Shown in pieces: positions 1 through 64,000 of a stretch of 64,000 nt of DNA. The notes under the pieces were generated by a model that did no database searches, had not been told where the DNA came from, and was given only the letters and a program-made list of their open reading frames with translations. Made by a program: the position numbers and the translations under genes. The DNA is from an uncultured Planctomycetota bacterium (GTDB lineage: Bacteria; Planctomycetota; Planctomycetia; Isosphaerales; Isosphaeraceae), in NCBI GenBank assembly GCA_963845755.1, contig CAWJTV010000019.1, positions 367,335 through 431,334 on the forward strand, read 5' to 3'. Every line of letters begins with the position of its first letter. The stretch's first letter is position 1.

Positions 1-2
1 CC

Positions 3-452
3 AACCGCCAGAAGAACCTGCCTGGCCTTCTGGTCGTTGATGCCGTACCCGCCCCGAGCACCGTCTACCTCGAAGCCATCATGGGCCGGGACACCACGGC
101 GAAACGCGACGATACCGTCAGCCGGACCTCCGAGGAGACGACCCGAGCGCGGTGGCGGATCTTGGGGCTGTTCCGTCGCAACGCCGACACCAATCCCGCC
201 TCACCCTCGTCGCAAGGTCCCGCTAGTCAGCCCGATTCGCCCAACCCGTCGAGTTCCAAGCCAACTGCCTCCTCCGCAACGGTCGCCAAGACCGATCCGA
301 AAGCGTCGGAGAACGCTAAGAAAAGCAGTGTGCCGACGACCCCAGCCACCGCCAAGTCCGATGACGCGGTGCAGAAGACTGCGGCCGATGCACCTCAGCC
401 GCCGCCCCGGCGCCGGCTCCTCGATTTCTTCCGGCGCGGTGATGATGAGTGA
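3..452 (+). CDS. C-terminal part of a hypothetical protein with a low-complexity S/P/T/K-rich tail (5' end outside the window)
   Basis: Frame open from position 3 (NRQKNLPGLLVVDAVPAPSTVYLEAIMGRD...) through ORF 81..452; ends RRRLLDFFRRGDDE. Confidence 0.6.
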   Translation, partial: NRQKNLPGLLVVDAVPAPSTVYLEAIMGRDTTAKRDDTVSRTSEETTRARWRILGLFRRNADTNPASPSSQGPASQPDSPNPSSSKPTASSATVAKTDPKASENAKKSSVPTTPATAKSDDAVQKTAADAPQPPPRRRLLDFFRRGDDE

Positions 453-1242
453 ATTCTCGCCGCCGCCGGCCCGATTGGACGGCGGAACGGCGAATTCATC
501 CATAGCAACGAGACGGACTTGAGTGCCAATAGCTCCCGGAACACCGGAGTCCGGCGGACCCAGGGTCCCCTTGCCACGTATCAATGACAGAGGTCTCGGC
601 TAACGATTGTTCCTGCACCCAGTCACGCTCCAACAGCCGAGAAGCCGGACTCTTGGACCGCCTCGCGAAAAATGTCTAATTTCGCGGTCAACGACGTAAG
701 TCATGCCAGCCGTAGAGACTTCACAAGCCCAATACCCCCCAGGATCGGCCTGCATGGTTGGGCTACCCCTGGCCCATCCTAAAGTCGCACGCTGTGCGGT
801 TCGAATATTAGTCTTGACGGTCAGGTTCGCTACGTCAAGGAGGCAAGCGACACCTCCTTGGAGTAGTTCCCAACCCAGCCGTACCCCGCACGCACCAGAG
901 CGGGGGCTCTCTAGACTTGATCGCAGTGGGGGTCGGGTTCCCCAACCCGGCAGTCCACACACGGGGCAGGGGCATGGGACATCCGTCCTGCGATTCACGG
1001 TCCGCTTGGGCCAGGGATGGCGGGATCGAGGTCGCGGGCCGCGCCCCGGGACGATCAAGGACGGGGGCGGGGTCGGAGCGAATGGCACGATGGCCTCTCT
1101 CGCGGCGACTCGCGCCTGTCCCAGGATGGCGCCGCGGCCTCACCGCCGAGTCGGGTTTGTGACCGCACCGACAAGGTACCTTCCGGAGGGAGGAGGAAAC
1201 CTCCGTGGCCTCGCACCGAACTGGGCGAGTGGAGTCCTCGAG

Positions 1243-1818
1243 ATGAAAAAGGTCTTTACAACCGGACAGGTGGCGAAGATCTGCAAAGTCGCGCCTCGGA
1301 CGGTGAGCAAGTGGTTCGACTCGGGCCGCTTGCGTGGTTATCGAATCCCCGGCTCGCAGGATCGTCGCATCCCGCGGGAGCACCTCCTGCGGTTCCTCAA
1401 GGAGCATGGAATGCCCTTGGGCGACCTCGAAGCCGAGGTTTATCATAAGGTCCTGGTAGTCGGCGCCGACGGGCCGCTCCAGGCCATCCTGCGCGAGCAC
1501 CTTCGCGAGACCGACGATTTCCGTATCGAGACGGCCGCGTCGGGCTTCGAGGCGGGTATTCGCGCCGAGAGTTTCCACCCGGATTGCATCATCATCGATA
1601 TGGCCCTGGGACGAATCGAAGCCGGTCAGATCGCTCAGAATCTTCGCAAGAGCCCGGACCATCAGGGTACGATCCTGCTGGCCCTGACCAGCGATGAGCC
1701 GGGTGACGAGACCTTCGCCCTCGGGTTCAACGACGGGTTCAAGAAGCCGTTCGACGGGGCGCTCCTGGCCGAACGCGTCCGCCGCTTGATCTCGCAGAAG
1801 AAGGCCGAGGAACCCTGA
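1243..1818 (+). CDS. Planctomycete-type response regulator: excisionase-like HTH_17 plus receiver domain
   Basis: MKKVFTTGQVAKICKVAPRTVSKWFDSGRLRGYRIPGSQDRRIP then receiver-like PDCIIID...KPFD; GGAG upstream of ATG 1243. Confidence 0.9.
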   Translation: MKKVFTTGQVAKICKVAPRTVSKWFDSGRLRGYRIPGSQDRRIPREHLLRFLKEHGMPLGDLEAEVYHKVLVVGADGPLQAILREHLRETDDFRIETAASGFEAGIRAESFHPDCIIIDMALGRIEAGQIAQNLRKSPDHQGTILLALTSDEPGDETFALGFNDGFKKPFDGALLAERVRRLISQKKAEEP

Positions 1819-1822
1819 GGAT

Positions 1823-1846
1823 TCCCCGAGCCGGACCGCTCGGGAA
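1823..1846 (+). terminator. Hairpin after the response regulator, possible terminator
   Basis: TCCCCGAGC-CGGACC-GCTCGGGAA just after the stop; no clear U tract. Confidence 0.35.
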
Positions 1847-2110
1847 GGGATGACCTGCCGCGCCGAATTCGAATCGAATCGAATCGATCGGAGCCGAGTC
1901 GCTCGGCCGCAGGCGCGGATGCGGCTGTTCCCTCCCGGGAGGACTACCCGGCCAGGACCTTCACGGCCACTCGCACAGCGTATCGGAATCGCTCCCGAGA
2001 CCGAACCCCGAGACCGGCGAGCCCGAGTGCGCCGCTCCCCTCCACCGGACCAAATCCGGATGGGGACGGCCCTCGGGCTCGATCGTTTTTTGGGGCAGGT
2101 TGTCGGACCG

Positions 2111-2150
2111 AGATTCAGGATTCAGGATTCGAGATTCAGGATTCAGGAAT
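2111..2150. repeat. Short tandem heptamer repeats (GATTCAG/GATTCGA)
   Basis: agattcaggattcaggattcgagattcaggattcagga; a related (GAATC)n run at about 1866-1890. Confidence 0.8.
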
Positions 2151-2318
2151 GATTTAGGCATCTGAGGTGCCCGTCTGCGAATGGTTTTCACCTACCGCCC
2201 GCCGCCTACCGCCGGTTGCAGCCGAGGGCCGCGTTAGGGACACTAGAGGTGGGGTCGGCGGCCGCGGGTTCGCGAGTTCGCCGCGGGCCATCGCGTGGAT
2301 TGCGGGAGCGATGCCAGG

Positions 2319-5300
2319 ATGTCGGGTCGGCGGGGTCGGCTGATCGTCTGGGTGATGTTGGGTCTGGCCATGGTAATTCTGGCCTCGTCGTTGGGGGCCG
2401 GCGCCGGCTGGCTGCGCGCGGTCGCGGAGGCTGGAACTGGCCGAGGCGCCAAGGAGCTGGCGGAGGGGCTGTTGGGCCTGGCACACCAGCGGCTGTCTCG
2501 GCTGGCGGAACGCTTCGGCGAAGACGGTGAGGTGCTCGTGCTCCTGGGCGAGTGCGAGCTGGAGCGGAGCCGAAAAGCTAGCGATCCGGAGCCGCAGCGC
2601 CTGGCCCGTGGGGCGGCGATGGCCGCCTGGGCCCGGGTCCCCTGGTCCAGCCCGTTTTACCCGCGCGCGCGTTGCTCCGCGCCACTCACTTGACCAACAC
2701 CGGCCGGTACGCACCGGCCGAGGAGGCGCTCGTCAGTGCCCTGGCCATCGGACGGCTGAACGCGGGCGATCGGTATGAGCTGGAGCGTGCCTTGAGCCGG
2801 TTGTACCGGTTCCAGGGTCGGGTGGACGACGTCCGTCGCGTCCTCCGCGCCTCGTGGTGCCGATCGCCGGATCCCGCGGGCGTGCTCAAGGAGCTCTGGT
2901 TGCTCGACCGTTCACCCGTGCCCGTCGAGGCCATGCAGCGCTTCCTCGAACACGCCGACGACCAGGACGATCGGGTGTGGCTGGGCCGGGCGAATCACGC
3001 CATCCTCACCGGCCGGTTCTCCGACGCGGCCGGCTGGCTCGAGCCGGCGTTGCAGCATCGGCCCGAGGACCCGGCGGTCTGGCGAGCCAAGCTCGCGCTG
3101 GCACGGGCGACCGACGACGTTGCCGGCCTCCGTTCGGCCGCCGCACATTTGCCCGCCGCCGACTTCGAGCCTGGCGTCATCCACGCACTCCGCGCCTGGC
3201 TGTCCGTCTCCCTGGGCCGGCAGGATCTCGAGCGCCACGAGCTGATCGAGCTGATCCAGGTCGCGCCGGGTGAGGCCTGGGCCATCGAGCGGTTGGCCGT
3301 CCTGACCTTCGAGGCAGGGCAGGTGCGCGAGTTTGAACAGTTCCGTCGTCGCAAGGCGGAGGTCGACCGAGCCCAGGACCGAGTCCGAAGGATCCTCCTC
3401 GACGCCGACCTCTCGGCCCGCGCCGAGGAGCTGGCCCCGCTCTGCCGTGCGCTGGGCCGCGAGTTCGAGGCCCAAAGCTGGTCCCTCGTGCATGAGGCCC
3501 GGGGCCTCGCGCCCGCACGGCCGCCGGGCACCGGGACCAGCTCGGCCCCGGCGATGCCCCACGCGCTGCTCGACCGGGCGATCGCCCTCTCCGCGCCCTA
3601 TGAGTCCGCCAGGCCGCGGGAATCCCGGGCCGGCACGCCGCCGCTCTCGGACCGGATGGCCGATCTCCGCGCGCGGGACGTGGCACCTCGCGAGCGGTCG
3701 GGGACCCCGCGGGATCTCCACGCCACTCGCCCCGCGCCCCGCTTCGTCGACGACGCCGAGGCAACCGGCCTCCGCTTCGCCTTTGACAACGGGCAGACGG
3801 TGCGGCACCTCCTCCCCGAGACCATGTCGGGGGGCGTGGCCTTGCTCGACTTCGATAGCGACGGCTGGCTCGATGTGTACTGCGTTCAGGGCGGATCGCT
3901 TTCGGCCGGGGCCGGCAAAGAACCGGCGGGAACGGGCACCCCCGCGCCAGGCGACCGGCTCTTCCGCAACCGAGGCAACGGCCGCTTCGACGACGTCACC
4001 GAATCCTCCCGGATCGCGGCGATTGCCTGGGGACGCGGTTACGGGCTGGGCGTGTCGGTCGGCGACTACGACAACGACGGCGACCCCGATCTATTCGTGA
4101 CCCGTCTGGCGAGCTATGCGTTGTATCGCAACCGCGGCAATGGGACCTTCGAGGACGCGACCATAGCGGCGGGACTGGCCGGACGCCGTGACAACCCGAC
4201 TTCCGCGGCATTCGCCGACCTGGACAACGACGGCGACCTGGACCTATATGTCTGCCATTACATGTTGTGGGACCCCGAGAATCCGCGCACCTGCTTGAAC
4301 GACGTCGGCGAATACTTCTATTGCGATCCCAGCAAGGTCGAGCCGGCGCCGGACCATCTCTTCCGCAACGACGTCGGCCGGTTCGTAGACGTGACTGAGG
4401 CCGCCGGCCTGGCTGACATCCAGGGCCGCGGCCTGGGTGTCGTCGCCGCCGATCTCGACGACGATCATCTCATCGACCTCTACATCGCCAACGATGGCAC
4501 AGCCAACTACCTGTATCGCAACAAGGGGGGCTTTCGATTCGAGGACGTGGCGCTCGAGGCCGGCGTGGCCGGCAGCGCCTCGGGCGGCTACCAGGCCGGC
4601 ATGGGCGTGGCCTGCGGCGATCTCGACGGCGACGGCCGCCTCGACCTGCTGGTGACCAACTTCTACGGCGAAGGGACCACGCTCTACCGGAATCTGGGCC
4701 AGGGGCTCTTCGCCGATCGCAGCAGTGCGTCGGGCCTCGGGCTGGCCTCGCGCTACCTGCTCGGCTTCGGCATCGGGCTGGCCGACGTCGGCAATGTCGG
4801 ACGGCCCGACGTGCTGATCACCAACGGACACGTCAACGATCGACGGCCGTTCTTCCCTTATGCCATGCCGTGCCGGTTGTATCAGAACCGGCCGGATGGT
4901 CGGCTGGTTGACATCTCGCGGGAGGCCGGTGATCCGTGGCAAGCGGCGCGCGTCGGCCGCGGCCTGGCCGTGGGCGACCTCGACAATGACGGCCGGCCCG
5001 ACGCCCTGATCCTCGCTCAGAACGAGCCCCTGGCCTATTTCCACAACCAGAGCGAGCACGTCGGGCGATTCGTGGTTTTCCGGCTCGAGGGCACGGCCTC
5101 CAACCGTGACGGCGTCGGCGCCCGGCTGACCATCCAGTCCGGCGGCCGCCGCCAGGTGGCGCACCGCGTCGGCGGGAGCAGTTATCAATCGGCCAACGAC
5201 CCTCGAATTCATTTCGGACTGGGCGAGAGCGACCGGGTCGATGCCGTCGAGGTGCGATGGCCCTCCGGCAAGGTGGATCGCCACGAGAACTTGCCCGCGG

Positions 5301-5374
5301 GCACGGGCTACCTGCTCCGTGAGGGCGATCCGAAGCCTCGACCCTTGCCCGGCGTTCGAGCGCTTCAGAGATGA
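2319..5374 (+). CDS. TPR-like + FG-GAP/CRTAC1 + ASPIC/UnbV protein; one frameshift near 2670-2690
   Basis: N-terminal hydrophobic helix in ORF 2295..2693; DFDSDGWLD, DYDNDGDPD, DLDNDGDLD repeats and C-terminal 'SSYQSANDPRIHFGLG...VRWPSG' in ORF 2672..5374. Confidence 0.9.
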
Positions 5375-5662
5375 GTTGCAATCGCCACAACGCGAGTCCG
5401 TCGCGTGGGCAACCCGAGCGTGAGGCGCTCGAGAGCCGTCCACCTGAGAACAGGTGGAATAACAGGTGAGAGGCGATCCGGACAGAGGCGGGATATCTCC
5501 GCAAGTCATTGTGATTCATGGAGTTGCGCCAAGAGCGTGCGGAATTGCGCAAGCCGTTAGCCTACAGGAGTTTCGGGCCGTCTCCCACCCGGCTTTTTCC
5601 GGATCTCCTCTGAAACGACCGGGCGCCTGATCGATTCGAGTTGATGATACATACAGAATTTT

Positions 5663-6265
5663 TCAAGATTCGCTCGCCGATGTACCCGGTTTCTTCCCAG
5701 GCGATCGTGTGACACCTTTCCCATACACCTGAACTGGCGCCGCCTTCCAGATCAAGAATGGCTCTGATCTCGCGATCGGTTTCGAACCGTGTCCGTGCGG
5801 GGCCTTGGGCTTCTGTCTCTTCGAGGGCTTGGGCTTGGGGTGTGGCTTGGGCCTGGGCTTCTGGTGTTTGGTCTTATGCCCGCCCTTGGTTCCGTCGGGC
5901 GTGGAGCGAGAGACGACGAGCTGGAGGATCTCGTATGTGCCGCCGACCCCCGGCCCATGCTCACCGGGGGCCTCCGTGATCCAGAGGTTGCCGTCGGACC
6001 CGGCCGTGATTCCGAGGGTGGTCAGTTGCGTGTCCTTGCGGTCGTTCACATGGAGCTGGGTCGTGAACTTGCTGAACGTACCCGATCGAGTGACGCGTTC
6101 GACGTAGGCCGGTATGAACGCCGTCCTCTGCGTGGCGGTGAACTTGGCCAGCGCCTCATACAGATCCAGCAAATCGTCTCCGAGAGGGGACGCGACCAGG
6201 TCGTCGTCGCGCAGCTCGCGGCGGGCACGTCCCTGGCCGATGCCTGCCCAACCGATCCCGCTCAA
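5663..6265 (-). pseudogene. Chimeric remnant: TIGR02999-like ECF sigma fragment joined to a Vgb-lyase-like repeat and a K/P-rich tail
   Basis: 'RRELRDDDLVASPLGDDLLDLYEALAKF' resembles the ECF sigma linker/region 4 start; 'GITAGSDGNLWITE' is a virginiamycin B lyase-type repeat. Confidence 0.5.
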
Positions 6266-7626
6266 ACCGCGTCGCTCTTCGACGTGAACAGGAAATCGCG
6301 GGCCCGGATCGCGGGGACGATCATCGAGGAGAACTCGTTGCCGCCGGCGCGGACGGCGCGGCTCGTCGCCTCGAGGTTCTTCAAGAGGTTCACCGGGCTG
6401 TCGTTGAACCGGAAGTTATTCACTGGGTGGACGACCTTACCCTTCTCGACCAGCCAGACTCCGTCACGGGTGAGCCCGGTGACGGTGGCGTTGAGGGGGT
6501 TGACCATCCGGATGTACCAGAACCGGCTGACGAGCAGGGCGCGCTCGGTGTCGGCGATGAGGGCGTCGAGCGTCTTGTCGGAGCCCTCGAGGATCAGGCC
6601 GCCGGAGAACGGAACGGGCTCGACCCCGGTCTTCTTGGCCCAGTAACGGTGAACGGGAAGAGTGCGGACGACGCCGTTTTCGATCCAGGTGGCCCGACGG
6701 GCGGGGAGGCCGGGGGGATCGCCGAACCTGCCGGCGTACCGGCCGGCGAAGCCGGCCCATGGGGTGCCGGGGCTGCGGCGGTCGAACGGGTCGGAGAGCA
6801 GGGTCACGCCGTCGGCGAAGACCTTCTCGCCGAGGCGGCTGCCGCCACCGGGCTTCGAGAGGAAGCTCCGCCCCTCGTCAACCGAGCGGGCGTTCATCGA
6901 GAACACCAGCCACATCAGCAGATCGGCGACAGCCTCCGGCTCGAGAATCACGGGGTATCGGCCGGGCGGCAGGTCGCGCGGGTGCGCCGAGGTCTCAGCC
7001 TTGGCCGCGGCGCGTTCGGCCAGCACGGCCGCGTCGACGTCCGCCACCCGCGGCGAGGCGAAGCCCGCGTAGCCCGAGCCGGTGCCATCGGCCGTGCGCA
7101 TCGTGGTCGTATAGGCGGCGAAGGTCGAGCGGTGGAAGCCGAAGTTCCCCTTCTTGTTGGCGATCGCGGCACAGGTCGCCGAGGTCTCGAAGAATCCGGC
7201 GCCGTTGAGCCCGCGGGCGCGGGCGCGGTCCAGCGCCGGCCGGACTCCGTCGCGGCGGCGGGCCGGTCCGGCCGTGGCCGTGGCCTCGTCGTAGGCTGGG
7301 ATCGCGCGATAGTCCTGCCGCCCCAGGCCCTCGACCTGCTCCGGATCGGGCCGCGCCGCGGCCATCAGGGCCTCGCTCCGCACTACCGCCTCGCGGAGCA
7401 GCGAGTCGTCGAGTTCGCCGGTGGTCGACGAGCCGCTCCGACCCCCCTCGCGGCTGGTGATCTGCACTTCGACGGTCCGCGCCGTTCCGGAGGTCGTGAC
7501 CTCGTTAGCGGCGAACCTCGTGTGCCCCTCCTCCGCCAGCCGGAGCGAGACCTCGCACTCGGGGGCCTTCGAAAACGACAGGATGCGGTCGGTCAACGCC
7601 CGCGCCTTCTCATTGGTCCAGGTCAT
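6262..7626 (-). CDS. TldD/PmbA family protein, TldE/PmbA-like subunit
   Basis: TRFAANEVTT, PGRYPVILEPEAV, GLTRDG...NNFRFNDSP; lacks the HExxxH motif. Confidence 0.9.
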   Translation of the reverse strand: MTWTNEKARALTDRILSFSKAPECEVSLRLAEEGHTRFAANEVTTSGTARTVEVQITSREGGRSGSSTTGELDDSLLREAVVRSEALMAAARPDPEQVEGLGRQDYRAIPAYDEATATAGPARRRDGVRPALDRARARGLNGAGFFETSATCAAIANKKGNFGFHRSTFAAYTTTMRTADGTGSGYAGFASPRVADVDAAVLAERAAAKAETSAHPRDLPPGRYPVILEPEAVADLLMWLVFSMNARSVDEGRSFLSKPGGGSRLGEKVFADGVTLLSDPFDRRSPGTPWAGFAGRYAGRFGDPPGLPARRATWIENGVVRTLPVHRYWAKKTGVEPVPFSGGLILEGSDKTLDALIADTERALLVSRFWYIRMVNPLNATVTGLTRDGVWLVEKGKVVHPVNNFRFNDSPVNLLKNLEATSRAVRAGGNEFSSMIVPAIRARDFLFTSKSDAV

Positions 7627-7627
7627 C

Positions 7628-9230
7628 TCAGGCTGTCCTCAGTATGTTGATCTGTCGGAACCGCGCCGGTGCACACCCGTGGCTCATCGCGTTGATCTGG
7701 GGAGGCTGGCCCTTGCCGTCGCGGTCGAGCCCCACGTTCTCCCACAGCGTCTGGCCGCCGATGCCGTCGCACGACGCCCAGAAGTCCGGCGTGCGGCTCT
7801 GATAGGCCACGTCGGCGATCATCCCCCGCACCTTGCCCCCCTTGATCTCCCAGAACGCGTCGCCACCGAACTGGAAGTTGTACCGCTGCTGGTCGATCGA
7901 CCACGAGCCCCGGCCATCGATCAGGATGCCGTCCTCGACGCCCGAGACCAGGTCGTCGAGCGTCACGGGCTTCTCCGATGGCTCGAGCCAGACGTTCGGC
8001 ATCCGCTGGAAGGGCACCGAGGCGTACGAGTCGGCGTAGCAGCAGCCCATCGACTCGGCCTGGCCGATCAGGTGCGCCTGGTCGCGAATCGTCTGGTACC
8101 CCACGAAGATCCCGGCCTTGATGATCGGGAACTGGCGGGTCTTCACGCCGTCATCGTCGTATCCGCAAGTCGAGAGGCTCTCGGGCCGGGTGCGGTCGCC
8201 GTTGAAGTTGACGATGTCGGACCCGACGCGGAACTTGCCGAGCTTGTCCGTCGTCAGGAATGATGTGCCGGCGTAGTTGGCCTCGTAGCCGAGCGCCCGG
8301 TCGAGCTCGGTGGAGTGGCCGATCGACTCGTGGATTGTTAGCGAGAGGTGGGTCGGCAGCAGGACGAGGTCCTTGACGCCGGGCGAGACCGAAGGCGCCT
8401 TCAAGTGCGCGACGGCCTCCTCGCCGATCCTGCGGCGCGGCCGATCATGTCGGCCCGCTCGACCACCTCGTAGCCGGCGCAGACCGAGTGGGCGCGTAGT
8501 ATCGCGACTTGATCTTACGGCCGGCCTCGACGGCGTTCGCGGTGATGTACGGCGAGATCTGGTAGATGTGCTGCTCGATGACGCTCCCCTCGGTCGAGGC
8601 GAAGAAGCGGTCCTCGAGGCGGGCATCGATCCACCCCATGACCGAGAAGACGCCGGCAACCGACCGCGCATTCTCGGCGGCGGCGCGGAGCAGCTCGAGC
8701 TTCTGCTCGATCGGGACGGAGAAGGGGTCGGTGACGACCTTCGTCCGGTAGGTGTCGCGATAGGATGGCGTGGCGGCCAGCTCGATCGGCCGGCGGCGCA
8801 GCGGGGCATTGGCGCGAGCGATCTCGACGGCCTCGGCCGCCGCGCGGGCGATGGCGTCGCGCGTGACCTCGTAGGACGCCGAGAAGCCCCAGGCGCCGTC
8901 GGCCAGCACGCGGAGGCCGAAGCCGAACGAGCCGTCGTCCGAGACGGTCGGGACCTCGACCGGCTTGCCCGTGGCGCGGTCGGCCTGGACCCGGAGGCGG
9001 ACCGACTGTTCGCGGTAGCGATTGATGCGGATGTCGGCATAGGACGCGCCGGCGGCCCTGGCCCGCTCCATGGCGAACGCCGTCAACTCGGCCAGCCGGT
9101 CGGGGTCGAACGCCGCGGCCAGGGCGCCGGCCCTCGCCGACTCCCAGCCGCCGGCGCCCAGCGCCGTCCAGGCCGCCGCACCCGCACCGCAACGGCCCAA
9201 GAACGCCCGTCGAGACTCCATCACGGTCAC
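7628..9230 (-). CDS. TldD/PmbA family metalloprotease (TldD-like) with Tat signal; frameshift near 8440-8490
   Basis: SRRAFLGRCGAGAAAW Tat-type N-terminus; HESIGHSTELDRALGYEANYAGTSF; DGKGQP...SHGC; split over ORFs 8445..9230 and 7628..9040. Confidence 0.9.
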
Positions 9231-9369
9231 CTCCTTCGCGCAGAAGAAAGTCGGTCAGGCTTTCCAGCTTGGCGGGATCTGATCCAGGATCATGCCCGTC
9301 ACCGGCTCTTGTCCGAATCAGGCCCACCTGCGCTCGAGCCGAGTTGGACAATCACCCGATGTCGTCCCG

Positions 9370-12300
9370 TCAAATCCCGGAGCTTGCGATCGCGGACTTG
9401 GTCAATTTGGGCGCACTCATGGTGCTGGCCAGGTAGTCAGGATCGCCACTGTACACGATCGTCAGCGGCTTTTTCAACATCTGGTTGGATTTGAATGTCA
9501 ACGTGGCCTCGCCGTCACTCAACTCCGCGGTCCCGAGCGTCTTCACCGTGACCTTCTTTCCGTGCTTCTTGACGAACTCGAAGGTGACCTGCCCCGTAGG
9601 CACCATCCCGCCGGGGACCACCGGCTCGATCTCTGCCGTCAGGACAAACCTCTTGAGCGTCTTCTTCCCCTTGAGGACCACGGGTGGCACCAGGACGATC
9701 CCGGTGGCCGCCTGGCTGACCGACTCGGCCGCCGTGCTCGACTTCACATCGAGGAAGTCGGTGCTGCCGTTGTAGGTCGCCGTGATCGCGTGCGAGCCCA
9801 GGCTCAAGGTGGAGATCGTCACCGCAGCCTGGCCGGAGCCGTCCAGCGGGACGGTGGCCAGCGGAGTGGCGCCGTCGGCGAAGGTGACCGTCCCGACCGG
9901 CGCGCCGCCGGCGGAGTTCACCGTCGCGACGAAGGTGACGGCCTGTCCGTAGACGGGTGAGCTGATCGGAGACGTCAGCAGGATCGTCGCAGCGGCCGGC
10001 GCGATCACGAAGGCGGCGGACTCCGAGTGGGCCGCGGCGTAATCGGCGCTGCCCGGGAAGCGGGCCACGACGGTGTAGGTCGCGGCGGCGGAAGGCGCCG
10101 CCGAGCCAAGGTCCGTGCCCGAAGTGCCGGTTCCGGCGTAATACGTCAGGGTCGGCATGACGCCTTCCAGGCTCCGGGCCGCCGGGCCATTGACACCCGT
10201 CACGCTGGCCGTTGCCGCGATCGGCGAGCCGGCGTAGGTCCCGCCCGGGTCGCTGACGGTCACTGCGGGCGTGGCCGGGGTGATGCCCAGGGAACTGCTG
10301 GTGAAGTGGATCGTGTAGTTGCTGTCGGCCGTGAGAGTTCCCTGGCCGATCGCGTAGGGACTGTCCGAGACCGTCTCGCCGGCCGCCCGCGCCAGCGAGC
10401 CGGTGAGGACCGTCGCGGCGGTATCCGAGAACTGGAAGCCGCTGGAAGTATAGCCCAACGTCGGGTCCGGCGAGCCGAAGACCTTGGTCTCGGGACCGGC
10501 CACGATCGTTAGCGTCGCTGGGGTGATGGTCAGGGTGTTGCCGGTGAAGGTCATCGTGTAGTTGCTGGCCGCGAGCGTCCCCTGGGTGATCGCGTAGGGG
10601 CCGCCGGATACCGTCTCGCCGGCCGCCCGTGCCAGGTGGCCCGTCAGCGCCGATGCGGCGGTGTCGTCGATTGTCACCCCATCGACCGTCGTGTTGATGA
10701 GGCCGGACACGGTGTCGGTCAGGCTGGGGTCGGCCGCGCCGTAGACCTCGGTCTGGGAATCAGCCGTGACCGTCAAGGGCGCCGGGGTGACGGCCAGCCT
10801 GCTGCCCGTGAAGGCGATCGTGTAGTTGCTGTTCGCCGCGAGCGTGCCCTGGGCGATCGCGTAATCGCCCACCTGCTCTCCGGCCAGCGTGCCCGACTGG
10901 GCCCGGGCGAGCGCACCGGTCAACACAGTCGCAGCGGTATCGTCGATCGCCACTCCGTCCACCGAGGTATCAATCAAGCCGGTTGCTGAGTCGGTCAATC
11001 TCGGGTCCTCAGTGCCGTAGACCTTGGTCTGGGGATTGGCGGTGACCGTCAAGGTCGCGGGGTTGATCGTCAGCGTGCTGCCGGTGAACGCGATCGTGTA
11101 ATTGCTGTCGGCGGCGAGCGTGTCCTGGGTGATCGCGTAATCGCCGACCTCCTCTCCGGCCAGAGTGCCCGATTCGGCGCGGGCCAGGTTGCCGGTCAGG
11201 ACCGAAGCAGCGGTGTCGGAGAACGCGAAGCCGCTGGCGGTGTAGGCCAGCGCCGGGTCGGCGGTACCGTAGACTTTGGTCTCGGGGTTCGCCGTGATGG
11301 TGAGCGTCGCCGGAGTGATCGTCAGGCTGCTGGACATGGTGGCGGAGGCGAAGGTCCCGTCGCTGGTATAGGCATAATTGACCGTGTCGGGCGAGCCGGT
11401 GACGGTGAGGCCGTCGGCATTGAAGGTGGTGGAGAAGGCGCCGTCGGATCCGATGGTGGCCGACTGCTCGACGCCGTCGAGGGTCACGGCGATGGTCTCG
11501 CCCACCGGGGCTTGTGAGCCGTCGGCCAGCGTACCGGAAATGGTCACGCTGGAGGTGCCGTAGGTGATGCTCGGGTCGCTGATTCCCGAGAAGGTCAGCG
11601 CGATGAGTGGGGATCCCTGGGTCTGGAAGGCACCGATGTCCGGATTGGGGGAGTCGAGCGGAAGGCCGCGCTGATCGGTGGTGATCGGCGTGGTGGTGCC
11701 CGGGTAGTCGGCGATCACACCCGCGCCGATGGCCGGGCTGCCGGGGAGCAGAGCGAGGGTCTGGGTCGGCCCGCCATTGTTGCCCAGCGGGGCCAGGCCG
11801 AGCTCCGTGAGGCTGGTCAAGACGATGTTGCCGTCGACCCCATTGGTCAGCCCCCCCGAGCCGCCGGTGCCGATCAGGTTGTCGCTGCCCGAGACGTTGG
11901 TACCAGCGATGTCGCTGGCGCCGACGGAACTGGTGTTGCCGGCGACGATGGTGTTGGTCAGGGTGGCCGGGCCGGCCGGGATGTTCCCGTAGCCGTAGTT
12001 GGCCAGACCGCCGCCGCCCCCGGGAGCGGCGGCGTTGCCGCTGACGGTGCAGTCGGTCAGGTTGGCCGTCGCGATATAATTGAACACGCCGCCGCCGAAG
12101 CCGCCGGCGTTGCCGCTGACGGTGCAGTCGGTCAGGTTGGCCGTCGCGTAACGGTTTGCAAGGCCGCCGCCGTAGCCGGCGTTGTTGCCGCTGAGGGTGC
12201 AGCCGGTGAGCGTCGCCATGCCGCCGTTTAATAGACCGCCGCCAGAGCCAGCGGTATTGCCGCTGAGGGCGCAGTCGGTCAGGTTGGCCGTGCCGCCATT

Positions 12301-15300
12301 CAGCACGCCGCCGCCGTCGTAGCCGGAGTTGCCGCTGAGGGCGCAGTCCGTCAGGGTCAGGTTGGCATAGCCGGAATTCGACACGCCGCCGCCGCTGCCG
12401 ATGGCGGAGTTGCCGCTGACGGTGCAGCCGGTCAGGGTCAGATTGGCCGTGCCGGAATTGAACACGCCGCCGCCGAAGCCGCTGAGGCCGTTGTTGTAGC
12501 CGTTGTAGGAGGGGGCGGAGTTGTCGCTGAGGGTGCAGCCGGTGAGCGTCGCCGTGCCGTAGTTCGCCAGACCGCCGCCACCGCCTTCATCGCGGCCGCC
12601 GCCGCTGGAGTTGCCGCTGAGGGTGCAGTCGGTCAGGGTCAGGTTGGCCGTGCCGGAATTGAACACGCCGCCGCCGACGCCGCCGAAGCTGTGGAAGTAA
12701 AGGTAAGAGGCGGGGGAGGAGTTGCCGCTGAGGGTGCAGCCGGTGAGCGTCGCCGTGCCGTAGTTCGCCAGACCGCCGCCATCTCCGCCATCCCGGCCGC
12801 CCAGACCGCCGAAATATCCGCCAGCCAGGCCGCCGCCGCTGGAGTTGCCGCTGACGGTGCAGTCGGTCAGGGTGAGGTTGGCCGTGCCGGCATTGAACAC
12901 GCCGCCGCCGAAGCCGCCGCTGCTCTTGGGGTAACTGTAGGAGGCGGAGGCGGAGTTGCCGCTGAGGGTGCAGCCTGTGAGCGTCGCCGTGCCGTAGTTC
13001 GCCAGGCCGCCGCCATTGTCGCCGGGGGAGACTGTGCCACCGGAGATGGTCAGGCCGGAGAGCGAGGCGGTCACACCACTGTCAACCTCAAAGACGCGAC
13101 CCAACTCGCCGCCGCTGATGGTTACGCCCACGGCCGGCCCGGTGATCGTCTGCGTCCCCCCGGTGTCTGACAGCTCGAGCGGACCGCTGTTCAGTGTGAT
13201 CGTCTGGGGCGTGCTGAAGACGGTCGGATCGAAGACGATCGTGTTCGCCTGGTTATCGGCGTTGGCCTGGTTGATGCAGTACCGCAAGTCGCCCGCGTCG
13301 TTGGATCCGATCCCCGCCGGGGAATCCCCCACGCTGTTGACGGTGAAGATGGTCATCGGCGAGGTGACCGTCAGCGTGCTGGTGGTACTGGCGGAGGCGA
13401 AAGTCCCGTCGGTGGTATACGCGTACGTGATTGTGTAGGGCGAATCAGCCACGGTGAGGCCGCTGGTGTCGAAGGTCGTGGAGAAGCCACCGCCGGCGCC
13501 GATGGTGGCCGACTGCTCGACGCCGCCCAACGTCACGGCGACGGTCTCGCCCACCGGGGCCTGCGAGCCGTTGGCCAGCGTGCCGGAGATGGTCACGCTG
13601 GGGGTGCCGTAGGTGATGCTCTGGTCGCTAATCCCCGAGAAGGTCAGCGCAATGAGCGAGGACCCCTGGGTCTGGTAGGCGCCGATGTCGGGATTAGGCG
13701 TGTCGAGCGGGTAGCCGCGCTGGTCCGTGGTGATCGGAGTGGTGGTTCCCGGGTAGTCGGCGATCACCCCCGCGCCGATGGCCGCGCTGCCGGGGAGCAG
13801 GGCCATGGTCTGCGTCGGCCCGCCGTTGTTGCCCAGTGGGGCCAGACCCAGGTTGGTGAGACTGGTCAGGACGATGTTGCCATTGACCCCATTGACCAGC
13901 CCCCCCGAGCCGCCGGTGCCGATCAGGTTGTCGCTGCCCGAGATGTCGCTACCGGCGATGTCGCTGGCGCCGGAGGGATCGGTGTTGCCGGCGACGATGG
14001 TGTCGGTCAGGTTGACCGTGCCGGCCGGGAAATAGTTCTCGAGGACGTAGTTGGCCAGACCGCCGCCGCGGCCGCTGGAGTCGTTGTCGCTGACGGTGCA
14101 GTCAGTGAGGTTGGCCTTGCCGGTAAGAATGTACACGCCGCCGCCATTGGTGGCGGAGTTGCCGCTGACGGTGCAGTCGGTCAGGTTGGCCGTGGCGAAA
14201 TTGAACACGCCGCCGCCATCGCCGGCGGAGTTGCCGCTGATGGTGCAGCCGGTCATGGTCAGGTTGGCCGAGGAGACGATTATCAGGTCGAAATTGCTGC
14301 CGTTGAACACGCCGCCGCCGTCGTTGGCGGAGTTGCCGCTGAGGGTGCAGTCGTTGAGGTTGGCCGTGCCGCCGTTGGACACGCCGCCAAAGTCGTTGCC
14401 GCTGAGGGTGCAGTCGGTCAGGTTGGCCGTGCCGCCGTTGGACACGCCGCTGTCCTCGTTGCCGCTGATGGCGCAGTCGGTCAGGTTGGCCGTGCCGCCG
14501 TTGAACACGCCGCTGCCGTCGTTGCCGCTGAGGGTGCAGTCGGTCAGGTTGGCCGTGCCGGAATTGTCCACGCCGCCGAAGCTGGCAGTGTTGCCGCTGA
14601 CAACGCAGTTATTCAGGTTGGCCGTGCCGTAGTTGGACACGCCGCCAGCGTAGTTGCCGGTGAAGGTGCAGTCGTTCAGGTTGGCCGTGCCGGAGTTCTG
14701 CACGCCGCCGCCCGAGCCGGCGGAGTTGCCGCTGACCGTGCAGCCGGTCATGGTCAGGTTGGCCGAGGAGGCGTTTAACACGCCGCCGCCGGTGGCGATG
14801 TTGTAGTCGCCGTAATTGCCGACTAGGCCGTAGTAGGCGGAGTTGCCGCTGACGGTGCAGTTGGTGAGCGTCACCGTGCCGTTGTTCTCCAGACCACCGC
14901 CATTGCCGGACGAGGTCGAGCCGCCGGAGATGGTCAGGCCGGAGAGCGAGGCGGTCACACCACTGTCGATCTCAAAGACGCGGCTCGTCCCGCCACCGCT
15001 GATGGTCACCCCCGCGGCCGGCCCGGTGATCGTCTGCGTCCCGCCGGTGTCTGACAGCTCGAGCTGGCCGCCGTTCAGCGTGATCGTCTGGGGCGTGCCG
15101 AACACGATCGAATCGAAGACGATCGTGTTCGCCTGGTCATCGGCGTTGGCCTGGTTGATGCAGTACCGCAGGTCGCCCTCATCGCCGGAACCGATCCCCC
15201 CATCGCCCACGCTGTTGACGGTGAACGTGGACAGCACGACGCGGCCCTCGAGGACCTCCAGGACCGGGCGGAGGCCGAGGCGGTGATGGTGAACCGCGTG

Positions 15301-15345
15301 TGAGGCGAATGCGAACCGCTGAAGAAGTCTGCGACGGCTGGCCAT
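9370..15345 (-). CDS. Large (~1990 aa) secreted repeat protein: two beta-helix/choice-of-anchor-Q modules, MBG-like repeats, Ig-like (Big_3) domain
   Basis: GAGGAGG RBS before ATG 15345; LEVLEGRVVLS motif; GGGVxN...LTDCTLSGN repeats; LAPLGNNGGPTQT..LLPGS.AI and DQRG...DIGAxQ; KVYG..DP MBG repeats. Confidence 0.9.
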   Translation of the reverse strand: MASRRRLLQRFAFASHAVHHHRLGLRPVLEVLEGRVVLSTFTVNSVGDGGIGSGDEGDLRYCINQANADDQANTIVFDSIVFGTPQTITLNGGQLELSDTGGTQTITGPAAGVTISGGGTSRVFEIDSGVTASLSGLTISGGSTSSGNGGGLENNGTVTLTNCTVSGNSAYYGLVGNYGDYNIATGGGVLNASSANLTMTGCTVSGNSAGSGGGVQNSGTANLNDCTFTGNYAGGVSNYGTANLNNCVVSGNTASFGGVDNSGTANLTDCTLSGNDGSGVFNGGTANLTDCAISGNEDSGVSNGGTANLTDCTLSGNDFGGVSNGGTANLNDCTLSGNSANDGGGVFNGSNFDLIIVSSANLTMTGCTISGNSAGDGGGVFNFATANLTDCTVSGNSATNGGGVYILTGKANLTDCTVSDNDSSGRGGGLANYVLENYFPAGTVNLTDTIVAGNTDPSGASDIAGSDISGSDNLIGTGGSGGLVNGVNGNIVLTSLTNLGLAPLGNNGGPTQTMALLPGSAAIGAGVIADYPGTTTPITTDQRGYPLDTPNPDIGAYQTQGSSLIALTFSGISDQSITYGTPSVTISGTLANGSQAPVGETVAVTLGGVEQSATIGAGGGFSTTFDTSGLTVADSPYTITYAYTTDGTFASASTTSTLTVTSPMTIFTVNSVGDSPAGIGSNDAGDLRYCINQANADNQANTIVFDPTVFSTPQTITLNSGPLELSDTGGTQTITGPAVGVTISGGELGRVFEVDSGVTASLSGLTISGGTVSPGDNGGGLANYGTATLTGCTLSGNSASASYSYPKSSGGFGGGVFNAGTANLTLTDCTVSGNSSGGGLAGGYFGGLGGRDGGDGGGLANYGTATLTGCTLSGNSSPASYLYFHSFGGVGGGVFNSGTANLTLTDCTLSGNSSGGGRDEGGGGGLANYGTATLTGCTLSDNSAPSYNGYNNGLSGFGGGVFNSGTANLTLTGCTVSGNSAIGSGGGVSNSGYANLTLTDCALSGNSGYDGGGVLNGGTANLTDCALSGNTAGSGGGLLNGGMATLTGCTLSGNNAGYGGGLANRYATANLTDCTVSGNAGGFGGGVFNYIATANLTDCTVSGNAAAPGGGGGLANYGYGNIPAGPATLTNTIVAGNTSSVGASDIAGTNVSGSDNLIGTGGSGGLTNGVDGNIVLTSLTELGLAPLGNNGGPTQTLALLPGSPAIGAGVIADYPGTTTPITTDQRGLPLDSPNPDIGAFQTQGSPLIALTFSGISDPSITYGTSSVTISGTLADGSQAPVGETIAVTLDGVEQSATIGSDGAFSTTFNADGLTVTGSPDTVNYAYTSDGTFASATMSSSLTITPATLTITANPETKVYGTADPALAYTASGFAFSDTAASVLTGNLARAESGTLAGEEVGDYAITQDTLAADSNYTIAFTGSTLTINPATLTVTANPQTKVYGTEDPRLTDSATGLIDTSVDGVAIDDTAATVLTGALARAQSGTLAGEQVGDYAIAQGTLAANSNYTIAFTGSRLAVTPAPLTVTADSQTEVYGAADPSLTDTVSGLINTTVDGVTIDDTAASALTGHLARAAGETVSGGPYAITQGTLAASNYTMTFTGNTLTITPATLTIVAGPETKVFGSPDPTLGYTSSGFQFSDTAATVLTGSLARAAGETVSDSPYAIGQGTLTADSNYTIHFTSSSLGITPATPAVTVSDPGGTYAGSPIAATASVTGVNGPAARSLEGVMPTLTYYAGTGTSGTDLGSAAPSAAATYTVVARFPGSADYAAAHSESAAFVIAPAAATILLTSPISSPVYGQAVTFVATVNSAGGAPVGTVTFADGATPLATVPLDGSGQAAVTISTLSLGSHAITATYNGSTDFLDVKSSTAAESVSQAATGIVLVPPVVLKGKKTLKRFVLTAEIEPVVPGGMVPTGQVTFEFVKKHGKKVTVKTLGTAELSDGEATLTFKSNQMLKKPLTIVYSGDPDYLASTMSAPKLTKSAIASSGI

Positions 15346-15583
15346 GAATGTCTCCTCCTCGAGTGGGATGCCCTGCGATTCGGTGTGATGTAATGTGATG
15401 CGATGCGATGCGATTGCCGGGACGCGGGCGCGCACTCCCGACGTCCCCGGCCCCGACAAGGGGCCGCGATCGGCCTGAGACGATGGCCGGCCATGCCCGT
15501 TACAGCTCCATGCGCCGTTGAGAACAGAATCCCCCGGAGGGATTTGACACTCCTCGCCGAACATCACTGCGGAGGGTCGCATA

Positions 15584-15694
15584 CTCGTTCCCACGGTCCC
15601 CGTGAGAATGCCGTCTTCCACGCTCAGCGTGGTCGGCGGCGGCCCTCGGACGCAGGAGCGTCCCAGACGGCATTCCCAAGAGCGTGGGAACGAG
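15584..15694. repeat. REP-like palindromic extragenic repeat (CTCGTTCCCACG...CGTGGGAACGAG type)
   Basis: Terminal 12-bp inverted repeat plus inner GAATGCCGTCT/AGACGGCATTC arms. Confidence 0.75.
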
Positions 15695-15996
15695 GTTACT
15701 GATCGCTGCGCAAAGAAAGTTACTCTCGGCGAACGCTTCGCCCTACGCTTTCCAGGGAAAATCCGGCCTAGCTCAAATCTCGCCATCCGGAAACCGAGCA
15801 TGTGATGGGGAGACGCGATCGCGACGGACCTTTGCCCCGAAGGGGCCAAACAGATCAGCCCGGGGCATCGCCCCGGGACCGCGTCGGCTACCCCAACGAA
15901 AGCCCTGAAAGGGCGACACAACACGAGGCGGGACGGGTTCCGTGTCCCGCCCTTTCAGGGCTCCTTTGAAGGAGGGGCCTCGGTTCCCGGGGCGTT

Positions 15997-16984
15997 CAAC
16001 TTATTCCATTTGGAACGTAAGTCCTTGTCGATTCACGATCCGCACAGCATTGATCAGCAGTTTGGCCCAGACCCAACGCCACACCCGCCACGACCGGCGC
16101 ACCCAGGCCGGCAGCGGACCCAGGCCGCCACCGAAGGAGGTCGCCTGGCCGAAGGATCGCTCGATCGCGCCGCGCATCGCGTAGAGGCTCTTCCCGAAAT
16201 CTCCCTGCAACAGCTCGATGCAGCGGAGGCGGTACGGGCTTTGGCGGCGGTGTCCCAGTCCGGCCTTGGGGTCCTCGCCGGGGCTACCAACTGGTAGCCC
16301 GCGGCGCCCGCCGCGTCGAAGACCGGGTTGGCGTCGTACTCGCCATCGCCCAGCACGTAGCCACCGCCGCCGCAGTCGGCCAATTCCGGCAGCAACTGCT
16401 CGGCGGCCTTGGTCTCGGCGACATTCAGCGGTGTGATCGAACACACCTCGGGCATCGGACGGTTGCTCCAGACGGCGTGCAATTTGTAGCCCTTGGCGAT
16501 CTTGCCGGCGCCGTGGCCATTGCGGGCATCCGGATCGTGACTGGCACCACCAACCGGCAAGGGCTTACCGTCGAGGATCTGTACCAACCGCGGGGGGACT
16601 ACATCGCGGAGCCGCGTCGCCAAAGTCCGCATGAGGACGCCCACGGCCAAGCTCCGGAGTCGTCGGCTCAGAGTCGAGGGCGCGGGCAAACGACCCGGCT
16701 GGAGCGTCGTGGTCTTCCAGTGCCGAGGATCACAAGCCCAGCAGGCCGGTCGATCGTGAAGGGCGGCCCACAGGTGGACCAGGACCAAGATGTGGGGCTG
16801 GTAGGAGACGTTGACCTGGCGGATCGAGCCACCCACCGCCATGACGAGGTGATACAGTTGCGGCCAGAGTTCCAGTTCCATAGTTGCCCTCCTCTGAGGA
16901 TTGTCTCTACTTCCATACATAGATACGATCCTGGGAGGGAAATTGTTCTGACATAAAGACTTGCGACCTAAATGGAATAAGTTG
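15997..16984 (-). mobile_element. 988-bp insertion sequence with DDE transposase (DDE_Tnp_1-like; family uncertain among IS4/IS5/IS982-like)
   Basis: Both ends begin CAACTTATTCCATTT in inverted orientation; 3-bp GTT target duplication at 15994-15996 and 16985-16987. Confidence 0.9.
16001..16881 (-). CDS. DDE transposase; frameshift near 16275
   Basis: ILDGKPL, GYKLHAVW, VLGDGEYD and, after the frameshift, RGAIERSFG; stop codon lies inside the terminal IR. Confidence 0.85.
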
Positions 16985-17160
16985 GTTGCCCCGGGCTGGT
17001 TTGTTGCGGCCCCTTCGGGGCGAGCAAGAGCGGCCCCCGATCTCAAGGACTCGGCCATCACTTTCCCTCTTGCGTGGTCCGATTCGACAGTAACATTCTT
17101 TGCGCAGCGGTCAGTAAGAAATTCCTTCATAAATGTGCGTTGTCCCCTTCGTCTTTTCCG

Positions 17161-18348
17161 TCATCGCCTCCCTGCCCCGTGCCGCGCAATCTTCAGGGAG
17201 CCGAACAGGCCGTGGAACGGGTTGTCGCTGGGGGCCAGGTGCGAGGTCAGGCCGGCCGTGAAGTACAGCGTGTCCCTGGGGCCGGCGGCACCGCCGTTGC
17301 CGAACGCCAGCCCCCAGAGGTGCGTGATGGCGATCGGCTGGCCCTTGGCGTTCTTCAGCTCGCCGACGAAATGGCCGTTCTTGGGATTGAAGGCGTTGAT
17401 GGTGCCGTCGCCGAAATTGCCGACCAGCAGATCGTGGCTGAAGCTGCCGAAGTTCGAGGGGGCCTTCGCGATGGCCCACGGCTGATTGATGTGCGTGTCG
17501 TTGGGGCCAACCAGGCGCTGCTGTAACTGGCCGTCGGCGTTGTAGACATCGACGGCCCCTTCGCCAGGAGCTGCCGTCCCGGCGAGGACGTCATCGATCG
17601 GGGCGTATTCGACGTACAGCCGATTGTTGATGGCCTGGATGTTGAACGGATGGTAGTCGGCCGGCAGGTTGGGGTCGGTGAAGTTGCCGGCCAGGGTCGT
17701 TACCAATTGGAAGCTCTGATTGTAGACGTCGATGGTGCCCTTGGCGAAATCGGCCGCGTACAGCAGCGTTTCGCCCTGGCTATCCGTGTCGATGGCCAGG
17801 CCGAGGTAGATCGCGCCGGGGTTGGTCGCCTCGACGACCGCATGGTTGGGGTCCACTCTCGGACTCCAACCGGAGATGGTGCCGTCGGCGGTGGCGAACA
17901 GGAACTCGCTGGAGCTGGTCTTGCCGTATTCGGAGACGTCAAACCCGCCTCCGGGGTTGTAGACGATACCGGTCGGCGCGCCGTGCGGAGAGCCTGTCGA
18001 GTTGGGCGGAACGCTGGCAACCAGCGAGAAGGTCGTCAGTGGCGAAGTCGAGGTCTTGTACAGGGTACTGGTGCCCGTGCCCTCGTTGGCCACCCACCAC
18101 TCGCCGGTGGCACTGGCGGCCAGTCCCCAGGGATTGACCAGGTTCGGGTCCTGAACCTGCGCCGGGGTGAACTGAGTGTCGTCGGACACGAGGTTGGTTT
18201 GCACGAGGGCTGTGGACAAAAGGCAGCGATCTTCGATCGCTTCCAGTCGCGGGCGGAGTCTGGCCCGTTGGCGAGGGGACGTTTGTGTGCGCCGGCGCGC
18301 TGCGGTCGCGGAGCGGTTCGCGTTTCGCAGCCAGGAAGAGAACAACAT
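17161..18348 (-). CDS. TIGR03118-family beta-propeller protein with planctomycete extracellular N-terminal motif
   Basis: QTNLVSD, DPNLVNPWGLA, LLVGNFGDGTINAF, LWGLAFGNG, LYFTAG...HGLFG; LEAIEDRCLLS; AAAGGAG RBS. Confidence 0.9.
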   Translation of the reverse strand: MLFSSWLRNANRSATAARRRTQTSPRQRARLRPRLEAIEDRCLLSTALVQTNLVSDDTQFTPAQVQDPNLVNPWGLAASATGEWWVANEGTGTSTLYKTSTSPLTTFSLVASVPPNSTGSPHGAPTGIVYNPGGGFDVSEYGKTSSSEFLFATADGTISGWSPRVDPNHAVVEATNPGAIYLGLAIDTDSQGETLLYAADFAKGTIDVYNQSFQLVTTLAGNFTDPNLPADYHPFNIQAINNRLYVEYAPIDDVLAGTAAPGEGAVDVYNADGQLQQRLVGPNDTHINQPWAIAKAPSNFGSFSHDLLVGNFGDGTINAFNPKNGHFVGELKNAKGQPIAITHLWGLAFGNGGAAGPRDTLYFTAGLTSHLAPSDNPFHGLFGSLKIARHGAGRR

Positions 18349-18400
18349 GACGTTTCTCCTTTCGAGAGCTGGTCTGCGATACAATGAGAAAGCCATCGCC

Positions 18401-18490
18401 CCGGCGCAGACCGAGCGTCGGAGCGGTGCCTGGCCGGCGGGGGCTTGCTTGGCGGTAAGGACCCCGCCGGCCGCTGCTTGAGAAATCGAA
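18401..18490. ncRNA. Conserved two-hairpin structured element, copy 1 (function unknown)
   Basis: Near-identical to 21939-22028; GC-rich stems with pairing-compatible substitutions on the + strand. Confidence 0.55.
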
Positions 18491-18616
18491 GCCACCCGGG
18501 CTCCGATGGTCAGTTAATCTTCATCTTCGCCTCCAGTTCCGCGACCACCATCTTGACTTCCCCTCCTTCGACCCCGCCCCGCCGCGGGTCGGTTCGGGGT
18601 CATGGCTGGCCCGGGA

Positions 18617-21600
18617 TCATCGGTTCATCGCGACATCCCCCTTCCCCGAGGCGGCCTTCGGTGACGAATTGCCGGAATGGACCTTGGCTCGCGAGCCCTT
18701 AGGGAGAATTCCATATCGGTTCAAGAACGGCTTTGACACGTCCCCCAGCACGAGCTGGCGCCAGGTCAGGACGACGTGGTCGCTGCTGCCCGGTTCACCC
18801 GCATCCTTGCTGTCGAGGGGCTGGCCGCTCATGTTGCTCACCGCTCCCGGCCCCGCACCGTTGACGATCAACTGGTAGGGGTGGTGGATGCTGATCCGCT
18901 GCTCGGGATGCAGCGTGACCGTGAGGGGGGTCGGGCTGAGCACGGCCCGGCTGATCCGGATCCGATGGCCGCTCGGGTCGATGATGTCGTAGTTCCGGGC
19001 GTCTTCGGCGGAGCTGGGATCGAGCGGCTGGTCGAATGTGAGCACCACGGTCGTCGGCATGGCGTGGATTCCGAAGCGCTTGACGCTGGTGAGCTGGGGA
19101 CCCGTGCTGGTGGCCGGAGCGTTGACCGTCTCGGTGGTGACGCCGATGGCGTTGGCGAAGTCGGTATCGCCGCTGTAAACGGCGGTGATGGTGTGCGAGC
19201 CCACGGCCAGAGCCGAGATGGCGAAGGTGGCGACGCCGTCGTCGAGGGGGGCGGTCCCGAGCACGGTCGTTCCGTCCTTGAACGTCACGCTGCCCGTCGG
19301 CGTGCCGGTCGACCCGACCGCGGATGTCACGGTGGCCGTGAAGGTGACCGTCTGGCCGGCGGTCGAGGTGCTGGGCGATGCGGCGAGGCTCGTGGTCGTG
19401 CCGGCCTGACTGACCGCCTCGGGCGTGGTCCCGCTGCCGCCGGCGAAGTTGGCATCGCCGCTGTAGACGGCGGTGATGGTGTGCGCAGCCCACGGCCAGG
19501 GTCGCGAGGGAGAAGCTGGCCGTGCCGTCGGCGCCCAGCGGGGCGGTCCCGAGCACCGTTGTCCCCTCCTCGAACGTTACGGTGCCGGTCGGCGTGCCGG
19601 TCGATCCGGCGTCGGGTGTCACGGTGGCCGTGAACGTGACCATCTGGCCGATGGTCGAAGAACTCGGCGAGGACCTGAGCGTCGTGGTGTCAGCGGATGG
19701 CGTAACTTGAACTTGACCGGGCGCGAACTTCGCGATGAAGGCGTTGCTGGAGCCGCCGAGGGTCGACTGAAGGGCGTTCTTGATCGGGAAGTTGCCCGGG
19801 AAGGCAAGCCCCGTGACGTAGATGTTGCCGGCCGAGTCCACGGCGATGGCTTGTCCAGCGTCAATGACGCCCTCGTCGGCGATAGTGCCGCCGAGGTAGG
19901 TCGAGTACTTCAGCGCCGTGCCGTCGGCGTTGAGCTCCGAAACGAAGGCGTCGATGTCTTCGAAGATGACGGACTGCACGGCGTCGGCAGTCGTCGGGAA
20001 GTTGGTCGAAGTGGTGTAACCCGTGATCCATGCGTCGCCGGCCGAGTCCACGGCGATCCCGGTGCCGTGATCGAAGCCATTGCCGCCGAGGTAGGTCGAA
20101 TAGATCAGCGCCGTACCGTTAGCATTGAGTTTCGTCAGGAAGGCGCCGCCGTAGGTACCCGTCAGGAAGGCGCCGGCGGTGGTTGGGAAGCTGGTCGAAG
20201 TGGTGGAACCCGTGATATAGGCGTTGCCGGCCGAGTCCACAGCGATCCCGGTGCCATAGTCTTCGCCGATGCCGCCGAGGTAGGTGGAATAGACCAGCGC
20301 CGAACCGGTGGCATTGAGCTTGGTCACGAATGCATCGCTCTCGTAGTCGCTCTGCACCGTCTGGAAGGCGCCGACGGTGGTCGGGAAGTCGGTCGAACTG
20401 GCCGTTCCCGTGACGAAGGCGTCGCCGGTGGCATCCACGGCGATCCCGTTGCCGGAATCCCCGTCAAAGCCCAGGCAGGTCGAGTAGACCAGAGCCGAAC
20501 CATTGGCGTTGAGCTTCGCCACGAAGGCGGCGCCGTTGCCGTCGGTATCCGCCTCGAAGGCGCCGGCGGTGGTCGGGAAGCCTTGACCGTCGGTCGAACC
20601 GGTCGATCCCGTGACGTAGGCGTTGCCGGCCGAGTCCACGGCGATCCCGTTGCCTTGAGCGTTGCCAGAGCCGTCGAGGTAGGTGGAGTAGACCAGCGCC
20701 GAACCGTTGGGATTGAGCTTGGCCACGAAGGCGTAGTTGCCGCTGTCACCCGGCTCCGTCTGGAAGGCGCCGGCGGTGGTCGGGAACTCGTTCGAAGTGG
20801 TGGAACCCGTGATGTAGGCGTCGCCGGCCGAGTCCACGGCGATCCCATTGGCCTGAGACGTACCTTCGCCGCCGAGGTAGGTCGAGTAGACCAGCGCCGT
20901 GCCGGCGGCATTGAGCTTGGACACGAAGACGTTCTGGCTGCCGAGAGTCCCCGAGATGGAACCGGCGGTGGTCGGGAAGTTGTCCGAAGTGGTGGATCCG
21001 GAGATATAGACATTCCCGTCCTGGTCCACGGCGATGGCGTTGCCCTGGTCGTTGCCGTCGCCACCGAGGTAGGTGGAGTACACCAGGGTGGGATCGATGA
21101 CCAGGGGCTGGCTGGGGTCATAGGTTCCCACCGCGAAGCCGACCTGGCCGTCCTGCTCCAGGACATAATGGCCCGAGACGGCCTGGCGAGCGCCAGCGAT
21201 CTCCTGGTAGAGTACCGGCGCATGCTCCACCACGTCGCCCGCGGCCGTGTGCAGTACGAGGTCGCCCTGGGCGTCGAGAGCCATCGACTCGGCCCCCGAG
21301 AACGCGAGCCGGATCACCCCCGGGTCGGTTCCCGGCGCGACTGTGAAGTCGTACTCCAACTGCTGCTGGTTGCCGTAGTACACGAGATTCACGCCGGGAT
21401 AAACGCCCGGCTCCTGCACCCGGGCGAAGTTGGGCACGTCGGTGACCCATTGGCTCGGGTTGTTGCCGGTGATGTAGTTACTCGTGCTGGGGATTTGATC
21501 TTGCCCCACCAGTTGCGGCGCCGCGTCGGCGCCGACCAGTTGCATCCGCAGCGCGGCCCCCGGCGACTGCTGTGCGGCGCCGGCCGTAGCCGACTGAAGG

Positions 21601-21854
21601 CTCAGGACGGCCTCCTCGGGGGTGAGGAACAGGGTGTAGCCGGCGCCGTGGGCCAGGTACTGGACCTGGGCGTCGGTCTGTCCCTGGTTGACTTCGAAGC
21701 TCATGGGGATCTGGTCGTAGGCCGCCAGCGGCGCGGCCGCCCCGCTGAGCATCGTACGACTCTCCAATTCCTCGACCCGAGCCCGATGGCGATGCGCCCC
21801 CGCAGACCGGAACCGGATCCTCTGGTGAAGCCTCGAGAAACGAGAGTTGTTCAT
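18617..21854 (-). CDS. Secreted SBBP (beta-propeller) repeat protein with Big_3 Ig-like domains; frameshift near 19485
   Basis: FEVNQGQTDAQVQY, LVIDPTLVYSTYLGG, repeated GIAVDSAGNAYxTG; VEELESRTMLS motif; continues in ORF 18617..19330. Confidence 0.9.
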
Positions 21855-21938
21855 GGCAGGCGACTCCGTGGAATGGTCCAGCGAGATAAAACTTCTCCCG
21901 AAAGCAAGAAACGTCGGGCCTACCAGGGGGCACTGCCG

Positions 21939-22028
21939 CCGGTGCGCAGACCGAGCGCCGGAGCAGTGCCGGGCCGGCGGGGGCTTGCTTGACGGTAAGG
22001 CCCCCCGGCCGCTGCTTGGAAAATCGAA
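21939..22028. ncRNA. Conserved two-hairpin structured element, copy 2 (function unknown)
   Basis: Near-identical to 18401-18490. Confidence 0.55.
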
Positions 22029-22033
22029 CCGAG

Positions 22034-22149
22034 TCCTGGGGTTTCACACCGGACTGGGCTCCTGCGGCCCTTCAGGCCGCGGGGACGTCGGGTGTTGTGG
22101 GCTCTCCTGGGGTTTCACCCCAGGCTGGGCTCCTGCGGCCCTTCAGGCC
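22034..22149. repeat. Two direct copies of a ~45-bp REP-like half repeat
   Basis: TCCTGGGGTTTCAC..C.G.CTGGGCTCCTGCGGCCCTTCAGGCC at 22034-22078 and 22105-22149. Confidence 0.8.
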
Positions 22150-22257
22150 ACCGGAGAGCGTCGCCGGCATGGCGCGCATGCGCAACCCAAGTGATAGGCG
22201 CTCTAGTCAGATGTCTCCTTTCTCCTCGCTGTCCGCGAGGCCGATGAGGGACCGCGC

Positions 22258-25200
22258 TCAGCTTCCGGTCCCTAAACCCACAGGGCAGGCTGTTCCTCCA
22301 CCTTTTCCTCCTCCCTTTTTCCCCCTCGTGCCTGGCTCACTTCGCAGCAGCTCTTCGGCCTCCGCGCGGAATGCCTTCAATTCGTCCTGATACTGCGACG
22401 GCAAGTCCTTGTGCGCCTCGGTCCACTTCAGGGCTCGATCAAAGCAGTCCCTGGCCTTCAGCGAATCCCCGAGTTTGGCATGGCCCATGGCGAGGAAGAG
22501 CAAGTCAAAGGCGTCGAACTGTCCCTTTCCGGCTTTGAGGCTGTTTTCGAGCGTGGCGATGGACTCTCCATAAAGTCCGTTGCGATACTGGGCCACGCCC
22601 AGCGTATTGAGGTACGCCTGGGAGTCGGGCGCCCGCTGGATGATCATCTTGGCGAGCTCCAGCCCTCGGACCGGGTCGCGCTCGGCCGCGGGGCCGGTGA
22701 GGAGACGCCAGGCCCTGCCATTGAGCTTCCCCGGCGCGTTTCGCGCGAGCTCCACCACCTTCTTGCGGTCGGCGTCGGCGTGGCTCCGGTCGTTCAAGGC
22801 GTCGTAACAGCGGGCGCGCTGAGCGTACAGGTCGGCGTACTCGGGGGAGAACTTCAGCAAGGCGGTGAGGTCCTCGACCGCCTCGGCGTGGCGCCCGAGG
22901 CGCTGGAGGGACTCGCCGCGGGCCCAGAGAGCGTCCAGGTGGCCTGGTTGCTCTAGCAGGACCCAGGTCGCATCGACGACGGCCTCCGCCCAATGGCCGC
23001 GGCGGTGCGCGGCCATGGCCCGCAGGCGGCGAACCTCGAAGTCGTCGGGGCGGATCGTTCGTGCGATCGACAGGTGGGCGAACGCATCCCCAAAGCGCCC
23101 GTCCGCGTGCGCCAGGGCCCCGAGCCGGGCGTGGGCATCGGCGTCGAAGGGATTGACCCAACAGGCGATGGCCGCCTGGATCAGCTCCCACCGGCGCAGT
23201 TGGGCCGCGTCGCTGGCCAGCTCCGGATCATGCACCTTCACGGCGGGCGCCGGCCACGTCATCGGCCGGTCCGTCTGCTCGGGGTACGGAGGCAAATCCA
23301 TGTCCAAACCCAGCTCGGCGAGCTGACTGCGTATGACCCTCAGGTCCCAGCGATAGAGCTGCCGGGACTCCCGGCCGATGGCATATAACCAGGTGCCGTC
23401 GGGGCTGAAGTTCCGCGGCTCGAGGCGAGTCTGCTCAGGGATGCTCAGGCGGGCCATCTCCTTGCCGGTCTCGAAGTTCACCAGCAGGATTTCACCATAC
23501 CCAGCGAGACAGGCGAGCAGCCGGCCGTCGGGCGCGAGCAGGCCGGACGGACAGGGAACGGCTTTGGGCTGCCAGGTGCCGACCTTGCACCAGTACGGCG
23601 AGCGATAGAGATTCGTGGTGTGCAGCCAGATGCCGTTTGCGCTGAAAACTGGGTTCGCAGTCGGATCTACCGGCAACACGGTTATCAACTTGCCCGTTGC
23701 CGCCTCCCAGACCTTGGCGTTCTCACCGTTTGGGTCGTCCCAGTGACTGCCGGTTACAACCCAGCGCCCATCAGGACTGACGTCGACGTGACTCAACTCG
23801 TACTGGGGCCCCAGGGTCAGTGTTCGGAGCGGCGGGCCCAGGTGAACGACTGTTGCGTGCGTCCCGCGCAAACGCCAGCACTCGCCCATCCCGGGAGGCA
23901 CCGAACGGCCTGTTGTCGATCGTTGTCGGCACGGTGTGCTGCGAGGTGACCCTTTGAGGCGGGCCCAGGCGGTAGCTCTCTGGCGAGCCGGCGTCCACGC
24001 GGACCGGCCAGCGGAAGACTCCATTCGCATTCCGACTCAACAGGGCGCCCGAGGCATCAAACCCAAACCGGCCCTCGATCGCCAGGTCCGCCGACAACAG
24101 CCACCCGTGCGGGTATAGCAGGTGGTAGAAGTCGTCCTCGATGATCGCCGGGGTGGCCGAGATCAACACCCGGTGTTCCCGGCCTGGGGCGAATCGCAGT
24201 AACTTGATAGTGTCGCCGGTGGATCGCGCCGCGAGAAACTGGTCATCGCGACAAAGGCTGAGCCAAGACCAGGCGGGCAGATGCCCCGAGCTGTTGCCCG
24301 GCATGTTGAACAGCTGCCTGCCCGTACCGGCGTCCCAGACGCGGAGGAGTCCGCTCCAATCGCCGCTGAGGAGGCGATCGCCGGTCGAGTTGAATCGTAG
24401 GCTGAGGCCGCTGCGAGAGAGCCCCTCATAGGGCAGGGTCAGTTGCTGCCCTGTCTCGCTGTCCCACAGGACGAGTTTTTGCTCAAAGCAGTCGATGGCC
24501 AGCCTTCTGCCGTCTGGGTTCCAGGCGACAGCCGACACGCCGTTGGAGTTGGTGAACCGGGGGGAAAGGAGGGTGCCGCCCTCGACGTCGTAGAGGCGAA
24601 CCTCGACCCCGCAAGCGACGGCCAGGCGGGGAAGGCGGGGGTGGAACATGGCGGCGTACGGGGGAACTCCGACCTGCCACTGCCGCACGACCGCCCCCGT
24701 TTCGGTGTCGTAGACGGTGAGCGTGCCGTCACGGTGGCCGACGGCAAGCTGCCGCCCGTCCGGCCGGAATGCCGTGGCCGACTCGGATATCCCGCGATCT
24801 TCCAGCACCAACTTCGCCTGGGGCCCATCGCAGCGCCACAGCTTCATCCAGTCCGACCCTTTCCCGGCGATGTGCGGGCTGCCCAGGGCCAGAAAACGGA
24901 GGTCCGGGCTGTGCCACTCCCCAGCCTTGGAACTCCCTGCAACGTGCAGCTCCCTTTGCCGCTCCTCCTTCCCATCGACCAGCCGACAGTAATAAGCGTG
25001 GCCATCGTCCACTTGCACGTAGCGCTGCCCGGTCGGGTCGGAGGCAATCTCGGGAGAGGGACTCGCCGTCTTCCATTGGGGCCCGCCATCAGCAATGTCG
25101 GGCAAGCACAGCGCGGCAATGGCCTCGTTGCGCAGCTCGTCGAATGTCTCGGGCGGCTTCCGCAGTCGCCGGGCCAACTGGACCGCCTCCTGAATTGCCT

Positions 25201-26683
25201 CCAGGCTTTTGAATCGCTGCCCGGATCGGCCGCTGTACCGCCGCGCCCGCGCCTCGGCGACCTGGGACGTGAACAGCTTCTCCAGCGCGACGCCTTCCGC
25301 CTGGCGCCGGTAGCCCAGCTCCCGCTCCAAGCGCAGGGCGAACACCGAGGAACTCACGGCCACGACCAGCAAGAGCAGCAGGACGGCGGCCGACAGGCCG
25401 GCCAGCCAGGGATTTCGGCGGCACCAACGCCAGGCTTGCTCGGCGGCGGTGGCGCGCCGCGCATGGATGGGGCGATCGGCCAGGAACCGGCGCAGGTCCT
25501 CCGCCAGCGCCTCGGCCGTCGCGTAGCGCTCCCTGGGGTCCTTCGCCAGGCACTTGAGCACTAGCGTCTCCAGATCGCGCGGGACCCGCGGGTCGAGCTT
25601 GCACGGCGGCCGGGGCGGCTCGTGCTGCACCCGGTCGATGAGCCGGCCCTTGTTCGTGTCGTCGAACGCCGGCCGGAGTGTCAGCAGTTCGTAGAGCGTC
25701 AGGCCCAGGCCATAGACGTCGCTCTGCGCTAGCGACTTACCCTCGAACCGCTCGGGAGCCATGAAGCGGATCGTGCCGACGATGTCGCCGGTCTGCGTCA
25801 GCTCCTCCGTCCCCTCGGCCTTGGCCAGCCCAAAGTCGGCGACCCACACCGTCCCCTGGAGATCGAGCAGCAGGTTCGACGGCTTGACGTCGCGGTGCAG
25901 GATGCCCTGGCGGTGGGCGTAGGCCAGCGCGTCGGCGACCTGGACGCCGAGCCGCGCCACGCCTCGGAAGTACTCCGCCTCGGGCCCGCACGGCGACAGC
26001 CGCGAGGTCAGCGACGAAGGATCGGGGCGTTCGGTCGGCTCGCCGGGATCGGCGACCGTGGGCGAATTGAACTGGCCGGTCAGAAGGCTGTGCGCCACGC
26101 TCCCCTCGGAAGGCAGTGCCTCACCGGCTCCCAGCGGCCGGCGGAGGCGGCGGACGTCGGCCAGCACCTTGTCGAGCCCCTCGCCCTGGATGAACTGCAT
26201 GGCGTAGTAGTGGACGCCGTCGCACTCGCCGACGCCGAAGACGGGCACGATGTTGGTGTGGTGCAGCCGACCGGCCGCCTGGGCCTCGCGGCGGAAGCGG
26301 GCCAGGTACGTCGGGTTCAGCAGCGCCGAGGACGGCAACACCTTGAGGGCCACGTGCCGGCCGAGCGATTCTTGCTCCGCCTCGTAAACGACGCCCATAC
26401 CGCCCCGGCCCACCTCACGCAGGATGCGGTAGTCGCCGAGGCGCTCCAGGTTGGCGAGGGCGGGTATCGCCGGCCGCTCGAAGTCGTCGGTGGCGTCGGT
26501 GGCCGGCTTCAGTTTCTCGATCTGCACCAGCGCCGGAAACAGATCGCGGATGTCGGCGGCGAGGTCGGGGTAACGGTCTGTGTACTCGCTCAGGGGCGGG
26601 TGCTTGCCCTGGCGGTGGCGTTCGACGAAATCCGCGGCCAACCGCTCCAGCACTTCATCGCGGGACGAATTGGACGAGGGCAT
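22258..26683 (-). CDS. Ser/Thr protein kinase with TM helix, WD40-like repeats and C-terminal TPRs; frameshift near 23850
   Basis: GRGGMGVVY, VALK, HRDVKPSN, DFG, GTIRFMAPE; AFRPDGRQLA repeats; YLNTLGVAQYRNG TPR tail in ORF 22258..24030. Confidence 0.92.
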
Positions 26684-26701
26684 TGCATTCCTCCGGGACG
26701 T

Positions 26702-27334
26702 TCAGCCGAAGAACCCGGGCACGGCGTCCAGAATCGCCTTGAGCCGTCGAATCGCCCGGATGTAGCGCTTGCTGGCCGCCGAGGTTTCGATCCCGAGGAC
26801 CTCGGCCGCCTCGATGTTGCTCAGTTCTTCGAAGTGACGCAGCACGACCACCTCGCGGTCGATGGGGTCCATGCTGTTGAGCACCTCGTGCAGCCGAAGC
26901 TGCATCTCCGCCCGAACGGCGGCCTGTGTGGGCGACGTCAGGCCGGCCAGCAGCTGCTGCGCCAGCGACGCGGACGAGGCCGCCGGCATTGGGCCGCGGT
27001 ACAGCGAGACCTCCCGCCCGGCATCGCGCATCTCCGCGCCCAGGTTGCGGCGATGCACATCGACGAGCCGCTGCCCCGTCAGGGACCGCAGCCAGATGTA
27101 GAACGGCACGGTCGGGGAGGCCGCGTACTCGGGGAAGCGCCGGGCCACATCCAGGTAAGTGTCCTGGAGGACGTCCGACGTGTCGATGCGACCGTACAGG
27201 CGGCGATCGAGGCGAAGCCGGACCATCTTGCACAGGCGGTCGCGGTAGCGGGCGAACAGCGTGGCTAGAGCCTGCTGATCGCCCTCTTTCGCCCGCCGCA
27301 GGAGGTCGGTCTCGTCGCTCGCGGGTGCGGTCAT
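26702..27334 (-). CDS. ECF sigma-70 factor, Planctomycete TIGR02984-like
   Basis: [33 protein letters not shown]...[23 protein letters not shown]; directly upstream of the kinase. Confidence 0.9.
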
Positions 27335-27499
27335 GTTGGTCCCCCTTAAGGTATATTCCGCACTGCAGGCCTGCGCGAGGACAGGAAAAAAGGTAGCCGG
27401 CCTGGTGATCAGCGACGGACTCAGCATACTCGGCCGATAACGATGCCAACAGTGACCGTACAAAAGGCCGCTGCCTGCGATGGGATCGTTCCCTGCCGA

Positions 27500-27780
27500 G
27501 CCCCGCGTGCCTACGATCGCCCCGAAGCCGGTGACCAGCGTCTTGTCGGTCAACTGTTGCCCGGCCGCCTTGGCCACGCCGAAGTCGATGATCTTGGGCA
27601 CCGACTTGCCGTCATAGAGGTCAACCAGCACGTTGGAGGGCTTGAGGTCGCGGTGGATGATGCCCTTCTGATGCGCGTGCTGCACCGCCTGACAGACCGG
27701 GATGAACAGTTCCAGCCGCTGCCGCGGCGTGAGGTGGTGCTCGTCGCAGTAGCGGGTGATGGGCACCCCTTGACGAGATT
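27500..27780 (-). pseudogene. Internal fragment of a second Ser/Thr kinase
   Basis: PITRYCD...[24 protein letters not shown]...IIDFGVAKA...IVGT; lacks the N-lobe and the C-terminal subdomains. Confidence 0.85.
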
Positions 27781-27815
27781 ACGGATCACCTGAGCCCAAG
27801 ATCGGCATGCAGGCC

Positions 27816-27860
27816 GGCCGACGAATGGGCCCGAGAACCCCTCGGGCCCATTCGTCGGCC
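27816..27860. repeat. Perfect 20-bp inverted repeat with a 5-nt loop
   Basis: GGCCGACGAATGGGCCCGAG-AACCC-CTCGGGCCCATTCGTCGGCC. Confidence 0.85.
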
Positions 27861-27994
27861 TCTATCTTCCCATCGAGGTCGAACATGACTGACATGCAAG
27901 GTCTGCAACGGTCGAGCACCAGGTCCCAACCTCCTCGGGAAGGCCCGAGCCGGGCATCGCCACCATTCCTGGATTGTCACATCACGGAAGGATT

Positions 27995-28240
27995 CCTGGG
28001 ATGGATGGCGCAGGCTGGCGGGAGAACCGGCTCACCGGCGGATTGATCCTCGACGTTGCCTGTGGCGAACCGCTCGCCACCGGCCTCTGCATGCCCCATT
28101 CACCGCGCCTCCATCGCGGTCAACTCTGGGTCCTGAACTCGGGCGCAGGCGAGCTCTTGCGCGTCAACCCGGCGACCGGCCAACGGGAGGTCGTCTGCGT
28201 CCTCCCCGGCTATCTTCGTGGTCTGAGCTTCGTCAACCGA
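27995..28240 (+). pseudogene. Fragment of a TIGR03032 (DUF4915) family protein
   Basis: GWRENRLTGGLILDV...GLCMPHSPRLHRGQLWVLNSGAGEL...PGYLRGLSF; truncated at both ends. Confidence 0.8.
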
Positions 28241-28265
28241 GTGACACGAGAGGGCAAAAAAAGGC

Positions 28266-28694
28266 TCAGGCCCGTTCCCGCTTTTGGACCGAGCCCAGGA
28301 TGCCCGCGATGGTCGTCTTGGCGAGCTGCTCGTCCATCCGCCGCTCGACCTCGCCATAGACCGCTGTAAGGATGCCCTGGATGTTCCGACCCACCGGGCA
28401 GAGCGGGTTGGGCTCGCTCCGGTGCAGGGCAATCGTCTCGCCCTGCGGCTCGACCGCCCGGAGCACATTCAGGAGCGTGATTCGCCCGGCGGGGACCTTG
28501 AGCCGCCAGCCGCCGCCGATCCCGCCTTGGGACTCGACGATCCCGGCCTCGCGGAGGCGGCCGAGCAGGCGGCGGATGACCACGGGATTCGTGTTGACGC
28601 TCCCGGCGATGTACTCCGAGGTCTGGGCCTGGTCCGGCGTCAATGCGAGCAGGGTCAGGATGTGGACGCCGACGGTGAGCTTGGAACTGAGCAT
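28266..28694 (-). CDS. Rrf2 family transcriptional regulator (YwnA/HypR-like, single-Cys NPxCPVG type)
   Basis: TSEYIAGSVNTNPVVIRRLLGRLREAG; EPNPLCPVGRNIQ; GGAGAG RBS. Confidence 0.92.
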   Translation of the reverse strand: MLSSKLTVGVHILTLLALTPDQAQTSEYIAGSVNTNPVVIRRLLGRLREAGIVESQGGIGGGWRLKVPAGRITLLNVLRAVEPQGETIALHRSEPNPLCPVGRNIQGILTAVYGEVERRMDEQLAKTTIAGILGSVQKRERA

Positions 28695-28708
28695 CGCCTC
28701 TCCGATTC

Positions 28709-28725
28709 GCAACCATAATAGTTAC
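28709..28725 (-). promoter_or_regulatory. Putative Rrf2 autoregulatory operator overlapping a -10-like hexamer
   Basis: AT-rich imperfect palindrome GCAAC-CATAATA-GTTAC about 15 nt upstream of the Rrf2 start; reads TATTAT on the - strand. Confidence 0.6.
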
Positions 28726-29015
28726 GACTGACGTCGCTGTGAAGCCGATCTCCGAGGGGCGACCACCGAGGGCGAAATGTCTCGACCCACCCGGGTTCGC
28801 CACCTTGCCGCCAGGACTTGCCCGATCATCGCCCTGGCCGGATGGGCGGGTCATCCCGGTCGATCGGAGACCGCCTCCCGGCCCACGGCCCCGACCGCCC
28901 TCCGTGGTCGGGAGAGGTCCGTTGGCTCGCAGCTCTCCCTCCCGCGGGCACCCGGCGGGAGGTCGCACACCGGGATGGGCTCCCGGCCTCGTCGGCCGTT
29001 GGTCGCCCGACCGGG

Positions 29016-30152
29016 TCAGGTGTGGCAGACCCGTCGATAGATCGCCTCGTAGCCGGGGACGATGACGTCGGCCGAGAAGCGGTCCCTCGCGCGGCGCCGC
29101 GCCGCCGCGCCCATCGCGGCGCGGCGGGTCGGGTCGGCGATCAGGGCCTCCACGGCCCGGGCGAGTCCGGCCGCGTCGCCGGGGGGTACGAGGAGGCCCG
29201 AGATGCCGTCCTCCACCACCTCGGGGATGCCGCCGACGCGCGTCGCGACGCTCGGGCAGCCGAAGCACATCGCCTCGAGGATGCTCAGGCAGAAGCTCTC
29301 GGAATCGGACGCGAACAGCCCCAGGTCGGCCGCCTGCAGGTACTCCTCGATATCGTGGACGCGCTCCAGCACGACCACCCGGCCCTCGAGGCCGAGCCGC
29401 CGGACATCGTCGGCGAACGGCGCGAATCCCTCACCGGCGAGGATCACCAGGCGGAAGGATTCGCGCAGGCGCACCCGCGCGGCGGCCTCGAGCAGCAGGT
29501 CGACCCGCTTGACCGGGCGGAGGTTCGAGCTGTGCAGCACGACCGCCTCGTCCATCACGCCGAGCTCCTGCCGCACCTCGTCGCGCGTCCGGCGCGTCCG
29601 GCGCGGCTCGAAGTAGTTGTGCACCAAATCGATCGGCCGGTCGAAGCCGAGCAGGCGACGGGTCTCGTCGCGGAGGTACTCCGACACGACCGTGACGGCG
29701 TCGGAACACTCCAGGGCGTGGCGGATCGCCGGGCCGTAGCCCGGGTCGCGGCCGAGCAGGGTGGTGTCGGTCCCGTGCAGCGTGGCGACGACTTTCGGGC
29801 GCAGCTCGGGCGGCAGCATCGATCGCGCGAGGATGGCGGCCGTCGCGTGCGGCACGGCGTAGTGGACGTGCAGCACGTCGAGCCGATGCTCGCGGCTCAC
29901 CTCGGCCATCTTCACGGAGAGGGGCAGGGTGTAGTCGGGGTACTTGAACAGGCCGTAGGCGTTGATGCCCACCGGGTGGTAGCGGACGCGGGGCGCGTCC
30001 GGCGGGAGCCGGAAGGGCCGCTCGTAGCTGATGAAGTGCACGTCGTGCCCGCGGCGGGCGAGGTCGACACCCAGGGACGACGCGAGGATGCCGCTCCCCC
30101 CCACCGAGGGGTAGCAGGTGATGCCGATCCGGAGTGGGCGGTCACAGCTCAT
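29016..30152 (-). CDS. bshA: N-acetyl-alpha-D-glucosaminyl L-malate synthase (GT4)
   Basis: IGITCYPSVGGSG, HFISYERPFRL, LFKYPDYTL, LHVHYAVPHA, TLHGTDTTLLG, HSSNLRPVKR, ESF...LEAM. Confidence 0.9.
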   Translation of the reverse strand: MSCDRPLRIGITCYPSVGGSGILASSLGVDLARRGHDVHFISYERPFRLPPDAPRVRYHPVGINAYGLFKYPDYTLPLSVKMAEVSREHRLDVLHVHYAVPHATAAILARSMLPPELRPKVVATLHGTDTTLLGRDPGYGPAIRHALECSDAVTVVSEYLRDETRRLLGFDRPIDLVHNYFEPRRTRRTRDEVRQELGVMDEAVVLHSSNLRPVKRVDLLLEAAARVRLRESFRLVILAGEGFAPFADDVRRLGLEGRVVVLERVHDIEEYLQAADLGLFASDSESFCLSILEAMCFGCPSVATRVGGIPEVVEDGISGLLVPPGDAAGLARAVEALIADPTRRAAMGAAARRRARDRFSADVIVPGYEAIYRRVCHT

Positions 30153-30153
30153 G

Positions 30154-30891
30154 TTAGAACCGGCTCGCGTTGCGGCCCAGCCGCGCCAGGGAGTCAACGA
30201 CGGGCGGGTCGTTGGGGTAGAGGGCGATGGCGTGGCCGACGCCGGCCCGCAGGCCGTTGACCCGGGCGCGTGTCAGTTGCATCTCGACATAGGCGCGGGC
30301 CTTCACCTGCGTCGCGTGCGCCTGCATCGCGGCGGTCCAGGCGGCCAGGATCTCCGGGGCCGAGACGTCGACGAGGACCGGCGAGACGTCGCGGGGCTCG
30401 GCCCCCGGCGACGTCGCGTAGAAGAAGAGCTGCTCGATCGCGTGCGGGGCGAGTCCGCGCAGCTCGGCGACGCCGCCGTAACGGGCGAGCCGGGTCGCGT
30501 CGCGCACGAGGCGGCCCAGCCGGACATGGTCGGGGTGCTGGTTCTCGACCGGCGTCGGGGCCAGGACGGTGGCCGGACGCAGCCGTCGGATCACGCCGGC
30601 CAGGCGGATCGCGTGCGCGGCCTTCTCCTCGAGGTGGGCATCGCCGTCGAGCTCGATCAGCTCCAAGGACGCGCCGAGCGCTCGCGCGCCGGCCCGGCAC
30701 TCCTCCAGTCGTTCCTCGGGCGTGCCGTGGCTGGCCGACTCGCCGCGCGAGCAGACGACCAGGTGCGCAGGGCGCCCGGCGCGGGACTCGAGGGCCACGA
30801 CGCCGCCGCAGCCGAACTCGACGTCGTCGGGATGACAACCGAACGCCAGCAAGGGCGCCGGCTCAGGTCGGGGGTTCGACATAGGCTTCAT
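30154..30891 (-). CDS. bshB1: PIG-L family deacetylase, BshB1-like
   Basis: AFGCHPDDVEFGCGG, SRGESASHGTPEER, HPDH; immediately upstream of bshA. Confidence 0.8.
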   Translation of the reverse strand: MKPMSNPRPEPAPLLAFGCHPDDVEFGCGGVVALESRAGRPAHLVVCSRGESASHGTPEERLEECRAGARALGASLELIELDGDAHLEEKAAHAIRLAGVIRRLRPATVLAPTPVENQHPDHVRLGRLVRDATRLARYGGVAELRGLAPHAIEQLFFYATSPGAEPRDVSPVLVDVSAPEILAAWTAAMQAHATQVKARAYVEMQLTRARVNGLRAGVGHAIALYPNDPPVVDSLARLGRNASRF

Positions 30892-31648
30892 CAGGTCGCT
30901 CGATCAGGTCGCGGACGATATAGGTGATCTCGGGCGCATCATCCTTCCGGAGGTAATCCTGCTCGCTGGCCCCCGACACGTAGTGGGTGCACCGGATCAC
31001 CGATTGCATCCAGCGCAGCCGGGTGTCGCGCGTCGGGCTGATCTGCTCGCGGGTGTACGCCGCGTCGGGGAGGTCCACGTACTGGTCGCCCCCCTTGTAA
31101 AGCCTGGGACGGCCCTCGAGCAGCCGGGCCCGCACGACTTCGCCCTCGTATGGCACGTCAACGTAGTAGTCTTCCACGTCGCACGCCGCCCGGCGGAAGG
31201 CCGGGTCGCTCGAGCGGGCGACGCGGATGCCGTCAAGCAGGCCCATGTGTCGGTACATCTCCAGGCAGAAATCGGCGACGGTCTCGGCCTCGACCGCGCG
31301 GAACGTCTCGGCCCACTCGGGGCCGACGTAGGGGCGGATCTGGTCGGCGGTGCGGGCCTGCCAGTCGGCGCGGACCCGCTTGAGGTACAGCGGCGAGAAC
31401 TTCCGCTGCACCTGGTTGTCGAAGGCGAAGTTGAGCTGGAGCGGCTCGCCCGTCTTGCGGTGGCGCAGGGTCGTGCGGGTCTCGCGGAAGTCGTGGTCGC
31501 TATCGTGGCAGAAGAAGACGACCTCGCCGCCGATCTCCGACTGCAGCCGCCGCGCCGTGGCGATCTTGGCGTAGAGATAGCGCCGGGGGAAGAAGCCGCA
31601 CGGCTGCTGGCCGAAGCAGATGACGGGGGTGGTCGCGGTCGCGGTCAT
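30863..31648 (-). CDS. Short (261 aa) BshC-like putative cysteine-adding ligase
   Basis: GQQP..FP..YLYAKI, FFCHDSDHDFRE, ISPTRDTR...HYVSGASEQDY parallel the BshC motifs GQQxxxxxGPLY..K, W.A.EDHD.xE and S.NV..RP...GPGEI.Y; sits in an operon with bshB1 and bshA. Confidence 0.7.
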   Translation of the reverse strand: MTATATTPVICFGQQPCGFFPRRYLYAKIATARRLQSEIGGEVVFFCHDSDHDFRETRTTLRHRKTGEPLQLNFAFDNQVQRKFSPLYLKRVRADWQARTADQIRPYVGPEWAETFRAVEAETVADFCLEMYRHMGLLDGIRVARSSDPAFRRAACDVEDYYVDVPYEGEVVRARLLEGRPRLYKGGDQYVDLPDAAYTREQISPTRDTRLRWMQSVIRCTHYVSGASEQDYLRKDDAPEITYIVRDLIERPDEAYVEPPT

Positions 31649-33360
31649 GGGTTCGCAGGCGCCTCCTCAGGCGAAGGGCCGGGGCCTAGCGCGGCCTGGA
31701 GTACCAGGCTGAAGCCGACGCACGCCGCGCAGCCGATCAGATTGTACCAGAGGTAGCTGATATCCAGGCTGGCGAAGAGCGCGAACACCAGGAGCTGCGC
31801 CGCGATCGCCGCCCAGAAGACGGCGGTCCCCCGCACCCGCCGCAGGAAGAACGCCACGAGGAACAGGCCGAGGACCACGCCGTAGAAGATCGAAGCCACG
31901 ATGTTCACCGCCTGGATCAGGTTCTCCGCCAGGCTGGCGAAGAGCGCGAAGCCGACCGCGACCGCACCCCACATCACCGTGAACCACCGCGTGGCGGTCA
32001 CGTGGTGCGCGTCATCGGCCTGTCGCGCCACGAGGAGCCGATAGAAATCGACCGTCGTCGTCGTCGCCAGCGCGTTCAGCTCGGCGGCCTTCGACGAGAG
32101 CGTGGCGCCGAAGAACGCGGCGATCAGCAGACCGATCATCCCGTGGGGGAGGTGGCCGAGGATGAACGTGATGAACACGTAATCCGTGTCCGGGGATTTC
32201 GCCCGGGCGCTCAGCGATTCGAGGGCCGCCTTCGCCTCGGCCCGGACGGCCTGGCTCCGGTCCTGGGCGGCCAGGGCTCGCGACCGCGCCCCGGCCACGG
32301 CCGAGGGGTCGCCGTACTCCCGGGCGGAGAGCCAGTCCTCGACGGCGCACCGCTTCTCGGCGTGGAGCTCGCCGTACCGCCGCTCCAGATCCCGCAGGCG
32401 ACCGTCGGGGTCGCGCTCCAGTCCACGCTCCCACACGACCGGGTTGAAGTACACGGGCGGCGGCTCGAACTGGTAGAAGACGAACACCATCGTCCCCAGC
32501 AGCAGGATGAAGAATTGCATGGGGATCTTGACCACGGCGTTGAACATCAGGCCCAGCCGGCTCTCGCGGAGCGATGTTCCCGAGAGGTAGCGCTGGACCT
32601 GCGACTGGTCGGTGCCGAAGTACGACAGCGCGAGGAAGAAGCCCCCGAGCAGCCCCGACCAGAACGTGTACCGTCGGCTCGGATCGACCGAGAAGTCGAC
32701 CCCGTTGAGCTTGCGGAAGCCGCCCGCCAGGGCCAGGGCGTCGTCGAGCCCCACCCCAGGCGGCATCCGGCGCAGCAGGACGACGAAGGCCGCGAACATC
32801 CCGCAGAAAATCACGCCGAGCTGGTACTTCTGCGTCACGTTCACCGCCTGGCTTCCGCCCGCGGCCGTGTAGGCGATCACGACCAGCCCCGTGAGCAGGA
32901 TCGTGGCGTCGGTGCGCCAGTGCAGCACGGTCGAGAGGATGATCGCGGGCGCGTAGACGGTGATCCCCGCCTGAAGGCCGCGCTGGAGGAGGAACAACGC
33001 CGCGCCCAGCAGCCGGGTCTTCGCGTCGAACCGGCGGCCGAGGTACTCGTACGCCGTGTACACGTTGAGGCGACGGTACATTGGCAAGAACACCGCCGCG
33101 ATGAGGATGAGCGCGAGCGGGGCGCCGAAGTAGTTCTGGACGAACCCCAGGCCGTCCTGGTACCCCTGGCCGGGCATCGAGAGGAACGTGACCGCGCTGG
33201 CCTGGGTCGCCATCACCGAGAGGCCGATGGCGGCCCAACCCGTGCGCCGGTCGCCCTTCAAGTAGTAGCTCAGCTCCTGTCGCCCACGCGTCTGCCAAAC
33301 GCCATAGACTGCGATCCCGACCATGCTCCCGACCAGCACCAGGAAGTCGAGCAGATTCAT
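31645..33360 (-). CDS. Sodium:solute symporter (SSS) family transporter
   Basis: GLSVMATQASAVTFLSMPGQGY, TAYEYLGRRFD, YFGTDQSQVQRYL; many TM helices. Confidence 0.93.
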   Translation of the reverse strand: MNLLDFLVLVGSMVGIAVYGVWQTRGRQELSYYLKGDRRTGWAAIGLSVMATQASAVTFLSMPGQGYQDGLGFVQNYFGAPLALILIAAVFLPMYRRLNVYTAYEYLGRRFDAKTRLLGAALFLLQRGLQAGITVYAPAIILSTVLHWRTDATILLTGLVVIAYTAAGGSQAVNVTQKYQLGVIFCGMFAAFVVLLRRMPPGVGLDDALALAGGFRKLNGVDFSVDPSRRYTFWSGLLGGFFLALSYFGTDQSQVQRYLSGTSLRESRLGLMFNAVVKIPMQFFILLLGTMVFVFYQFEPPPVYFNPVVWERGLERDPDGRLRDLERRYGELHAEKRCAVEDWLSAREYGDPSAVAGARSRALAAQDRSQAVRAEAKAALESLSARAKSPDTDYVFITFILGHLPHGMIGLLIAAFFGATLSSKAAELNALATTTTVDFYRLLVARQADDAHHVTATRWFTVMWGAVAVGFALFASLAENLIQAVNIVASIFYGVVLGLFLVAFFLRRVRGTAVFWAAIAAQLLVFALFASLDISYLWYNLIGCAACVGFSLVLQAALGPGPSPEEAPANP

Positions 33361-33539
33361 GAAAAACTCCGCTCGAGGACGACCAGGAGCACCACCCACG
33401 CGACGAGGCAGATGAGCACGACCGCATAGACGGCCGGCCAGGTGCGGGGCCACGGCAGTCCGGTCGCCCCGTCAAGCAGTTCGTCCGCAATGACGGGCGG
33501 GTGCGGCGGGCCGGCTCGATCGTCGTCGTGGATGGTCAT
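33357..33539 (-). CDS. Small (60 aa) single-TM protein of the kind that precedes SSS genes
   Basis: PWPRTWPAVYAVVLICLVAWVVLLVVLERSFS; ATGA overlaps with both neighbours. Confidence 0.75.
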   Translation of the reverse strand: MTIHDDDRAGPPHPPVIADELLDGATGLPWPRTWPAVYAVVLICLVAWVVLLVVLERSFS

Positions 33540-36039
33540 TTGCCGAGCGAGACCAGGTTTGCGAAGAGCCGATAGGCCCCCGGGACCCCGGCGGGGAGTT
33601 GCCGGAAGAACACGAGTCCCGTGTAGACGAAGTGGCCTCGGCCGTACTTCGCCACGAGCAGGCCCCCCTTCAGTGGCGTTTCGCCCGGGTCGCCCGACGC
33701 CAGGATCGGCGTGAAATGCGAGTCCCATTGCGTCGGGAAGTAGATGCCGCGCTCCTGCACCCAGCCTTCCATGTCGGCCTCGCCGATCTTGTTGGGCGTC
33801 GTGAGCACGGGGTGGTCGGGCGCGAGGAAAGTCACCGGTGCGTTCTCGTCGGTGACGCGGGCGTCGGACAGCCGCAGGTCGTAGGGGGCGAGGCGGTTCG
33901 TCCGGAGCCCGTTCGGCCGGTTGTACTGGGCGACGACCGTCCCGCCCCCCTCGACGTAGGCGAAGAGCGCCGGCAGGTGGGCGGCGAGGTCGTCGCGCAC
34001 GTTATAGGCGCGGACGCCGATTACCACGGCGTCGAGGCCGGCGAGCTTCTCGGCAGTCAGGTCCGTGCCGGCGAGCCGTGTGACCTCGTAGCCCATCTCC
34101 TCGAGGCCCTCGGCCACGCTGTCGCCGGCGCCGGGGATGTAGCCGACGCGACGCCCCTTGATCGTGAGGTCGAGGGTCAAGACCTTCAGGCGCGGGGGGC
34201 TGGAGCAACTGCACGGGGATATGCTCGTGCTTGATCACGACCCGACCGGAGTTCCAGGTCCGGTCGCCCATGCGGGCCTCGGCCGTGATGGCGGCCGTAG
34301 CCGATCCGGGCGGGGCCTTGACGGTGAACGACAACCGCGCACGGTCGCCGGCCGTCGCCAGCCGGAACGGCTGCGACGCGGGGGTGACCGTCCACCCGGC
34401 CGGCGCACGGAGGGCGAGCGTGCCCGCCGCGCCGTCGCGCGCGGCCGTAACTTCGACGTCGACCGGGCGGCTCGGCCCCCGGGGCGAAGAGCCGCACCTG
34501 GGAGAGAGGCCGCAGGGCCACCGGCGCGATCACGTCGAGCCGCCGGGCCGGCTGGCCCTGCTCGGCGGCCTGCACGGGTACGTCAGCGATCTCCAGGGTC
34601 TGGCCGCCGACCTGGAATCGGTGCTCGACCGGGAAGGCCGTCGGGTTCTCGGGTTGCCCGATCAGAGCGGGATTGACCTTGAAGAGGCCGACGGAGTGCT
34701 CCTCGCGCAGCCAGTACGGTTGGCCGAGCGGGGCATCGGACGGCAGCGTCTGGTCCACGTCGCGGCTGGCGGGCCGCCCGGCCGTCAGGTCGATCGGCTG
34801 GTCCACCGACCGACCCGTGAGCGGGTAGGAGACGGACAACCAGCGGACGGGGACGCCGGCCGCGACCGTCGCCGAGTGCCGCAGCTTCAATACCTCGCCC
34901 GGCACGACTTCGGCGCGGGGAACGGTCGTCTCGACCACGAGCCCGAGGCAGCCCTGGATTGCCCGGTCGAGCTGGCGGCGCTTCTCGGCCACGAGGGGGT
35001 CGGCGGGGAGCGAGGCGAGCCGCTCTCGGATCGCCAGCAGGCGGGGCACGATCGCGGCGGGGGCCTTCGCGATCGAACTTCGCCACCGCCTCGTGGGCCA
35101 GCTTCGCGACCTCAGGCCCCGCCCGGGCAAGCGGGCCCAGGTCGTGTTGACGCCGTCCATGATGTCTTTCGTCGCCGGCTCGCCGCCCAGGAGCGTAAAC
35201 GAGTCGGTGCGTGGGCCGCTCCCCCCGCGCCCGCCGAAGTTGCCGAAGCCCTGACTTTTGTGCATCGAACGGCTGCGCCCGGCGATCGTGCCGAGCGGCT
35301 CGTGGGTGACCGGGTCGTCGCCGCCGATCTCGACGCGGAGCCCGCCGGCACCGCCGCCACCCCGGCCGAATCCGCCGCTGTTCTGGAGGATCCGTTTGGG
35401 CTGCCAGGCGGCCAGCTCGCCGATTTGTTCGGGGAACGCCCCGGGGTCGCCCGCGAGCCGGAAGGCCTCGACGGCCAGGATGGCGGACGCCGTGTGGTGG
35501 CCGTGGCCGCCCCCCTGGGGCGAGAAGCGGGTGACGATCACGTCGGGCCGGAACGCGCGGATCACCCGCACGATGTCGGAGACGACGGCCTTCCGATCCC
35601 AGATCCGGAGCGTCTCGGCGGGGTTCTTCGAGAAGCCGAAGTCGATGGCGCGGGTGAAGAACTGCCGGCCGCCGTCGAGGCGGCGGGCGGCGAGGAGCTC
35701 CTGGGTGCGGATCACCCCCAGCTCCTCGAAAAACTCGGGGCCGATGACGTTCTGACCGCCGTCGCCCCGCGTGAGCGACAGATAGGCCGTGCGGTAGCCG
35801 CGGCCGCGCGCGAGGTAGGCGATGAGCTGGGTGTTCTCGTCGTCGGGGTGCGCGGCCACGTGCAGGACGCTCCCCAGCTCGCGGAACCCGCGCAGCTCAC
35901 GTAACGTGTCCTGGGCCGTCATCGGCTCCGCGGCACGGCCGCCGGAGATCGGCCCGGTCAGCAGGGCCCCCGCCAGGAAGAGTGGGACGAGCCGAGCGGC
36001 GGGCCGATTCGACCCGCGGGAGCGTCGTGGTGCGGACAT
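33536..36039 (-). CDS. Large secreted PIG-L/LmbE-family deacetylase with NEW3-like Ig and C-terminal GATase-like domains; several frameshifts
   Basis: Signal-like N-terminus; AAHPDDENT, TRGDGGQN, DFGFSK, HGHH, RSMHKSQGFG; C-terminal GYIPGAGD...GWVQERGIYF...FRQLPAGVPGAYRLFANL. Confidence 0.88.
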
Positions 36040-36124
36040 GGCCAGACCTCGGAGTTGGGAAGTCCATCGCGGCCGAACAGGAGGGCCGCGATGGAAGTCA
36101 GCGACAACGTGAGGCCGTTCGGCC

Positions 36125-36706
36125 TCACTTCTTCACGGTAAACGGGATCGAGTACTGGGTGCTCTCCCACATCATCTTGAGCAGGCCCCCGCCGGCCTCC
36201 GGCTCGATCGCCATCGTGAACTGGTCGACCGTCTTGTCGAGGGTCAACTTCTTCAGATCCACACGCGCCAGCTCGTTGGCCTTCTCCGAGTCCTCCTTGT
36301 AGGGGATGCCCCACTGGCCGGTCTTCTTGTTGATGACGAGTTTGGCGGTACCGTCCTCGTTGGGCACGGTGAACAGCGAATACGTGCCGGGGGCGAGCGA
36401 GTAGCCGCCGAGCTCGATCGGCTGCGCGGTCGTGAGCAGGGTCGCCTCGTCGGCGCCCGTGCGCCAGACCTTGCCGTAGGGGACCAACCCGCCCCAGATC
36501 TTGCGGGCCTCGGTGGTCCCGGGTTTCGTGGTGTAGGGGCGCCCGTAGACGAGCTTCATCTCGTCGCCGTCGATCTTGGCCGTGATCGTCTCGTGCGGGC
36601 TGATGCGCTGACGCTGCTTCTTCTTGGCGGCCTGGGCCATCGCGGGCGTCGCGGTGACGAGCGCCGCCGCGACGACGAGGGCGAGTGCGATTCCGAGCTT
36701 CCTCAT
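36125..36706 (-). CDS. Secreted DUF2911 domain protein
   Basis: Signal peptide; SP...YGRP...GGLVPYGKVWRTGADEAT...GTYSLFTVP...QWG. Confidence 0.9.
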   Translation of the reverse strand: MRKLGIALALVVAAALVTATPAMAQAAKKKQRQRISPHETITAKIDGDEMKLVYGRPYTTKPGTTEARKIWGGLVPYGKVWRTGADEATLLTTAQPIELGGYSLAPGTYSLFTVPNEDGTAKLVINKKTGQWGIPYKEDSEKANELARVDLKKLTLDKTVDQFTMAIEPEAGGGLLKMMWESTQYSIPFTVKK

Positions 36707-36994
36707 GAGGTCCCTCCGGTTGTCGGGTCGTTGGGCGATCGGGCCTCAGGCCAGGTCCGGCACCTTGCGGACGAGGTCCCTCGGACCGAGTACCTACAAG
36801 TAGTTACAAATTGGGCCGCGGTCAAGACATCTCCAAAGTTGCGACGGGCCCGGGCCGGGCTTTTCTCGCGACTCCTCGGACGATACGAGGATCTCCGCCC
36901 CGTGAAGCCAGAGGGAGTTTCCGCGGTCTCCCAGACTATGGGCTCCGGAGCCGGTCGCGTCATGGACGATCTTCGCAGGGCGTGCCCGGCCGGC

Positions 36995-37265
36995 CTAACG
37001 CGGGGTCCCGCCCCCGTTCTTCAGATGCTTGTCGAAGAACGTTTCGACGAGCCTCATGTTCTCCTCGCTGCCGAACGCGCGTCCACCGTGCCCGGCCCCC
37101 TCGACCGGATGGAACGTCGCATCGACGCCCGCCTTCTTCAGGGCCTCGTACAGCAACTCGCTCTGGTTGAACGGCACCATATTATCCCGGTCGCCGTGCA
37201 TGATAAGGAAGGGCGGGTCGTCCTTCGAGACGTAGGCGATGGGGTTCGCCGACCGCCGGTCGGCA
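36995..37265 (-). pseudogene. C-terminal fragment of an alpha/beta hydrolase (BD-FAE/esterase-like)
   Basis: ANPIAYVSKDDPPFLIMHGDRDNMVPFNQS...GAGHG; the nucleophile-bearing N-terminal part is absent. Confidence 0.8.
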
Positions 37266-37935
37266 CGAAGAACGATCGACCGGCGGCGCTGCCGCAATCC
37301 GTCGAGGTCGTCGGCAAAGTCGTCGACGCCGAAACGGGCAAGCCGATCGAGGCGTTCATCACCCAGGCGGGCAAATTCGATCCTAAAGATCCGAAGAACG
37401 TGACTTGGGGGTTCAGCGAAACGCGCAACACGTCGGGTGGTTTCAGCGCGACGATCAAGTGGAACGAAGGCCTGGACGGCGCGCATTCTCGCGGACGGTT
37501 ACGTACCCCAGCCGGTCCTCAGCGAGGCGCCCCCGCCGGAAAAGTCCGAATCGAGACGGTGATTCGGCTGAAGAAGGGGCGAACTGTCCGCGGACGCGTC
37601 CTCGACGATCTCGGGAAGCCGGTGAACGGATGCCTCGGTATTCGCCGTCAGGTCCCATGGCATGACTCTCGCCGGGGGGCGGGCCGTCAATTCTTTCGAC
37701 GGCGAGGAAGACCGAACCGTCCGCGGGGCGAAGACCGATTCCGAGGGGCGGTTTCGAGCTGGCTCTCAGCGTTGCCGCGGGGCAGGGGCGTCCGCCCGGC
37801 GATCCGCCGGCATCCGCAGTCGCAACGCCGGGATTGGCCATCTCGAGCTCGGCGCTCGACGCCTGGCCGGTGCCGCTGCCGGAGGGGGATGCCGAAGCGG
37901 TCATCCGCCTTCCGTCTCCCACGCGAGTGGAGTGG
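37265..37935 (+). pseudogene. Internal fragment of a carboxypeptidase-regulatory-like (beta-sandwich repeat) protein, frameshifted
   Basis: VVGKVVDAETGKPI, LKKGRTVRGRVLDDLGKPV, AKTDSEGRF. Confidence 0.6.
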
Positions 37936-37938
37936 CTC

Positions 37939-38235
37939 ATGACGACACAGCAACTCGTCGTGGGGACCGTTGTTTACTCCGTCGCACTGGCCACGGTCGT
38001 GTTCTTCATGCGGCCGACTGGGCGGCGCTTCGCGGGGGCCCTGGCCGGGGCGGCGGTCGTCGCGAGGTTGGGGCTCTGGGTGCTGTTCCCCCTCGGCGAG
38101 GCGCGGGGGTGGTGGCGCGTCCCGCTCGACCCGTCGCCGTCGTCAATGACGCTGCTCTACCTCGGGACGACCGACTCCACCGTCCCGGTCTTCCTCGTCA
38201 CCTGGTGGATCGCCCACCGGTTTGGCTGGCGGTGA
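37939..38235 (+). CDS. Small membrane protein or its N-terminal fragment
   Basis: MTTQQLVVGTVVYSVALATVVFFMRPTGRRFAGALAGAAVV...TWWIAHRFGWR; hydrophobic, ends abruptly. Confidence 0.5.
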   Translation: MTTQQLVVGTVVYSVALATVVFFMRPTGRRFAGALAGAAVVARLGLWVLFPLGEARGWWRVPLDPSPSSMTLLYLGTTDSTVPVFLVTWWIAHRFGWR

Positions 38236-38302
38236 CTCTGTGTCCGTTCATCATGTCGTCGCGGGGAAATGAGGAACGGACACGCGTTATTCCCGACACC
38301 AG

Positions 38303-39794
38303 TCATTCCCCCTTTGTCGTCCTTCGTTCCGTCCCTTTTGTCGTCCCCTGCCCCTTGTTGTCGGGCGGGGCACCGGATCGCAGGCCGCGGCCCCGTCTGC
38401 GCTCCGGTTCCGGTTCACCCTCGACGACGACCCACTCGTAGATGCCGATGCACATCTCGTCGTTGGTCCCCTCGCCCCACCTGACGAGCTTGGGAGGTTT
38501 GTTCCGGTTGGCCGGATTCGTGTCGGAGTTATCGAAGTGCGCCTCTACCTCGAACCACGAACCCTTCGGCACGCGGATCGGCTCCTTGAACGCGTAGGTT
38601 CCCTGCCAGTTGAAGTTCCAGTGATCGATCTTGATCAGCGGGATACGCCGCTTGCCATCGGGCAGGACAGCCGTGAAGGTGAAGTCCTTGCCGAGCCAGT
38701 GCATGTGGGGCATCACCGAAGTGATCAGAATATCACGGTCGAGCGGACGGGCCATCAGATTGGAGCCGGGCCGGGTCGATGCCTTGACTTCATACTGGGG
38801 CGCCCCGGCGGGAATGACCATGGCATCCACTTCGCGGAATAACTCAAGGATTCCAATGCGTTTCCCCGCCTTCTGGGCTTCCTCGACCTTGGCGCGGGCG
38901 GCCAGCGCCTGGCGTATCGTCAGGTTGGGAAAGACGAATCCGGTATGGACCTCGCGCGGCAACGGCTTCCTGGAAAGATAGAGGCCCACGGAGGTGGCGT
39001 CGGCCTCGGGCTTACCGGTCTTGTGGTAGTGGACCTGGATCAAGATGTCGGCCCCCTTGGGCAGCATGTAGCCGGTGCCGTCGGGACAGTAGCGGGACTT
39101 GGCGCCCGGGGTCCAGATCGGCAGGAAGGCGGAGATGGGCACTCCATCGCCGAATCCACCCAGGTCGTAGTAGCCGGGGCCCGGGTCGGCCGCATCCAGC
39201 TCACGACCCCGGCCCGACGGATCCACGCCCGCGATGATATGGTGCACGACCGAGCGATTACCGGGATGAAAATCGACCGCGCGAATCCAGCGATCCTCGG
39301 GAAAATTCGTCTGGAGCACGAAGACGCGGAAGTCGTCGCTGCCGGTAGTGGCCAGGTGGTAAGGTTCGGGCATCGTCAGGGTCAGGTCGGGCTCGCCGAG
39401 CGCCCAGTCCGAAGAGAACGTCCGGGGCGCAGGGCGCCTCCTTGGGTTCGCCTTCCGGGCACCCGGCATCGACCCACGACTGCAGGGTGGCGATCTCGTC
39501 GTCGGTCAGCACCCGCGCATCGCGGAACGGGCCGCCGAAGCTCGAGGAGGCCGGCCACGGGGGCATCACCCGCTCGCCGGTCACGTGCGCCAGGTCGGAC
39601 CCGCGCTTGCGGGCCTGCTCGTAGGTGAGCAAGGAGAACGGCGCCACCTGATTGGGGCGGTGGCAATCCTGGCAGCGCTCTTGAAGGATCCGGACCACGT
39701 CCTTGTGGTAAGTCGGGGCCGGTTTCTCGGCCGCCGGCAACGTCGTGCTCGCCGCCACGGCCGCGACGCCGCAGAGGAAACTCAATCTCCACAT
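38303..39794 (-). CDS. Secreted CxxCH + copper type II ascorbate-dependent monooxygenase-like protein; frameshift near 39440
   Basis: CQDCHRP...APFSL, MPPW; PGNRSVVHHI, LIQVHYH, PHMHWLGK, WNFNWQ, DEMC. Confidence 0.85.
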
Positions 39795-40177
39795 CGAATG
39801 GCACGCCAAGACTCTGCTCCTTTAACGGGTTTCTACCGCTGGATATTCGCCCGCAAACCGAACCGAATCTCACTACCCTCAGGTCAGATGTCAGGTTTCC
39901 GCAGTCCTGGCCATGCATCGGGGGAGGCCAAAGGGGACACCCTACGCCTGTTCGCGCATGGATTGCCGGACGGGCTACCTCCTTCATGACACCTGGCAGC
40001 GGCTATTGTCAAGGGCAGTCGAATTCAGAGCTCTTGTTCGGAGGAATGGGGACAGAGTATGACCTGAGGTGATGTCCGGCCGGAAGTCCGGGTGTAGGAG
40101 GGGGGCTCTGTCCCCCGACCGTCAGCTAGATTTAACTGCTGGCCCAGGCTGAGCCGTGTTGCGCCTCAGCCCATGCT

Positions 40178-40269
40178 CTTCGGTGTGATGTCGTCGCGGG
40201 GTCATTACCTGCTTCGGTGTGATCGACCGAAGCCACCTCGGATCAATCGGATTCGGTGTCGTCGGACCG
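40178..40269. repeat. Dispersed repeat, copy 1, with reiterated TTCGGTGT motifs
   Basis: 40221-40269 matches 43149-43197 at 43 of 49 positions; 40214-40233 is identical to a 20-mer at about 45235-45254. Confidence 0.75.
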
Positions 40270-40370
40270 GAGCACGATCGGAGCCAGGCTCTTCCGCTCC
40301 GATTCGCCCGGGTTCCGGCATCATCTGGCACAGGCGGGTCGTGTGGGCCTCCGCGTATTGATCCGAGGGT

Positions 40371-42863
40371 CTAGGGCAAACCCGGCCTCGGTGCGGTCGC
40401 GGCCGGGGACACTTGCCATTGGAGGATTCCGGCCGATAGGTTTGGCTGGAGCTTCGCCTCGATGCGAAGTGCCATCGTCTCGACGGGCTCGAATTCGACC
40501 GTATTGGCGGTATCCAACTTGGTCCCGAATTCGTCGCGCGCTCGGACAGGCTCCCATGTGCCGTCGGGCTTGCGGAAGACCAGCCGCCAACTCCTCGGCG
40601 CGGCGCAGTGGCGGCCGAGTCAACTGTCGTCCCACCAGTAGACGCTCGTACCGCCGACCCTGCGCGGCTGGTCGAAGTCGTACTGTACCCACTCGTCCGT
40701 TCCCCTCCGGTCCCACCAGGTGAACCTCCTGCGCGTCCCGTCCGACGAATTCTTTGGTGCGACGCCGTCGTTCATCGCACCCACGGCGTCGTTGACGAAG
40801 CAGTGAGAGGCTGTCGGAGTGGAGAGGGACGCGATCGTCGGGCGCATGGCGCCGGCCGGGGTCGTCGGCACCCAGACGATCATCTCGGCCGGGCCGCGAT
40901 TGGCGTTCGCGTAGTAGGGGATCGCCACGACCTCGGTCTCGAACGGCTCTCCACCTCCAATCGGCAGTCGTTCGGCCGCGGCGCGGACGATCGTCACGCC
41001 GCCGAGAAGCTCGGGACGCCATTCGGACGCGATCGATGCGCGTTCCGGGAGCCATACGTCTCGCACTCGGCCTCGATTGTCAGGGGACTCGAGGCAATAC
41101 ACGATCGGCCCACGCATGAGGGCGGCACGACCGCGGTCGCTTTCGACGCGGTCGTCGGCGCGCACGAGCTGCGACGGCATCGCCATGTGGATGAGGACCA
41201 GGTCCCCCGCACGCCACTGACGGCGGAGCTCCGCATATCCTCGGACGATCGTCGGCGAGGCGACGGGCTGGCCGTTGATGGAGATGCGGAACGCGTCTGG
41301 CCCGGCCATGGCCGTGGCGTAAAGGCCGCCGTTCATCACGCCGCCTCGACACCAGGCTGGGACTCGAATGCGGACGTCGAACGTGGCGGGCCGTTCGGGA
41401 TCGACGGCCAACCGAACGTCGCCATCCCACGGGTAATTCGTCCGCTGGGTGAGGGAGAGCCGCTTCCCGGTCTCGCCTTGCCAGTTGATCTGCCGCGCGA
41501 CCCAATGAAGAGGTTGACGTAAAGGCCGGCGGCGTCCGTCGCGTAGACGTACCGGGGCAGCGCCCCCATGAGCTTCAAGAACATTGGCGGGCAGCATGGG
41601 CAGGCGTGCCAGGACCATCGCGCGCGGTCCTTGCGGGCGTCCAGTGGGTTTTCGTAGAAGTAAGCATTGCCTTTCAACGAGCCGCCAGCGAGCGCACCGT
41701 TGTAGAGCGAGCGTTCCAACTCGTCGAACTTCGCGGCGTCGGCCGTGGCGAGGAACAGGTTGTAGTCGAGGAATCCGCACGCGACGGCGGCGCAGGTTTC
41801 GAGGTAACCGTCGTTCGGCAGGACGAAGTCGCCACCGAACTTCTCGTCTCGCGCGATCGCTCCGACGCCGCCGGTGATGTAAAGGCGGCGCGTGATCATG
41901 TTACGCCAGAGGCGCTCGGCCGCGTTCAACGTACTGCGGCTGCTCGCCCGCGACACCGAACGCCGCGACGCCTGCCGCGAGAAGCGTCGCTCGCACGGCG
42001 TGCCCTTCGATGGTCGCTTGCTGAAGCACTGGCAGGTGGTCCTGACCGTATTCGCCGAAGTTCTGTCGGCCCTCATGGTGGCCTCGAGCATCGATCCAGA
42101 AGTGGGCGAGGTCGAGGTAGTCCCTCTCGTTGACCCGTACGCCCAGGTCTCTCTTGAGCTCAGGATGCTCCCGGAACAGCTCGTAAAGTCGGACGAATGA
42201 TTCCTCACTCAGCGCGTGCCCGGGGATGATGTTTTTCCGCGGCGGAGGCCCCATCACCGCCACCATGCCGTTCGCCGCCCGGACGGCCGTGGCGAGCAAC
42301 TTCGTCTTGCCCGTGGAGCGGTAGTAGTGGATACCGGCCTCGACAAGGCAGCCGATGTTGTACAGGTCGTGCTGCTCGCGGTCGTTTCCTCCATTCTGGC
42401 CCCAGCGGTGGCCGGGTTCGCGCAGTTGCGTATAGGTATTGATGTAGCCGTCGGGGTCACGCGCCGCCGCTGCGCTAATCCTGTCGATGTAGCCGTCGAT
42501 CCGCGCCTCGAGCGAGGGGTCGGGCTCTTGCGCCATCAGGTCGACCGCGCCACGAATGAGCTCGTAGATCAGCCCGTCGTACCACGGCGGGCCGCCGTGC
42601 GGGGCGTCGAGTTCATCGCGGGCGACGTGGTCGAAATTCCTAAAGGCGCCATCCCTCTCGAACTTGTCCAGACAGTCTTTGATCGTCACCGCCCGCCAGG
42701 TCTTCAACTTCGGAGACCAGAACGCGTCGTCGATCGTCACGCGGTTCGCCGTGACAGGAACGGGCCGTACCGCCGAGGCATCGGACGCGAATGACGACGT
42801 CACGGCCGCGGAGCACACGAGAAGGGCGGACAGCGGACACCTGACGCGGTCAGCGAACCTCAT
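40371..42863 (-). CDS. GH127 beta-L-arabinofuranosidase-like glycoside hydrolase (DUF1680) with C-terminal accessory domain; about 3 frameshifts
   Basis: DGYINTY, HDLYNIG, GHAVRA, YITGGVG, YLETCAA, YFYENPL, CPCCPP, TNYPWDG, RGPIVYCLE, IPYYANANRG. Confidence 0.9.
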
Positions 42864-43148
42864 CACTCTTTTCCCAGGACTCGCGGAGTCCATCGAGAAG
42901 CATCCCGCCGGACGGCGAGGCTCCGAACGGCGGCTCCCTCGCGTTCCCACGCTGGCCGCGTTTGCAGATGCCACGTCAAGTTCCGGGAGCCTTACGCCTA
43001 GAAAACATCAACGAAGCTTAACGGATGCTCCTGGAAAAAGAAAGGACGTCGAAACCGCCCGCCGAAGTGGTCTGGCGACTCTCCATTCCCGCCGAAGGGA
43101 TGGAACAATCGGTCGAGATTCCGAGGATCTCGGAAAGCGCTCCGGTCG

Positions 43149-43197
43149 GATCGACCGAAGTAAACTCGGCTCAATCGACTTCGGTGTCGTCGGACCG
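43149..43197. repeat. Dispersed repeat, copy 2
   Basis: GATCGACCGAAGTAAACTCGGCTCAATCGACTTCGGTGTCGTCGGACCG. Confidence 0.75.
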
Positions 43198-43680
43198 ACG
43201 ACCGCGCAAGACCACACCGCAAGGGGCAGCTTGCGACCCGTGTTCGACCGCGCCGGCTGCCCCGATTGTCTTGCTGGGTCTGCCTCTATCCCATAGAGTC
43301 ATTCCCGACCGTGACGGGCGGCTGATGGTCCGCGTGCAGGGTTGAACCCACTCGTCCGCCCCACCCTATTCGCGACCTGCTTTCTGCCCGTGTGACGCGG
43401 ACTCCGCGTGTGCGTGAACGAAGGTGGCGGGTTCACATACGCCAGGGTATTCGGCAGGTCGGGCTCGTTGCCGTGCGCCGGGGCGACCGCGATCTGGGGG
43501 GCCATGGACCACGAGATCGCAGCGGCCGAGCTCAGCAGCGAACGGACTTCGAGTACCGCGACCGCGTCGTCCGCCAGTGGGAAAGTGCGACGGGGACAGC
43601 AACGGCGCCGAACGCGGTTCGAGCGTGGCGGGAATCACATGTGATGCTCCTTGATCAAAGCAATCGTGCCGCTTCGAGCC

Positions 43681-44643
43681 TCAGCGACGGCCACCCGACA
43701 CCGGGCCCCGAGCGAGAGAGGTGGCCGCGAACACGAGACCGAGCCCGCCGGCCAACAAGATGACGGAGGCCGGCTCCGGCACGGCAGTGGCGGTGAAACC
43801 GTGGACCACACCGTCGGCAGCGATGTAGGTCCCTACGATCTCGCCCTGCACGTTGATCCCGTAGGCCTCTGTCCACGTCGCTCCAGGGGGGTCGAGCGTT
43901 GTGTACCTACCGTCGCTATACAGGAAGCCATGGTCATTGCCCGCGGCGTCAACATAGTCGCCCACGATCTGCCCGAACTGGTTAATACCTCTGGCATAGG
44001 TGGAGACGGAATCCGAGAAGGAGATCGTGGTGTACGTGCCACCGCTCAGCAAGAATCCACGTCCTCCATCTTTCGAGTCGTAAAAGCCCACGATGTCACC
44101 CTTCTCGTTGATACCGCCGACGCTGGTGCCACCTCCGACTACGGTGGAAGGGTCGTCGATCCGGTAGTATGTCGAGCCGTTCAGCAGGAAGCCGTGCTTA
44201 TTTCCATTGCTGTCCTGATAGGTACCGGTGATCTGACCGAGGGAGTTGATCCCGGAGGCCCATGTCGCCTGCGTTCCTCCGGGGACGACGAGGTTGGTGG
44301 TCGTGCCGTCAACCACGTTGAAGCTGCCCTGGTTGCCGAGGAAGGGCAAGGCGTAGAACCCGATGATCGAGCCGGCGTTGTTGATGCCCGTGACAGTCAC
44401 ACTCAAGAAGGGTCCATTCTCGATCGGGGTGTAGACCCCGTTGCTCAAGACGAATCCGTACTGGCCCCCGCCCGCAGTGGTATTGTAGCTTCCCACGATG
44501 TCGCCCTTGTCGTTGATCCCGTAGGCCCAGGTGGCATATGAGTTGGGCGCGGTCAGCGTGGTATAGCTGTAATCTGCCTGAACGCGGGCCTCCAGGGACA
44601 GCGCCACGTAGAGAGTCATCAACACGGCTTGGATGCAACGCAT
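43681..44643 (-). CDS. PEP-CTERM protein with HAF-like extracellular repeats
   Basis: Signal peptide; repeated A.GIN..GxIVG.Y....HGF; C-terminal VPEPASVILLAGGLGL...R. Confidence 0.9.
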   Translation of the reverse strand: MRCIQAVLMTLYVALSLEARVQADYSYTTLTAPNSYATWAYGINDKGDIVGSYNTTAGGGQYGFVLSNGVYTPIENGPFLSVTVTGINNAGSIIGFYALPFLGNQGSFNVVDGTTTNLVVPGGTQATWASGINSLGQITGTYQDSNGNKHGFLLNGSTYYRIDDPSTVVGGGTSVGGINEKGDIVGFYDSKDGGRGFLLSGGTYTTISFSDSVSTYARGINQFGQIVGDYVDAAGNDHGFLYSDGRYTTLDPPGATWTEAYGINVQGEIVGTYIAADGVVHGFTATAVPEPASVILLAGGLGLVFAATSLARGPVSGGRR

Positions 44644-45353
44644 AGATCTCGCCCTCCTCAGGTCCACGAAGCGATTTCCCAGCCAGCGGCAGACTGGCCA
44701 ATTTGCCTAGGTGTTATATGCGCACGAATCGATAGAACCAGCGCAGATATCGCTAATTATTCAGAGAATAAAGCGAGGGACTCGCCTGGTGTGAACTCAC
44801 AACCAATGCTGTACCAAGAGGTTCTGTCAAGACTGTGGAAGGGAAGAAGGCTGACACGGCACGCCTGTTCGGCAGGAGAGTTGCGCCCGCGGCTCTGCCG
44901 GCCAACGTGACTGCCATCGTGGTAGAGACGATGCATGGCGAAGTCGTCCGACTGCCCCGGCCCGGGACATCCGCTCCGGGGGCATAAAGTACCTCGATGA
45001 GCTCCTGCCGCTGTTCGACCGCCTCCCGGGCGTCGGCTGTCAGCGCGATCGGGCCGGGAACCGCGAGCCTCGCTTCCGTCGCAAGGACGGCACCAGAAGC
45101 CATGTCCGGCCAGGGCGATTCAAGGCGTTCCCTGGGTGCGATGACGACCATCTCGTCATGGTACGCCGGTACGTCGAGCGCGACGTGCGATTGGGGAAGG
45201 CGCAGCCGCTCCTAGTGAAGGAGCGTTGCGCGAGTCGGTGTGATCGACCGAAGCATAGGTGGGTGAGCTGATACTCTGATCGTCACCGGTCATTTCGGCG
45301 ACACTCGCTGTGCCCCTGCCGCCGGCGAATGGATGTCGTGACTTCGCTCACCG

Positions 45354-46190
45354 TCAAGGCGACCTTGCACGTCTTACCGACCTGGCCCGATACACCTCGT
45401 ACAGGAGCAGGCTTCCCGCTACGGCGAGATTCAGCGAGTCGGCGACACCGACCATCGGAATGCGAACGAGGTCCGTGCAAAGGTCACGCTGCAGCGGCGT
45501 GAGCCCCCGGCGCTCCTCGCCGAGGACGAGGATCGTCGGGCGGGGATACTCGAAGCGGTGGAGATCGGCCGACCCGTCGGGCGAAACGCCGATGACGCGA
45601 CAACGGTGGCGGCGCACCCAGTTCCGGAGGCTGCGATCGTTCGTCCGGATGAGTGTCTGCCGGAACAGCGCCCCCATCGAGGCGCGGACGACCGCGGGGG
45701 CGAAGGGATCGATCCTTGGCCCCACCAGGATGAAGCCGGCGCCTCCGATGGCCTCCGAGGTTCGGATCAGGCTGCCGAGGTTCCCCTCGGAGCGGACCGC
45801 CTCGAGCACGACCCAGCAGAGCCCCGCCCGCGGCGAGGCGCCGTGCAACGGCGACCACCGCTGGGCGACGACGGCGCCCACGCCGGAGGCGCGAGGCGTC
45901 GTGGAGACCTGGCGGAAGGCCTCGGGAGAGACGTGGAACGTCGGGGTACCCGACCGGCATCGGTCGCGGACTAGCCTGCGGGCGATGGGTACGATGAGGA
46001 GCTTCTCGCTGTAGACGAGCGTCTCGATGTGGAAGCCGCTCTCGATGGCATGGACGACGTTCCTCACGCCCTCGACGAAGAACGTCCGGTGTACATCCCG
46101 GTGCGCGCGATCCGCCTGGAGGCGTCTGATCGCATCGAGCGTGGACCGGGCATCGGGCGAGTTCCGATCGGGGTGGATTTCATGCGGCAT
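45354..46190 (-). CDS. TrmH/SpoU family RNA 2'-O-methyltransferase
   Basis: FFVEG, GNLGSLIRT, VRASMGA, LVLGEERRGL, IPMVGVADSLNLAVA; AAAGGAG RBS. Confidence 0.92.
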   Translation of the reverse strand: MPHEIHPDRNSPDARSTLDAIRRLQADRAHRDVHRTFFVEGVRNVVHAIESGFHIETLVYSEKLLIVPIARRLVRDRCRSGTPTFHVSPEAFRQVSTTPRASGVGAVVAQRWSPLHGASPRAGLCWVVLEAVRSEGNLGSLIRTSEAIGGAGFILVGPRIDPFAPAVVRASMGALFRQTLIRTNDRSLRNWVRRHRCRVIGVSPDGSADLHRFEYPRPTILVLGEERRGLTPLQRDLCTDLVRIPMVGVADSLNLAVAGSLLLYEVYRARSVRRARSP

Positions 46191-46224
46191 TCTCCTTTCG
46201 GGGAGCCTGGGGCTCGGTACGAGG

Positions 46225-46253
46225 AAGAAAGGGCGGGCCACGCCCGCGCCCGC
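46225..46253 (-). terminator. Intrinsic-terminator-like hairpin in the leader of the TrmH gene
   Basis: On the - strand GCGGGC-GTG-GCCCGC followed by CCTTTCTT. Confidence 0.45.
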
Positions 46254-46719
46254 TCACGAGCGGCCGCGATCCGAAGTGCGGGACCGCATCGATAGGATAA
46301 CGTGTAGGAGCGGGATGTGCCCAGAGCGGCGCGGTGGCCTCCGCGGCGTCCCGGTGCACCGTTCGAGACGTGATCGGCAGCCGTGATGGGCGAATTCCCG
46401 GGCCTGCATTCATCGACGAGAGCGCCGGGGTTGCTCTCCGCTGCCGTTTTCGAGGCTCGTCGGCATCTCAGCGGCCCCGGCGCCACCGCTCCGTGCCTGA
46501 ACTTCTTCTCTCCGGCATCCAGAGTTGGAACGCCGGGTTGCGGCGAATTCTCTCCGGGCATTCAGGATGACGTGGTTCAATCATATCCATTTGCAACAAC
46601 CTCATTTCCGAACAGACATCGGCCCCTCGACTGGTGCACTGACACATCCTCTTCGCGGTGAGTCCTGCGGGCATACTCGATGGACCCGGGCGTCCAAGAC
46701 GGCGAGGCCCTCTTCGGAC

Positions 46720-46750
46720 TTGACACGTAAGTGCTTCCTTGCGCATATTG
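46720..46750 (+). promoter_or_regulatory. Sigma70-like promoter with a putative ArsR operator
   Basis: TTGACA at 46720-46725; imperfect palindrome ACGTAAG-N6-CTTGCGC (46725-46744) just before ATG 46756. Confidence 0.55.
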
Positions 46751-46755
46751 ACAGC

Positions 46756-47089
46756 ATGCTGGTGTCTCCCGATCGCGAGCCGGATGTCTTTGGGGCAATT
46801 CGCCATCCCGCGCGTCGCCGGATGCTGGATCTTCTCGTCGAGGCCGACCGCTCCGTTAACACGATTGCGGGACATTTCCAGATGAGCCGCCCAGTCGTTT
46901 TCCAGCACCTCCGCATTCTGCTCGATGCCGGTCTCATGACCGAGCAGCGGCATGGCAGAGAGCGCCGCTATCGCCTCATTCCCGCGCGGCTCGGTCCGGT
47001 GCGGGACCGGATCGGCGCGCGACGAGCGGTTCTGGGATGACCACCTCCAGCGGCTTCAGGAGCATCTCACGAAAGGGAGCGAAAAATGA
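46756..47089 (+). CDS. ArsR/SmtB family regulator; frameshift near 47020
   Basis: DVFGAIRHPARRRMLDLL...SRPVVFQHLRILLDAGL...GRERRYRL, then ERFWDDHLQRL in another frame. Confidence 0.85.
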
Positions 47090-47506
47090 CTAAAAATATC
47101 CGAAGCGCCAAGAGCACCACCAAGAAGGCCGTGGAGAAGAAGGCGGCCGCGCGACCCGGCCCGCGCGGACGAGGCGGAGGGGGAAAGCCGCCGTGCTCGC
47201 GAAGATCTCCGAGATGCCGGAACCGGATCGCGCCCTAGGCGAGCGGCTCCATGCGATCATCAAAGCCAGCGCGCGGACCTCTCGCCGAGGCTCTGGTACG
47301 GGATGCCCGCGTATGCCAAGGACGGCAAGGTCCTCTGCTTCTTCCAAAGCGCGCAGAAGTTCAAAACGCGGTACGCGACGTTCGGCTTCATGCACCAGGC
47401 GAACCTCGACGAAGGCGCCATGTGGCCGACCGCCTTCGCGCTGAAGGAGTTGACTGCTACCGAAGAGGCAAGGATCGGCGCGCTCGTGAAGAAAGCGGTG
47501 AGCTGA
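47086..47506 (+). CDS. DUF1801 (YdhG-like) protein, frameshifted
   Basis: [59 protein letters not shown] overlap with the ArsR stop. Confidence 0.85.
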
Positions 47507-47734
47507 GGACTGAGTGACCCGATGGCGACGGAACGCGCGCGTCTTCTTCGAGCATTCCGGCTTTGACGTCCCCCAGCCCTGGGGCAAACAGGCGCTCTTG
47601 CGAGGAAGCAGGCTTTACTGCCTCCCGAACTGTTCGACAGGATTTGAACCTCGTATAGTCCAGTAGTGAATGTCTGGCTCATGGGCCGAATTCGTGAGCG
47701 GTGGCGCTGAACGGGCGGCAGGCGTTGCTCAGGT

Positions 47735-49005
47735 TCATGGGGTGTTGCCCGCAGGTCGCCGACGTATCGTGAGTCGGTTTTCCGCGACGATCGCGACGAA
47801 GGTCAGGACGACGAGGCCCGCGAGTAGCCAGAGGGCGTGAGAGGCTGCACTTTCGACGACGGGAACGATGGGGTTGGCCCAGCCGAAGGTCCGCTCAGCG
47901 AGCCATGCGGCGGCGGCGATGCCGGTGAGGGCGGCCCCGGTGATACGGAACGGCCCGTAGACTCGCGATGGTGCCAGCAGCACGAGCCAGGGCATGGCCG
48001 CAAGGATGACCAGGAGTTGGACGGCTTCGATCCCGAGGTTAAAGCCCAGCACGCTCGAAATCATCGTCAACGGGTCCAATCCGAATCCGGCCAGCGTCGA
48101 CGCGAACGCCAGGCCGTGCACCAGCCCGAAGCCGCCGGCGATCAAGACTTCCCGGCCCCGGAAGACCGGGAGCAGGGCGTGGACGGCTGAGACCAGGATC
48201 GACAGGGCAATGGCCGACTCGACGAGGGCGCCGGGCAGGCGCACCCAACCGAGCGCCTCCGAACACGAGTGTGATCGAGTGGCCCAGGGTGAACGCGGTC
48301 ACGACTTTGACGATTCGCCGGAAGGCCGTTTTCCATCCGGCATAGCCACCCCATCTCCCGTTCGTAGCGACCAGCGGCGCGGGGAGGATCAGGGCGAGCA
48401 AGAACAGGAGGTGATCGGTCCCCTCAGCGATATGGCGCGCACCGAGGCGAAACATGGCGGCGAATCCCTGAAACCAGCTACCCCCTGAGCGGTCGATGGC
48501 GAGCTCGGTATCTGGTGTCGCGCATCGTTCCCAGGATTACCGGCTCCTCGCCCAACACGCCAGTGCGCCAGTCTCTGGCCAGGGTGACCACCGCCGTGTG
48601 CGTGATCAGATGGTGGAAGATCACATCGTAGTGGAATGTCAGCCGGTCTACGGGCGCGCCGGATGGGGGAGTCATCGTCAACGCCACCCGAACGTCGGGT
48701 TCCTGCTCATTGAGCGGGGTCACTCCGCGCACCGTCACGGTCCAGGGCCGCCCGTCTGGAGCAGATGGGCGGACATGCGTGCGGACATATTCTTCGAGTT
48801 CTGCTCCATATGTCTGCACCGTCTTGACAGAGTCCAATGGCAACGGCTTCTCCCAGCCCATCGCCAGTTCGCCGATCGGCAGCGTCAATTCGGCGTCGAT
48901 ACCGGTGCGATGGAGACGCAACACAACCGCCGAACTGGGCATGGGATGGCCCCACGCCGGGAGCGCTGCCACGAGAAGTAGGAGGGCCGGGAGGAGTCGT
49001 CGCAT
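47735..49005 (-). CDS. HupE/UreJ family membrane protein; about 2 frameshifts
   Basis: WGHPMPSS; GARHIAEGTDHLLFLLAL, TAFTLGHSITL, FGLVHGLAFA, FNLGIE. Confidence 0.88.
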
Positions 49006-49013
49006 CGGATGCC

Positions 49014-50174
49014 TCAGAAGGAGAACTCGGCGCCGTAGTCGGTCAGACGGTCCCGCCAGATCGTATGGACATGGTCGCTACCCTGTGTGGCGAACTCAAT
49101 CCAGACGCGTGGCCCGTCGAGACGCACGTAGTCGCCCCGATCGCTCAGGTTCGTCGAGCCCGAGTAGGACACCTTGACCTTATCGAGTTCGGCCTCGTAG
49201 AGCTTGCGGTATTCTGCGCCCTGGGGGCTATCACCCGTCCAGGCCGCGATCGCTTTCTTGACGAAATCCTTCGAGGCATCGGAAAGCTCGGAGACCGGAA
49301 CTCCCTCACTCTTGGCGGGGAACTTGCCGTCCTTGCCGGGACCGACGTAGACATCGTTGAAACGCGCTTCGAGCTTCGCCTGTTTCGACTGCTCGGGCGT
49401 GAGGGAGAGAAGCAAGCCGTGCAGGGATTCGCGCATCGGGGCGAGCGGTTCGTGCGTCTTGCCCTGATCGTCCTTCCAGACTGTCGGCTGCGCGGCGACG
49501 TGGTAAGGGGTCGCGGCGCCGGACGTCCCTTTGTAGTAGAGATTGATGGCGAGATGGTGGCCGCCCAATTGCAGGATCCAGGGCGTCGTCTTCGACGGCT
49601 TGCCCAGGAACGCGATCATGTAGTTCATCGCCCCGAAATTCATTCCCCCACCTCCGCCTTTCTTCTTGGCGACTCCGCCGGCTTTCTTCTTGGCCGGATC
49701 GCGACCGGCTTTCTTCTGATCAGGACCGCCGGGGCCTCGGCCGCCTCGCCCTTTGGCGAAGGCGTCGTCGGCCGCGCGAACTTCCTGGTATCGTGAGAAA
49801 CCCTCCTCGCCCAGGGCAATCCGGGCGACCTTCAGGGCCGCCGCGACCTGGTCGGGCTTGAGGTCGCGGAAGAAGACGCCGTTGCGCACATTGGACCCAC
49901 CCGGAAAGTTCGTCCACCGGACGGCGAGTCGCGGCGTGAGCTCGATCTGGGCGGTCGCTCGCTGCTCCTCCGAGAGCGTGGCCAGGAAAGCCTCCCCGGC
50001 GTCCACGACGTCGGCCGCCTTCGACGAGGCGAGCAAATCCGGGCGGGGCGCACTGGTCTGGGCAACGGCCTGGGGCCCCACCGAACCGAAGTAGGTCGCG
50101 AAGATGGCGACCAACAGGGTGCCGGCTGCGGCGGTGAGGGCGAGAATGGTCCTCGCCGAAACTCCGTGTCTCAT
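49014..50174 (-). CDS. Secreted DUF3500 domain protein
   Basis: FLATLSEEQR, WTNFP, W...GGHHLAIN, YVRLDGPRVWIEF, DHVHTIWRD..DYG. Confidence 0.9.
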   Translation of the reverse strand: MRHGVSARTILALTAAAGTLLVAIFATYFGSVGPQAVAQTSAPRPDLLASSKAADVVDAGEAFLATLSEEQRATAQIELTPRLAVRWTNFPGGSNVRNGVFFRDLKPDQVAAALKVARIALGEEGFSRYQEVRAADDAFAKGRGGRGPGGPDQKKAGRDPAKKKAGGVAKKKGGGGGMNFGAMNYMIAFLGKPSKTTPWILQLGGHHLAINLYYKGTSGAATPYHVAAQPTVWKDDQGKTHEPLAPMRESLHGLLLSLTPEQSKQAKLEARFNDVYVGPGKDGKFPAKSEGVPVSELSDASKDFVKKAIAAWTGDSPQGAEYRKLYEAELDKVKVSYSGSTNLSDRGDYVRLDGPRVWIEFATQGSDHVHTIWRDRLTDYGAEFSF

Positions 50175-50592
50175 GGTTCAAGGTCTCCGGAAGGGTAGAT
50201 AACGGTCCTTCGGCTCAGCCTTCGAGAAGGTTGCCCGAGGTCTGCCTCGCGACTGCGGCTAGTTCACCAAAGCTCATATCGTAGCGTCCAGCCCCCTCGA
50301 TCAGGCTGCGAGAAATACTAAAATCCTCTTCATCTTGGCTTGTCCACGAGACTTACGGGATCTCGCTGGACGCCAAGACGAACGAGTCGCTCCTCGCCGC
50401 TTTCATGGGCGAATTGGTGGGTCATGTCCCGGAAGGAGGTGGCATCCTCGCTCATGTGACCCAGCGGAATGCCGGATCCTGGTCGGAGATCTCCACAACG
50501 ATCGAGACCCTTCGCTCCAGGAGGGTCCAGATCTGCGACGGGAGCTTGCGTCGGCCGGGTTCGCTCGTGCAGTCGGTCGACGCCGTCCGCCA

Positions 50593-51970
50593 TCATCGAG
50601 GGGTGCGGCCGGTCGAGGTTGCCGAGTCCTGGGCTACGTTCGCGTTCGACAGGGGCGATTGAGGATTGAGGATTCGGGTCAGCCGCCGCCCCACGATCTC
50701 GGCCCAGAGCTGCGCGCGCCCTCGGCGAGAAGTGGTCGTCCTGGATCCTGCGATTGAACAGCTCGCTCTCCATCGACCGCCTCCCCGCCGCTTCCGAGAG
50801 GTTCACCAGCCTGATGTGCTCGTTGACGAATTCGTTGAGTGGATCACAGTAGCGCATCGACGTGGACCGGAAGAGGTTGCAAACGCGACCGGGATAGAAC
50901 GCATCATTCCGCATGGCTTGAATCTGGGTGAAGGTCGGCACCGGGACGAGGAGCAAGACCACCGAGCGCGCGGTACACCATTGCCGGATTTGATCGAGCC
51001 AGTATTCGGCCTCGTCAAACCAATCGCCCTCGCCGCGAAGGACAGCCGGGCCGTCGCCGAAATCATTGGGGCAGACGCTCACCACAACAAACTCGGGGCG
51101 CATCCGGTCGCCGTACTCGCACAGCGTGAAATAATACTGCTCCGGCGAGTAACCGATGTGCCCGGTGTTGAGGATCGAGACGGGGACCTTCCAGGCGGAT
51201 CGGAGATAACGTTCAAGATAAACGGTGGGGGTCTCGCCGTCTCCGTTGAACATGGCCAACATGAAGGAATCGCCCAGGACGATACCCCGGACGGTGGCCG
51301 TCGTATCCGGCTCGGCGCCGCGCAGGCCCCAGGAGTTGGTGTTCTGCACCGAGCCCTCGTTGACGATCCCGCCGGCGCGCACGGCCGCGGCGCGGTGCTT
51401 CGGCGTATCGAGGACCTGGAACATGCCGAACGGGCCGTGGTGCAGCGTGATTTGCCGGAGCCAGACGGACCGCGTATCGGGGCGCATCCGATAAGACCGG
51501 CCGTGCTCATCCGGCTCGAAGACCTGCGGCGAGATCACGAATGCCTCGGCGCCCCGCCCCCAGCGAATCAGGCCGTGTTCCGGGTCCATCGCGGCGACCC
51601 GGAAGAGCTCCCGCATCTCCTCGGTCGTGTTGTCATAGAACCGCGTGAGCACCTCGTGCGTCTGCTCGACCTCGTGCTGACGGCGCAATCGCCACTCGGC
51701 ATCGACCCGCGCCCGGTCGGGCTCGAGCCCGAACACCCAGAGCATCGCCCGGTCGCGCGCCCGGCTCGTCCACAACCGCACCTGGTGCCGGCCCGTCGAC
51801 GAGGTCCCGATGAGGACCGTCGCCGCCAGGGCGGTGATCGCCACGATGATCCGCTTGAACCAACGCCGGCGCCGGTCGCTCCGTTCGACGAACGGCAAGA
51901 CTTGCTGTCGCTGCCGGGGCGGCCGGGCCATGTTCCGGAGCCATCGTCCTGCTCGCTTGTGGTTGTTCAT
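50593..51970 (-). CDS. Membrane-anchored SGNH/GDSL-like hydrolase; frameshift near 50720, stop position inferred
   Basis: NSWGLRG, VLGDSF, NTGHIGYS, PNDF, DDHFS. Confidence 0.75.
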
Positions 51971-52019
51971 CTGCGGATCGCTTCTTCTGAACCCTGCGTG
52001 GAGACTCGCACGTCCTCGA

Positions 52020-52596
52020 TCAGGTGTCGAGCCGCTCCACGCGGCGGGTCAGCGGGTTCCAGAATCCAATCCGACTCGGCGGCGTCAACTTCTCGGGAAA
52101 CACGATCAAGTTTGTACCCGAGATCGCCGGGACCGCCGTCGGAACGAGGAAGCCTTCGAGCCCCGGGACCTCGAAAAGGGCCGCTCCTAAACGCTGAGTC
52201 GGCGCAGCTCCTGCCGTCCCATGCCGATTCCACTTCCCCGTCAATTCCTGCTCCGAGGTGCGGATCCGCTTTTGTCCTCTGGGGTCTGTCAGATCGGCCA
52301 CCCCTCGAAGTACGACCTCAAGGTTGAGCACCGTCCATGTCGCGGAGGGGTTCGGAATGGGCGGGTATGAGGTTCCTAGCAGACCTCCGACTTCGAAGAG
52401 AGCATGAAGATGACTCTCGGCCAGGTACAACACCGCGTAAGTGGGTTCTCGTGCGGATCCGCGATGGTATCGACCGAAGGTTGTCCGTGTGTGTCGGGTC
52501 GAAAGGCGATTTCTCCAATGCCGCTGGTCGATGGCGCGAAACCAATGACCGGTCACCGGACGGAGAGTGAGCAGGGGACACGCGCGCCAAGTTCAT
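52020..52596 (-). CDS. RES domain toxin (NAD+-consuming family); probable frameshift just after the start
   Basis: WFRAI, FGRY, VLYLAE...ALFE, PTQRLGAAL, GFLVPTA, NLIVFPE; ATG 52596 overlaps the antitoxin stop. Confidence 0.85.
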
Positions 52597-53138
52597 GCGA
52601 AAGAGCCCGCCTGCGCCGCTTCAATGATGATATGAACTCGTGTTTCATCTTCGGTGTCGATCAGATCGATGGGCCGTCTCCACTCGAATTGAGGGTTGGG
52701 CATCATCAGCCAATACTCGGGATCGTCGACGACCGTGCCGACCTTCTCGACGAGTTCCTTCCATCGGGACGAGCCCAGGATTTCCTTCGGTGACGTCTCC
52801 TCCTGGTTGATGAGACTCAGGGTTGAATCGACGAGCTGAGCCCCGGCTTCGGTCAATGAGTAAATCGTCTCGCCACCATGGAAATGCGCGTCGAGTGCCT
52901 TGGTGGATCCGAGCAATGCGAGATGATGGTTGAGTTCGGGCTCTGTCAGGCCCACGCGCTCGCAGATCTCGCTGCGGCCCCTCTTGCCTTCTGTCAACGC
53001 CAGCAGGATCTTCATTCGTGTCGGGTCGCAAAGGGTCTTCAAGAGCCAAGAGACGGGATGTGCAAGCGCCAACACAGGTTTCCCGCCATCCCGAACCGCG
53101 GGTCGCTTTCGTGGCGACTGAGTGGAAGGCATCGCCAT
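52593..53138 (-). CDS. Antitoxin: ArsR-type wHTH fused to an MbcA/ParS/Xre C-terminal (DUF2384-like) domain
   Basis: LCDPTRMKILLAL...LNHHLALL...YSLTEAG; WLMMPNPQFEWRRPIDLI; GGAGG RBS. Confidence 0.8.
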   Translation of the reverse strand: MAMPSTQSPRKRPAVRDGGKPVLALAHPVSWLLKTLCDPTRMKILLALTEGKRGRSEICERVGLTEPELNHHLALLGSTKALDAHFHGGETIYSLTEAGAQLVDSTLSLINQEETSPKEILGSSRWKELVEKVGTVVDDPEYWLMMPNPQFEWRRPIDLIDTEDETRVHIIIEAAQAGSFA

Positions 53139-53235
53139 GGTGAACCTCCATCTGGTCCGCGGGAGATGAGACATCCTCTCCCCATTTCATCAATGATATC
53201 GACTCTTCCGCCGGATTCCAAGGAACCGATCGGGG

Positions 53236-53268
53236 GCGATCGGCCTCGCGTTCGAGGCCGTCGCCCGG
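53236..53268 (-). terminator. Hairpin downstream of eno
   Basis: GGGCGATCGGCCTCG-CGTT-CGAGGCCGTCGCCC. Confidence 0.45.
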
Positions 53269-53304
53269 GGTCGATCGATCCCGGCGATGGTGCAGAACTC
53301 GGGA

Positions 53305-54843
<1,539 letters not shown>

Positions 54844-55199
54844 CTACAGGAGGGGGCGGGGGTGCGGATTCTCGGGACGGCATCGGTTGAAGGGGATCCA
54901 ATGCGAGGCGGCCCCGCCCCTTCGTTGTGTGGGGCAGGGGGGGACTTGGTCTCCCGTGGAAAAGGCGGAGACCGCCGCGCGGTGCGGCGTCAAGGTGCCA
55001 GTTCTCGAGGGCGCCCGGTTGAAGGCCCTTGCGGGCTTCAACCCCCGTCATCCCTCGACAGCCAGAGCGCCCGGGACGAAGCCCTATCGGGGCCTTTGGC
55101 CCCGTTCAGGCGGCGTCCCGGACGCTCTGACACAACCCGACGAGAAGCGAGCTGGAAGACCCAGTTCCTCAAGTCGCGAGATCCGCGTTGACTGGGCCA

Positions 55200-56047
55200 T
55201 AAGGATATCGGCGGGCTGGCAGGGCGGCTTGACACCGAACCGCGATTCGTCGCCGAACGTTCTCGCAGTCGTTCAGCCTGGGACGGTCGCCGCGTCGTCG
55301 GGCGCAGCAACGGGACCACGTATTTGCGGAGGAACCGCGGATGGTCCGGCCCGACATGACCGCCCCAATAGCCGGCCGACGCCATCCCGGGCCGCCAGCG
55401 GACCTGGCGCAGCTTGGCGTACTGGCGGACTCGATCCGCGTCCGGATCGTCGTGGCGAGGCAACAGGAAGCCCACCAGGCCCGCGGCGGACGTCTTGACG
55501 CGATCGATCGTGCCGAAGAGGCGCGTCCCGACGCCCAGGACCACGATGTCCAGCGGCGACCAGAAGACGACGACTTCCTGGCGTACTGCGGCAGGGCTCG
55601 CGTCAGGTCGTAGCCGGGCGAGACGGCCGGAGCCAGCAGGACCACCCGCTCTACACTCTCAGCCTCGAGCTGCTCCAGCGCCTTGACCACGAGGCCCGTG
55701 CCGCCCGACTTGGCGACCAGGAAGACCGGCTCTTCCGCGTGCTCCGACCGGAAGTGTCGTACGGCCTCGGCGATGAGCTTCGCCTGACGGTCCTGGTTGG
55801 CCACGTCGGTCAGGTCGGCGAACCAGCGACCCAATCCGTGGCCCCAGGGGAACAGCTCGACGGTATATGGCAGCCGCGCCATGCCCAGCATGTAACGCAG
55901 GCCGGTCCCGCAGAGATCCAGGCCGCCGACCCCGTCCGCTACCAGCACCAGGCCGTGCGCCGGAGTGGCCTCGCCTTGCGCAGCCGGCAAACGGCCGTAG
56001 AGCAGCCGGTAGAACGGTTCGATCACAGAGGACGTGAGCCATGCCAT
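55200..56047 (-). CDS. Alpha/beta-fold hydrolase-like protein; frameshift near 55590, 3' end uncertain
   Basis: LVADGVGG, FLVAKSGGTG, VVLLAPAVSPGYDL; LGVGTRLFGTIDRVKT in the second frame. Confidence 0.7.
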
Positions 56048-56355
56048 CGATGTCTCGATTCAACATTCAAGATTCCAGATCCCCAAGGGAGACGAGTCCG
56101 GTCCTTGGAATCGCGGATCTCGAATCGGGAATCCCTCGGGGGTTGCGGCCGATCGCCGCGTCAGGGGAGGAATCGCCAGGCTCCCTATCCATCTTATGAG
56201 GGAAGTGCGGCAGCGTGTGCCATCCAACTCGAAGGGACCTCGGGAACGACGTGAATGGCGCGAGCCTCGGTCCTGATTGGTGGTCACATTCAAGGACGAT
56301 CGGGTTATGAACCAAGTCCGGCAAAGCTGCAACCCCAATTCCTCCCGTTCCTCAT

Positions 56356-56994
56356 TCACGGCCTCCGCGCCGAGGGATGGATCTGGGGCACGTAGCCCGA
56401 CCGGATCGCGCGCACGGTCGATCCCGGCGTGAGGACGGTCACGACCTCGCCCCGCGGCCTGCGACGTCGTTCTCGATAGCCCCTCGCGGACCAGACGAGG
56501 AGTTCGTTACCCCAGATCAGGCAGGTCTCTCCCTCCTGGCCGCCGAGGCTGACGAACACGCCGTCCGGCAGGTCGTCGAGCTTCGCACGCTCGGTGCGTT
56601 TCGAGCGATCCGATCCGACCCGCTCGGCATGCAGCCGGTCGTCCATGTCGTCCGCCCGGATTGGCTCAGGCCCGACGGTTTCGGGGTTCCCCGCGGCCCA
56701 GGCGTCCCGGAAGGCCAGGTATCGGCTCCGGCGGCATTCGAAGCACGGGCGATGACCGGCGGCCAGGCCCGTGGCCTCGTCGAGGAAGAAGAGCTCGGTG
56801 TAGCGGTTCGGGGCCATGACCGTCCGATGCCGCCCGTTGAACTCGAGCACGCAAAGCAGCCACCGCTTCACCGCCCAGGGCCGGCGAATCCGGCCGTCGG
56901 CATCGTGGAGGATACCCCGGTTGCCCATCATCGTCCCCCGCTCCGGCACGGCGACGATCTCGCCGAACGGCGTGACCCGATTCCTCCTTGGCAT
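56356..56994 (-). CDS. Conserved hypothetical protein with an Ada-like RPCxxC motif
   Basis: NRVTPFG...MGNRGILH...YTELFFLDEATGLAAGHRPCFECRR...LPDG. Confidence 0.8.
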   Translation of the reverse strand: MPRRNRVTPFGEIVAVPERGTMMGNRGILHDADGRIRRPWAVKRWLLCVLEFNGRHRTVMAPNRYTELFFLDEATGLAAGHRPCFECRRSRYLAFRDAWAAGNPETVGPEPIRADDMDDRLHAERVGSDRSKRTERAKLDDLPDGVFVSLGGQEGETCLIWGNELLVWSARGYRERRRRPRGEVVTVLTPGSTVRAIRSGYVPQIHPSARRP

Positions 56995-57178
56995 GATACA
57001 ACCCCCGCGGCCCGGTACTCGAGTCACCGCCTGTCCATCGACAGCCGATGAGAATACCGCGCCGCGAAGACTGTGGCGAGATGGCCGGGATTCGCAGGGC
57101 CGCGTCGGTTCGCGTTGCTGGCAAGCGTTCTGTTGTCAGCCGGGCGATCCGAGGGCCGTCGGCCCCGTGAAGGGAGGG

Positions 57179-58576
57179 TCAGTCCTTGGTGTGGACCGTC
57201 GCCTGGTACGCGAATTCGGTCGTCGAGACGTCGCTCGTGTTCGCGCCGAGGACGATCCCAACCACCTGATTGCCGTAGACCGAATCCGAGGTGGTCAGGC
57301 CCTTGACGCCGGGGTAGTTCAGATTCACCCACGACCCGCGGCTGAACCGGCCGTTGAGCTTGCGCCGAACGGTCACCATCGAGCCCTGGGTTAAGTTGGA
57401 GGATCCGGTCTGGACCGACATGGCACTGAGCGTGTAAACGCCCCTCTTCACGCTGCTGATTCCTTCGAAGTGCGTGATAAAGTTGGTACCCAGGACCCCA
57501 CTGGGGTAGCTGAACGACGTCCAGTGTGAGAACCGGCCTGTGGCCGAGTTATAATCGACGAGGTACGCCTGGCCGATCGGCTGGTTCTGATCGGCCATGT
57601 TATTCGTGGAGACATTGCTGTATCCGCCGCAGATGGTGTAGCTGTGGCCGCCATTGTACCAGATCCCGTAGGCGGTATTGCTGATCGAGCCCGGAAAAAC
57701 GATGTTCGTGAGGAACTGACTCGTCGCAGTATTGTAGATGTAGCACTGGCCCGGTCCCAGGGGCAGTCCACTGGAGGTCGGGCCGTCGTAGTTGCCCACG
57801 GCCAGGCCGCCCATCGTACTATGGACGTAATTGTAGGTCGCGCCGGGGTAATCGATCGTGCGGTACGATCCGGCTGAGGACAGTTCGGCGGTCGAACCCT
57901 GGAAGAGGAAACCGTGGACCGCCACCGCGGCCGTCGAGTAATCGGCGTTCTTGTAGGAGCCGACCAGTTGGATTTGACCGCCACCCATCCAGTTCGGTCC
58001 ATAAACACTGGTGTTGTAGGCGTTGGGATAAACCACACCATAACTCGTCCCGATGCCTTTGATGGAACCGATCGTCAGGAGGCCATTCGAGGTCGAAGTG
58101 CCGGCGATCAGATACTTCCCCTCCACCCCGGCGCCACGGATACCCTGCCAGCCCGTGACGGGCTGGATGCTCACGTTGTTCGCGTTGTAATAGGTGACGC
58201 TCGTCGATTGCTGGTCCTGCTTGAACCGATGGTGATGTGACGAGACATCGATCCGCACGGCCTGTCCCTGGTTGCCGATGACGTTCACGCTCTCCTTGAT
58301 CGCGGGCAGCGCCTTTTGTCCGGCCTGGATCGAACCGGAGACCTTCAGGTCAATCGTGTCGATCCCCGGCCGCTCGTTGGATGCGATGATCGCGCGGTGC
58401 AGTGAACCCGCTCCGAAATCATGGAGGTTCGTCACCGTGAAGGTGGACAGGAGTTGCCGGCTCTCCAGAACCTCGAGGCCGCACTGACGCGAATGCCGGA
58501 CCGATCGACGTCTCGGGCGAGCCATCCGATTCGAAAGCCCAGATCGCAAGCGATTCACACAACTCGGTGTCACCAT
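57179..58576 (-). CDS. Secreted protein with planctomycete extracellular N-terminal motif
   Basis: LEVLESRQLLSTFTVTNLHDFGAGSL; G/S/T/Y/N-rich beta-type C-terminal domain; start may be 58525. Confidence 0.75.
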   Translation of the reverse strand: MVTPSCVNRLRSGLSNRMARPRRRSVRHSRQCGLEVLESRQLLSTFTVTNLHDFGAGSLHRAIIASNERPGIDTIDLKVSGSIQAGQKALPAIKESVNVIGNQGQAVRIDVSSHHHRFKQDQQSTSVTYYNANNVSIQPVTGWQGIRGAGVEGKYLIAGTSTSNGLLTIGSIKGIGTSYGVVYPNAYNTSVYGPNWMGGGQIQLVGSYKNADYSTAAVAVHGFLFQGSTAELSSAGSYRTIDYPGATYNYVHSTMGGLAVGNYDGPTSSGLPLGPGQCYIYNTATSQFLTNIVFPGSISNTAYGIWYNGGHSYTICGGYSNVSTNNMADQNQPIGQAYLVDYNSATGRFSHWTSFSYPSGVLGTNFITHFEGISSVKRGVYTLSAMSVQTGSSNLTQGSMVTVRRKLNGRFSRGSWVNLNYPGVKGLTTSDSVYGNQVVGIVLGANTSDVSTTEFAYQATVHTKD

Positions 58577-59042
58577 GAATCATCCTCCATTTCGAGATGG
58601 CGTGCGCGCGCCGTTTTTCCAATCGGCATCGACCTCACCGTACACGCGCGCGCTCGGGTGTCCTCAAGACGATTCGGAGCGAAGTCTTCCCTGAAGAACC
58701 CCTTCGATCGGCCCATCAGAACGATCAAGACGACGATCGCAGAACGTCTCACCGAGAAGAACTAGAACGAGAAAGCCAGGAAAGCAAGTAATGCGGAGAT
58801 TGCCCGACATGGAGAAGGGGCGATGAGAGGAGTGGGGTGTCCATCTGGTGGACCGCCTCCCTGACAGGGCCGTCGCCCAGGATGCGGCGGCGGCCCTCGG
58901 CAGCGCCGTGGGTCGGCGGTTCTTGTGTTGATCGGACCGGGACTTTCGGCTCCAATGGCCGGGGGGAAGCAACCGGATGGAGCGACTGAGCGGTTCGGTC
59001 GGGACTCATCCGGGAAATCCCGGCTCAACGCGGAGGGTTGCC

Positions 59043-59261
59043 ATGCCACTGGTTCAGGTCAAGGTCCTCGAAGGTGTCTTCTCGGACGAACAGAAGCAGG
59101 AGATGATTCGTAAGCTTACCGATGCCATGGTTTCCATCGAAGGCGAGACGATGCGTGAGGTCACCTGGGTCGTCGTCGAGGAGGTCAAGAGCGGGAGTTG
59201 GGGCATCGGAGGGAAAGCCCTGACCACGGCTGATGTCAGGGCAATCGCGGGCGGAGGGTGA
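59043..59261 (+). CDS. 4-oxalocrotonate tautomerase family protein
   Basis: MPLVQVKVLEG...QKQEMIRKLTDAMVSIEGE...WGIGG with catalytic Pro-1; GGAGG RBS. Confidence 0.93.
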   Translation: MPLVQVKVLEGVFSDEQKQEMIRKLTDAMVSIEGETMREVTWVVVEEVKSGSWGIGGKALTTADVRAIAGGG

Positions 59262-59309
59262 CCATCCTCGCGAGGGTCCGGGATATGCGGGCGCAGACAG
59301 GTTACCGGC

Positions 59310-62300
59310 TCATCGTGCGGGATCGACGGTCAGCTCGACCGCCTGCCCGGCCCCGACCCGAACCTCGCCCGGAAACGTGACGACCACCCTCGGTCCGGTC
59401 TGGGAAAAGGTCGCAGCGACATTCTCCCCGTTCGACCTGACATCGACCGCCCCGACTGTTGTGCCCGCCGGGATTTCCAGGGCGAAGGTCGTGAGCCGGA
59501 CCGTGCCGTGCCTGGGGCGAAGCGCCGCCGTGAGACGACCGCCCTCGCGTTTCTGCTCATAGGATCCCCAGGCTTCGGCGGATAGGAATGGGGCCCGGAA
59601 ATCGTCGGGGCTCAACCGGGGAGCAAAGCCGATGTGGCCTTTGGGCCCGTGGTACTCAAATCCGCAGGCGGCGAGGAACGCGCCGTAACTGGCCATCGAG
59701 CGGGCATAGTGGTCGCTGCACTCGACCTCGTTGTAGGGGTTTCGCAGCCGGGGATGATAACGGTCGTGGATGAGCCGGGCGACGGCCAACCCCTCGGTGA
59801 CCATCCCTTCCCAGATCATGTGCGAGGCGACCTGCCATTCGAAACCGGTCATGCACTCGTTGAAGTACATCGCCGACCACGCCCCCGGGCCGGAAACCTG
59901 AGGCGGCCGGCCGAACGGGAACGTGACCATCAGCAGACCGCCGTCGCCCGGCATCGCGTACCATCGGCCGGCCTGATTTACCTTTCGATAGGGCCCGACG
60001 TCGGGCGTCACGCTGAACCGCCAGAGCGAGCGGAGCGCCCGCTTGACGTGCGCCTCGTCCATCACCCGTCCCAACCCGACCTGCCAGGCCCACGACTGGC
60101 CGAAGACCTGGTCGATCTCGCAGCCGTCGTACGACCCGACCTCGGCCAGGTGCTTCGGGTCGCCGACGTGGACGTAGTAGCCCTTCTCTTCGCGCCAGGT
60201 CAGCCTGTCGAGGTTGACGAGCCCCTTTTCGAATCGGGCGCGGCAGGTCCGGGCGAACTCCGCATCGCCGACTTCATTGGCCATCGCCTCACCGGCCCGC
60301 AGCGCGGCGTGGTAGAGCCCGACCAGCCAGGGCACGACCCCGTACCAGTCGGCGTCGAGCGTGTTGTGCATCGGCCCGCGCAGCACGCCGGAGCCGTCTG
60401 CGTCCCGGTCGATCACGCATTGCAAGGCGCGCTTGATCCCCGGCCAGAGCCGTTTCAAGAACCGGTCGTCGGTTGACATCTGGTGCTCGCGGTAGGCCCG
60501 CAGGATCGTGCCACACTGGCCATCCACGGCGAACGTATCGCCGTACTCACCCCGGAATCGGATGACGCCGGTCCGCCGGTCGAGCGAGAGGCCGAAATCG
60601 ACGCGCTCGCGCAGGTCGCGCTCCAGTTCGGGGAAGATGCGGCCCATCGCCTGGGCGTAGTGCCAGACGTGGGTGCAGGTGCCGGGGCAGCAACCCACGC
60701 CCTCCCATGCCCAGAACCGGCCGTCGGCCAGCCGGTAGCAGGTCGTCGTCGCGAGGATCGACGTGTTGGCGAACGTGCGGTTCAGGAACCAGTAGGGGAG
60801 CGTCGAGTCGTACCAGGTGTCGCGCCAGAGCTTCGTGACCGAGGAGAGCCGGTCGAAGTTCTCGGCGACGTAACGGACGACCGCCGCCGCGGTCGGGAAC
60901 CTCGAGGCGTAGTATCGCCCCTTCAGCCGCCCGGCGAGCGTGAGGTTGGGAAAATGCCAGGCGACCACGAAGTGGACCGTAGCCGACTCGCCCGGCTTCA
61001 GCGTCAACGTCCGGCCGATCGACCCGAAGAGCCTGGCATCGAGGGGAACCTCGGTCGTGTCGCCGGGCTTGCCATCGAGCCCGTTGAGACCGGCCCCCGG
61101 CACGCGATGATCGGCGCTCCGGCCGAGCAGGGCCAGGCCCATGGTCCCGATGTCGGACAGGTCTTCGAATGGCCCCAGGTCCGGGGGTACGTCGCTGAAC
61201 GTGATGCGCCCGACACCGATATTCCCCCAACTGCCTTTCCGCGCGTCAACGATCTCCAGGACGGCCGACTTTCCGAGCCAGGGTCGGAGGTTGAGCGACT
61301 CCAGGTGCATCCGGTTGTCCGAGCGGCCGGTGACGGAGCGGACGACCTGGCCGTTAACCCGCAGGTTGACGCACGTCTCCCCGGCGTGGTTGCCGCCGCC
61401 GATCCAGAGCTGGAGGTAGTTCCGCTCGATGGCGAAGGGCCGGCTGGTCAGCTTGCCGGTCTGGTCGTCCTTGGCGCCGATGTCGTTGCCCGGGGCGGTC
61501 GCGTGCGAGTTGACCACTCGGGCGCCGGGGCCCCCGACGTCGCCCTGATAAGCCGGGATCTCGGTCTTGAGGATCGGCCCGTGGCCGAACGCCGTCCCCT
61601 CGACCGTCCATCCCTCGTAGGTGTCGTGCGACCAATCTTCGAAGACGACATCGGGCTTCGCGGGCGTGGCGGACTTCTCCGGCTTCGCGGCCGAGCATTC
61701 GAGGAAGGTGAACCCCGGGTCGTCGGTGATCCGGTTCCGGCGCGTGCCGGGGAGGTCGCGGTGGTCGAGCCCAACGGCGTTCTCGAGCCAGCCGGCGAGC
61801 GTGACCTCAACGTCGGCGCGATTCGTTCGTCAGGGTGAAACTCATCACCGTGGCCGGCAGACCCGAGTCCTCCGCATCGAGCGGGATGAACGGTGAATAG
61901 GCTTCGAGCCGGGCTGATACCGGGACGTCGGCGTCGCGGTAGGTCACGGTGCCGACCGGGTACTGGCCGAGGAACGTGACCTCGCGGAACCCGTTGCGGT
62001 CGAGCGTGACCGTCTTCTGACGCCGGCCGAACGGACCCGCAGCCAGAACCCCTGACCGACCGGCCCCATCGGCTCGGCCGGTGCGACATAGGCCGAGCCG
62101 TCGATCGGCGTCAGCCGACGGCCGGCGTAGGTCACCGGCTTCGGGTCGATTCCCAGCACTTCCTTGTTGAAGATGTTCCAGAGCCAGAGCCGGCCGTCGC
62201 CCGAGAGGTACAGGGTGCCGGTGCAGATGCCTCCGACCGGCATGCCGATGAACCGAAGGTCGGCGCCGGTGTACGTCTCGGGCGTACCCCGGCGGTGAGT

Positions 62301-62506
62301 TGCGCGAGCCACTCGGCCTTGAACTTCTTGTCGGGCGGGATGAGCGCCGCGAATTCCTGAGTATCGAAAGGCCCCGCAACCGCCTCACCAGCCGTGAAGA
62401 GCCCGGCCAGCCCAAGCCCCGAGAGCGCGAGGAACTCGCGCCGCGGCACCGACGAAGGGCCACAGCCGCACGAGCCGGACTCACATCCCTCGGGATTCGG
62501 ATTCAT
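59310..62506 (-). CDS. GH116 family glycoside hydrolase with Tat signal; several frameshifts
   Basis: PRREFLALSGLG; IGMPVGGICTG, AYSPFIPL, WEGVGCCPGTCTHVWHYAQ, DGQCG, HNTLD, RNPYNEVECSDHYARSMASY. Confidence 0.9.
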
Positions 62507-62559
62507 CGCGGTTTCCAATCTCGGTCTCATGATGTGCCGGAACAACGTGGCCGAAACGG

Positions 62560-63699
62560 TCACGGATGGTCGAGAGCGAGGAGGGCGAACGCCGTCGCCG
62601 CGTCGGTCATGAACTTACCCGCGTGCGACGCCGGATCGCGGCGGCTTGTTGAGTGACTGGGCCACCCAGGCCCCCGACTCCTGCTGGTGGGTCCGCAGCC
62701 ACGTTAGCCCCTTCGCGATCTGGGGATGATCCTTGGGGACCCCGGCGAGCTGGAGGGTGTGCAGGGCCAGGCCCGTGGCATATCCGTCCGGCCCGGTTTC
62801 CTGAGGGGTGTTATCCTGCCGCTTGAACTCGCCGAGCGACGCCAGGTTCCAGCCACCGTTATCTTGCTGCTTCGCCAAGATCTGGGTGACAAGCTGGTCT
62901 CGTTCGCTGCGGGTCAGGAAGCCGTCGATGAGCGTCGAAGCCCAGAGCGTCCAGATGCGATTATGTAGGTTCTGTTTCTCGACGTGGCTGTGAACGTATC
63001 GGCGGAGCCGGTCGACCCCGGTTTCCAATTCGGAGTCCGACTTCGCGTTGAGGTAGCCGGGCGCAGACCCGACCGCGATGGCGGCGAGGGCCGCCCCGTA
63101 GTAGCGGGATTCGCTCGCCTCCCAGGGACGGAGCCCGAAGTCCAGCCAGTCCCAGGATCCCGCGTCCGGCCCGTCAACCTGCTGCTTTGCCCAGAGGTTG
63201 CGGAGCGCATCGCGAGTCGAATCGCTCGGAGCCTGGAGCCCGAGGCGACGGTCGTTCAAGGAAAGAATCAAGGCGTTCAAGACCGACTCGGTGCCCCACG
63301 ATTCGAGCTTCTTCTTCGGCTCGTGGTCGTAGGAGAGCTTGAACCGCGGTGTGTCGAGCTCTTTCCAGTTGGCGACGCGGCGCCGGATGTTCCAGCATCC
63401 GATCTTCCTGGGCGGTCGGCTGATTTTCGCCTTCCATGTGCGCACGGCGGGCCGTCCAAAAGCGTACGACAGCATCGTGTGGCAACTGACGCAGGAGACC
63501 TTGTCCTTACCCTGACCACGGTCGCGCCCCCGAAATTGGACCACTCCGTGGCCCGCGCGTTGAGATACTTCGCCGCGGACTTGCCATCCCATTGAGCTTG
63601 ATCCCCGGCCTGGGCCTGCCCCAAGGCGAAGTTGCCGATGACCGCGAACATCGCGAGCATCGCGATGATCCGAGATCCGCGATTTCCGTTCATCGTCAT
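62560..63699 (-). CDS. Secreted prenyltransferase/squalene-cyclase-repeat protein; frameshifted
   Basis: Signal peptide; CVSCHT, GSWDWLDFGLRPWE, KQQDNGGW, DGYATGL, HQQESGAW...SLNK. Confidence 0.8.
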
Positions 63700-64000
63700 T
63701 CTCCCTGGTTCAAGGCTTCCGCGTCGGTAAACCCGGTTCGTCGAAGACGAGGTCGTTCTTCGAGGCGATGACATCAGACGATCCGCGATCAGCGTCGCCC
63801 CAAGACGCTGGATCGTCGCATCTCAACGCCCCGCCCGTTATTCCAACCGATTGGCTGGGCGATATCAAGACGCACACCAAAGGTAACCGGATCGTGGGTG
63901 GGCGTCTCGAAAGTGGGTGGAAAATTTCGTAGAACAGAGGTCTCTGATGGATTGGTCTCGATTCAGTAGTCCTTTGTTCACGAGGCTCCCCATGTCCTTT

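Follow-up and report, generated by a model that had tools for sequence, protein, structure and literature searches.

A planctomycete gene cassette joining BshA, a BshB1-like deacetylase and a half-size BshC-like protein to a large, predicted exported PIG-L hydrolase and a sodium:solute symporter

The bacillithiol system of B. subtilis comprises BshA, BshB1 and BshC (4WBD; TIGR03998/PF10079 and PF24850), the last of about 540 residues. Among the LmbE/PIG-L enzymes, Bca/BshB2 and Mca are cytoplasmic and the cysteine adduct is exported. Proteobacteria salvage periplasmic glutathione with a gamma-glutamyl transpeptidase and a peptide importer, and SSS transporters of the ActP/YjcH type possess a small membrane partner. 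According to the excerpted text of a 2018 review (PMC5790435), BshC dimerises through a coiled coil, its reaction had not been reconstituted, and import and export of bacillithiol were not established. A survey of the same year, likewise as excerpted (PMC6282198), places Verrucomicrobia and Planctomycetes among the groups with no documented or predicted low-molecular-weight thiol. The locus described here resembles the B. subtilis system in having a BshA above the family cut-off, a BshB1-like PIG-L protein and a protein with the Rossmann core and motifs of BshC. It differs in that this last enzyme is half-size (258-262 residues) and invisible to PF10079, and in being joined to an envelope module.

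The window is the whole stretch of 64,000 nucleotides that was analysed, and its host is a soil planctomycete. The minus strand carries a seven-gene cassette in the order DUF2911, large PIG-L, small membrane protein, sodium:solute symporter (SSS), mini-BshC, BshB1-like deacetylase and BshA. All genes were found on this strand at the places given by the first-pass annotation, and the operon is confirmed as real, with corrections to that description. Junctions 33539/33536, 33360/33357 and 31648/31645 are AAATGA/ATGA overlaps, junction 30891/30863 between mini-BshC and the BshB1-like gene is a 29-base overlap, and a 1-base gap separates the latter from bshA (30154/30152). The translational coupling proposed earlier agrees with these five junctions, but DUF2911 lies 85 bases from PIG-L and is uncoupled. 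Conservation was counted over 160 loci of mini-BshC relatives, taking as denominator the loci with enough flank for each gene. The seven-gene order is nearly invariant, with SSS (107/107 loci), PIG-L (84/85) and DUF2911 (67/73) upstream of mini-BshC and BshA (89/89) and a BshB-like gene (111/119) downstream, and in 107 of 108 loci PIG-L and SSS flank a motif-bearing small ORF for the membrane protein. Since the neighbours are nearly invariant across these relatives, the grouping is not due to chance. In 64 long loci no additional conserved neighbour was found, apart from shadow frames. The bshC-bshB-bshA order is shared with other Planctomycetota (L293), and alternative orders occur at L234 (DUF2911-long BshC-BshB-BshA-PIG-L-SSS) and at L239 and L240 (mini-BshC-BshA-PIG-L-SSS-DUF2911). 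The literature searched, which excluded most subscription papers and all supplements, held no description of the cassette, of a short BshC or of the PIG-L/SSS/DUF2911 module. Contigs from one RNA run cover parts of SSS as well as PIG-L and DUF2911; such contigs show neither transcription level nor a single transcript.

The GT4 protein of 378 residues (29016..30152, minus strand) was correctly taken as BshA, the GlcNAc-malate synthase, as it scores 394.9 bits with TIGR03999 against a cut-off of 273.7. It matches B. subtilis BshA (5D00) with E 1.7e-85, and its motifs YPSVGGSG, LHGTD, SN.R.VK and ESF....EA align with 2JJM, 3MBO and 5D00. Cassette and canonical BshA have 86 positions in common, including H126, T128, N210, R212, K215, E285 and E293, and the alignment shows a match with BshA of B. 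subtilis and B. anthracis at these residues. The cassette proteins differ from canonical BshA at 13 fixed positions, among them ESFC for ESFG, and branch separately from it as a long-branch clade; the product may therefore differ. In a quick tree, the BshA of the window and five other planctomycete rows grouped within a clade made up chiefly of Verrucomicrobiota and not with canonical BshA from planctomycetes. The neighbouring small cytoplasmic PIG-L deacetylase of 245 residues (30154..30891, minus strand) adjoins bshA, has HPDD and HPDH motifs in agreement with the HXDD and H zinc motif, and matches TT1542, 2IXD and 6P2T in the PDB. TIGR04001 is its best family, as its earlier label bshB1 implied, but the score of 117.9 bits lies under the cut-off of 182.5, and for this reason it is termed BshB1-like. 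An adjacent BshB-like gene is missing in 8 of 119 loci, and one genome of this kind has no BshB1 match anywhere; among five genomes chosen for an absent or partial adjacent copy at one locus, a BshB-like gene was found somewhere in four.

Mini-BshC (261 residues; 30863..31648, minus strand) corresponds to the catalytic core of BshC without the N-terminal 80 residues and the dimerising C-terminal coiled coil. Because no Pfam or NCBIfam family matched it at E 0.01, its kinship to BshC is drawn from fold and profile comparison. PF10079 had no match in its own genome at E 1 and none in five other mini-BshC genomes. The top Foldseek match was B. subtilis BshC (4WBD, E 4.9e-9), and comparison with 4WBD (VIA) gave Z 17.6 and rmsd 3.5 over 245 aligned residues, the next-best Z being 12.7. 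Profile-profile comparison placed residues 1-261 against 82-408 of 543 in BshC (97.3% probability, E 6.5e-11), and ESM Atlas assigns PF10079 with 0.91. Identity to BshC is 14-16%, and the motifs GQQ, xDHD, SP..R and Y.G..E..Y are kept in the Rossmann core, the active-site residues being assigned by conservation only. Sequence and profile searches of the PDB found no BshC, and a weak match to cytochrome P450 reductase (E 0.01) was rejected. A truncated or broken bshC was also rejected, since 157/157 relatives end at 258-272 residues. Shorter BshC forms of 390-440 residues bridge the gap to the canonical size. The protein had been called BshC-like; it is a true BshC relative by fold and profile, but its half size had been overlooked. 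Mini-BshC co-occurs with bshA and bshB as the sole BshC of its genome. Out of 151 Verrucomicrobiota genomes, seven have mini-BshC, one has long BshC and 143 have neither, bshA being present in eight, and three genomes of the Acidobacteriota sample without long BshC carry the mini form. Canonical BshC is replaced by mini-BshC, with one BshC type per bshA genome in Verrucomicrobiota. By fold and motifs, mini-BshC is a previously unrecognised half-size form of BshC, presumably active. PMC6282198 and a 2025 preprint required a length similar to canonical BshC, and mini-BshC would therefore be excluded. No mini-BshC was found in viral contigs.

The large PIG-L/LmbE zinc hydrolase (33536..36039, minus strand; PF02585, E 6.6e-17) has about 840 residues in relatives and is composed of a signal peptide, a catalytic domain with HPDD and H, a NEW3-like beta region and a conserved C-terminal domain. 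Residues H65, P66, D67, D68 and H183 are invariant in 49 sequences. The 115-residue spacing of its HXD1D2 and H metal motif is within the 97-148 rule given in the excerpted text of PMC4101496, which also states that every characterised LmbE-like enzyme has a substrate with an N-acyl-glucosamine core. Its best NCBIfam score was with Mca (TIGR03446; 52.2 bits, cut-off 277), Bca/BshB2 (TIGR04000) giving 27.6 bits with a cut-off of 195; the scores of 52 for Mca and 36 for MshB are too weak to separate amidase from deacetylase. Like Bca/BshB2 and Mca, it has the HXDD and H zinc motif and may cleave a Cys-GlcN amide, the GlcN part being recycled. Unlike those cytoplasmic enzymes, it is three times larger, has extra beta and C-terminal domains, scores far below their cut-offs and is predicted to be exported; by inspection, signal-peptide-like N-termini are present throughout the cassette-type homologues. 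The gene was found where claimed but its reading frame is interrupted in the window, a point missed at first pass. Mapped to the intact L081, it is split over three frames (36033-34471, 34478-34191 and 34192-33539) with a short compensated shift near 35070-35130, and the indels of this assembly lie near 35128, 35115, 35072, 34469 and 34189. A single ORF encodes it in 81 of 85 related loci. Three independent runs yielded contigs of close relatives; these lack the additional bases at 35072, 35114/5 and 35128, and two of the runs show the indels at 34469 and 34189. The frameshift is probably an assembly error, a true strain lesion being possible.

The SSS protein (571 residues; 31645..33360, minus strand) scores 220 bits with TIGR00813 (cut-off 184) and has at least 10 hydrophobic segments and an insertion of about 90 residues in mid-protein. 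Its closest solved relatives are SMCT1 (E 3.9e-45), SMVT (7.9e-45), NIS (1.7e-41) and 5NV9 (3.7e-36), compared with 1e-20 to 1e-22 for glucose transporters; by these matches it is nearest to anion and carboxylate transporters. The 60-residue single-pass membrane protein (33357..33539, minus strand), with a helix at residues 37-55, overlaps both neighbours and is likely a partner subunit of SSS. The pair is similar to ActP/YjcH, SMCT1, SMVT and SiaT-type 5NV9 in the SSS fold and the tiny coupled membrane gene upstream, and the nearest solved relatives carry carboxylates; it differs from them as a separate subfamily with the extra loop. DUF2911 (193 residues; 36125..36706, minus strand; PF11138, E 1.3e-37) has an N-terminal signal peptide with the hydrophobic stretch at residues 6-24, and its mature domain is all-beta in the model (pLDDT 89.8). 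No solved fold matched it (Foldseek best E 0.033; wide search best Z 5.9), a result from which neither a function nor a novel fold can be concluded, and the predicted complex of SSS and DUF2911 scored 0.00, giving no verdict either way.

The first-pass proposal implied that the module should accompany bsh genes in other genomes, and this was found in three phyla and three gene orders. In Planctomycetota, 34/34 genomes with large PIG-L also have BshC and 0/87 BshC-negative genomes have large PIG-L, BshC is present in 64 of the 66 Acidobacteriota genomes carrying it, and in Verrucomicrobiota it is found in the same 7/151 genomes as mini-BshC; these counts overstate independence because the genomes are related. 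Two genomes of the Acidobacteriota sample have large PIG-L but gave no match to bshA or BshC. In the three phyla large PIG-L has a distribution nested within that of BshC, and it joins bsh operons with two kinds of BshC; its link to bacillithiol holds beyond this cassette. The module is optional, large PIG-L being missing from 79/113 BshC-positive Planctomycetota and 21/82 Acidobacteriota. PIG-L and SSS are joined in the cassette loci as one module, but large PIG-L often occurs without SSS, which adjoins it in only 6 of the 17 Planctomycetota PIG-L loci fetched. That the host is a planctomycete is not the novelty, because canonical BshC is common in this phylum, being present in 113 of the 200 genomes sampled.

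EDDS lyase and S-succinylcysteine lyase are fumarate-eliminating enzymes of the aspartase/argininosuccinate lyase superfamily. A member of this superfamily, a paralogue in addition to the housekeeping argH, lies beside large PIG-L in catabolic clusters, which are the proteobacterial exceptions to bsh co-occurrence. There, full-length PIG-L homologues of bshA-free genomes sit with a sugar ABC importer, the ArgH-like lyase, a sugar kinase and a ROK regulator. This gene content fits a breakdown of malyl glucosaminide (glucosaminyl-malate), and the catabolic context points to the same putative sugar-malate substrate as the bsh context. The lyase is absent from this cassette and genome and is of use here only as a hint at the substrate of the PIG-L family. 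Six alphaproteobacterial plasmids carry the lyase and have no large PIG-L match.

Taken at about one chance in two, the preferred reading is cytoplasmic synthesis of bacillithiol (Cys-GlcN-malate) or a close variant, together with an extracytoplasmic hydrolysis after which the sugar-malate core is taken up again. BshA, by family membership, would join UDP-GlcNAc and malate, the BshB1-like enzyme would remove the acetyl group, and mini-BshC, given its fold and its replacement of BshC in genomes, would add cysteine. In the periplasm, where its signal peptide would place it, PIG-L would cut the N-acyl amide in N-acyl-GlcN-malate that has been exported, has leaked or is scavenged, the candidate substrates being GlcNAc-malate or bacillithiol, the latter free, as the disulfide or as S-conjugates. 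The cysteine adduct would stay outside, and SSS with its small partner may import GlcN-malate, which would be the direct substrate of the neighbouring mini-BshC. DUF2911 may assist the PIG-L/SSS pair as an exported accessory protein. In its logic, a low-molecular-weight thiol cut outside the cytoplasm with part re-imported, this would be like periplasmic glutathione salvage, unlike which the cassette uses unrelated proteins and chemistry.

The same co-occurrence data fit a second, unlikely possibility. Here too the synthesis would be of bacillithiol type, but the envelope module would either obtain thiol or cysteine by taking up a precursor, intact bacillithiol or its disulfide, or take part in a redox cycle of the periplasm, and PIG-L would act on an N-acyl form other than conjugates, for example by deacetylating exported GlcNAc-malate in a synthesis split between compartments. 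The loci lacking an adjacent BshB-like gene, and the weakness of the Mca and MshB scores, are in keeping with split synthesis; on the other hand, the cytoplasmic gene is kept in 111/119 loci and in 4/5 genomes tested, and therefore an outside deacetylase is not needed. Import of the intact thiol would be defeated by the co-encoded amide hydrolase, which would destroy it beforehand. Rather improbable is a variant compound, made with another acid acceptor or with a non-cysteine amino acid added by mini-BshC, perhaps no thiol at all, and handled by the module. The low identity and missing coiled coil of mini-BshC and the fixed differences of BshA would suit it. So would the failure to find known bacillithiol-using genes in mini-BshC genomes, which also weighs against the preferred reading and is a difference from the B. 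subtilis system: YpdA passed its cut-off in 0/19 mini-BshC genomes and only 4/26 long-BshC genomes, and BrxA/B and BrxC were found in 0/5 mini-BshC genomes, all counted in incomplete assemblies. Against it stand the positions common to both BshA types, the joining of the same module to long BshC in L234 and the BshC forms of intermediate size. Glutathione synthetase passed its cut-off in 0/5 genomes. Very improbable is a module unrelated to bacillithiol, scavenging for instance N-acetylated amino sugars, of the cell wall or others, and accompanying bsh genes only through common descent and co-regulation: its absence from most BshC-bearing Planctomycetota, its homologues in bshA-free genomes and the phylogenetic clustering of the samples would allow this, but none of the 87 BshC-negative planctomycetes has it, it lies inside bsh operons of differing order and BshC kind, and the fumarate-eliminating lyase beside the bshA-free homologues would not be needed for a plain amino sugar.

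A wider and more tentative extension of the preferred reading, somewhat short of an even chance, assigns the large PIG-L family to extracytoplasmic bacillithiol traffic. Producers in several Gram-negative phyla would cut exported thiol or its conjugates periplasmically and take GlcN-malate back by what would be the first bacillithiol-related transporter, non-producers (Alphaproteobacteria, some Bacillus, Deinococcus) would eat it through hydrolase, fumarate lyase and kinase, and mini-BshC would be the minimal cysteine-adding enzyme, through which lineages of Verrucomicrobiota and Planctomycetia with no predicted thiol would obtain one. A BshC of about 260 residues lacking the coiled coil may show which part suffices and be easier to study, and SSS is a concrete candidate for a bacillithiol-related transporter. 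The BshC reaction and bacillithiol import and export, stated as open in the excerpted text of PMC5790435, thus become testable. The proposal offers a first functional lead for the large exported PIG-L family, an SSS subfamily and DUF2911, and links the PIG-L family to a mis-annotated 'argH' catabolic cluster.

An Rrf2-family regulator (28266..28712, minus strand; PF02082), earlier counted with the unit, lies 303 bases downstream of the cassette and forms a separate unit with its own sigma-70-like site at 28743-28715. Of the 80 loci whose flank is long enough, only 2 have it after the cassette; for this reason and because of its own site, it was rejected as the operon regulator. A second copy, 88% identical, is present on another contig (C24).

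The window carries eight genes in a row on the minus strand, from 36706 to 28266: DUF2911, a large PIG-L, a 60-aa membrane protein, an SSS transporter, a 261-aa ORF, a BshB-like gene, BshA and Rrf2. Pfam and NCBIfam named DUF2911, PIG-L, the SSS transporter, a second small PIG-L, BshA and Rrf2, and assigned no family to the 60-aa and 261-aa ORFs. The junctions in the sequence agree with the gene overlaps claimed in the first-pass annotation. Rrf2 (28266-28712), which that annotation set after the coupled genes, is placed outside the unit because it has its own promoter-like site and lies 3' of the cassette in only 2 of 80 loci. A second Rrf2 copy, 88% identical, is present elsewhere in the same genome (G000:C24:44730-45164). 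The assembly is 14.3 Mb in size and 88% complete, and the closest relatives of the locus are Isosphaeraceae-titled records with 96% identity, which makes a planctomycete host likely.

In the window the large PIG-L is interrupted: aligned to it, an intact 843-aa relative spreads over three frames. Of 85 related loci, 81 have the gene as a single ORF. Contigs of close relatives from three independent DNA runs do not share the additional bases at 35072, 35114/5 and 35128, and indels at 34469 and 34189 are visible in two of those three runs. Similar splits affect other genes of the window, namely a kinase (22258-26683) and the stretch 38303-39809. An assembly error is the likeliest origin of these frameshifts, a genuine lesion of this strain being less likely. 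At 22258-27766 an ECF sigma factor adjoins a Ser/Thr kinase with WD40- and TPR-like parts, a pair typical of planctomycetes; the kinase is split over two frames and the sigma ORF starts with a kinase fragment. A probable glycoside hydrolase gene, which we take to be GH127-like, extends over several frames at 40620-42974.

The 261-aa ORF (30863..31648) can be assigned, on its profile and modelled fold, as a half-size BshC (mini-BshC), the canonical protein having about 540 residues. Its 6766 relatives are found among proteins 143-457 residues long, and none of the best 120 contains a Pfam domain. With the predicted structure (pLDDT 88), the sole Foldseek match below E 0.001 was B. subtilis BshC, 4WBD (4.9e-9); against 48,161 chains 4WBD ranked first (Z 17.6, rmsd 3.5, 245 aligned), followed by class I LysRS (Z 12.7). 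ESM Atlas assigned the protein to PF10079 clusters (0.91). A profile of 14 mini proteins corresponded, end to end, to residues 82-408 of the 543-aa canonical BshC profile (probability 97.3, E 6.5e-11). The fold match to 4WBD and the profile comparison uphold the kinship to BshC suggested in the first-pass annotation. The motifs GQQ, xDHD, SP..R and Y.G..E..Y are retained; the mini form lacks three parts of the canonical protein, namely the N-terminal 80 residues, a helical segment from the interior and the C-terminal part. Its early end is genuine, as each of 157 relatives terminates at position 258-272. Canonical BshC dimerises through an extended coiled coil, according to the available part of PMC5790435, which treats both the BshC reaction and the import or export of bacillithiol as unsettled. 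Residue C128 of the mini form is invariant in 14 diverse sequences, and several cysteines are kept. BshC of intermediate size, about 390-442 aa, occurs in the Acidobacteriota sample (L250:5183-6415, L251:4937-6112, L252:4750-6078 and L253:4633-5805).

Conservation of the neighbourhood was counted in the best 80 of 584 metagenome loci and the best 80 of 579 genome loci, a sample skewed to close relatives and partly redundant, each locus being counted only where its flank was sufficient. Upstream of mini-BshC were found SSS (107/107), the PIG-L N-terminal domain (84/85) and DUF2911 (67/73), and downstream the BshB-like gene (111/119) and BshA (89/89). The small membrane ORF precedes SSS in 107 of 108 loci, and any other neighbour is shared by at most 5 of 64 long loci. 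The cassette is thus real and conserved, and joins a half-size form of the bacillithiol pathway to an uncharacterised envelope module of large PIG-L, SSS and DUF2911. Record titles are mainly Verrucomicrobiota, along with Planctomycetota, Methylomirabilota, Acidobacteriota and others. The cassette is also rare: mini-BshC was found in none of the 200 sampled Planctomycetota genomes. Many cassettes contain two DUF2911 paralogues of about 190 and 290 aa, and at four loci (L033, L057, L067, L131) both domains are fused in one ORF of 444-448 aa.

Canonical BshC was present in 113 of the 200 Planctomycetota and BshA, at E 1e-60, in 106, in contrast to a 2018 survey (PMC6282198) which, in the part available, gives Verrucomicrobia and Planctomycetes as lacking a documented or predicted low-molecular-weight thiol; its search criteria were 30% identity and similar length. 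A preprint (10.1101/2025.07.06.663066) used similar length with 80% coverage and names neither phylum in its main text, although its Table S1 or dataset may list them. Among the 13 genomes of the window's own class listed in the 200-genome sample, canonical bshC and bshA were absent. It is only within this class, then, that bsh genes are unusual, for in Planctomycetota at large they are common; a bacillithiol-like operon in a planctomycete, as first annotated, does exist here. Literature searches covering bacillithiol, BshC, BshA, DUF2911 and PIG-L/LmbE turned up neither the cassette nor a short BshC nor the PIG-L/SSS/DUF2911 module; DUF2911 itself occurred in one paper.

The mini form takes the place of the long BshC. 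In a Verrucomicrobiota set of 151 genomes (150 drawn plus a centre genome picked for having the gene), 8 had BshA, seven of them with mini-BshC and the eighth with long BshC, and a PF10079 search gave no match in the window's genome or in 5 other mini-BshC genomes. Three matches to mini-BshC and two to BshA occur in one Acidobacteriota-titled assembly (G357; L229, L232, L233/L176), reflecting duplication or a mixed bin. In a quick tree the cassette BshA formed its own long-branch clade, separate from canonical planctomycete BshA; the two share 86 positions and differ at 13 differently fixed ones. Residue 288 of BshA (29016-30152) is a fixed cysteine, ESFC against the canonical ESFG.

A search with the intact large PIG-L was positive in 34 of the 200 Planctomycetota, all 34 with canonical BshC, and in none of the 87 BshC-negative genomes. 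In the Acidobacteriota sample (n=121) 66 genomes had the large PIG-L: 61 with canonical BshC (including G383, flagged unpublished, on which no other figure depends), 3 with mini-BshC and 2 without BshC and BshA; 21 had BshC without PIG-L and 34 neither. In Verrucomicrobiota it occurred in the same 7 of 151 genomes as mini-BshC. Fisher's p for the co-occurrence is ~1e-10, the genomes being kin and not independent. Gene order is DUF2911-long BshC-BshB-BshA-PIG-L-SSS at L234 and mini-BshC-BshA-PIG-L-SSS-DUF2911 at L239 and L240, and long bshC lies within about 10 kb of the large PIG-L at L235-L238. Two points tell against a tie of the module to bacillithiol: the module is optional in BshC genomes, and among the loci retrieved SSS adjoins the large PIG-L in 14/16 from the Acidobacteriota sample but in only 6/17 from Planctomycetota. 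The tie, which the earlier annotation had proposed, is well supported by the distribution of the large PIG-L (64/66 in the Acidobacteriota sample).

The cassette probably makes a BSH-type product, bacillithiol or a variant. PIG-L and DUF2911 have N-termini which appear signal-peptide-like on inspection, a feature lacking in the alphaproteobacterial PIG-L type, and both are predicted to be exported. The zinc site of the large PIG-L is predicted to be intact, the DUF2911 model is a confident all-beta domain, and SSS is nearer in sequence to carboxylate than to glucose transporters. The large PIG-L may cleave N-acyl-GlcN-malate in the periplasm, and GlcN-malate would be imported as substrate of mini-BshC. 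To this combination of BSH-type synthesis, periplasmic cleavage and import we give a probability of about 0.5; salvage is a plausible candidate role of the module. Against it count the lack of YpdA above cut-off in 19 mini-BshC genomes (4 of 26 long-BshC genomes have it), of BrxA/B and BrxC in 5 mini-BshC genomes, and the score of the BshB-like gene, which is under its family cut-off.

Large PIG-L also occurs in clusters with an argH-annotated lyase paralogue, a sugar ABC importer, a sugar kinase and a ROK regulator in Alphaproteobacteria, Bacillus and Deinococcus (L184, L185, L186, L291, L292, L337). In the phylum of a Pseudomonadota-titled genome (G358) a distant large PIG-L was found in 2 of 200 genomes, neither with BshA; both loci show a pfkB-ugpC-argH-like-permeases-binding protein cluster divergent from ROK-PIG-L, and Aminobacter and Parasedimentitalea plasmids are annotated with the same cluster. 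The lyase lies a few kb from PIG-L in all 21 alphaproteobacterial plasmid records with PIG-L, 9 of them Aminobacter near-copies; 6 more such records have the lyase and no PIG-L match. Bacillus sp. F19 has the lyase, a GlcNAc-kinase-like gene, ROK genes and a signal-peptide PIG-L, and in Deinococcus wulumuqiensis the set consists of ROK, lyase, large PIG-L, sugar ABC, small PIG-L and kinase. A second argH is present beside the lyase, which is a paralogue; G000, G201 and G438 lack the lyase, with one weak match each. Enzymes of the aspartase/fumarase superfamily eliminate fumarate from 2-substituted succinate, and GlcN-malate, malate with glucosamine on its oxygen, is such a compound. N-acyl-glucosamine compounds are the substrates of every LmbE-like enzyme characterised so far (PMC4101496, in the part available). 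Hydrolase, lyase and kinase would then convert N-acyl-GlcN-malate into an acyl group, fumarate and glucosamine phosphate, making the cluster a candidate route for glucosaminyl-malate catabolism; an N-linked succinyl sugar is an alternative substrate. With glucosaminyl-malate, this catabolic context from genomes without bsh genes would agree with the bsh-operon context. For the proteobacterial and Bacillus PIG-Ls the agreement with the family profile covers both halves (E 1e-135 to 1e-190); for the Deinococcus protein it lies mainly in the catalytic domain.
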